From: Verrucomicrobiota bacterium
GTDB taxonomy: Bacteria > Verrucomicrobiota > Verrucomicrobiia > Chthoniobacterales > JAFAMB01
Direction of reading: 5' to 3'
NCBI GenBank assembly: GCA_019237325.1
Contig: JAFAHI010000083.1
Location: 1-42,404, forward strand
Length of the DNA stretch: 42,404 nt
Shown: one piece after another, positions 1-42,404 of the stretch
How positions within the stretch are numbered: the stretch's first letter is position 1
How the letters are laid out: the number at the start of each line of letters is the position of its first letter
Position numbers and translations under genes: made by a program
The notes under the pieces: generated by a model
What the model was told of the DNA's origin: nothing
Database searches by the model: none
The model's input: only the letters and a program-made list of their open reading frames with translations

Positions 1-840
1 ATCCCCGACCTGGACTTCATGTTGCATGCGGTTTTCCAGTTCCCCTTGGGAGTTTTTCAGAAATGAGATCGGTGAGTCATACTTCGGGTCAATCAAGCGA
101 TCAACCTGGATCACCTGGGCAGTCAGGTTATCGTCCGTAGACCGCCTTTCCGCCAAGGAAATCAGATAAGGACAGATCTCGTCCATATTCAACCGATCGA
201 CTCCCTCAGAGATTTCACCGTCGTTGACGAAGCAATAAAGGCCGTCCGTGCACAGGAGGATGCGATCGCGCGACATCAATTTGATCCGCTTGAAATCGCA
301 TCGCACTACCGGTTCATGTCCGACCGTACGGGTTAACATCGAACGCAACTCGCTGGCCCGGGCTTCGTGCTCGGTGATCAACCGCAATTTCAATTGGAGA
401 CCGGTGTAAGAATGATCATCCGTCAATCTCTTGATCTGTTCGTTTCTGATCAAATAGGCGCGTGAATCGCCAACGTGACCAATCGCCAGCTCTTTGTCGC
501 GAAAGATGCAGACTGTTAAAGTTGTGGCCATCCGCCCACCCTTCGGATTTTCCATGCCTGACTCGTAGATCGCCAGGTTCGCCCGCTGGAAAATCTCTCG
601 TAGGACCTGTTTGGTGGTAAGCGAAGAATTGGCTTGGCGGAAAACCTCCAGCGCGACATGCACCGCAAGCTGGCTGGCGACATCGCCGTTGCTTTGGCCA
701 CCAACACCATCAGCAATGATGGCCACCGAGCCGTGCTGGCGGCGGACCTGGTCGTCAGCAGGTTCCCAGAAGTCGACCGCGTCTTCATTGCGATCTCGCT
801 TTGGGCCGGGGGAAGAGAGCGAGAATTGGCTTAGTCGCAT
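1..840 (-). CDS. PP2C-family Ser/Thr protein phosphatase, 3'-partial (runs off window; possibly fused to a further domain)
   Basis: Not in ORF track. My translation from ATG at 840: MRLSQFSLSSPGPKRDRNEDA...IIADGVGG...MATTLT...GHVGDSRAY...LTDDHS...LLCTDGL...TDDNLT, all PP2C motifs; frame stays open to base 1. Confidence 0.9.
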   Translation of the reverse strand, partial: MRLSQFSLSSPGPKRDRNEDAVDFWEPADDQVRRQHGSVAIIADGVGGQSNGDVASQLAVHVALEVFRQANSSLTTKQVLREIFQRANLAIYESGMENPKGGRMATTLTVCIFRDKELAIGHVGDSRAYLIRNEQIKRLTDDHSYTGLQLKLRLITEHEARASELRSMLTRTVGHEPVVRCDFKRIKLMSRDRILLCTDGLYCFVNDGEISEGVDRLNMDEICPYLISLAERRSTDDNLTAQVIQVDRLIDPKYDSPISFLKNSQGELENRMQHEVQVGD

Positions 841-912
841 CGGACAATCAGATAGCCTAGATCGCCCACAATTCGTCAACGATTAATAAGCGGAGTCAAG
901 CTACGCAGGCTT

Positions 913-953
913 CTAGGACCGGGGTAACCTTGCCTAGGGTACCCCGGTCCTAC
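913..953. repeat. REP-like hairpin with GTAG foot
   Basis: TAGGACCGGGGTA-ACCTTGCCTAGGG-TACCCCGGTCCTA(CC); minus strand begins GGTAGG. Confidence 0.6.
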
Positions 954-1039
954 CAAAACCTCACGCTCGCTGGAGAGAGCACGTGTTGTGCCAGGGATGG
1001 CGTATCGGCGTTTGGCGTATCGGCGTTCGCGGGTGCCTT

Positions 1040-1203
1040 CTCGTGCTCGTACTCGTCGTCGTCCTCGTCCTCGACTGTCTTACGCGTTCCAGTCGCGACG
1101 GGACGATAAAGCATAGGGTAAATGAGAACGGGAGACTGTTGTTCGGGCTTAGGAGTGGCACCGTATTGTCGAGGACGAGGACGACGACGAGTACGAGGAC
1201 GAG
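1040..1203. repeat. Inverted-repeat element with (CTCGTN)n arms
   Basis: 1040-1075 CTCGTGCTCGTACTCGTCGTCGTCCTCGTCCTCGAC is a near-perfect reverse complement of 1168-1203. Confidence 0.85.
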
Positions 1204-1301
1204 TAGGATTGCCTCCTTTCGCTTCGTTTTCTTGTCACCCTGCCAACCCGCTTGAACTCCGGTCCTAGCCCGCTGATGGTAGAAACAGACAGGATTGTAT
1301 A

Positions 1302-2282
1302 ATGGACTCTCTCGACACGACCTTCACTGAATCGTTGCTTCAGGAGCGTGATTCCTGGGCAAGACCAGAACTGGATTGGGTAAAGGCCATTGCGGTCAAC
1401 AAAAGCGCGGTCGAACGTCGGGTCTCAACGTTAGCCGGCAGGCGCACGGTCAAGAAGGAATGGCAAGCGGCGTGGCTGTTAAAAGCAATTACCTGTATCG
1501 ATCTAACCACATTGTCTGGAGATGACACCGAAGGCAAAGTGCATCGCCTCTGCGCCAAGGCCAAATCTCCGGTCAGAGCAGATCTCCTGGAAGCTCTGGG
1601 CGTTACCGGTATTACGGTCGGTGCGGTGTGCGTTTACCCAACGATGGTCGCACACGCGGTACGCGCTTTGAACGGCAGCAACATCCCGGTTGCGTCAGTC
1701 GCCACTGGTTTTCCTAGCGGGTTGATGCCGATGACACAACGGTTGGAAGAAATCCGGTATGCGGTCGATCAGGGTGCTGCCGAGATCGACATGGTGATCA
1801 CCCGGGAACTCGTGCTAACCGGGAGGTGGGATGAGCTTTTTGATGAAGTTGCGGCGTGCAAAGACGCGTGTGGCCGGGCGCACCTGAAGGTCATTCTGGC
1901 TACGGGCGAGCTCGCTACCCTGCGTAATGTGGCCCGAGCCAGCATGGTCGCACAGCTAGCCGGTGCTGACTTCATTAAGACCTCTACCGGCAAAGAGACG
2001 GAGAACGCTACTTTGCCGGTTACGTTAACGATGGTCCGCTGTATCCGGCGTTATTATGAATCGAGCGGACGCAAGGTCGGCTTCAAGCCAGCCGGCGGAA
2101 TCCGGTCTGCTAAAGATGCTTTGGCCTGGCAGGTCTTAATGAAAGAGGAACTAGGCCGGGATTGGCTTGAACCCGAATTATTCCGTTTTGGGGCCTCCGG
2201 GCTATTGACCGATATCGAACGCCAGCTCGAGCACTTCGTTACCGGACGTTACTCCGCTAACTATCGCCATCCAGCTGCTTAA
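1302..2282 (+). CDS. deoC: deoxyribose-phosphate aldolase (long, DERA-like form)
   Basis: IDLTTLSGDDT, VASVATGFP, EIDMVI, LKVILATGEL, ADFIKTSTGK, GFKPAGGI, RFGASGLL. Confidence 0.95.
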   Translation: MDSLDTTFTESLLQERDSWARPELDWVKAIAVNKSAVERRVSTLAGRRTVKKEWQAAWLLKAITCIDLTTLSGDDTEGKVHRLCAKAKSPVRADLLEALGVTGITVGAVCVYPTMVAHAVRALNGSNIPVASVATGFPSGLMPMTQRLEEIRYAVDQGAAEIDMVITRELVLTGRWDELFDEVAACKDACGRAHLKVILATGELATLRNVARASMVAQLAGADFIKTSTGKETENATLPVTLTMVRCIRRYYESSGRKVGFKPAGGIRSAKDALAWQVLMKEELGRDWLEPELFRFGASGLLTDIERQLEHFVTGRYSANYRHPAA

Positions 2283-2294
2283 GCACAGAATAAT

Positions 2295-2458
2295 CCACCG
2301 CAGAGACACGGAGGACACAGAGACTTGAGAACTGAACCGCAGATGAACGGAAATCTACGCAGATGGTTTGATCTGCTGGTTGCAGCTGACCAAATGAATG
2401 CGGCCCAGATCGGTGGATTCCGTTTTCCAATCTCTGTGAGCTCTGTGTCTCTGTGGTG
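2295..2458. repeat. Inverted-repeat element with CACAGAGA-type arms
   Basis: CACCGCAGAGACACGGAGGACACAGAGA ... TCTCTGTGAGCTCTGTGTCTCTGTGGTG. Confidence 0.8.
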
Positions 2459-2471
2459 AGCTTTTGATCCG

Positions 2472-4880
2472 ATGCCTACCGTTAAAGAAATTTTCGCAAC
2501 CATGGAATACGGCCCTGCGCCTGAGAGCCCTGATTTTGTCGATGCGTGGCTGGAAAAACATGGCCGCCGTTTTGGGCATTTTATCAATGGGCGATTCGTA
2601 GACGGAAGCAGCACCTTCGAGGTGATTAACCCGGCGAACAAAGCGGTGATCGCTACGGTCAGCCAGGGAAGTAGCGCCGAGATCGATCAAGCGGTGCAAG
2701 CTGCCGGCGTGGCTTTCGAGCATTGGCGCGCTCTATCTGGTCATGAGCGGGCCCGTTATCTGTACGCAATCGCCCGCCAAGTACAAAAACATTCCCGTCT
2801 TTTCGCCGTGCTCGAGACCATGGATAACGGTAAGCCGATCCGTGAGACCCGGGACATCGATATTCCTTTGGTGGCACGGCATTTTTATCATCATGCCGGC
2901 TGGGCCCAGCTCGCGAGCGAGGTTTTTGAGCATTGCGGTCCTTTAGGCGTCTGCGGTCAGATCATTCCTTGGAACTTTCCGCTCCTGATGTTGGCGTGGA
3001 AAGCCGCCCCCGCATTAGCGGCTGGAAATACCGTGGTACTGAAACCGGCCGAATTCACTCCGCTTTCCGCATTACTCTTTGCGGAAATCACCCAGCAGAT
3101 CGGGTTGCCCGCGGGGGTGTTTAATCTGGTGACCGGAGATGGTCGAACCGGAGAAGCGCTGGTGGAGCACCCTAGGGTGGCCAAAATCGCCTTCACCGGG
3201 TCGACGGAAGTTGGCAGGATCATCCGGCAGAAAACCGCTGGTTCGGGAAAAAAATTGTCGCTCGAGCTTGGCGGCAAATCCCCGTTTATCGTGTTCGAAG
3301 ACGCCGATCTGGATAGCGTCGTGGAAGGCGTTGTCGACGCGATCTGGTTCAACCAAGGGCAAGTCTGTTGCGCGGGAAGCCGGCTGCTGATTCAGGAGAG
3401 CATCGCAGAAACGATGTATGCCAAGCTGCGGAATCGGATGGAGAATCTGCGAGTCGGAAACCCGCTCGATAAAGCCATCGATATCGGCGCGATCGTGGCG
3501 CCCGTCCAACTCCAAAAAATCGAATCACTGGTCCAGCAAGGGACCAAAGAGGGCGCCAGCTGTTGGCAGCCAGGTTGGGCGGTTCCCACCGAGGGGTTAT
3601 TTTATCCTCCGACCCTTTTTACGAATGTCGAACCGGCGGGCACTCTGGCTCAAGTAGAAGTCTTTGGACCTGTCCTGGTCGCCATGACTTTCCGAACCCC
3701 GGCTGAAGCAGTCGAACTTGCCAACAACACACCATACGGGCTGGCCGCATCAATCTGGACTGAGAATGTCAACCTGGCGCTGGATATCGCCCCGAAGATC
3801 AAAGCCGGCGTCGTGTGGGTGAATTGCACGAACGTTTTCGACGGGGCATCCGGCTTTGGCGGCTACCGAGAGAGCGGTTTCGGCCGAGAGGGCGGAGCAG
3901 AAGGAATGTACGAATACCTCCGAGCGAACTGGGAGCACAATCTGCCGGACGCGGAGGAGCCTGAGTTCGTACCGCGAGCGGAGCCGGGTATCAACGCCGA
4001 AAGCCCAGAAAACGCCGGGAACGGTGAAGCGGCAACAATCGATCGGACGCCAAAACTGTATATTGGCGGAAAACAGGCTCGGCCAGATAGCGGTTATAGT
4101 TATCCTGTGTTTGATCCGGCAGGGAAACACCGGGGCGAGGCCGGGTTAGGCAACCGCAAAGACATTCGTAATGCGGTCGAGGCAGCAGCCAAAGCGAGTA
4201 GCTGGGCGAAGTCCGCTGCGCATCTACGGGCTCAAATTCTCTTTTATATCGCCGAAAACCTTCAGGTCCGAGCCCGGGAGTTCGCCAACAGATTGGTCGC
4301 GGACGGCGGCTATTCGGCAGAGTCCGCCGAGCGTGAGGTAACTGCCGCTATCGAGCGAACATTCTACTACGCCTCATGGGCCGATAAATACGATGGCCGA
4401 ATTCATCAAACCCCATTCCGTAATGTGACTTTGGCGATGCCTGAGCCCTGGGGGATCCTGGGGATCGTGTGTCCGGAAACTAATCCGCTGCTCGGTTTCC
4501 TGTCCTTGGTTCTGCCCGCCGTTGCTATGGGAAATGCCGTTGTCGCCGTTCCCTCCGCCAGATATCCACTCGCCGCCACGGATCTTTATCAGGTCTTCGA
4601 TACCAGCGACTTACCCGCTGGAGTCATCAACATCGTAACCGGGAACCAGCTTGAGCTTGCTAAGGTGCTAGCCCAGCATCTCGAGATCGCCGCCCTCTGG
4701 TTCTTCGGGTCAAAATCGGGGAGCGAGATGGTGGAACGTGAGTCAGCCGGTAACCTGAAGGCAACCTGGGTTACCCACGGTAAGGCGCGCGACTGGTCCA
4801 AGCCCGAACAGGCCCAAGGCCAAGAATTCCTGCGGCATGCCACGCAGATAAAGAATATTTGGGTACCCTATGGCGAATAG
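2472..4880 (+). CDS. aldehyde dehydrogenase, two-domain ALDH16-type
   Basis: IIPWNFP, KPAE, FTGSTEVG, LELGGKS, NQGQVCCAGS, EVFGP in the N-half; second degenerate ALDH domain; 802 aa. Confidence 0.92.
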   Translation: MPTVKEIFATMEYGPAPESPDFVDAWLEKHGRRFGHFINGRFVDGSSTFEVINPANKAVIATVSQGSSAEIDQAVQAAGVAFEHWRALSGHERARYLYAIARQVQKHSRLFAVLETMDNGKPIRETRDIDIPLVARHFYHHAGWAQLASEVFEHCGPLGVCGQIIPWNFPLLMLAWKAAPALAAGNTVVLKPAEFTPLSALLFAEITQQIGLPAGVFNLVTGDGRTGEALVEHPRVAKIAFTGSTEVGRIIRQKTAGSGKKLSLELGGKSPFIVFEDADLDSVVEGVVDAIWFNQGQVCCAGSRLLIQESIAETMYAKLRNRMENLRVGNPLDKAIDIGAIVAPVQLQKIESLVQQGTKEGASCWQPGWAVPTEGLFYPPTLFTNVEPAGTLAQVEVFGPVLVAMTFRTPAEAVELANNTPYGLAASIWTENVNLALDIAPKIKAGVVWVNCTNVFDGASGFGGYRESGFGREGGAEGMYEYLRANWEHNLPDAEEPEFVPRAEPGINAESPENAGNGEAATIDRTPKLYIGGKQARPDSGYSYPVFDPAGKHRGEAGLGNRKDIRNAVEAAAKASSWAKSAAHLRAQILFYIAENLQVRAREFANRLVADGGYSAESAEREVTAAIERTFYYASWADKYDGRIHQTPFRNVTLAMPEPWGILGIVCPETNPLLGFLSLVLPAVAMGNAVVAVPSARYPLAATDLYQVFDTSDLPAGVINIVTGNQLELAKVLAQHLEIAALWFFGSKSGSEMVERESAGNLKATWVTHGKARDWSKPEQAQGQEFLRHATQIKNIWVPYGE

Positions 4881-5035
4881 GCGAATGGGCGTGTGGGCGA
4901 CGGGGCGATTTTCAGTCGCGTCTGCAGTGAACATAGTGGACGTAATGGACTGAGTAGACGTAGTGGATGCTCTTCCGCGCCATCGCCCTGTCGCCCATTC
5001 GCCGTTTCGCCCATTCGCCGTTTCGCCCTTTCGCC
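4872..5035. repeat. Inverted octamer arms (GGCGAATG / CATTCGCC) enclosing 9-mer GTGGACGTA repeats
   Basis: Read directly; left arm overlaps the ALDH stop codon. Confidence 0.7.
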
Positions 5036-5115
5036 TCCGGCGCACAAACCGTCACTCGACGCGTGATCGGGGTTGCGCTGTCGTTTGGCTGCGCAACAAT
5101 GAATATAAGATCACT

Positions 5116-5865
5116 GTGAACCCGAAATCTGAACCAGTTTCTGTCGCCGAACACTACCAGAGCCTTTTGGCCGAGCGTTATAGTTGGATGTTTGGTTCGT
5201 TTGAGCAAAAGGCGGCCGAACAAGAGGCCTTGTTCAAGAGATTAAGCCTCCACCACGATCCAAAGGGCCCTGCGCTCGACCTAGGCTGCGGCTCCGGCTT
5301 TCAATCCGTGGCCCTGGCTAGGCTGGGGTTCGAAGTAACCGCCGTTGACTTCAGTGAACGGTTACTACAGGAGCTGACGCAACACACCGGGGCTCTCCCC
5401 ATCACCGCCATGCAGGGCGACCTCCGGCAGCTTGGGCAATTCCCTGACGAATCAAGCCAAGTCGTGGTCTGCATGGGAGATACCCTCACTCATCTGCCGG
5501 CTAAGGCTGATATCCCAGAGCTATTTCGGGCAATTAAGAGGATCCTAAAACCGGGCGGCAAAGTGATCATCAGTTTTCGCGATTTAAACGAGGAACTAAA
5601 GGGTTTGGACCGGTTCATCCCGGTTAAGTCTGATCCGGACCGGATCATGACTTGTGTCTTAGAGTATGAGCCCGAGACAGTCCTGGTTACCGATCTTTTC
5701 TATGAACGGACCCAGTCCGGTTGGTCGTTCCACAGGAGCTCTTATCGCAAAATTCGGATCGCTCCGAGCGCGGTCGCTGAAGAACTCCGCGGCGCCGGCC
5801 TGATGGTGACATTCCGCGATATCATCGCCGGATTTCAGATCCTGGCGGCAGTGAAGGCGGAGTGA
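5116..5865 (+). CDS. class I SAM-dependent methyltransferase
   Basis: LDLGCGSG, VTAVD, CMGDTLTHL, LKPGG; start moved to GTG 5116 because the upstream part of the track ORF is repeat DNA. Confidence 0.88.
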   Translation: MNPKSEPVSVAEHYQSLLAERYSWMFGSFEQKAAEQEALFKRLSLHHDPKGPALDLGCGSGFQSVALARLGFEVTAVDFSERLLQELTQHTGALPITAMQGDLRQLGQFPDESSQVVVCMGDTLTHLPAKADIPELFRAIKRILKPGGKVIISFRDLNEELKGLDRFIPVKSDPDRIMTCVLEYEPETVLVTDLFYERTQSGWSFHRSSYRKIRIAPSAVAEELRGAGLMVTFRDIIAGFQILAAVKAE

Positions 5866-5870
5866 GGGAA

Positions 5871-6070
5871 CGAAACGGCGAATGGGCGAATGGGCGATAC
5901 GGCGAAGTGCCGAGAGAATTGTTCGGCAGTTGCCGGGTGAGCTTGCGAGCCCTAGGAATGGATAAAAAACGCGACTAGCAGCTGAAGGCGCGAAAGAGCT
6001 CGCGTTTTAGCGTGAAACGCTTAATAGGCCGGTTTCGCCGTTTCGCCGTTTCGCCGCTTCGCCGCTTCGC
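5871..6070. repeat. Inverted octamer arms between convergent genes
   Basis: CGAAACGG/CGAATGGG units on the left; (TTTCGCCG)(CTTCGCCG) units at 6033-6070. Confidence 0.7.
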
Positions 6071-6733
6071 CTACTTCTCCATCCAACCGTCCTTAAGCCG
6101 CACGATACGCTTGCCGTAAGACGCGTTCTCTTCCGAGTGGGTTACCTGGACTATCGTGGTGCCTTCGGCATTGAGGCGCTTGAACAGCTCCATGATTTCT
6201 CGTGCTTGGTCGGAATGGAGGTTGCCGGTCGGCTCATCAGCGAGGATCAGTTCCGGTTTTGCCACGATTGCCCGGACAATCGCGACCAATTGTTGTTGGC
6301 CGCCGGACAACTGGCTCGGAAACAGATCGCGTTTACCCACAATATTGAACCGATCTAAGGCGTCACAAACAATCGACTCTCGTTGCGAGTGCGGCACATC
6401 CCGGTAGGACAAGGGTAACTCGATATTCTCGTAGACGGTCAGATCATCCAGAAGATGATAGGACTGAAATACGAACCCGGTGTGCTTCTTGCGGAGGTTT
6501 ACGCGTTCTTTCTGCTTCAATTTATGGACCGGCTGATCGAGTAGATAAAATTCCCCGTCCCATTCCGCGTCATGAAGACCGAGGATGTGCAGAAGCGTGG
6601 ATTTACCTGCCCCAGAGGGTCCCATGACCGACACGAAATCTCCGGGTTCAACCGTCAAGTTGATCTGCCGTAACACGTAATAAAATCCGTTCTTTAACTT
6701 ATAACTTTTCTCGATGTTCTTGAGAGTAATCAT
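6071..6733 (-). CDS. ABC transporter ATP-binding protein (MacB/LolD-like)
   Basis: GPSGAGKST, GFVFQSYHL, LSGGQQQ, LADEPTGNL, VTH. Confidence 0.95.
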   Translation of the reverse strand: MITLKNIEKSYKLKNGFYYVLRQINLTVEPGDFVSVMGPSGAGKSTLLHILGLHDAEWDGEFYLLDQPVHKLKQKERVNLRKKHTGFVFQSYHLLDDLTVYENIELPLSYRDVPHSQRESIVCDALDRFNIVGKRDLFPSQLSGGQQQLVAIVRAIVAKPELILADEPTGNLHSDQAREIMELFKRLNAEGTTIVQVTHSEENASYGKRIVRLKDGWMEK

Positions 6734-6823
6734 TGGGAGTTCGCGGTTCACAGTTGGCGGTTCGCGTTCACCGTCCGCGGTTGGCAGTCATCTGTCATTT
6801 GTCATTTGTTATTTGTTATTTGT

Positions 6824-7575
6824 CATTCTCTTAGCGCTCTAATCGGATCGATCCGCGTCGCTCGTAACGCCGGTAATAGGCATGCCGCCAAGGCGGCTGC
6901 GGCCATGGATCTGTTTTCCGATCGGATCCTGTCCCGGGAAAAAGCGGGCGGCAAACTCGTCACTAACAACGATCACTTTTTCTTTGTCCGGGCCGTCCTG
7001 ATCGTCAAACAGTCGCCCGTGTAACAATGGAATTCCCAATGCATGAAAATAATCCATTGACACGATCTGGCTTTCCGTTAGCAGCTGAGCCACCAATCGG
7101 GAACGATTGGCGCCGAGGGCGGCGCGGATACTGACTTCTCTGAGCCGCTCTTGCGCTCGTGCCAAAAGCAAATTGGCAACATTGGCGCAAGCCACGAGCA
7201 GCAAACAAGCGACGGCGCCTTCTAAGAGCCAAACTGTCGTCGAGTAATCGCTCACCACGCCCTCCAGATAGGGTGTAACCCGAATCCCAAAACCGGCGTC
7301 CGTGGCTGGATATTGAGCGATCAAATTCTGTTGAATCACCTCCAGCTCCACCTGCGCCTGCTGCAGCGTGACACCGGCTCTCAGACGGCCAAGCAATCGT
7401 AATAGAAAGCTCCCCGGCGAATCTTCTTGTTCGGAGCAAAATCCGGATCTTGGTTCGTTGCGATGTAGAGCTCGACTTTAAACCCTTCGTCTGCTTGCCC
7501 TGGCGTGATACCCACGACTTCAAAGCTCCGGGAGTTCAAAACGATGTTGCGGAGATGTGAGATCAAGCCGCGCAT
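6824..7575 (-). pseudogene. internally deleted, frameshifted ABC permease (MacB/ADOP-type)
   Basis: Begins MRGLISHLR like its paralogs and ends AACLLPALRATRIDPIRALRE* at 6824 in another frame; only 752 bp versus ~2.4 kb. Confidence 0.88.
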
Positions 7576-7588
7576 CCAGAGAAGACTG

Positions 7589-7605
7589 ATGCAGCATCCA
7601 TGCCG
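7589..7605 (-). promoter_or_regulatory. sigma54 -24/-12 promoter
   Basis: Minus strand CGGCATGGATGCTGCAT = GG-N10-GC, just upstream of ATG 7575. Confidence 0.6.
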
Positions 7606-7627
7606 TTCGTCAAAACAGGCACGGTAA

Positions 7628-7720
7628 TAGTCTCACACTAAGACACAAAGGCACAAAGAGCTGGGACCCTGCCGCCTGTCGGTTCTTCTTAGTGTCTTTG
7701 TGGCTTTGTGTGAGAACTAG
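7628..7720. repeat. Inverted-repeat element (CACAAAGG-type octamer arms)
   Basis: TCTCACACTAAGACACAAAGGCACAAAG ... CTTAGTGTCTTTGTGGCTTTGTGTGAGA. Confidence 0.8.
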
Positions 7721-7732
7721 TTTTCGAGCCGC

Positions 7733-7769
7733 CGTTTCAAAATGGAAAGGGGCGTCTCAGTTTGAGACG
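7733..7769. promoter_or_regulatory. tandem palindromic activator site (putative UAS)
   Basis: CGTTTCAAAATGGAAAG + CGTCTCAGTTTGAGACG, starts 20 bp apart; matches 24995-25031. Confidence 0.6.
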
Positions 7770-7842
7770 GTCAGCAAAATAAACTCTTCAGAACCTTTGC
7801 GCCTTTGCGGCTTTGCGTGAGATTTTTCTTCCTTTTTCGCGG

Positions 7843-10281
7843 CTATTCCCTCAGCACGATGATGGGATCAATTTTCGTGGCTCGCAACGCGGGAAGAAGG
7901 CAGGCCAAACATCCGGTAATGCCCAACACGATGATAGCGGCCGCTAACGTCGATAGATCGGCTGGAGAAACACCGTAAAGCAGGCTTTGCATATACTGAC
8001 CCAGGAAAAGGGCCCCCACTATTCCAATCAACAGACCGATCCCGATCAATCGAAACCCTTCGAAAACCACCAGTCTGAGTATTTGCCCGCGATCGGCGCC
8101 TATTGCTGCGCGGATGCCAATGTCCCGAGCTCGATTCGTTACGGAGTACGCTAAAATCCCGTATAATCCAATGGCCGAGAGTAGGAGCGCAGCCGTCGAG
8201 AACAACGAAACCAAGAGAACCGCAAGGCTGCGAGTGGCATACTTTTTGGAGATCAACTCGTTGTACGTCTGGACCGTGCCTAAGGTCACGGATGGGTCAG
8301 TCGACGCGAGGGCGGCTCTGATTCCGGTTGTCAATCCGGCAGGATCCGCGACCGCTCGCACCAGGAGAAGCCCGTATCTCTCTGTTTGCTGACTAAACGG
8401 GTAATAGGCATCGAATGGCGACGGATGATGGTCTGGGCCTCCGTGTACGGTATTGCCGACGATTCCAACGATCGTGCCGATCTTGTTGGTCACAGTAGTA
8501 CCGAGATTTTCGATCTGCTTCCCAAGCGGGTCTTCGGACGGAAAGAACCGCTGGGCAAACGACTTGCTGATAATGACCACGGATGGGCGATCGATTTTAT
8601 CTTGTGCGTTGAACTCCCGCCCTGCCACCAAGGGGATCTGCAGTGTTTTAAAATAGTTCGGTGAGACGATCTGAACATCCATTCTAGGCTCCCGCCCTTG
8701 CTCCGGCAGCGGTTGACTTGGAATTGTGAAAAGACTGCTATAGCCCTCTTCCCAGGCGAACGGCGCGTTATCGTTTACCGCCGCATCCACCACCCCTGGC
8801 AGCTGCCGGACACGATCAAGCAGGGATTCGAAAAACGCTCGAGTCTGCGCCGGGTCGTCATGTTTCTTATCCGTGAGATAAATCTGCGCGGTTAGAACAT
8901 CCCGCGGGTTGAACCCAAGGGGAACACTTTGAGCCGCCTGAAGGCTGCGCACCAACAGTCCGGCAGCGATTAACATGACACAGGCAAGGGCAACTTGGCC
9001 GATCATCAGCAGGGATTGAGTTCTCTGACGCTGCGCGCCTGTGGTGACGTTGCGGCTGCCGCCGGCCTTGAGGCTCAATGCTAGATTGGCTTTAGAAGTT
9101 AGCACCGCCGGCAGTAACCCCGAGAGCAATGCCGTAATCGCGGCGACCGCGAAGAAGAATATCAAGGCTTCAGTGTCAAGACTCACGGCGAAAACCCGGG
9201 GCATGTCTTCGGGAGCGATGGCTTTGATTAGTCCAATAACCCATGAAGCAACGATCACTCCAATGATGCCGCCCAGAAAAGAAAGCACCACGCTCTCAGC
9301 CATGAGCTCACGAGCCAGCCGGAAACGCGATGCACCCATCGTCGCTCGGATGGTGATTTCTAGTTTACGATCCAACGCTCGCGCCAGAAGCAGCGTCGCT
9401 ACATTGGCCGTCGAAATGACTAAAAGACACCCGACCGCCGCGCCCAATATCCAGACTGTGCCAGCGTAATCTTTTACCTCAACGTCCAACAACGGCTGAA
9501 TATGCACCGTGTACCCCCGATCCTCTGGATATTGGGCAATAAGATTACGATGGATCACTTCCAATTCGGCCTGCGCCTGCTCCTGGGTAACGCCCCGCTT
9601 TAACCGCCCGAGGCAATAGAGGATATGGGCATCGCGGCTCCGCCACCCGTTCCATTGCCCCCACGCGCCGACGAGGTCTGCCGCGTTTAAAGGCACGTAC
9701 ACTTTCGGTGGGGTGCGGTTCTCAGCTTCGGGCGGGATCACCCCGATGATCTCAAAGCTTTGACCGTTTAGGATTAGCGTCTTTCCGATAATCTTCGGAT
9801 CAGAGCGATAATGGCTTTTCCAGAATGGTTCACTGAGGACTGCTACGAGCGGCCCGCCCGGTTTATCTTCAGCTGCGGTAAACGGTCTGCCAAGGACGCA
9901 GTGCAACCCGTTCACATCAAATGCACTAGCCGAAGCAAACGCACAATTGATCCGCTCCGTAGATCCGTTCTCGGTGAGATCGAAATACTCGAAATTTTCG
10001 AGTGCTAAGCTGGTGAAACTCTGTTGCGCCGCCGAAAAGTCGAGATAATCGGGATAATCAACCGGCATTTCTTCCGTGCCGCGAACCGGCATGCTGATTA
10101 CCATCAAGCGATTCGATTCAGGATATGGCAACGGCTTTAGGAGGACCGTATCAATGAGACTGAAGACAGCCGTATTAACCCCAATCCCGAATCCCAGCAC
10201 AATCACGGCGATTACGGTAAACCCTGGGGACTTCAACAGTCGGCGAACAGTCCGGCGAAAATGGGATACCAGGGGATGCAT
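7843..10281 (-). CDS. ABC transporter permease, duplicated MacB-PCD/FtsX (ADOP-type)
   Basis: 812 aa; KSPGFT...GIGVNTAVFS, LPYP, GRLKRGVT, IRATMGA, DIGIRAAIGA, RATKIDP. Confidence 0.93.
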   Translation of the reverse strand: MHPLVSHFRRTVRRLLKSPGFTVIAVIVLGFGIGVNTAVFSLIDTVLLKPLPYPESNRLMVISMPVRGTEEMPVDYPDYLDFSAAQQSFTSLALENFEYFDLTENGSTERINCAFASASAFDVNGLHCVLGRPFTAAEDKPGGPLVAVLSEPFWKSHYRSDPKIIGKTLILNGQSFEIIGVIPPEAENRTPPKVYVPLNAADLVGAWGQWNGWRSRDAHILYCLGRLKRGVTQEQAQAELEVIHRNLIAQYPEDRGYTVHIQPLLDVEVKDYAGTVWILGAAVGCLLVISTANVATLLLARALDRKLEITIRATMGASRFRLARELMAESVVLSFLGGIIGVIVASWVIGLIKAIAPEDMPRVFAVSLDTEALIFFFAVAAITALLSGLLPAVLTSKANLALSLKAGGSRNVTTGAQRQRTQSLLMIGQVALACVMLIAAGLLVRSLQAAQSVPLGFNPRDVLTAQIYLTDKKHDDPAQTRAFFESLLDRVRQLPGVVDAAVNDNAPFAWEEGYSSLFTIPSQPLPEQGREPRMDVQIVSPNYFKTLQIPLVAGREFNAQDKIDRPSVVIISKSFAQRFFPSEDPLGKQIENLGTTVTNKIGTIVGIVGNTVHGGPDHHPSPFDAYYPFSQQTERYGLLLVRAVADPAGLTTGIRAALASTDPSVTLGTVQTYNELISKKYATRSLAVLLVSLFSTAALLLSAIGLYGILAYSVTNRARDIGIRAAIGADRGQILRLVVFEGFRLIGIGLLIGIVGALFLGQYMQSLLYGVSPADLSTLAAAIIVLGITGCLACLLPALRATKIDPIIVLRE

Positions 10282-10426
10282 CGCGGTAAGTAAGCGATAA
10301 CAAAAGTAACCGGGAGTTCAAGGAGTTGTTAGAAGGTGGCATAGCGGGTGATTGGGTTGCTTCCGCGCGACGCGAATGAGTTAGAACAGCCGCGAAAAGG
10401 CGCAGAAAACGCAAAAGAAGCGACAA

Positions 10427-10533
10427 TTGGATGGGAGCCGCTTTGAAGCGTTGCAGACGACCTCGCAACTTTCTCGTTGGCGCGGGTGCAACCGAAGAAT
10501 GTGAAAACAGGCGGCTCCAGCGAATTACCCAGC
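10427..10533. repeat. Half copy of the GGAGCCGC four-repeat element
   Basis: TTGGATGGGAGCCGCTTT at 10427 and CAGGCGGCTCCAGCGAATTACCCAGCG at 10508; 81 bp offset as in the full copies. Confidence 0.75.
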
Positions 10534-10571
10534 GTTTTGTTCTCGCCCAAATAGTGTCTGCTGAACCGGGC

Positions 10572-11045
10572 TCAATGAATATCGGGCACGTTGCAGAGCG
10601 GATGTAATTCTCCTTCCACCACCGAATCGCTGATCGCCTGCTCGAACCAACAAATCGCACCAGCACTGATCCCGCAGAGGATCTTACCCGCCTGCCACGC
10701 TTCTTTCAGTGGCTGGTCTAAACCGCGTCCGCGCCAGACTGACAACATGTCCCGGGTATTCCCTCCGCCAACGTAAAAAATGTCGTTTCCCAGTACCGCA
10801 GCTCGCGGATCGGAGATCTGCGAATCAATCAGCGCCAAGTGCGTTGGCCGGCAGGCTAATTTCTCGAATGCAGAGTAAAACCGCTCGATATAATCGACGC
10901 TATCTCCGGTAGCGGTCGGTATGAAACAGACTCGCGGTTCCCGATCCGACCGGCGCCACAAAGAAAGGATGTACCGGTCCAAGGCCAGGTTGTCTGGCTC
11001 CATCGAAAACCCGCCCCCACCCAAAGCGACGATGTGACCAGCCAT
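10572..11045 (-). pseudogene. peptidase E (family S51), C-terminally truncated
   Basis: IVALGGGGFSMEP, CFIPTATGD, YVGGGNT, GISAGAICWF; stops at 157 aa before the usual catalytic-His (PHY) region. Confidence 0.8.
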
Positions 11046-11057
11046 ACGGAAACAAGG

Positions 11058-11282
11058 ATTTCACCACAGAGACACAGAGAACACAAAGACCGAATCTAAA
11101 AATCCCCAGATTACACAGATCAAGCCTCAGATTAATTGCTTGCCGGCGAATAAAAGTACCGCCGCTCGACTTCCTTTTATTACCAAACCTGGGCTGAGAC
11201 CAGAAATGGAAATCTGCGTAATCTGTGTAATCTGCGGATTTTAAATGCTGTCTCTGTGTCCTCTGTGTCTCTGTGGTGAAAT
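11058..11282. repeat. Nested inverted-repeat element
   Basis: Outer ATTTCACCACAGAGACACAGAG / CTCTGTGTCTCTGTGGTGAAAT; inner CAGATTACACAGAT / ATCTGCGTAATCTGTGTAATCTG. Confidence 0.85.
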
Positions 11283-11290
11283 TTTCCGAT

Positions 11291-13735
11291 TCATTCGCGG
11301 AGCGCTGTGATCGGGTCGACCCGGATCGCACGGAGGGCGGGCACCAGGCAGGCCAGGAATGCAGCCAGCCCTAAGACACCGACCGCGGTCAAAAGGGCAA
11401 CCGGATCAGTCCCGGAAACACCATAGAGCAGGCTCTGGATCAGATGGGTTAGGATCATTGAGCTAATGATACCGGCAACCAGGCCGATCCCAACAATGGT
11501 TAGTCCCTGACGAACGACCAAACTGAGGATGCTTCCGGATTCTGCCCCGAGTGCAATTCTAATCCCAATTTCCCGCGTGCGCTGCGCGATCGAATACGCG
11601 AGTACGCCGTAGAGTCCCACCGCAGCGAGTAGCAGAGCGAGAACCGAGAACAGGCCCACCAAAATGACGGAAAGCCTTTGCGTTACCAGCTCATTACTGA
11701 GCTGAGTTTCCAAGGTTCGAATATTGAAGACCGGTAGATTTGAGTCCACCGATTGCACCGCCTCGCGAGCCGCAGCTACCAGCTGCAGCGGATCGCCTTT
11801 CGCCCGAAGCAAGATAGTCATGCCTAGCTCCGGTTCCTGCGAGATCGGATAGTAGAGCTCAGCGAGTTTGGGCACGTTTACCAAGTCGTTGTGCCGCACC
11901 GTCCGGACCATTCCAATGATGGTATATTTTGGCGAGTCCGGCTTATCAGGGTCCTCAATAATCTGTTGGCCGATCGGATCCTGGCCAGGAAAACAGCGAT
12001 TGGCCAGCTTTTCATCAATGATAACGACGGGCGTTTTACCGATTCTATCCTCTGAGTCGAAATCGCGGCCACGAACGATTTGAATCCGAAGTGTTTTGAA
12101 ATAATCCGGCGAGATAGACTCATATTCGGCGGTCGGTTCTTCACCGGGTCTGGGTACAGGCTGACCAACGATCCCAAAATCCCTGACGTAATTCTCACCA
12201 TTAAAGGGCGTATTACTACCCAGAGCAAACGCCTCGATGCCCGGAATCCGGTGAATCCGTTCCAAAAGCGATCCGTAAAATGCCACCATTTCTTCAGTCT
12301 TCGGTGACTGATTGGATTCGTTTTGATATTTGGACTTCGACAGTTTAATCCCGATGGTGAGCAAGTTATGCGGGTCAAATCCGAGCGGCACTTTCTGCAA
12401 ACTCTGGAAGCTTTGAATTAGTAGGGTAGCACCGACTAAAAGAAGACTAGCCAAAGCCACCTGGCCGATAACTAACAAACCTTGGCTCCGTTGCCGGGCG
12501 GCGCCGGCGGTACTGCCGTGACCGCCTGCGGTCTCTAGCATCGCGCGGATGTTAATCCGAGAGGTCTTCAACGCAGGCCATAATCCAAATACGAGGCCAC
12601 TGCAGAAAGTCACCAGCGTCGTAAATAACAGGACCATCCCGTTGATGTGAACCTGCCGAAACCGGGCAACATCATGAGGGGCTAACGCACGAATCGCGTC
12701 GAGACTGGTCTGCGCTAAAAGTAAACCGAGCATCCCGCCAAACACCGCTAATACTACGCTCTCGAATAGTAGCTGGTTGACCAGCCGGCTTCGGCTAGCG
12801 CCAAGGGCCGCCCTCAACGCAACTTCGCGTTGACGCGCTATGGCTCGACCTAATAACAGGTTGGCAACATTCGCACAGCCGATCAAAAGAACGAGACCGA
12901 CGACGGCCAGCAATAAGTAAAGCGTCATCCGATATTGGCCGACGGCGTCCTCCAACAGCGGCATTGCCTGAGTAGAGATGCCCGTGTTAGTGTCCGGATA
13001 ACGTAACTCGAGATTTCGAGCAATCACCCGAAGCTCGGCGGACGCGCTCTCGAGAGAAACACCCGGCTTAAGCCGAGCCAAACAGAACAGCCCGGGATGC
13101 ATACCACGATCCGTTAGTGCGGATTTGATCTCGAAATGGCTGAACGGCAGGTAAACATCCATGCCCTCCGGGGTCGTGATTTGCGGGGGGATGATGCCGA
13201 TGATTTGGTAGCTAACATCATTCAGCACCAGGTTTTGGCCGATAACCCTCGGATCCGCCGCGAAACGGTTTCGCCAGAATCGATCGCTCAAGAGAACGAC
13301 ACCTGATCCTCCCGGATGATCGTCATTCTCGGAAAACGCGCGCCCCATGGCAGGCTGAGCTCCTAGCACTCGAAAATAGCTCGCGGTCACGAATGCACCG
13401 TGCACCCAGGCTGGGTCACCATTCCCGGTTAAATTAAAATTATCCCGACGAAAAACGGCGAGGTCTTCGAACGAATGTTGGTTCGCACGCCAATCGAGGT
13501 AATCGGGGTAGGACACCGACATTTTCGGATAAGCGGAGCTCGTGTCCAAAATCGTGCATAACTTCTCCGGTTCCGGATAAGGCAACGATTCCAATAGAAC
13601 CGCATCGACCAAACTGAAAATGGCGGTGTTGGCTCCGATAGCGAGTCCCATGATCAGTACAGTGGTAATGCTGAACCCGGGGGACTTTAATAGCAACCGG
13701 ACGGTGTAACGCAGGTGAGAGATTAGGCTTCGCAT
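11291..13735 (-). CDS. ABC transporter permease (ADOP-type)
   Basis: Start set at MRSLISHLR by paralog comparison; REVALRAALGA, EIGIRIALGA, VDPITALRE. Confidence 0.93.
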   Translation of the reverse strand: MRSLISHLRYTVRLLLKSPGFSITTVLIMGLAIGANTAIFSLVDAVLLESLPYPEPEKLCTILDTSSAYPKMSVSYPDYLDWRANQHSFEDLAVFRRDNFNLTGNGDPAWVHGAFVTASYFRVLGAQPAMGRAFSENDDHPGGSGVVLLSDRFWRNRFAADPRVIGQNLVLNDVSYQIIGIIPPQITTPEGMDVYLPFSHFEIKSALTDRGMHPGLFCLARLKPGVSLESASAELRVIARNLELRYPDTNTGISTQAMPLLEDAVGQYRMTLYLLLAVVGLVLLIGCANVANLLLGRAIARQREVALRAALGASRSRLVNQLLFESVVLAVFGGMLGLLLAQTSLDAIRALAPHDVARFRQVHINGMVLLFTTLVTFCSGLVFGLWPALKTSRINIRAMLETAGGHGSTAGAARQRSQGLLVIGQVALASLLLVGATLLIQSFQSLQKVPLGFDPHNLLTIGIKLSKSKYQNESNQSPKTEEMVAFYGSLLERIHRIPGIEAFALGSNTPFNGENYVRDFGIVGQPVPRPGEEPTAEYESISPDYFKTLRIQIVRGRDFDSEDRIGKTPVVIIDEKLANRCFPGQDPIGQQIIEDPDKPDSPKYTIIGMVRTVRHNDLVNVPKLAELYYPISQEPELGMTILLRAKGDPLQLVAAAREAVQSVDSNLPVFNIRTLETQLSNELVTQRLSVILVGLFSVLALLLAAVGLYGVLAYSIAQRTREIGIRIALGAESGSILSLVVRQGLTIVGIGLVAGIISSMILTHLIQSLLYGVSGTDPVALLTAVGVLGLAAFLACLVPALRAIRVDPITALRE

Positions 13736-13762
13736 GTCAGTGAGTCGGCAAGCAATGAAATT

Positions 13763-13886
13763 GAATAGCCGCAAAGGATCGCAAAGATCGCGAAAGCGAC
13801 AGACAGATTCTGGATACACTCGTGGCTAGGTTTTTCGCTTCGCAGGTCATATTTTTTGCGTTCTTTGTGCTCTTTCGCGGCTATTC
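13763..13886. repeat. Inverted-repeat element (GAATAGCCGCAAA family)
   Basis: GAATAGCCGCAAAGGATCGCAAAGATCGCGAAAG ... TTTGCGTTCTTTGTGCTCTTTCGCGGCTATTC. Confidence 0.85.
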
Positions 13887-13894
13887 CTCCGTTT

Positions 13895-16345
13895 TCATTC
13901 GCGAAGCGCTGTTATCGGGTCGATGCGGCTGGCTCGGAACGCGGGGAAGAAACAGGCGGTCAATGCCGTGAGGGCAAGGGCGAGAACGCTGATTGCAATG
14001 GACAGCGGATCCGTTGCGGAGACTCCGTACAGGATTCCAGCGATTATCCCGGAGAGCGCTAGGGAAATTACTAGTCCAATGAAGATGCCGACTCCTACGA
14101 TCTTAAGCCCCTGTTGGATGACCAATCGAAGAATGCTCGGAGATTGTGCGCCCAGAGCAATTCTGACTCCTATCTCACGTTTCTTCTGACCAACCGAATA
14201 AGAGAGAACCCCGTACAATCCAATTGCCGCTAATAACAGAGCGACCGCAGAAAATGCGCTAACTACTACCGAAGCTAACTGCCGGATGGCAAACGCGCCT
14301 GCAACCGCGTCTTCCAGCTGGCCGATATTTGATACCGCCAGGTTCGGATCGAGATCCGCGACAACTTTTCGCAGAGGCGCGGTCAGCAGGGCTGGATTAT
14401 TCTCGGCGTGGATTACCAGCGTCGCGAAATTAACCCGATTCGATTCAGTATTCTGAGTATACGGATAGTAACATTGGAAGGGCGTTGGCTGCGATTCCGG
14501 GTTGTCGTATTGGACGCTGCCCGCTACGCCCACGATCGTGTAGAAATTCCGTTTCAAACCGGTGCGATCATGAAAATCATAGATCCGTTTCCCGATCGGA
14601 TCTTGATCAGGAAAAAGCGATTGAGCCACACTCTGACTAATGATCACAACTTTCTGACTATCGGGGCCATCTTGCTCATTAAAGGTTCTGCCCCGTATCA
14701 GGGGAATGCTCATGGTACGGAAATAATCCGGCGAGATGAACTGCACTTGCCAGGCGGGTAACTGGTTCTGCGGTGGTTCCCGGCGCCCTACAATCCAAAA
14801 GCCGTCTAGATTAGTTCCCGGGGAAGAAGGCATAAACGGCAAGGCGCTATTGATGCTGACGGATGAAATACCGGGGAACGTTTTTACTCGCTTGAGCAAA
14901 TGATCAAAGAACTGGCGGTACTCGGACTCGTTCGAATAATTAGCGTTGGTAAGATAAAGATCCGCAGTCAGACGGTTAGCCGCATCGAATCCGAGAGGCG
15001 TACGTTGCAGCGCCTGAAAGCTTCGAGCCATGAGACCCGCGCCAATTAAGAGGACAACTGTCAGCGCCACCTGGCCCCCCACGAGGATGGCTTGGCCGAG
15101 GTTCCGTGCCCGGCCGGCAGTACCGCCACGTTCTCCTCCCTGTTTAAGAGCTAATCCCAGATTGGTCCTCGAGTTGACCAGAGCCGGGAACAACCCAGAG
15201 AAAGCCGCAGTTAAAAGGGTGATCACGACCACAAAGACCAAGGCCCCAGTGTCAAGCCGTACCTCTTGAAACCGGGCGAACTCATCCGGCACCAGAGCTC
15301 TAATCATCGCTAAGGGCCAGGCAGCCGCAGCGAGACCAATGGTTGCACCCGCAAATGCCAGCGCCGAATTTTCGATAAGGAGTTGAGCAACCAATCGTCC
15401 TCGATTTGCGCCGAGAGCCGCGCGCACACTCATTTCTCTGGCGCGTTCTTGTGCTCGGACCAGCAACAGCGTAGCGACATTCGCGCAAGTGATCAGCAGT
15501 AAACAGGCTACCGCTGCTTCCACCAGCCAGAGCGAGCCGGAATAGCTGCCAATCACCGTATCGAGATAGGAGACTGCCCGGATATCGAACCCGAAATCTT
15601 CCGAGTACCGGCGCACCAAATTTTGCTGGAGCACTTCCAGATCGGCTTTAGCCGTTTGCAGTGTAGCGCCGGCTTTGAGGCGGCCGAAACACGCATAGTC
15701 ATGGCTAAGCCGCTGGGTCATCTCCACCGTCCCGTACCAGCGGCTTTGGTTCAACGGGACATAGACCTCCACCTTCGCGGATTCGTTAGCGACAGCCGGA
15801 GTGACGCCGATGATCTGAAAACTTTTGCCGTCCAGTGATAAGTTAGTTCCGACCACATTGGGGTCGCCATGGAACTGTGTCCGCCAAAAACGTTCACTGA
15901 CGACCGCCACCGGAGACCCATCCGGGCGGTCATCGGACACTTCAATCGGACGGCCAAGCGCCATCGCTCGTCCGAATAGCTGAAAGAAGGTTCCCGAGAT
16001 ATAGGCCCCGCTGATTAACTGAGGATTGCCGTGTCCAGTCAGCGTAAAATCGTCATTGAGACAGAGCGCCATCTCCTGGAACGAATGTTGGCCAGCCTTG
16101 ATATCGACGTAATCTGGGTAATCGAGAGGTAATCGATCGAAACTTCGATAAGACTGGTAAACCTGTACCAACTGCTCGGGATGCGGGTACGGAAGCGGCT
16201 TTAGGAGCACCGCCTCCATGACACTATAGATAGCGGTGTTGCCCCCAATCCCTAATCCAAGGATCAGGATCGCTGTGATCGTGAATCCGGGCGTCTTAAC
16301 CAACCGCCGGATCGTATGGCGAAGATGGGAAATTAGGCTGGGCAT
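13895..16345 (-). CDS. ABC transporter permease (ADOP-type)
   Basis: Start MPSLISHLR; same duplicated permease motifs; ends RIDPITALRE. Confidence 0.93.
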   Translation of the reverse strand: MPSLISHLRHTIRRLVKTPGFTITAILILGLGIGGNTAIYSVMEAVLLKPLPYPHPEQLVQVYQSYRSFDRLPLDYPDYVDIKAGQHSFQEMALCLNDDFTLTGHGNPQLISGAYISGTFFQLFGRAMALGRPIEVSDDRPDGSPVAVVSERFWRTQFHGDPNVVGTNLSLDGKSFQIIGVTPAVANESAKVEVYVPLNQSRWYGTVEMTQRLSHDYACFGRLKAGATLQTAKADLEVLQQNLVRRYSEDFGFDIRAVSYLDTVIGSYSGSLWLVEAAVACLLLITCANVATLLLVRAQERAREMSVRAALGANRGRLVAQLLIENSALAFAGATIGLAAAAWPLAMIRALVPDEFARFQEVRLDTGALVFVVVITLLTAAFSGLFPALVNSRTNLGLALKQGGERGGTAGRARNLGQAILVGGQVALTVVLLIGAGLMARSFQALQRTPLGFDAANRLTADLYLTNANYSNESEYRQFFDHLLKRVKTFPGISSVSINSALPFMPSSPGTNLDGFWIVGRREPPQNQLPAWQVQFISPDYFRTMSIPLIRGRTFNEQDGPDSQKVVIISQSVAQSLFPDQDPIGKRIYDFHDRTGLKRNFYTIVGVAGSVQYDNPESQPTPFQCYYPYTQNTESNRVNFATLVIHAENNPALLTAPLRKVVADLDPNLAVSNIGQLEDAVAGAFAIRQLASVVVSAFSAVALLLAAIGLYGVLSYSVGQKKREIGVRIALGAQSPSILRLVIQQGLKIVGVGIFIGLVISLALSGIIAGILYGVSATDPLSIAISVLALALTALTACFFPAFRASRIDPITALRE

Positions 16346-16373
16346 GGCAAAACAGGAGCTAGGAGCTGGGAAG

Positions 16374-16531
16374 AGTGAAAGGTGAAAAGTGAAAAGTGAA
16401 AGGTAAGCGGTAGCGCCTTGGCGGATGAGCGGCGTTGCAGAGCCGCTGATCAATCCCTTCTCGATTGGAGATGTCTAGGTTACGGGGAGTGTCCTTACTT
16501 TTCACCTTTCACCTTTCACTTTTCACACTTA
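16374..16531. repeat. Inverted heptamer arms (GTGAAAR / YTTTCAC)
   Basis: AGTGAAAGGTGAAAAGTGAAAAGTGAAAGG ... CTTTTCACCTTTCACCTTTCACTTTTCAC. Confidence 0.85.
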
Positions 16532-18973
16532 CTCGCGCAGCGCTGTGATCGGGTCGATGCGCGTCGCTCGAAACGCCGGCAGGAGACACGCCAGGAGCGC
16601 AGCCGCTGCGAGCACCAGGGTACCGGTTAGCAGCGCGGTGGGATCAGTTGCCGATATGCCATAAAGGACGCTTCCTATTATTTGTCCCAATATGATCTCG
16701 GCGCCGGCGCCAATGATTAGGCCCACGCAAATAATGCGGAGTCCCTGGTAAGTAACCAACTTAAGAATATTGGTTGCTTCGGCTCCTAAAGCCATTCTGA
16801 CGCCGATCTCGCGGACTCTGAGGCTCACCGAGTAAGAAAGCACCGCGTACAATCCGATGGAAGCCAGCAGTAAGGCTACACCGGAAAACAAACTGACGAT
16901 GATCAGAGAAAGCCGTTTTGCCGTAAAACTCTTAGCGATCTGATCGTCGTAGGGACCGACGTTGGCGAGAGGAAGGTCCGGATCAATCGTGTCGACCGTT
17001 TTTCGCAAAGCGGGGACCAAGGCTCGTGGGTCGCCACTCGCGTGCACAACCAAGGTTTCAAATTCCTTATATTCTCCGAACTGCGCTGCGGTTTGGGTGT
17101 ACGGGAAATAGGATTGGAACGGGGTATCTTGGATCTCCGGGTCCCGATGCTGAACGTCAGCCACTACGCCGATGATCGTAGTAAGATGGCGTGGTCGATT
17201 GAAAAGATCTCCCCGGTCATCGAGTTGTTTTCCGATTGGATCCACCCCACCAAAAATGCGACGAGCGATGCTCTCGTTAATAATCACAACGCTCTCTGCA
17301 TTTTCTTGATCCCGCTCATCAAAGAAACGCCCTTTTAACAGTGGTATACCAAGGGTTCGAAAATAGCCGGGCGAGACAACCTGATGAACCATCCAGGGTA
17401 ACCGGCTGACGTCCGTCACCTGCCGCCGAGCGACGATTAAGGTCTCGAGATCGAGGTTTTCGCCGAAAGGAACGCCATCGTTCAAACCGACATCAAGGAC
17501 ACCGGGCAGACGCCCCACTTTCTCCAGCAAAGAATCGAAGAAAACCTTTCTCTTTTCGCCGTCCGCGTACTTCGTACTGGCCAAGTACACATCCGCGACC
17601 AAAACATGGTGGCTATTGAATCCCAATGGAACGCTTTGTAGAGCCAAAAAACTACGCAACAGTAGTCCTGCTCCAATCAAAAGCACGGATGCCAGGGCGA
17701 CTTGCCCGATCACCAAAAGGTTTTGGCTGCGCTGACGTTCGTGGCCGGCAGTGCCAGTTCTTCCGCCCTCATCTCGGAGCGCAGATGCTAAGTTTGCCCG
17801 CGACAGAATGAGGGCAGGAAACAACCCGAAGAGCAGAGCCGTCAACAGCGTCACAACAAACACAAACAGCAAAGCGGATCCATCGATCGAGATCGCCTGC
17901 AGGCGAGTGATTTTGCCAGGATCAAGGACTTTGATTGAGGAAACACCCCAGCAAGCGGTTAGTAAGCCAACTCCGCCTCCCAACAGCGCCAGGATTAAGC
18001 TCTCGCTCAAGAGTTGAAGGACCAGGCGCTCGCGACTGGCACCAAGCGCAGCCCGAACAATTATCTCTTTGCTTCGTTCGCGTGCCCTCGCCAGTAACAG
18101 GTTTGCGGTGTTGGCACACGTAATTAACAGGAGGCAAAGAACCGCTCCTCCCAATAGCCAAAGGGTCGTCGAATAGTCGCTAACCACGCTGTTGAGCAAG
18201 GGCACCAGCTTAATCCCAAATAGACTACTAGTATCCGGATACTGACTGATTAAATTCTTGGTGAGGACCTCAAAATCCACTTGCGCTTGGTCCAAGGTAA
18301 CACCGTCTTTCAGCCGGCCGATACAATCAAACATATGGCCGCTTCGACGATTGCTAACATCTTTGTAGTTCGGGGCGACAGTAAATGGAACATAGAGGTC
18401 AATCCGCTGGATTTCATTGGCCTGCGGTGGGGTAATCCCGACGATCTCGAAAGTGCGCCCATTCAAGGTGATGTTTTTGCCAAGCACTTTCGGATCTCCA
18501 TGAAAGCGTTTCCGCCAGAGGCCATCGGTCAACACCACGACATTCGCTGCCGCTTTCTCCTCCGTCTCCCCGAACGGACGGCCAAGGAGAAATGGTCTGC
18601 CCATAACCGAAAAGAAGTTGCCGGTGACATAGACACCTTCCAGCCGTTCTGGCTCGGCATCGCCGGTGATCTGAAAATCGTCTGCGCCGATCAGGGTCAA
18701 GTCCTTGAGCGTATGCTGGCCGGCCCTGAAGTCCCGGTAATCGCTAAAGGCCATGTTCATCCGCGGAACGTCTTGTGTCGGTTGATAAATCCTGACCAAC
18801 CGATCGCTCTGCGGATAGGGTAATGGCTTCAACAGTACGCCATTGATAAGACTGAAGATCGCAGTGTTGGCGCCGACGCCTAACCCCAGAATCAAGATCG
18901 CCGTAATGGCAAACCCTGGGGACTTTAGCAGTAACCGGACGGTATGCCGGAGATGGGAAATCAACGCCCGCAT
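16529..18973 (-). CDS. ABC transporter permease (ADOP-type)
   Basis: Start MRALISHLR; GVGANTAIFS, GRLKDGVT, EIGVRMALGA. Confidence 0.93.
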   Translation of the reverse strand: MRALISHLRHTVRLLLKSPGFAITAILILGLGVGANTAIFSLINGVLLKPLPYPQSDRLVRIYQPTQDVPRMNMAFSDYRDFRAGQHTLKDLTLIGADDFQITGDAEPERLEGVYVTGNFFSVMGRPFLLGRPFGETEEKAAANVVVLTDGLWRKRFHGDPKVLGKNITLNGRTFEIVGITPPQANEIQRIDLYVPFTVAPNYKDVSNRRSGHMFDCIGRLKDGVTLDQAQVDFEVLTKNLISQYPDTSSLFGIKLVPLLNSVVSDYSTTLWLLGGAVLCLLLITCANTANLLLARARERSKEIIVRAALGASRERLVLQLLSESLILALLGGGVGLLTACWGVSSIKVLDPGKITRLQAISIDGSALLFVFVVTLLTALLFGLFPALILSRANLASALRDEGGRTGTAGHERQRSQNLLVIGQVALASVLLIGAGLLLRSFLALQSVPLGFNSHHVLVADVYLASTKYADGEKRKVFFDSLLEKVGRLPGVLDVGLNDGVPFGENLDLETLIVARRQVTDVSRLPWMVHQVVSPGYFRTLGIPLLKGRFFDERDQENAESVVIINESIARRIFGGVDPIGKQLDDRGDLFNRPRHLTTIIGVVADVQHRDPEIQDTPFQSYFPYTQTAAQFGEYKEFETLVVHASGDPRALVPALRKTVDTIDPDLPLANVGPYDDQIAKSFTAKRLSLIIVSLFSGVALLLASIGLYAVLSYSVSLRVREIGVRMALGAEATNILKLVTYQGLRIICVGLIIGAGAEIILGQIIGSVLYGISATDPTALLTGTLVLAAAALLACLLPAFRATRIDPITALRE

Positions 18974-18997
18974 GGAACGCTCCTCGAGAGTGAAGAG

Positions 18998-19127
18998 GAA
19001 TAGCCGCAAAAGAGCGCAAAGATCGCAAAAACGTCGGACGGTCTTCGATACAATCGCGAAATTCCAGTGTTTGCCATTTTGTTGAAACTCATTTTCTTTG
19101 CGCTCTCTGCGATCTTTCGCGGCTATT
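18998..19127. repeat. Inverted-repeat element (GAATAGCCGCAAA family)
   Basis: AATAGCCGCAAAAGAGCGCAAAGATCGCAAA ... TTTGCGCTCTCTGCGATCTTTCGCGGCTATT. Confidence 0.85.
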
Positions 19128-19146
19128 ATGTGTTCTTAATCCGGTG

Positions 19147-19483
19147 GCCAATAGCCGGTAGCCAATGGGTAGGAGTCAGTTCTGCGCACTTGGGCCGAGT
19201 TGTCGATGGCTTGGCTGCAGATGACCGACGTTGGGGCTCTCTGCGCTTTGCGGTTAAGGTTCATACTGGATTCTCCTATTCCTCTTTCCCTTGGCTACCG
19301 GCTGTTGGTCACTGGCCCCAACTTCACCGCAGAGACACAGAGGTATTTTTTTTCACAGCAAGGCCACGAAGATCGCAAGGATGATAAGAGATACTAATAA
19401 AAGTTACGATTCTAAGCACCCTTTACTCGGTCTCTCTGTATGTGTAGTGAATTCATCTTTGTGGCCTTTGCGGCCTTGCGGTG
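19147..19483. repeat. Cluster of further inverted-repeat elements
   Basis: GCCAATAGCCGGTAGCCAA/TTGGCTACCGGCTGTTGG; CACCGCAGAGACACAGAG; CACAGCAAGGCCACGAAG/CTTTGCGGCCTTGCGGTG. Confidence 0.7.
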
Positions 19484-19484
19484 T

Positions 19485-19664
19485 TCAATTCCGAGTCTCC
19501 GTTTGGTTTTCCAAAAACTTACTTATAACAATCAGTACACAAAGTTCGCGAAGCTGGGTCTTCTCTTCCGCGGTCAGACCATCCTCGTCTGGTGCGAGTT
19601 CTTCTCGTCCGTTGACCGATGAAGTCATGTCTTCTAACGAATGCCTCATCTTACTGTTTTCCAT
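19485..19664 (-). CDS. small hypothetical protein (~59 aa)
   Basis: MENSKMRHSLEDM...EKTQLRELCVLIVISKFLENQTETRN; co-oriented with the operon; AGGAGG nearby; non-repetitive. Confidence 0.4.
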   Translation of the reverse strand: MENSKMRHSLEDMTSSVNGREELAPDEDGLTAEEKTQLRELCVLIVISKFLENQTETRN

Positions 19665-19717
19665 CCTCCTTCGCCGACAGATTCTCCGGGAACTCTCTGC
19701 CCCTGTGGTTACATTTG

Positions 19718-20446
19718 TTATCCACCCACGGCCCGCGGGGCGGGTTCTCCTTCGTTCTCGTTGTTCTCTGCGACGATCTGGCCATCGAAGAGGTGAACGG
19801 TTCGGTCCGCATAACCGGCAAACCGTGAATCGTGGGTTACCATGCAAATGGTGGCGCCTCCTTGATGAAGTTCGGAGAGCAGGTCCATTACGGCGTCGCC
19901 ATTTTTACTGTCCAAGTTACCAGTCGGCTCGTCCGCTAATAGGATTGATGGCGAACCAACCAAGGCCCGGGCTACTGCCACTCGTTGCTGTTGTCCACCG
20001 CTTAGTTGATTCGGATAATGCCGCTGGCGGTGGCTCATGCCGACTCGATCTAAGGATTCCAAAACTCTTTGTTTCCGTTCACTGCGGGGCATTTCGCCGC
20101 GGTAGGTCAACGGTAGCTCGACATTCTCATATACGGTGAGATCGCCAATCAGGTTGAAACTTTGAAAAATGAACCCGATCTCCCGATTACGGATCCTTGC
20201 TCGCTCAGACAACTTAAGTTGTTCCACTTGTCTCCCATTCAGCCGGTAGGCGCCTTCCGACGGTGAGTCTAACAGGCCCAGGATCGATAGCAGCGTGGAC
20301 TTGCCGCAACCACTGGGTCCGGCGATCGCTACATATTCGCCTTGCAGAATCTTGAGATAAATCCCGGCTAACGCGTGGGTCTCAATCTCGTCGGTAAGGA
20401 ATACCTTCTTTATGCCGTCTAGATGGATTAGAGGTTCGGGATTCAC
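19718..20446 (-). CDS. ABC transporter ATP-binding protein (MacB/LolD-like)
   Basis: GPSGCGKST, GFIFQSFNL, LSGGQQQRVAVARAL, LADEPTGNLD, VTHD; alternative GTG start at 20467. Confidence 0.95.
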   Translation of the reverse strand: MNPEPLIHLDGIKKVFLTDEIETHALAGIYLKILQGEYVAIAGPSGCGKSTLLSILGLLDSPSEGAYRLNGRQVEQLKLSERARIRNREIGFIFQSFNLIGDLTVYENVELPLTYRGEMPRSERKQRVLESLDRVGMSHRQRHYPNQLSGGQQQRVAVARALVGSPSILLADEPTGNLDSKNGDAVMDLLSELHQGGATICMVTHDSRFAGYADRTVHLFDGQIVAENNENEGEPAPRAVGG

Positions 20447-20656
20447 AGTTCGCAGTTCGCTGTTCACGGTTGGGTTTGGCGGTTAGCGGTTAACGGTTGG
20501 CAGTTAGCGGTTTACAGTTCCAATCGTCCTCGTCCTAGTTTGGAGTCTCTTTTGCGAGCGTTGAACCATCTTCACTACACGCCCGCGATTTGAAAAGTTT
20601 CGGATCTCTTTGATTTTTTGGTTCATTTTGTTTTGGTTGAGCTGATCACCGATCCG

Positions 20657-23089
20657 CTAGCCCTCTCTTAGTGCGGTCGTCGGGCTTATTCGCATGGCGC
20701 GTTGAGCTGGGAAATAATTTGCGAAGAGGCTGATCACCAACAGCATACAGCTCACCCCAATTAAGGTTTCGGGATCAACCGGGGTAACACCGTAGAGAAG
20801 GCTTTGTAGCAGGCCACAAACACAAAACGAGGCGAAAAGGCCGATAATCATGCCAAGCGCGACCAGGCGCAGCGCTCGGAGCAGAATCAAACGAAAGATC
20901 TCGAGACGGCTGGCTCCTAATGCGGAACGCACCGCAATTTCTCGGCTACGTTGAGTCACACCATAGGATATAACGCTGTAAAGCCCGATCGCGGAGAGCG
21001 CCATCGTTGCGAGCGCAAATGCGCCAACCAACCAAAGGTCAAGCCGCCGGTTACCGATCGAATCGGCAATAAGCTGAGACCAGACGTTGACTCTGGAAAG
21101 CGCCACGGTTGAATCAGTTTGATTGACGATCTGATGCAAGATTGGAACCAAAGTTCCGGGATTCACTCCATCCTTGGCGCGGAGCACTAAGGCCATTTCG
21201 AGGGCATCGCTGGTTCCGCCCACTCCGTAGTGAGGAGATTGACTCAGGGGATAGTAGTATTCGTCCCGAACCGGTACTCCCAAACCGAAGTGATGAACAT
21301 CGCCCACGACGCCGATGATCGTTGCCGACCATCCATCTTCGTTCTCGATTTGGTTACCGAGCGCTGCCAGCGGCGTTTTCCAAAAGCGAGCGGCCAAGGA
21401 TCGGTTAATTAAGATCCGATGTGGACTATCGGGACCGTCTTGCTGATTAAAAAATCGACCCGCTAATAAAGGGATACCGGCTGCCTGGAAATAATCGCCG
21501 CTCACTACGCGGTATTGCGCGACCGGTTGTTGACCTTGGGCAAAAGGCGCTTGACCGACAACTTGGAATGAGATGTCACAGTCGCCAGGAGTCAGAGGCA
21601 AAAAAGTGATTGCGCCAGACGATTTTACTTCCGATGACTGGTTCAATTTTTCCTGGATAACACGATAGAAGGTCCTGACCGAGGCGTCATCTTGATACCG
21701 TACTGGTGGCAACGCAATCGTCGCGGTTAGCGTTCGCTCCGAATATTGAATACCAGGATCGCTTCCCCGCAGATTGAGAAAGGATCGGAGAAGGAGACCC
21801 GCGCAACTCAGTACCACCAAGGCACCACCAATCTGGCTGACGACCAATATATTGCGAAGCAGGCCCTGCCCCAGACTTCCGATTGAGCCGCGTAAACTTT
21901 CGCGGAGCCCCGTTTGCGGCTGTTTAGGAGCTGCCAAACTCGGTGCTAACCCACAAAGAACGCCGACCGAGATGGAAAGACCGACAGCAAACGCAAGTAC
22001 TCCTGGATCAATACTGATTTCCGATACACGCGGCAAAAGCGATTTTGCGATCAGTTTGAAAGAACCAACCCCCAGGCTCGCGAGACCGATTCCAACTACA
22101 CCGCCAAGGGCTCCGAGCACTAAACTTTCGACCAACGATTGTCGAACCAACCGCGAACGGCTCGCTCCCAAGGATGCACGAATAGCTAGCTCCCGCCAAC
22201 GGTTCAGGCTGCGAGAAAGTAATAGATTCGCCAGGTTGATTGAAGCAATCAGGAGTAGACAACCGACGGCTGCTTGTAGCAGCAATAGTCCCGGTCGCTC
22301 ACTCCCGACCATGTCCTCCTGTAACGAAGTCAAACGAATCCCGAATCCCGTTTGTTCCTTTGGATATTCACGAGCAAGATTGCCGGCAATCCGCGACATT
22401 TCTTGACTCGCCTGCGCCATAGTAACTTCTGGCTTCAATCGCCCATAAACGGACAGCCAGCGATTGCCTCGGTTCGCCAATTCGCTCTCCTTGAATGCCA
22501 ACGGAATCCATAGCTGAATGGTCTCATCGGGAAAATGGAAGCCATACGGCATCACTCCCACTACCTGATACGACTCGGCATTCAACCGAATGAACCGACC
22601 CGTCACATTCTCAGTCGACCCGTACAACTCGCGACAAATTCCTTCGCTGAGGATGACGACGTGTGAACTACCTATTTGATCCTCATTCGCTAAGAAACTA
22701 CGGCCGACGGTCGGACTTACTCCCAACAAACGGATGTAGTTTGGTGATACTGCGGCCCCCTTAACTCTTTCTGGTCCCGCGCTTCGCTCCAGGGTCAGGT
22801 CTTTGGGACGACAAGCTGCGAGTTCGCTAAAGGTATTGTTTCTCTTCTGCCAATCCAGGTAGTTGGGCGCCGACGCTAACGAATAGGGCCAAGCCGGCTC
22901 CCATTCTTCGTAAACCCGGACTAGGCGCTCCGCTTGAGGAGCCGGCAGTCCTCGCAGCAACACTGCATCCAACACGCTAAATACCATCACGTTTGCTCCA
23001 ATCCCGACTCCGAGTGCCAGAAGCGCAAAAAGCGTGAAACCCGGCGATCTCAACAGAAGCCGGACAGCGTAGCGCAGGTCTTGGAACAT
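20657..23089 (-). CDS. ABC transporter permease (ADOP-type)
   Basis: MFQDLRYAVRLLLRSPGFT, GRLKPEVT, ELAIRASLGA, EIAVRSALGA; 810 aa. Confidence 0.93.
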   Translation of the reverse strand: MFQDLRYAVRLLLRSPGFTLFALLALGVGIGANVMVFSVLDAVLLRGLPAPQAERLVRVYEEWEPAWPYSLASAPNYLDWQKRNNTFSELAACRPKDLTLERSAGPERVKGAAVSPNYIRLLGVSPTVGRSFLANEDQIGSSHVVILSEGICRELYGSTENVTGRFIRLNAESYQVVGVMPYGFHFPDETIQLWIPLAFKESELANRGNRWLSVYGRLKPEVTMAQASQEMSRIAGNLAREYPKEQTGFGIRLTSLQEDMVGSERPGLLLLQAAVGCLLLIASINLANLLLSRSLNRWRELAIRASLGASRSRLVRQSLVESLVLGALGGVVGIGLASLGVGSFKLIAKSLLPRVSEISIDPGVLAFAVGLSISVGVLCGLAPSLAAPKQPQTGLRESLRGSIGSLGQGLLRNILVVSQIGGALVVLSCAGLLLRSFLNLRGSDPGIQYSERTLTATIALPPVRYQDDASVRTFYRVIQEKLNQSSEVKSSGAITFLPLTPGDCDISFQVVGQAPFAQGQQPVAQYRVVSGDYFQAAGIPLLAGRFFNQQDGPDSPHRILINRSLAARFWKTPLAALGNQIENEDGWSATIIGVVGDVHHFGLGVPVRDEYYYPLSQSPHYGVGGTSDALEMALVLRAKDGVNPGTLVPILHQIVNQTDSTVALSRVNVWSQLIADSIGNRRLDLWLVGAFALATMALSAIGLYSVISYGVTQRSREIAVRSALGASRLEIFRLILLRALRLVALGMIIGLFASFCVCGLLQSLLYGVTPVDPETLIGVSCMLLVISLFANYFPAQRAMRISPTTALREG

Positions 23090-23112
23090 GGCGGGTGGAG
23101 GTTAGCGTTTGA

Positions 23113-23305
23113 GTAAGCAGTAAGCAGTAAGTAGTGAGCAGTTTTCTGTTGGGCCTGCAAAAAAGAGGATAGACTTTAGCGATGCCAGAAAGATTCGGAA
23201 CTGATTGATTTTTGCTGCAACCTTCATGTCAAGTCTTCATTACTGCTTACTGCTTACTGCTTACTGCTTACTGCTTACTGCTTACTGCTTACTGCTTACT
23301 GCTTA
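23113..23305. repeat. Inverted heptamer arms, including a perfect (TACTGCT)9
   Basis: 23241-23303 nine exact units; opposite arm GTAAGCA units at 23113-23141. Confidence 0.92.
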
Positions 23306-24562
23306 CCTCAGCTGTATTCGTTCATGACTATCAAATGCGCTCGTATCGGACAGAATCACGCGGTCGCCGGGCATCAGGCCGTTCAGGATCACAACCTTGG
23401 TAGCCGAGCCGCGGCCCAACTGGACCTTGGTTCTGGTGGCGGTGGCGCCGTCTGCGCCAATGCGGAACAAACCGATAGTAGAATCGTCCTGACCAAATGC
23501 GGGCCGGCCGACGTAGACGGCATCCGCTAGCTTTTCTAGTTCAATCGTGCCTTCTACACTTAGGTCAGGTCTGGCACCTTTGGGTAGTTCCATCCCATGG
23601 AAGGTAACGTCAACCAAGACAGCTCCTTCTCTCACCGCGGGATCGATTCGAGCCACCGTACCGCTCACAATACTGCCGTTACGCATATCAACTTGCCCGG
23701 TCTGCCCAATCGCAATGTCCCGGGCTTGCGTCTCCGGGATTTTGATCTGCGCTTTCAACTTCGCGTTGTCCGCTACCCGGGCTAGATTAGTACCAGCGGA
23801 AACGCGTTGCCCGACGTCAACGGCAATTTGCTGAAGGACGCCGTTCATCCCGGCTCGGACCTGCAACGCATCCACCTGACTGTGACGCAAATCCGCTTGG
23901 GCTTTGGCCTGTTCGAGATCGGTTTGGGCGACCGCCATTCTCGGCGCCATGGATCTCTTAGCAAATTCATAACGCTGTTGTTCTACCTCAAAGTTGGCTG
24001 CCAGCTCGACCGCGGCAATTTGCGCTTTCTTATAATCGAGGTCGGAAATCAGACCCCCTTTTGCCAGTCTTTGATCAGCCTCCAGCTCGGCTTTAGCCGT
24101 GTCGCGGTCAGCCTGAGCTTTGGTCAGAGCGGCTTGTCGCTCCAACAGTTCGCCTTCCAGTTCGGATTGGAGTTGGGTTAGTTTCGCTTGAGCGCTCTTG
24201 GTCGCGGCATCGGCGTCCCTTGCTTCCTGCTCCAACTCGGCACTGCTCAAAATCAATATAACGGAATTCGCGGTTACTTCTGTTCCCGGCCAAATCACGA
24301 TTTGCTCAACTCGAGCATCGGTTCGAGCGGGGATCCAGCGGACTTCTTGCGGAACCAGGGTTCCAATTCCGCGCACATCTCGAATCAACGGTCCCCGCGA
24401 CACGGTATCGATCCAGACGGAGCTGCGGTCGACCGCAGGCAGAGCCGGTTCAAGGCGGGCGACGAAAATACTAACTCCCGCCACCAGGGCTGCGGTCAGC
24501 AAGAGCAGCAACACATTTCTGCGCCATTTTTTTTGGCGGTAACCGATCCGGGGGATATCCAT
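23303..24562 (-). CDS. efflux periplasmic adaptor / membrane fusion protein (HlyD/MacA-like)
   Basis: N-terminal TM, VRGIGTLVP, coiled coil, VRAGMNGVLQ, VQLGRGS; start set at MDIPR. Confidence 0.92.
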   Translation of the reverse strand: MDIPRIGYRQKKWRRNVLLLLLTAALVAGVSIFVARLEPALPAVDRSSVWIDTVSRGPLIRDVRGIGTLVPQEVRWIPARTDARVEQIVIWPGTEVTANSVILILSSAELEQEARDADAATKSAQAKLTQLQSELEGELLERQAALTKAQADRDTAKAELEADQRLAKGGLISDLDYKKAQIAAVELAANFEVEQQRYEFAKRSMAPRMAVAQTDLEQAKAQADLRHSQVDALQVRAGMNGVLQQIAVDVGQRVSAGTNLARVADNAKLKAQIKIPETQARDIAIGQTGQVDMRNGSIVSGTVARIDPAVREGAVLVDVTFHGMELPKGARPDLSVEGTIELEKLADAVYVGRPAFGQDDSTIGLFRIGADGATATRTKVQLGRGSATKVVILNGLMPGDRVILSDTSAFDSHERIQLR

Positions 24563-24633
24563 CCGGGAACCGTCCGCCGAAACAGAGAAACCTGCTTCTG
24601 CTTTCTTTTTTGGCAGCACGAGGATCGTCACGG

Positions 24634-24876
24634 TTAGGAATTTTGAACTGTGCAGGTGGGTAGGACATTCTGTCCATCACTGACGACTGCCGATGCCTTT
24701 GGAGCATCCGATTGCGCAGAAGCCGGCGTGATCTGGGACAGACTCAAGAGCATGCTGATTGCGGTGCTCGCAGCGAAGACCGCCCACACGGCTGACTCCG
24801 CAAAGCCAGTACCACGAACCGCTCTTTGAGACTCTCGTTGAAATTCCATGATCGGAGAGAATGGGATGATTTTCAT
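24634..24876 (-). CDS. small hypothetical membrane/exported protein (80 aa)
   Basis: First ATG after the sigma54 promoter; hydrophobic AVWAVFAASTAISMLLSLS then PASA-Q. Confidence 0.45.
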   Translation of the reverse strand: MKIIPFSPIMEFQRESQRAVRGTGFAESAVWAVFAASTAISMLLSLSQITPASAQSDAPKASAVVSDGQNVLPTCTVQNS

Positions 24877-24900
24877 AATAACAGCCTTCGTCCACCCCAT

Positions 24901-24917
24901 AGGCATTTGCCGTGCCA
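24901..24917 (-). promoter_or_regulatory. sigma54 -24/-12 promoter
   Basis: Minus strand TGGCACGGCAAATGCCT = TGGCAC-N5-aTGC; bEBP gene adjacent. Confidence 0.75.
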
Positions 24918-24994
24918 GGTTGGATGTCCGCTACATAAGCGGCTGCATATTAGTCACTTGCGGTGAGACTAGAGACTAATGCCCCTTAGAAAAC

Positions 24995-25031
24995 GATCTC
25001 AAAATAGGATTGGGATTCTCAATTTGAGACG
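24995..25031. promoter_or_regulatory. tandem palindromic activator site (putative UAS)
   Basis: GATCTCAAAATAGGATT + ATTCTCAATTTGAGACG, 20 bp apart, ~80 bp upstream of the -24 box. Confidence 0.6.
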
Positions 25032-25134
25032 GGAGGTGAGGCGATGCGGCGAGGGGGCGATGGCGCGTAAGTGGAGTGAGTGGACCCAGTGGACGAAGTG
25101 GACAGAGTAGGTGCGATCGGCTGCGCATCACCAA

Positions 25135-26529
25135 TCACCTTTCACCTTTCACCCCTTCCGTTTCGCCGGTTGGCAGCGGCAAGCGTAGTTCGGCGATGCA
25201 GCCGACGAGGCCGTCGGTACGATTTTCCAGGGTCAGGCTGCCACCATGGGCTTCTGCGATCTGGCGGCAGAGGACTAAGCCGATACCGGATCCACTCGAT
25301 TTGGTGGTAAAGAACGGCACGAATAGGTTGGTCGGGTTAGCGATACCGCTGCCTTCGTCGATTACCTGGACCAGCCATTCAGTTTGCGATCTACACCAAA
25401 CGATTTCCACGTCATGACCTTTTTCCAGGCTGGCATCGACGGCGTTCTTGACCAGATTGATTAAGAGTTGCTCTATCTGATCTCTATCAATATTAGCCAC
25501 GGCTTTTTCCGTCGACGTTGTTTTCACGGTGAGACGCGTTTCCAAGGCAGCTACCTGGCGGATAATCGGGCCAAGCTCAACCGGTCGCAGTGTCGGCGGC
25601 GGTAGCCGGGCCAACCGGGCATAGGCGGTCATGAACCGACCTAATGCTGAGGCCCGATCCCGGATAATTGCCATTCCACCTTGAAGGTCTCTTTCCCACA
25701 ACCTCGGGCGCGTCTCCTCGTTTTGCGTGAGCAGATCACTCAAGCTCTCGGCAATCGACTGGATCGGAGCTAACGAATTGTTAATCTCATGGCCAAGGAC
25801 CCGGATCAATCTTTGCCAGGCGATCCGCTCTTCTTCGCGCAGAGCACGGCCGAGATCGGTTAGCACTAACAATTGATGCGGGCGGCCGCCTTCGCGGAAA
25901 GTTGTGCGGCGCAGCCCCCAGCGGGTTCCGGATCGCCCGGGAAAGTCTCGGTCAATGAGACGGACAGCATCGCCCGCCAGACAATCATCCAGACCTAACT
26001 CAACCGCATCGTGTCCCAGAACGTGTTCCTGCCGGCGCATCAACAAACCCGCACCTGCGGGGTTCATGAGTCGCAACTTTCCTTTCTCGTCGAATGTAAA
26101 TACGGCTATTTCGACGGCGTCGATCACCGCTTTTAACAGGGCGCTAGCCTCGGTTGCCAGTCGTCTTTCGACTAACAATTGGTCGCCCAGTGCATTGACT
26201 TCCCGCATGACTTCGCCCAGAGAATCGGCTTGGCGAGCCGCCCGCGCTCGCAATGAATAATCACCTTCGCGGAGTGCTGCCAGTAAATTCGTCAACGTGC
26301 GGATCGGAAACAGCACCTGCTGGCGGACCGCAATAACTACGGCAATCCAAATTCCTACTGCGACTACGGCGATGGTAACTCGCACCGACCACGGCCAGGT
26401 TGAATGCCAGAGCATGAACAGTGTTGCCGCGACCGCAGGCCCGCCCGCAACGAAGGTAAGAACCTGAACCGAGGTCTCAAATGGCAGGTTCCGCCAACGG
26501 AGCAACGGACGTCGGGAGGAATCGTGCAT
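25135..26529 (-). CDS. sensor histidine kinase (NtrY-like, 2 TM/HAMP/PAS)
   Basis: RVLGHEINNSLAPI, NLVKNA, DEGSGI, FVPFFTTK, GSGIGL. Confidence 0.93.
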   Translation of the reverse strand: MHDSSRRPLLRWRNLPFETSVQVLTFVAGGPAVAATLFMLWHSTWPWSVRVTIAVVAVGIWIAVVIAVRQQVLFPIRTLTNLLAALREGDYSLRARAARQADSLGEVMREVNALGDQLLVERRLATEASALLKAVIDAVEIAVFTFDEKGKLRLMNPAGAGLLMRRQEHVLGHDAVELGLDDCLAGDAVRLIDRDFPGRSGTRWGLRRTTFREGGRPHQLLVLTDLGRALREEERIAWQRLIRVLGHEINNSLAPIQSIAESLSDLLTQNEETRPRLWERDLQGGMAIIRDRASALGRFMTAYARLARLPPPTLRPVELGPIIRQVAALETRLTVKTTSTEKAVANIDRDQIEQLLINLVKNAVDASLEKGHDVEIVWCRSQTEWLVQVIDEGSGIANPTNLFVPFFTTKSSGSGIGLVLCRQIAEAHGGSLTLENRTDGLVGCIAELRLPLPTGETEGVKGER

Positions 26530-26592
26530 AGGAATAGATAATGTCACGCAAAGACGCAAAGACGCAAAGGTAGGAGAGGAATGATTGGTGAG

Positions 26593-26957
26593 AGGTGATT
26601 GGTAAGGTCGCCGAGCGAGATCGGGGTTGAACGCCTGGAGGGGAGCCGCTCTAAACCGTTGCTAAACCCACCGCGAGTTTCTCCTTATCGCAAAAAACGG
26701 CCAAACCGTTAGGCCACAGGCGGCCCCCGCGAATTACCCAGCGCGTGCCATCACCCGCTGGTAGTCCAAAAACCGTACGAGGAACCAATCGCGCATGGCA
26801 CGCGACGAAACGTTCCCGGGAGCCGCCTGCTACGGAACGTTCAGATACATGCCAAAATTTTTCGCGCGATTATACGTTTTGATTTGAGACCGGTTTAGAG
26901 CGGCTCCCCTCCAGGCGTTCAACCTCCGATCTCGCGCGGCGACCTTACCAATCACCT
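26593..26957. mobile_element. GGAGCCGC four-repeat MITE/REPIN-like element, copy A
   Basis: ~66 bp terminal IR (26593-26658 / 26891-26957) plus inner IR CAGGCGGCCCCCG...CGGGAGCCGCCTG. Confidence 0.8.
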
Positions 26958-26982
26958 TCCGATGCCTCTTAGCTATTACCTC

Positions 26983-28386
26983 TCACAGCCCATATTGCTG
27001 TAACCGCCTATAAAAGGTGCTCCGGCTCAAACCGAGGCCTTCAGCTGCCCGCCGGGCGTTACCGCCGTAGCGGTTGAGTGCTTTCTTGATTAGCAACTTT
27101 TCGATGTCCTCTAAGGTCATTTCATCGAGGCGCGATGGGTCAGAAGCTGGCTGTCCTCCGATGTCGGCCAAGCCGAGATCCGGAGGCCGGATTTGAGAAC
27201 TATCGGCCATCAGAACGGCACGTTCGATGGTGTGATCAAGCTCGCGCACGTTTCCCGGCCACCGGTGATACATGAGTGCCTTCTCGGCAGCTGGATCGAT
27301 CCCGGTGATCCGCTTAGCATACCGGCCAGCGTGACGATCTAGAAAATGTTGGGCTAACGGAACAATGTCTTCCGGGCGGTCTCGCAACGGCGGAATCTGA
27401 ATCTCGACGGTTCGCAGCCGGAAATAGAGATCTCGCCTGAACCGGCCGGCTTCAACCTCAGCGGGCAAATCGGCGTTTGTGGCTGACAAAAGCCTGACGC
27501 TCGCGCGCCGCGTTTTCGAGGAACCGAGCCGTTCAAACTCGCCACTCTCAACCGTACGCAGCAGTTTGGTTTGTTGGGAGAGCGGAATATTCCCGATCTC
27601 ATCGAGAAATAAGGTTCCTCCGTCTGCGATTTCGAAACGTCCCGCCCGCTCGTTCTTGGCGTCGGTAAAAGCCCCTTTCATGTGGCCGAACAACTCGCTC
27701 TCAAACAGATTTTCGTTCAGGCCGCCCATATTGACGGTTACGAAAGCCTTTTCCGCACGCTGACTGGCGGAATGAATCGCTCGGGCGACGATGCCTTTCC
27801 CCGTCCCGTTTTCACCGGTTACCAAGACGTTGGCATCGGAAGGCGCAATCCGCTGAATGGTCTCAACCACGGATCGCATGCCCGGCGAGTGCGCGATGAG
27901 ACCGCTGGTTGCCAATGCCGATTTTTGACTGGGAATCAATCCAGCATCCCCGCGAAGAACCTGATTTTCCGACTCTAATCGCTGGCCGCGCTGCTCGGCC
28001 GCCGAAAAGTCGACCTGCGTCCGCACGATCGCTAGGACACGTGCATTTTCCCAAGGCTTTTCAAAAAAGTCCCGGGCGCCTGTTCGCATCGCGGCGACCG
28101 CCAATTCCACGGTCGCCCACGCCGTCATCACCACGATCGGCGGAGCGCCTTCAGTCTTCTTGATCTGCGCGATGAGATCGAGACCTTCCTGGCCGCTCGT
28201 CGTATCACGAGCATAATTCAAGTCTAATAAAACTAGCGCGACCTCGGTAGTCTCTAGTGTTTCCAACACTTCTTTTGGAGAAGTCGCCAACGCAACCTCG
28301 TACCCCTCTTTCACAAGAAGAATCCGCAGGGCCTCACGGACAGCGGCTTGGTCATCGGCGATTAAAATGCGGAGTGGTCGGTTCAC
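26983..28386 (-). CDS. sigma54-dependent response regulator (REC-AAA+-HTH Fis)
   Basis: ILIADD, LLDLN, GENGTGK, ESELFGH, GAFTDA, LFLDEI, WPGNVREL, LGLSRSTFYRRL. Confidence 0.95.
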   Translation of the reverse strand: MNRPLRILIADDQAAVREALRILLVKEGYEVALATSPKEVLETLETTEVALVLLDLNYARDTTSGQEGLDLIAQIKKTEGAPPIVVMTAWATVELAVAAMRTGARDFFEKPWENARVLAIVRTQVDFSAAEQRGQRLESENQVLRGDAGLIPSQKSALATSGLIAHSPGMRSVVETIQRIAPSDANVLVTGENGTGKGIVARAIHSASQRAEKAFVTVNMGGLNENLFESELFGHMKGAFTDAKNERAGRFEIADGGTLFLDEIGNIPLSQQTKLLRTVESGEFERLGSSKTRRASVRLLSATNADLPAEVEAGRFRRDLYFRLRTVEIQIPPLRDRPEDIVPLAQHFLDRHAGRYAKRITGIDPAAEKALMYHRWPGNVRELDHTIERAVLMADSSQIRPPDLGLADIGGQPASDPSRLDEMTLEDIEKLLIKKALNRYGGNARRAAEGLGLSRSTFYRRLQQYGL

Positions 28387-28444
28387 GGGTTGCGGTTTGC
28401 GTTTGGCGTACGGCGTTTGGCGTTTGGCGTTTGGCGGCTAACAA

Positions 28445-28787
28445 TCGTCCTCGTACTCGTCGTCGTCCTCGTCCTCGAAGGCGTTGCGGTTGGACCCAGC
28501 TCTGCTGTCCGCTCTTTAGTGATTCGGGAAATAACGCTCATGTAGAAAGGGTTAATATAAAACGGGTGACGGTAGAAAGGCGCATCCGGGAAGAATTAGC
28601 AACAACTTCTCGTTGATGGCTTTTCGGTAAGGATGAGCTCCCGCTCATCCGCGGCATCGCAGATAGCCGCTTCGCGGCAAAGCCGGACGCCTCCCTTCGG
28701 GACAAAGACCTTTCCTGAGGCCTGTCCACGAAATCGACGCCACATCACTGTCGCCCTTCTCGAGGACGAGGACGAGTACGAGAACGA
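28445..28787. repeat. (CTCGTN)n-arm inverted element with ~280 bp interior
   Basis: TCGTCCTCGTACTCGTCGTCGTCCTCGTCCTCGA ... TCGAGGACGAGGACGAGTACGAGAACGA. Confidence 0.8.
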
Positions 28788-28858
28788 AGCGCCAAAGCCG
28801 AACGTCAACCGTCAACTATATCGCACATGGTACAACAGGTGCTACCATTTCTAGCCCT

Positions 28859-30232
28859 ATGGCAAAGTCCGGGACTAACGAGGAAGACGCCAGCGCTCCG
28901 GTAACAGCGGAAACCAAAGCGCCAAAATCGCCAAACGCGATCCCCGTCTATCGCGTCGGGGTACCGTTTTTAGGATCCACACATCAATTCCGCAAAAATC
29001 CATTCAAGTTCCATCTCGATGGTTATGACCGGTACGGCCCGATCTACCGCACCTGGATTGAGGGAAAAAACTGGATCGTGTTATCGGGACTGGAAGCAAA
29101 CGATTTGGTCTGGCGTAACACGGACATGTGGAGTTACCGGGAAGCGAACGCAGCGTTCGCGGAACAACTCGGCCCGGGTCACGTAACCCAATTGGATGGA
29201 GATCCTCACAAAAAGAGGCGGCAGCAGCTCAAGCCCGGATTCAAAATGGAAGCGGTGATGCGCTATTTGCCCCAAATGAATCACGCGGCAGCAGAGCTTT
29301 TGCCGGCGATGTGTGAGCAGCCAATTAATATCACCGATGCTTTCGCGGAACTGATTCTGATGACCACCGCGCGGACCACTTTCCGTTGCGAGTTATCACC
29401 TGAAATGGTCAAGACCATGAGCCATTGGGAACATGATTTTATCTATGGGACCAGCCTAAGATGGCGACGCCATTTTTATTACAGACGGCCGATCTATCGC
29501 CGGATGAAGCAGCAGGTCTTCGCTGAATTGGAACGAATCTTGGACGAACGCCTGCAATCAAAAGAAGAGCCGGACGATAACCTAACCGCGATTATCAAAG
29601 CAAGCAGAGAAGCCGGCCAGCCCGTGAGTCGCTGGGAACTAATCAACACGATTTATCTGATCCTGCTCGCCGGTATTCATAATACTTCGAATCTGATCCA
29701 TTGGTGCTTGCTCTATTTATGCAGTGACCTCGCCTGGACCGAAGAGCTGCGCGACGAGCTCACGCAATGGGATACCGCTAATTTCAAAGGGATGAACCAA
29801 TTCCCGAGATTGAAAGCTACCATTCAAGAGGTTCAACGGTTACGCCCCGGCGCGATAATTCATCGGTTAACAGCAGCGCGAGATTTCGAATTTGGTGGTT
29901 ACTCAGTTCCGCGGGGCGCCGAGATCATCCATGTTAACACGCTGGTACATTTCCTCGAATCGGTATACGAGGAACCTTTCAAATTCAATCCAAGGCGTTA
30001 CCTGAACGGACACACGTATCCTCCGAAAACGAACGGATTCTTCGGCGGGGGGACGCATATTTGTTTGGGAATGAACCTGGCAATGGTGCATACTCCGATC
30101 ATCTTGGCCAATGTGATTCGCGACTATGAATATCGTTTCGTGTCGGATCCAACGATGCAGGTTCGGATTGGCCTCGGGCAAAATCAGATTAGGAATCAGA
30201 TACCAGCCGTGTTTACTCGGACTAGGGCGTGA
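28859..30232 (+). CDS. cytochrome P450
   Basis: EVQR (ExxR), FNPRRY, FGGGTHICLG heme Cys; I-helix LLAGIHNT. Confidence 0.95.
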   Translation: MAKSGTNEEDASAPVTAETKAPKSPNAIPVYRVGVPFLGSTHQFRKNPFKFHLDGYDRYGPIYRTWIEGKNWIVLSGLEANDLVWRNTDMWSYREANAAFAEQLGPGHVTQLDGDPHKKRRQQLKPGFKMEAVMRYLPQMNHAAAELLPAMCEQPINITDAFAELILMTTARTTFRCELSPEMVKTMSHWEHDFIYGTSLRWRRHFYYRRPIYRRMKQQVFAELERILDERLQSKEEPDDNLTAIIKASREAGQPVSRWELINTIYLILLAGIHNTSNLIHWCLLYLCSDLAWTEELRDELTQWDTANFKGMNQFPRLKATIQEVQRLRPGAIIHRLTAARDFEFGGYSVPRGAEIIHVNTLVHFLESVYEEPFKFNPRRYLNGHTYPPKTNGFFGGGTHICLGMNLAMVHTPIILANVIRDYEYRFVSDPTMQVRIGLGQNQIRNQIPAVFTRTRA

Positions 30233-30444
30233 TATGCCTTCGGATTAAGCGCTGGGGAGGAGATTAATATCCGCAGATTACGCAGATTTCGGCTTTGTGG
30301 CGTATTCGAAGGAATGGGACCGGGGAATGATGTGGGCTTCGGATCAATCGCTTGTTGCTCCCAGATCCTCGATCTTTGGGTTATGTGAACGTCCTCTCTT
30401 GAGCTTGCGCAGCTGCCGACCAAACGAGCCGTTCGTGTTGGAGG

Positions 30445-30573
30445 CTTTCTGGACCCGAAGTTGATCAATAGGGCGCGCTCTCGGCTAGAAGCTTTTAAGT
30501 AGTTCAACACTTGGGCGACTTCGCCATCACCAATCCGGGTCAGCGCCTTTAGCTCAACAATGACATCCTCGTC
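30445..30573 (-). pseudogene. C-terminal remnant of a GxxExxY-family (PD-(D/E)xK-like) protein
   Basis: Translates EDVIVELKALTRIGDGEVAQVLNYLKASSRERALLINFGS; N-terminal half absent; CGCAGATTACGCAGATT arm at ~30271. Confidence 0.8.
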
Positions 30574-30609
30574 TTTCGTGAGCTCAGGATTCTTTCGTCT
30601 ACAGTAGCT

Positions 30610-31359
30610 TTAGACGCTCAGCCGATTTACGTCTTTATAATAGAGATATCGGGCCGGCGTTTTTCCCATGGCAACAAACCATTGGCGGCAATAGGGCGCC
30701 ATCCAGATACAATCGCCTGCGGTTACCGGGTACCAATTGTCTTCCAATCTATAGACACCGGTCCCCGCTAACATTAGCAGGCCATGCTCCATAATATGCG
30801 TCTCGACAAAGGGTAGATGTGCACCCGCTTGATAATTGAAGATGTTTACAGCCAGGTCATAGGAGAGGCCATCTGGCAATAGGACCTGCAAGCGGGCAGA
30901 TTCGTCTCCGAGAAAAGGCTGACCCGCTATATCTTGCTCGCGGCCAAAGAGAATTCCGGGTTCCGGGACTCCCGGCAACGCGACATATCTTTTGAGAAAG
31001 ATGTGAACCCGGGTCCCCGGGACAGGTTCAGTTAATGACCAGGGTGTGACCGCAGGAACAAAAAGGAATTGCCCAGCCGAAAGGGTTTTTCTTTCGCCCT
31101 TCGCCTGTGCGGTCACTGCACCTTCCAAGACGTAGGCGAATGCTTCGATCTGGCTATCTGGAAATTCTGCCCGACCATCTTGATTAAAAGTGACGGTTAG
31201 CTCGGTGAACCCGGCTCCCATCACCGGAGAGATCAACACAACGGTCGTGCCGCCGGTTACTCCCGGTAGAGTACTCACGACGTGTCCATCCGGGGCGATG
31301 AGAGCGTGACGCTGCCCGACAAAGGTACGGGTTGTGCCAAAGAGAAGGTTCGAAAACAT
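30610..31359 (-). CDS. allE: (S)-ureidoglycine aminohydrolase (bicupin)
   Basis: HALIAPDGHV, VLISPVMGAGF, LPFVETHIMEHGL, GDCIWMAPYCRQWF, YLYYKDVNR. Confidence 0.9.
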   Translation of the reverse strand: MFSNLLFGTTRTFVGQRHALIAPDGHVVSTLPGVTGGTTVVLISPVMGAGFTELTVTFNQDGRAEFPDSQIEAFAYVLEGAVTAQAKGERKTLSAGQFLFVPAVTPWSLTEPVPGTRVHIFLKRYVALPGVPEPGILFGREQDIAGQPFLGDESARLQVLLPDGLSYDLAVNIFNYQAGAHLPFVETHIMEHGLLMLAGTGVYRLEDNWYPVTAGDCIWMAPYCRQWFVAMGKTPARYLYYKDVNRLSV

Positions 31360-31414
31360 ACGGTTTACATGAGTCCCACAGATTACACGAATCAGGTGGC
31401 GCGGCGAGATCGGT

Positions 31415-31688
31415 CTGGAGGGGAGCCGCTTTGGCACGTACCGGACGATTACGCGAAATTCGTCCTATCGCTCGACCTGGCCACAAAACGTCGCAGCTAG
31501 CGGCTCCCGGAAACTACCCAGCGCGATGCAGCTCTATGAGTCGGTGTAAACGAATCGAAGGCTATGGGTAATACATCACGTTGGGACGTTCGCGGGAGCC
31601 GCCTGTTTTCATAAGTTTTCGGCGGGATCAGCGTTGAGGCGAATTTTGCGAGGGCGACGGAGCACGCGCCAAAGCGGCTCCCCTCCAG
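31415..31688. mobile_element. GGAGCCGC four-repeat element, copy B
   Basis: CTGGAGGGGAGCCGCTTTGGC ... GCCAAAGCGGCTCCCCTCCAG; inner GCGGCTCCCG ... CGGGAGCCGC. Confidence 0.8.
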
Positions 31689-31705
31689 GCGATAGACCAA
31701 ACACA

Positions 31706-33499
31706 TTAATTTGCCCCCTCGAACAGCGGCACAATCTTCATCGCTGGGCACAGAACTAGCCCCTTGTCCGTGAGTCTTATTTCCGGAATGACCGACAAGG
31801 GGAGGAGGTTGAAGCCCATATAGGGCAATCGGCAACCGACTTCGTTCCACACTTTCTTTAGCGCGGTGGTTTCAGCGGCGACCTGGCCGGCTCGAGCATC
31901 CGAAAGCAGACCAGCAATCGGTAGCCGAACCGATGCCAGGATCCGGCCCGCGCGTACGATACAAATACCGCCTTGCGACTCCTGCATGAACTCTAAGACT
32001 ATTTTCATGTCGCCCTCATTTGTCCCAGCTATCACGATGTTGTGAGCGTCATGCCCGACCGAACTACCCACTGCGGCATCGATTAATCCGAAGTTTTTCA
32101 ATAGCCCAAACGCAGTCGATCCAGTTTTCCCATGCCGTTCAACCACAGTCAGGAAACAGGCATTTTCGCGAGTCAGGAACGAGGCCCAATCTCGAGCCGG
32201 CTCTACCTCAAGTCGCTCATGCTTGGTTGGAATGTTCGCTCCCTCTAACGCGATAAAATTAACTCGGACTCTATCCGTTGGTAAGACTGGGACCAGCGAC
32301 CGCGCGGTGTTAACCGTTACGGTCTGGGATGATCGCTTTGGGTACTGATAGCGACGCGCCAACGCCTGTTCGAGTCGCGAGGTCGGTTTCTTATCTTGGA
32401 CGACCAATTGTCCGCCATACCAGGTGTTCTTTGGCTCAAGATTGTCGTCCAACAGAACCACATCTGCTCTCCGCGCCGCGCCCAATCCGCCCAATTCACC
32501 ATCCATTGAGTACCGAGTTGCAGGATGGAGAGAGCCGCAACTCCAGGCAGTGACTGGCTGCAGCCCGCTGTGTACCGCTTGCCGGACGACCCAATCGAGC
32601 CCGAAAACAAAAAGATCGTCCGCGTCTCGATCGTCGGTGCAAACGCACACTCGCTTCGGATTCGCGCCGAGCTCAGTCACCGCCTTGATCGCGTGTGGCA
32701 GACTGTGCCAAGGCGTGGTCGGAGGACCGCCTCTTAGAAACACCCACATCCCTGCTTCTAGCAAGTCGTTGGCGATTTCGCGGTCGATCGCTTCATGGAT
32801 GTCGGTGATACCCGAGGCGGCATAAGCCACCACAAATGGCCGCCCATAAATGTGACCGCAAACAGGTAAGCCGCGACCCAGAGCCTCTGCTAAAATCGCG
32901 TGACTCCGTTCATCGGCTTTGACTACCTGGATGAAATCCATTTTTTCGCCGAGCGCGACTGCTTCGGGCCATTCATCAAAGATCGCGCCAATTTTCGCCG
33001 GAGTTAGGTCTCCCCCAGCGGTTTCGAGTCCGGCATGCGTGGCTGGAATGGTGCTTGGCAATGTTAGGAAGATGTTGAGCGGCGCTTGCCTCGCGTCTTC
33101 TAGCATCCAGATCAAACCATCCGTATCGCAAACGTTACCGATCTCGTGACTATCGCAGAAAATGGTGGTGGTACCGTTGATGAGCGCGGCTTCGGCATAG
33201 GCGCATGCTGTCATCATGCTGCTCTCGATGTGGATGTGCGGATCCACCAAACCCGGCGCCAAGATCCCTCCATGAGCATCATAAACGTCGACTTCAGGAA
33301 ATCGGCAGCTGCCGGCGGGTTTCACGGCCGCGATCCTGCCCCGGCTGATCCAAAGTTCTTGATCCGGCAACCAACGCTCAGTGTAAACGGAAAGAACGCG
33401 CCCGCCAGAAATTACCGAATCAGGCGCGCTTCTTTCTGAAGCGACGTCTGCTAAATGGCGGGTTACTTGTGCCAGAGGTGGAACATCGAAACGGGTCAT
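31706..33499 (-). CDS. ade: adenine deaminase
   Basis: [54 protein letters not shown]. Confidence 0.92.
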
Positions 33500-33623
33500 G
33501 GAGAAGTGAAAAATAATCAGTAAACAGTAATCAGTGTCAACGGCTTGGCTGCGGCGCGGTCAATAAGATCGGCTTCTAGAGCATGCGTGCGGTCGAAGCA
33601 GCTTTGGTACCAAGATCGTCCCG

Positions 33624-34001
33624 TGGAGCGTGCTTCGCTTGTGAGGCCGCTGGAGTTTGGATATTTTGTTCTGCAAGGGGTAGCTCCGGAGGAGCGAAAT
33701 CTTTATAGCTATCGAGCCTATAAATTAGCGACCTAGCTCCGTAGGAGCGCCATATATGGGATTCCGCGCGGCTTTGGGTGATTGGTTTCCGCGCCGACAT
33801 GCTCCATCATAAATTAGGCCTTGCTCGATTTGTGGAGATTCCAACGCTCTGTGCCGCTGCACGATCACAACTCGATGTCGCTCCTACGGAGCTAACCGCA
33901 ATTTAGGGCATGGATAACTATAAATATTTTGCTCCTACGGAGCAGGATTTTCGCCATGCAAATGTCCAAACTCCAGTGCATCGCAAGCGAGGCGCGCTCC
34001 A
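33624..34001. repeat. GCTCCGTAGGAGC four-unit element inside CTGGAGTTTGGA terminal IRs
   Basis: Units at 33683, 33736, 33880, 33931; outer IR 33624-33666 / 33960-34001. Confidence 0.85.
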
Positions 34002-34049
34002 GCTTCGCGTTGTTGACGACGCTGACGGCGTCGATAAAATCGGCGTCTT

Positions 34050-34412
34050 ATGGAAGTGATCAATCGTAACTCCGTGGCGGCTTTTTTAGGACCCGATGGA
34101 GCCACTATCCGAGAACTTGCCGCAAGCCGGAACTCATCCGCGCGAAAGCAGAGCTTAGCAGAGGCAACCATTCCAGTCGGTGGAACTGTCACCGAGCATT
34201 TTCACAGAACTACAGAGGAGTTCTATTATATCCTCAGTGGAACCGGGCTCATGAAGATTGAGGGTGAAGAGAGAGAGGTGGGGCCGGGAGATACTGTTGT
34301 TATCGTCCCGGGGCAACACCACAAGATCACGAACAACGGTCGGATTCCTTTGGTTCTGCTAGCGTGCTGTTCACCCGAATGGACAGCGGGAGATAATATA
34401 CTGGTTGAGTAA
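34050..34412 (+). CDS. cupin domain protein
   Basis: SLAEATIPVG, HFHRTTEEFYYILSGTG, PGQHHKI. Confidence 0.88.
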   Translation: MEVINRNSVAAFLGPDGATIRELAASRNSSARKQSLAEATIPVGGTVTEHFHRTTEEFYYILSGTGLMKIEGEEREVGPGDTVVIVPGQHHKITNNGRIPLVLLACCSPEWTAGDNILVE

Positions 34413-34464
34413 ACGGCACGGGAGCAGCTGTCACTTCCGACCTGATTCTCGCCGTTCGGACTTT

Positions 34465-35328
34465 ATGCCTGCACCCACCACTCACTACGGAAGCGCAGAT
34501 GAGGCTCCTAAAACAACCATCTGTATCGTCGGCGGAACGAACGTTGCACACGCTCTGGCGTGGTCTTCACACGTTTCCGCCAGTTTTACCATCGAGACGC
34601 CATTCGGGATTTCGCCATTAATCTATTTTGGCGAGACGGATGGAGTTCCTTTTTATCATATCACGCTTCATGGTTCTCCGGAGCTATCCGGCGTAGCCGA
34701 GCAAGACGTGTTGCTAAGAGTTTGGAGTGCCCTGTATCGGCTCGGGGTGAGTGATGTTCTCGGGGGCGCTACCGCAGGAAGCATCAATGAAAAATACAAG
34801 CTCGGGGACTGGGTGATTGCCGACGATTTCGTCGACTTTAACATCGATCGGCAACGTTCGATTGCGGCAGCCGTCCTTGGCGCAAAAACGGCGGCAAGAA
34901 TTTTACCGAGATACGTACCGGCAGACGACCCGATCCTCCGAAAGATTTTGGTCGAAGAGACCGCGAAGGTGACAGGTGCAGAGAACGTGCATGAGGGAGG
35001 CGTGATCGTTCAAGCTGCGGGTGGCCGGTTTGAGACGGCTGCTGAAATCAGGATGTTTAAGACGCTGGGCGCCGATCTGGTCACCATGAACGTGCCAACG
35101 GAAATGGCATATGCTCGCCAAGTGAATATTAACTATGCCAGTTTGATAGCGATTTCTAATCCGGCTGAAGGATTAGGAACTTGGGAGTGGACGACGCTAA
35201 GTGACCTTTATCCAAAGTTCCACGCGCAGAGTATTGAGATTTACCTCGCGGCGGTGAGGCGGATACAGCAGCTGCCAGAACGCCGGAGAATTGGAGATAG
35301 CCTTCGGGTTCACCCGGAGTTCGACTAA
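34465..35328 (+). CDS. MTAP/PNP-family purine nucleoside phosphorylase (divergent)
   Basis: ETPFG, AGSIN, DDFVDF, GGRFETAAEIRMF, GADLVTM, SNPAEG. Confidence 0.85.
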   Translation: MPAPTTHYGSADEAPKTTICIVGGTNVAHALAWSSHVSASFTIETPFGISPLIYFGETDGVPFYHITLHGSPELSGVAEQDVLLRVWSALYRLGVSDVLGGATAGSINEKYKLGDWVIADDFVDFNIDRQRSIAAAVLGAKTAARILPRYVPADDPILRKILVEETAKVTGAENVHEGGVIVQAAGGRFETAAEIRMFKTLGADLVTMNVPTEMAYARQVNINYASLIAISNPAEGLGTWEWTTLSDLYPKFHAQSIEIYLAAVRRIQQLPERRRIGDSLRVHPEFD

Positions 35329-35413
35329 CTAAATTTGCAGGACGAGACCCCGGAAAAACTAACCTGCCGAAGAGGCAGCGACCCGCATCGATCCACCACG
35401 AAGCGGTAGCAGA

Positions 35414-35601
35414 GATAATAGCTCCGTAGGAGCGAAATCTTTATAGCGATCCGGGTCTAAATTGCAGCAAGCTCCGTAGGAGCGACATATCCTGCCTGTG
35501 TGCAAACCTCGCCAGCCTCAATCTGATGTCGCTCCTACAGAGCTCGTCGGGATTTTGGGATGTCGCGGCTATAGAGATTTCGCTCCTACGGAGCTATTAT
35601 C
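35414..35601. repeat. GCTCCGTAGGAGC four-unit element
   Basis: Units at 35421, 35471, 35531, 35582; terminal IR GATAATAGCTCCGTAGGAGCGAAATCTTTATAGC. Confidence 0.88.
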
Positions 35602-35629
35602 GCAGTAACCGCTCGTGGCAGTCTCGCTC

Positions 35630-36994
35630 TTAATGCTCGAACAGGAAGTAGAGCAGGAACAACACAGCTAAGATATAGGTCAGCGCGCCGACTTCCTTTG
35701 CCTTACCGGTACCGAGTTTGATACCCACATAGGTTAAGATACCAAGAGCGATTCCTTCGCTGATGCTGAATGCGAACGGCATCATTACGATGGTGATAAA
35801 AGCTGGGGCAGCCTTGGCAAAGTCACGTAAGTCCAGTTCCGCTAATCCTTGCATCATGAACGCGCCAACCACTACTAGCGCGGGTGCAGTGGCTACAGCA
35901 GGAATTATCAAAATGAGAGGCGTCAAAAAGAGAGCTAGCAAAAAACAGATAGCAGTGACGATTGACGTCATACCGGTCCGGCCACCGGCTTCAACGCCGG
36001 CCGCGCTCTCAATATAGCTGGTTACCGTAGAGGTGCCCAGAGTCGACCCAAACATAGCGGCACAAGCGTCCGCCATAAATGCGCGTCCCACTTTTGGTAG
36101 ATTGCCATGTTCATCGAGTAAGCCCGCTCGTTTGGAGACCCCAATCAGAGTGCCCATGTTGTCGAACAAGTCGACAAACAGAATGGAGAGGACTAGCGGA
36201 AGGGCGGTAAGCAAGTGTTGCCAAAAATAACCTAAGTCTAGTTTGAAGAAGCTGGGTGCTAAAGAGGAAGGTAGATTAAAGAAAGAGCCTGGCGGTTTGG
36301 TGATCATGCCGGATCCGTCCGCTGCCGGTATAAAAAGGCCAGCGACGGTCAAAAGCAAGATTACCAACACAATGGAGCCCGGTAACCGTCTAGTGATAAG
36401 AATTCCCGTCAAGATAATCCCGACAATGACTAGCCAAGGAGCGGGTGTACCCAGATCGCCCAGCGTCAGATAAGGAGAAGCCTCGACCACTAGTGGAGCA
36501 CCATTTTTGGGCACCACGTCTAGGTTGAGAATGATCACTCCTCCATTCTCTAGTCCAATCAAAGCAATGAAAAAGCCGATGCCGGAGGTGATGGCCAGTT
36601 TAAGCTCAAAGGGAATCGCTTCTATGATCCGCTGCCGCAAACGACTCACCGTCAAAGCTAGAAAGATAAGCCCGCTGTAAAAGACGAAACCCAGAGCAGC
36701 CTGCCAGGGGATTCCTTTAGCCAGACAAATCGTGTAGGTGAAAAAGGCATTCAGCCCCATTCCCGGTGCTAACGCGATCGGGTAGTTGGTAGCGAAAGCC
36801 ATGATAATGGTCATGACTGCGGAAGCGATCGCGGTCGCCGTGACGAGAGCGCCTTTGTCGATACCGGTTTGAGACAGAATTAACGGATTAACCGCGAGGA
36901 TATACGCCATCGCGGCAAAGGTAGTCAGCCCGGCAATTACCTCGCGAGCTGCGGTAGAGCCATGTGCTTTCAGGGAGAAAACGCGTTCGAGCAT
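35630..36994 (-). CDS. NCS2/AzgA-family purine permease
   Basis: AGLTTFAAMAYILAVNP, ALAPGMGLNAFF, DLFDNMGTL, TSYIESAAGV, GGRTG. Confidence 0.95.
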   Translation of the reverse strand: MLERVFSLKAHGSTAAREVIAGLTTFAAMAYILAVNPLILSQTGIDKGALVTATAIASAVMTIIMAFATNYPIALAPGMGLNAFFTYTICLAKGIPWQAALGFVFYSGLIFLALTVSRLRQRIIEAIPFELKLAITSGIGFFIALIGLENGGVIILNLDVVPKNGAPLVVEASPYLTLGDLGTPAPWLVIVGIILTGILITRRLPGSIVLVILLLTVAGLFIPAADGSGMITKPPGSFFNLPSSLAPSFFKLDLGYFWQHLLTALPLVLSILFVDLFDNMGTLIGVSKRAGLLDEHGNLPKVGRAFMADACAAMFGSTLGTSTVTSYIESAAGVEAGGRTGMTSIVTAICFLLALFLTPLILIIPAVATAPALVVVGAFMMQGLAELDLRDFAKAAPAFITIVMMPFAFSISEGIALGILTYVGIKLGTGKAKEVGALTYILAVLFLLYFLFEH

Positions 36995-37198
36995 GAGAAG
37001 GGAGAAGCAGATTTTATCCCAAATTGTTTAAGCGAGTGACGGGCGATCAGAAAAGCATAAAAAAGAACCAAAGCGGCAAATGATGGACAACAGTGCATTA
37101 TTCTGAACAAAGGCTGAGTTCGGCCGACTTTGTGTGCGCCTTCGGGGTAGAAGCTTGAACGCAGCCCAACGTCGTGTTCTTAATACCCCACTCTAACC

Positions 37199-38650
37199 AT
37201 GAATAGCCTCAGAAATTTGCTGTTCTCTTTCCTGCTCATCGCTTCACTCTATTTGGCTGCTCCCGGCGAAGCCGCGGACTTTGAGAGCCGATTCCAAGAG
37301 ATCGTTCAAAACGCGACCAACGAACAGCTTTACCGCTTTCTGTATGCTTTGCCGAAAGGCGGAGACCTGCACAATCATCAGGATGGCGCTAATTGGCCGG
37401 ACTGGTGGTACCAGGTCGCAACCGATCCTACCAAAACTCACGGTGACACGTTCTATACTTTAACCAAGATCGCATCACCAAACCCGAGCGGTGGGGCTCC
37501 GCTGTTTTTTACGACGATTCCTCGGTGGCACTACGAGCGTTTGCCAGACGCGGAGAAAGCCCAATACCAAGCATTGAGCTCCTTGGATGCAGCTACCAAG
37601 GCGAATTGGCTGGCGTCACTGTGGCTTGGCCAGCCAGGCGACGGCCGCGAGAAATTCTTCGAGCAAATTTGGCCCCGTCTCGGCGGCTTGGTCCGAAATC
37701 CATACGTCTCTAGCGAATCGCTAGTCGAGAGTATGAAGCATTTCGGCGAAGAGGGAGTTCGCTACATCGAAACCCAAAATCTCGTCTTTGGTCTGGGATC
37801 GTTCTTTGAATACAAGGACCAGGACGGAAATACGCTCTCATTGGATCAAGTGGCGGATATTTATCGTCACCGGTTGCAACAGTCGGACGCCGTGGCCACC
37901 GGTGTCACCGTGCGATTTCAAGCCGTCGTGATCCGCTTTGCGCCAACGGCAGAAGACGGAGTGGAAGCTGCCTACGCATTCGTTAATCGTCACCGGGATC
38001 TTTGGGTTGGTATCAACATGGCCGGACGCGAGGATAACGAAAAAGGGTTCCCGGCTCGCTTCTTATCCGTTTATCGAGAGATGGAAGGTAAATATCCGCC
38101 GATAAGTCTATCGATTCATGCTGGCGAAAGCGACGAACCGAACCATCATGTTCGAGATACTCTTTACCTTGGCGCGAAAAGGATCGGGCACGGTGTCAAC
38201 TTGCTATCGGACCCAGATACCATGCTGCATATGCGGGAAGACAAAGATCTGATCGAGATCAATTTGATCAGCAATCAATTACTCGGGTATGTGCCAAAGT
38301 TCGCCGATCATCCATTTCCCCGATACCTACGCTTCGGTATACCGGTTTGTTTAAATACCGACGACCGAGGGATGTGGGGTTCGACAATGACGGATGAGTA
38401 TTATGTGGCGGTCAAAAACTTCAATCTCTCTTGGGAAGAAATAGTTCAGCTGGGCAGAAATAGTTTGGAATACAGTTTTGTCCAACCCGATCAAAAGCAG
38501 CGATTGTTGGACGCCTATAACCAGGCTGTCAAAGAATTCGAACAAAAGTACAGCGGCGATTGGAAGGCATTGTTAGCCGCAGTGAATGCGACCGATAGCC
38601 CTTACGCGGAGCGGGAGTTTGGGATTAAGTTGCCGTTACCAGGAAAGTGA
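37199..38650 (+). CDS. adenosine deaminase, signal-peptide bearing (ADGF/ADA2-like)
   Basis: MNSLRNLLFSFLLIASLYLAAPGEA leader; LPKGGDLHNH, HAGE, RIGHG, NTDD. Confidence 0.88.
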   Translation: MNSLRNLLFSFLLIASLYLAAPGEAADFESRFQEIVQNATNEQLYRFLYALPKGGDLHNHQDGANWPDWWYQVATDPTKTHGDTFYTLTKIASPNPSGGAPLFFTTIPRWHYERLPDAEKAQYQALSSLDAATKANWLASLWLGQPGDGREKFFEQIWPRLGGLVRNPYVSSESLVESMKHFGEEGVRYIETQNLVFGLGSFFEYKDQDGNTLSLDQVADIYRHRLQQSDAVATGVTVRFQAVVIRFAPTAEDGVEAAYAFVNRHRDLWVGINMAGREDNEKGFPARFLSVYREMEGKYPPISLSIHAGESDEPNHHVRDTLYLGAKRIGHGVNLLSDPDTMLHMREDKDLIEINLISNQLLGYVPKFADHPFPRYLRFGIPVCLNTDDRGMWGSTMTDEYYVAVKNFNLSWEEIVQLGRNSLEYSFVQPDQKQRLLDAYNQAVKEFEQKYSGDWKALLAAVNATDSPYAEREFGIKLPLPGK

Positions 38651-38680
38651 GAGGTGAGACGTGAGAAGTGAGAGGGGCTT

Positions 38681-38997
38681 TCAGCCCCGAAGCGGCGCGA
38701 CTGGAGGGGAGCCGCTTTCGAGTGTTGAAAAACCTTATCGCTAGAGCAGAGATAACACGTCCGGAGGCGCAGCAAAACTGGCTGGCAGGCGGCTCCCGGA
38801 AACGTCTGCCGATGTCGCTAGCAGGATGGGCTGAATTGAAGCGGCGACACCACAATAACAATTCACACCGTGGGTCGTGTCCGGGAGCCGCCTGCAAACA
38901 ACGACTCGCCAATACAACGCTTCGTTGCGCGAACAGATCTGGTTGCGGGCAACGATCAAAAGCGGCTCCCCTCCAGCTCGCGCCGCTTCGCGGCTGA
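38681..38997. mobile_element. GGAGCCGC four-repeat element, copy C
   Basis: Core 38701-38976; inner IR 38786-38800 / 38880-38894; flanking IR CGAAGCGGCGCGA / TCGCGCCGCTTCG. Confidence 0.8.
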
Positions 38998-39045
38998 GGG
39001 CGCGTTCAGGAGCCCGGCTCCACCAATTGATGTACAAGCACCGAC

Positions 39046-39070
39046 GGACGAGCAGGAGCTCGTCCCTACC
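39046..39070. repeat. GTAG-type REP hairpin
   Basis: GGACGAGC-AGGA-GCTCGTCC-CTACC, just past the hppD stop. Confidence 0.65.
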
Positions 39071-39073
39071 AGG

Positions 39074-40171
39074 CTAGAGATTCCCTCGCCTGGCTTGCTC
39101 TCGTTCCAACGCTTCGAACAACGCTTTGAAATTGCCCGCTCCGAAACCTTTGCTGCCGTGGCGGCGGATAACTTCATAAAATACCGTTGGCCGGTCTTCA
39201 ACGGGTTGGCTGAAAATCTGGAGTAGGTATCCTTCTTCATCCCGGTCCACAAGAATGCCGCGCCGGCCTAACTCGCGATAGTCTTCTTCAATCTCGCCAA
39301 TTCGTGATGGCAGATCTTCGTAATAGGTCTCCGGCACTCGCAGGAAGTCCACTCCGGCTGCGCGTAACGCGTCGACGGTGGCAATGATATCTTTCGTTGC
39401 TAAGGCGATATGCTGCACCCCGGGTCCGCCGTAATAAATCAGATATTCTTCGATTTGGCTGCGGCGCTTCCCTTCCGCCGGTTCATTGATCGGGAACTTA
39501 ATGCGCCCGGAGCCGTTTTGCATGACCTTGCTCATCAACGCTGAGTAGTCAGTGCTAATATCCTTGTCGCTGAAATGCGTTAGTTGGCTAAATCCAAGGA
39601 CGTCGCGATAGAACGCGACCCAATGATTCATCTGCCCCAATTCGACATTCCCGACAATGTGGTCGATCGCCGCAATTCCGGTCTCCGGGGCAGGAGGAGG
39701 ATTTTGGATTTCTTTGAAGCCGGGGAAGATACCGCGATAGTTTTGGCGCTCAATGAAACTGTGCACCGTGTCTCCGTAGGTAGCAATCGAGGCTCGCACG
39801 AAACGTCCGCTGCCATCTTCGAATTCTTGTGGTTCTTGTGCACTCTTAGCGCCTCTGCGCAAAGCCTCATCATAAGCAGTCCGGGCATCGGAAACTCTTA
39901 AAGCAATATCGCGGACTCCATCGCCATGCAACGCGATGTGTCGCGAGATTTCCGGCGCGGACTCAGGACCGAGCGGCGAGGTCAAAAGAAAGTGAACCTG
40001 GCCTTTCCGTAACAACCAAGACGCCCGATCTCGCACCCCGGTCTCCAGACCGGAATAGGCAACTGGCACCAACCCGAGGGCGGTACGGTAGTAGTGAGCA
40101 GCTTGCCGGGCGTTCGATACGTAGAACTCGACGTAATCAATTCCGTGAAAATCGAGGGGATCTGAACTCAT
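39074..40171 (-). CDS. hppD: 4-hydroxyphenylpyruvate dioxygenase
   Basis: HGDGVRDIA, IDHIVGNV, IKFPINEP, SQIEEYL, GVQHIAL, LLQIF, GFGAGNFKALFEA. Confidence 0.96.
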   Translation of the reverse strand: MSSDPLDFHGIDYVEFYVSNARQAAHYYRTALGLVPVAYSGLETGVRDRASWLLRKGQVHFLLTSPLGPESAPEISRHIALHGDGVRDIALRVSDARTAYDEALRRGAKSAQEPQEFEDGSGRFVRASIATYGDTVHSFIERQNYRGIFPGFKEIQNPPPAPETGIAAIDHIVGNVELGQMNHWVAFYRDVLGFSQLTHFSDKDISTDYSALMSKVMQNGSGRIKFPINEPAEGKRRSQIEEYLIYYGGPGVQHIALATKDIIATVDALRAAGVDFLRVPETYYEDLPSRIGEIEEDYRELGRRGILVDRDEEGYLLQIFSQPVEDRPTVFYEVIRRHGSKGFGAGNFKALFEALEREQARRGNL

Positions 40172-40541
40172 AAAGGAGGCTTTCTTTAATGAAACGATGC
40201 GTAACTCCCAGACGCATCATATAGGGTGATATTGAGGGTACCATTAAGTCTGGAGTGAGACAATCGAAAGGCGCGTTGGCGGATGTCGATAAGGCCAAAC
40301 TAGGAGCGAAGCTGCGACTCATAATAGCCTAGGTTTAAATCCTAGGGAGAATAAGAGAATCAGCGATGAAAGTTAGTCATACCTAGTTAGTTATACCTAA
40401 AGACGTACCGGTCCGTGCACACACACACACGTTGAGCCACGGCTCGGCGCGCGTTTAGGCCTAACAACAATAATGTGACGTCGTGGCGCCTGAGTCCTTC
40501 GATCGTCCACTCAGGTCTTTCGGGAGCCTCACCCTACCAAA

Positions 40542-41705
40542 TTAAACCTGCGCGAGTTGAGGGGTCTCGATTGGGTAGTACCAGGATGTTGAATACGCTT
40601 CGATGATCCCCTTGGCTCCATCGGGCGCCACAAACAAAGGCTCGACTGCATCCAAAGCGACCGCGTATTCATTTGTCTGTTTGGTGAGTCCTTGTCGATC
40701 CCGTTCCCAAGCTTGTGGCTGCGGGCCGTGATCGATTCCCATCGGATGGAGAGTCAACATACCGGGTTCGATGCCGCCGCGCGAAAAGAAAACTCCCTCG
40801 TGATAGAAAATCACTTCATCGTAATCGACGTTGCGATGGTAGTAGGGTAAGCGCAACACTTCGTCGTCACCGAGAAAGCGCGGAGCAAAGGTAACTACAT
40901 AAACCTCGCTACTAGCGAAGGTTGCTGCAGCTGTTGGAGGAACGTGGTAACGCATACTGCTGATAGGCCGAAAATCGCGCACATTTAATTTGCTCGGCAA
41001 CACCGTTCCCTTATATCCCACCACGTTCTCAATCGGGTTGTAATCAAAAATGAGTTTGCTTCGAATGCCTGCTCTCTTCACCTGCAGTTCGACATCGCCA
41101 CCATTTAGTCCGGATCGCTTTTGATCAAAGTCTGGATATTGGATAACTCCGGGATCGAATAAAGCATGGGAACCTAAAATCCCTCGATCAGGAATACCAA
41201 ATGCCGTCCGTGATTCTGAGATGATAGCAAGAGTGTCCTTGGACTCGGGTACCAACCGATAGATGCACCCTTTCGGGATGATCACATAATCTCCGGGGCG
41301 ATAGGGCAGGATGCCAAACTCCGTTTCGATAACGCCGACCCCACGATGGAAGAAATAAAGCTCGTCACCGTCAACGGTGCGATAAAGAAATGGCATGGGC
41401 TCGCGTCTACGAGTTAAATAGATCGAAAGAGACCGGCGGGCACACGCTGCCATTGACTGCATTAACAGTGCGGGTGTCCCGTTCGGATCTGCTAGATCCG
41501 ATGTTTCGATCGTCCGGCAATCCATCGCGATTGGCCTTAAAGGACCCTCTATCCTTTTCCAAGCTGAAGGCATCTCTTTCGTGTAAAGATGGGTGGCCTC
41601 ACCAAAAAAGCCTTCGCGGCCGTACTCCATTTCGTAGGTCCCTTCCGGGATCCGAACGTGCGCCTGGTTAGGATAAACGCCGTTTTTGAGGGGGAAGCGC
41701 TGCAT
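40542..41705 (-). CDS. hmgA: homogentisate 1,2-dioxygenase
   Basis: GREGFFG, DGDELYF, GDYVIIPKG, PYYHRNVDYDEVIFYH, HPMGIDHGP; adjacent to hppD. Confidence 0.9.
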   Translation of the reverse strand: MQRFPLKNGVYPNQAHVRIPEGTYEMEYGREGFFGEATHLYTKEMPSAWKRIEGPLRPIAMDCRTIETSDLADPNGTPALLMQSMAACARRSLSIYLTRRREPMPFLYRTVDGDELYFFHRGVGVIETEFGILPYRPGDYVIIPKGCIYRLVPESKDTLAIISESRTAFGIPDRGILGSHALFDPGVIQYPDFDQKRSGLNGGDVELQVKRAGIRSKLIFDYNPIENVVGYKGTVLPSKLNVRDFRPISSMRYHVPPTAAATFASSEVYVVTFAPRFLGDDEVLRLPYYHRNVDYDEVIFYHEGVFFSRGGIEPGMLTLHPMGIDHGPQPQAWERDRQGLTKQTNEYAVALDAVEPLFVAPDGAKGIIEAYSTSWYYPIETPQLAQV

Positions 41706-41757
41706 CGCCTAATGTATTCCAGGGCAGTGGGTAGCACAAGCGGGCGGCTGTCACCGG

Positions 41758-41921
41758 TGAGAAGTGAGACGTGAGAGGTGAGAAGTGACAGGGTAACACG
41801 GGATAGGGACGCAGTGGACTTACTGGACTTAGTGGACTGAGTAGACGTAGTGGACATTGCCTCGATCGGAGACGGCCGTCCACTCAGTCTATTAGGTCGA
41901 CTCTATCCGCTACGTCCACTC
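41758..41921. repeat. GTGAGAN heptamers plus inverted GTGGACTTA 9-mer arms
   Basis: Read directly. Confidence 0.7.
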
Positions 41922-41942
41922 GCCGTGTCGCCAGCTGCCTTT

Positions 41943-42404
41943 TCACGTCTCGCCGTTATCGCTCGGCGCCTGTACTATCTGCCTTACCGTCTTGCTCCTG
42001 CGCTTCTGGCGCTTCCAGCTAACATGCCAACGAACATCGTTCTCCACTTGTTCAAAGAGATGAAATGAGTTGGGGCTGGTGAATAGCACCTCGGCCACTT
42101 CATCTCCGACGTTCGACCAAAAATGAGGCGTGATTAGATCAAAGAAAATGCCTTCCCCCACCGTCAATCGGTATTCGTTCTTGCCGATGTGACAGGTCAG
42201 CTTTCCCCGGAGAACGATACAGAGTTCTTTTAGGGAATGCAGTGAATGGCGATTAGGACTTAGGCTATTGATCTCGACGCGAAGTAACAAGGCCGTGAAC
42301 GGTGTACTCACTTCGCGCGGAAAGAAATTGAACAACTTTGCTCCGCTCCATTGCATGACGACCGGACAATTCTCTCGGTGCCGAGTTGTGGTGACCGGCG
42401 CCGC
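41943..42404 (-). CDS. cupin-domain protein, probably an XRE-HTH/cupin regulator, 5'-partial
   Basis: Frame open to window end; KELCIVLRGKL...GEGIFFDLITPHFWSN typical of XRE-cupin C-domains; HTH not visible. Confidence 0.65.
   Translation of the reverse strand, partial: AAPVTTTRHRENCPVVMQWSGAKLFNFFPREVSTPFTALLLRVEINSLSPNRHSLHSLKELCIVLRGKLTCHIGKNEYRLTVGEGIFFDLITPHFWSNVGDEVAEVLFTSPNSFHLFEQVENDVRWHVSWKRQKRRSKTVRQIVQAPSDNGET

Follow-up and report, generated by a model that had tools for sequence, protein, structure and literature searches.

The window analyzed here, a 42,404-nt stretch that makes up contig C118 of the G000 assembly (6.05 Mb, 78% complete), carries three copies (A, B, and C) of an inverted repeat doublet and one single unit. 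All three copies are intergenic and lie among ordinary genes, copy B between adenine deaminase-like and ureidoglycine aminohydrolase genes and copy C between convergent adenosine deaminase-like and HPPD genes. The initial annotation had described each copy as four repeats, R1 to R4, with cores at 26635–26914, 31415–31688, and 38701–38976, and our measurements reproduced both these spans and their geometry: R1 and R2 start 82, 82, and 85 nt apart, R2 start and R3 end lie 113, 109, and 109 nt apart, and R3 and R4 end 85, 83, and 82 nt apart. R2 is present as claimed, but imperfectly, with one mismatch in copy A and two in copy B. The four-repeat parse itself had to be replaced: R1 with R2 and R3 with R4 form two long-loop REP hairpins, as shown by sister genera that carry a 24-nt unexpanded form. 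Each REP unit consists of a GGAG tag, a 9-bp stem, a long loop, the complementary arm, and a short conserved 3′ tail, and R3/R4 is an inverted copy of the R1/R2 unit.

In copy A, the left REP (26637–26728, plus strand) has its tag at 26637–26640, its 5′ stem arm at 26641–26649, a 70-nt loop at 26650–26719, and a 3′ arm with one mismatch at 26720–26728. An 89-nt central spacer (26729–26817), each side of which begins with the conserved REP 3′ tail, separates it from the inverted right REP (26818–26912, minus strand), which has a 73-nt loop (26827–26899) and its tag at 26909–26912. Outer arms enclose the doublet: the left one (26593–26636, plus strand) combines a subfamily flank, which also precedes 10 units in the genome, with heptamer repeats and pairs with the right one (26913–26957, minus strand). 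Copy B (31417–31686) has loops of 70 and 71 nt, copy C (38703–38974) has loops of 73 and 70 nt, and the spacer is 85 nt in both. The single unit (10429–10519, plus strand, 69-nt loop) is decayed, with its tag and last stem base mutated, and has no partner.

Other repeats share the window. A second long-loop REP family contributes a unit with a GTAG tag and a loop of ∼72 nt at 40444–40537 (minus strand), and the doublets at 33682–33945 and 35402–35613 belong to another REP family, which has its RAYT/IS200-like gene at G000:C188. Inverted pairs of 6- to 9-nt tandem repeats occur at 1024–1211, 4861–5052, 16358–16536, 23112–23313, 28433–28804, and 41748–41854; in many intergenic regions such pairs form an outer shell inside which REP doublets are nested and exchanged. 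The window also contains, at 7843–23089, five tandem permease genes (∼810–850 aa) with ABC ATPases and an RND-type adaptor, and the one permease scanned is an ADOP-family duplicated permease.

Across the 6.05-Mb genome, R1 has 266 exact matches, and 138 of 301 motif clusters have the exact four-arm layout; reversed-pattern controls gave no matches, which places the family well outside chance expectation. A tolerant search returned 417 REP units (the main family), with loops of 31–36 nt in 57, 64–75 nt in 353, and other lengths in 7; none of the 417 has a loop of 37–58 nt. These units form 161 inverted doublets (139 long-long, 9 short-short, 9 mixed, and 4 other), with spacers mostly of 84–99 nt. 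Among 355 loops of 60–80 nt, 304 measure 69–72 nt (SD 1.6 nt), while the central spacer length has an SD of 5.9 nt. This constancy persists despite a median pairwise identity of 48% between long loops (42% when shuffled), in agreement with the conserved lengths and free sequence noted initially. Most units carry the GGAG tag, which differs from the canonical GT(A/G)G; two related families in the same genome carry GTAG/GTGG. A T precedes the tag in 97% of units, usually as CT. Most copies are extragenic: a mechanical ORF of at least 150 aa encloses only 10 of the 156 doublets scored, and several such ORFs start within or just before the element.

To place the long-loop unit among its relatives, we compared it across genomes. 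A search of 301 genomes found the 24-nt REP, which has the same tag and stem and a 2-nt loop, in 7 that belong to other genera, with 20 copies in G012, and the 2-nt-loop form of the main REP was never found in G000; the search for the unexpanded form returned one further match, with a 21-nt loop, in G001. All 6 genomes of the genus carry the 34-nt form, and none of the 37 other genomes in the family does. Long-form copies number 26–233 exact matches in each of five congeners, and outside the genus 3 of 37 family genomes hold 2, 6, and 1. Read from these sequences, the element descends from a canonical short-loop REP. Hybrids also occur: in G000, 7 doublets join the long form of the main REP to that of the sister REP, whose stem differs by compensated changes, and in genus g8 the unexpanded forms of the two REPs are likewise joined in hybrid doublets (L129, L130, and L131).

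The long loops fall into subfamilies in which left and right clusters pair faithfully (for example, cluster 29 with cluster 35 in 25 of 25 cases), and because the left and right loops of a subfamily travel together, the doublet is the inherited unit. The 16-bp terminal inverted repeats and the fixed-length variable inserts of ∼35 nt would also suit a MITE mobilized by a DDE-type IS, or a spacer-like system of sequence capture, but we consider this highly improbable. The length distribution of target-site duplications equals the control genome-wide, the only enclosed gene is a RAYT, and the loops form inherited subfamilies with a median nearest-neighbor identity of 81%. Capture of loops from the host genome was not supported, as few loops have a match elsewhere in it (8 of 363, against 3 of 363 for the reversed control).

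The statement that no mobilizer is encoded is true within the window, but the cognate RAYT lies on another contig, G000:C435, between arrays of this repeat. A profile search with PF01797 gave six matches in G000, among which the intact gene at G000:C435:6740–7198(−) encodes 152 aa and scores 87.1 bits against NF047646 (cut-off 80). Its product carries HUH and Y-x-x-x-NP motifs, its best PDB match is 4ER8 (TnpA-REP; E 2.4e-9), and its closest named records are labeled Verrucomicrobiota/Chthoniobacterales. On both sides of the gene, the 34-nt form makes up inverted tandem arrays with a 92–93-nt period; this is the sole gene found when we looked for copies enclosing an ORF. An internally deleted RAYT remnant lies between two short-loop units at G000:C742:1321–1654. 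Orthologues are flanked by the short form in G002, G003, and G005 and by the 70-nt form in G001, so that both loop classes adjoin this RAYT clade. The locus, with common flanks, is shared by these four genomes and G000, and dN/dS of 0.10–0.20 in the three estimable pairs with G000 indicates purifying selection. The cassette (L004, L013, L015, L016, and L018) is reversed in G003 and G005 compared with G002, indicating that it flipped in place between the inverted REP arrays. Together, these observations make it likely that the C435 RAYT copies the REP doublets. Several points count against this: the tag is GGAG instead of GT(A/G)G, the gene adjoins the minority 34-nt form while 353 of 417 units are long, and in G003 the RAYT at the shared locus is broken, with an intact second copy elsewhere. 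With this query, no orthologue was found in G004 (assembly 81% complete).

Orthologous positions vary between species. Site A is occupied by the same copy in G002, by a doublet from another REP family in G005, and by an unrelated repeat in G003. A deletion in G004 has reduced site B to a stub, and the copy there in G002 is divergent. The flanks of site C persist in G002 and G004, but the left loop is different. By eye, site C in G005 (L067, G005:C1, beside the HPPD gene) holds an apparent IS200/RAYT-like gene with different palindromes. For a wider view, we took 60 occupied sites, 40 from G002 and 20 from G003, as the first listed matches and thus a non-random set. Twenty lack paired flanks in G000, and at the 40 comparable sites G000 is occupied at 21 and was scored unoccupied at 19 (one of which, L089, is mis-scored), with many of the unoccupied sites holding other repeat families. 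Presence and absence between species are seen, but no clean pre-insertion allele with a precise junction was found among the 19 unoccupied sites, which counts against the mobile reading; contigs aligned to copy A came mostly from other copies and gave no usable joint. At the 21 occupied sites, all loops are at least 65% identical in 8, all are at most 60% identical in 8, and 5 are mixed. The neutral yardstick is ∼72% identity, from a pS of 0.28 in a neighboring kinase gene between G000 and G002 only; measured against it, in-place replacement by another copy is likely common, although faster mutation could also produce this pattern. The proposal of a non-autonomous, REPIN-like mobile element agrees with 161 inherited inverted doublets, a RAYT on another contig, and presence/absence between species.

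The fixed geometry had also suggested a rod-shaped structured RNA. Copy A has a very stable predicted rod (z = −13.4), and copies lie mostly downstream of genes (among 90 scored, 53 are co-directional, 29 convergent, and 8 divergent), so many are probably transcribed. Copy-specific pairing was not supported: a 9-nt inverted pair exists in the center of copy A, but genome-wide there is no such pairing inside the element, since the match between the arms of one copy does not exceed that between arms taken from different members of its subfamily (differences of −0.006, −0.012, and −0.019; 102 elements, 1474 control pairs). Outside the element, inverted extensions of at least 15 nt accompany 22% of 138 doublets against 2% of controls, an excess that arises largely because doublets are nested in pairs of other repeat families. 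Folding of the loops does not exceed that of dinucleotide shuffles (z of +0.10 to +0.30, at most 60 sampled per family), and a scan of the window with Rfam gave no match at gathering score. Compensatory changes in the stem number 18 where 1.3 are expected, which is weak evidence because only two inherited variants supply them. The symmetric layout, the tandem arrays around a transposase, and the turnover of sites between species likewise speak against RNA as the primary identity, which is largely refuted; a rod-shaped non-coding RNA we hold to be very improbable. The rod does bear on the REP interpretation. The stem of a single unit is predicted to close with a probability of 0.94, but the whole doublet at equilibrium is predicted to adopt the R1–R4/R2–R3 rod (0.95) rather than two local hairpins (0.00), so that the form readable by the RAYT must be kinetic, which counts against our preferred explanation. 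PMC3116915 proposed the same split, with a stable rod hidden from the RAYT and a less stable "clover" recognized by it.

Long loops are not confined to the main family. Three further RAYT-linked families in G000 have them, a sister family (67–72 nt in 38 of 67 left arms), a distant family (65–75 nt in 115 of 180), and a third family (33–36 nt in 92 of 104, with one unexpanded copy), and the RAYTs of these long-loop families fall in separate clades. Within the genus, the distant family has 24–374 long and 0–2 short copies per genome, while in other genera short copies predominate (116 and 66, for example) and a few long ones occur in G020, G242, and G014; the search patterns for the two forms are not quite identical at their 5′ ends. 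In genus g8, the sister REP next to its RAYT is unexpanded. Of 188 units in a fifth G000 family, 177 have a 2-nt loop, and 5 carry a hairpin mini-element of 30–39 nt at the tip, which brings their loops to 32, 34, 34, 34, and 41 nt. Similar insertions account for a 33-nt loop of a sister REP in G023 and for 59–63-nt loops of the main family in two copies in G012. Insertion of a mini-element at the 2-nt tip is a likely origin of the long loops and demonstrates a path to the 34-nt size. Against it, no relic of the mini-element was detected on the forward strand of the main loops, and the short loops gave only an ambiguous, partial reverse-strand signal. The 30- to 32-nt hairpin mini-element has 85 pattern matches in G000 (e.g., C418:11057, C600:1397, and C171) and is inserted in other repeats, the 2-nt tip of a REP family among them. 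We rejected an origin of the 70-nt loop by doubling of the 34-nt loop, for which local-alignment scores were at shuffle level, and a loop ancestry shared between families, for which scores were likewise at shuffle level apart from a weak signal between the short loop and the sister family.

Why loops measure 34 or ∼70 nt is a separate question. One tentative answer, less than evenly probable in our judgment, is that each family received one or two early insertions of a 30- to 35-nt mini-element, with rare indels since and no selection on length. This agrees with the direct cases in G000 of 2-nt loops becoming 32–34-nt loops, with the insertions in G023 and G012, and with the observation that within subfamilies spacer length is often only slightly more variable than loop length. 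Across subfamilies of 48% median identity, however, the loop SD is 1.6 nt and that of the spacer 5.9 nt; three families would have to reach 67–75 nt independently; and the loops show no homology to the mini-element, between the 34- and 70-nt classes, or between families beyond the weak signal. Newly lengthened loops also stay rare, the 93-nt class comprising 2 of 417 units. The two, at G000:C249 and C381, arose when a 23-nt hairpin inserted into a 70-nt loop close to its 3′ end, and insertions of a similar type are found in G003. Helical phasing of the loops was rejected, since the arm distances (11, 43.5, and 79.5 bp) are 3.1 and 6.5 turns apart and share no common phase.

The second answer, which we regard as unlikely though worth stating, is that the SSB tetramer serves as a ruler: a loop holding one 35- or 65-nt wrap would let the stem close on the SSB-coated lagging strand, and, with the same low probability, only loops fitting one wrap would stay copyable. 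Such a ruler would suit two discrete classes separated by the gap at 37–58 nt, the same sizes in four REP families served by different RAYT clades, and unstructured loops. [quoted passage not shown] The agreement is a numerical coincidence only, however, and the SSB-35 mode gives lower end-to-end FRET; moreover, canonical 2-nt loops suffice in sister genera and in most units of the fifth family (177 of 188), and a 32-nt insertion also accounts for 34 nt. It is doubtful that a host-imposed ruler drove several unrelated REP families of the genus from a 2-nt tip to an unstructured 35- or 70-nt spool; if it did, these elements would use SSB to present the stem to the transposase instead of being melted by it. 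What probability these two answers leave falls to a geometric limit of the RAYT complex or to other causes.

We compared the doublet with known systems as described in the parts of the cited sources available to us. Like the SBW25 REPINs/RAYTs (PMC3337134, PMC3116915, 10.1101/2021.07.10.451892), it is an inverted REP pair around a length-conserved spacer of free sequence, present in hundreds of extragenic copies, nested in other repeats, and arrayed in tandem beside a RAYT that is kept at a conserved locus under purifying selection. It differs in REP size (56 or ∼92 nt with a 34- or 70-nt loop, against a palindrome of ∼14 bp), in doublet length (∼275 bp against ∼100), in the GGAG tag, and in a spacer without a copy-specific hairpin. 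GTAG-tagged REPs and REPtrons (PMC3733652), which occur in Verrucomicrobia (O. terrae), share the 5′ tetranucleotide at the foot of a 5- to 13-bp stem, the short 3′ tail, head-to-head dimers, and heterodimers, but the loops described there are 2–20 nt, with inner regions of at most 27 bp that are self-complementary, whereas loops here are 34 or 70 nt and unstructured. TIRYT/TIRtrons of TnpA-Y1 subclass 2.1 (PMC3733652; 10.1101/279083) also have a Y1 gene between long inverted repeats that bear a G-rich motif; we rejected this assignment, as the GGGGWSAS motif described for them is unmatched here, the 152-aa protein ends after the core without a C-terminal HTH, and the repeat here folds as a genuine stem-loop and descends from a short-loop form.

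The closest enzymatic model is E. coli TnpA-REP/BIME (4ER8; PMC3479197, PMC3333891, PMC8266576), with a homologous enzyme (E 2.4e-9) and a T, usually CT, before the tag; unlike E. coli REPs, the stem here has no bulge. In these papers, the 5 bp nearest the tip and the loop are free of protein contact in 4ER8 (PMC3479197), and loop sequence is not selected in E. coli REPs; these REPs measure 29–37 nt and lose activity without the upper stem-loop, and in group-3 REPs a loop base matters. Published loop limits for REPs are 2–20 nt (PMC3733652) or 2–5 nt (bioRxiv 10.1101/279083), and only the 24-nt form of the sister genera has canonical size (loop 2–20 nt, REP 20–40 nt). Because the element departs from the GT(A/G)G tag and the 2- to 20-nt loop, we file it as a variant of REPIN/RAYT rather than a strict member. 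In the literature searched (the main text of mostly open papers), we found no description of long-loop REPs or of Chthoniobacterales REPs.

Taken together, the element is, with high confidence, an inverted pair of REP hairpins that is inherited whole, and the RAYT lying amid arrays of this repeat likely copies it. By analogy with E. coli TnpA-REP, the stem would form on single-stranded DNA, and the RAYT would bind the tag and the foot of the stem, ignore the tip, cut at CT-type sites, and join strands, which could yield rare excision, insertion, and in-place replacement. The loop may first have grown when a small hairpin element inserted at the 2-nt tip and then drifted. A large loop would be tolerated because the tip is not contacted, which does not in itself explain a size of 34 or 70 nt. 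The kind of element is itself known; what is added here is the series of 2-, 34-, and 70-nt loops on one stem, the parallel shift of loops in several families of one genus, and a visible route of insertion. REP finders that expect 2- to 5-nt loops, or seeds less than 130 bp apart, would mis-parse or miss such elements. For the study of how RAYTs recognize and spread REPs in cells, this genus offers a natural series of loop lengths on one stem; with both long classes beside orthologous RAYTs, the contribution of loop length and the role of SSB become testable.
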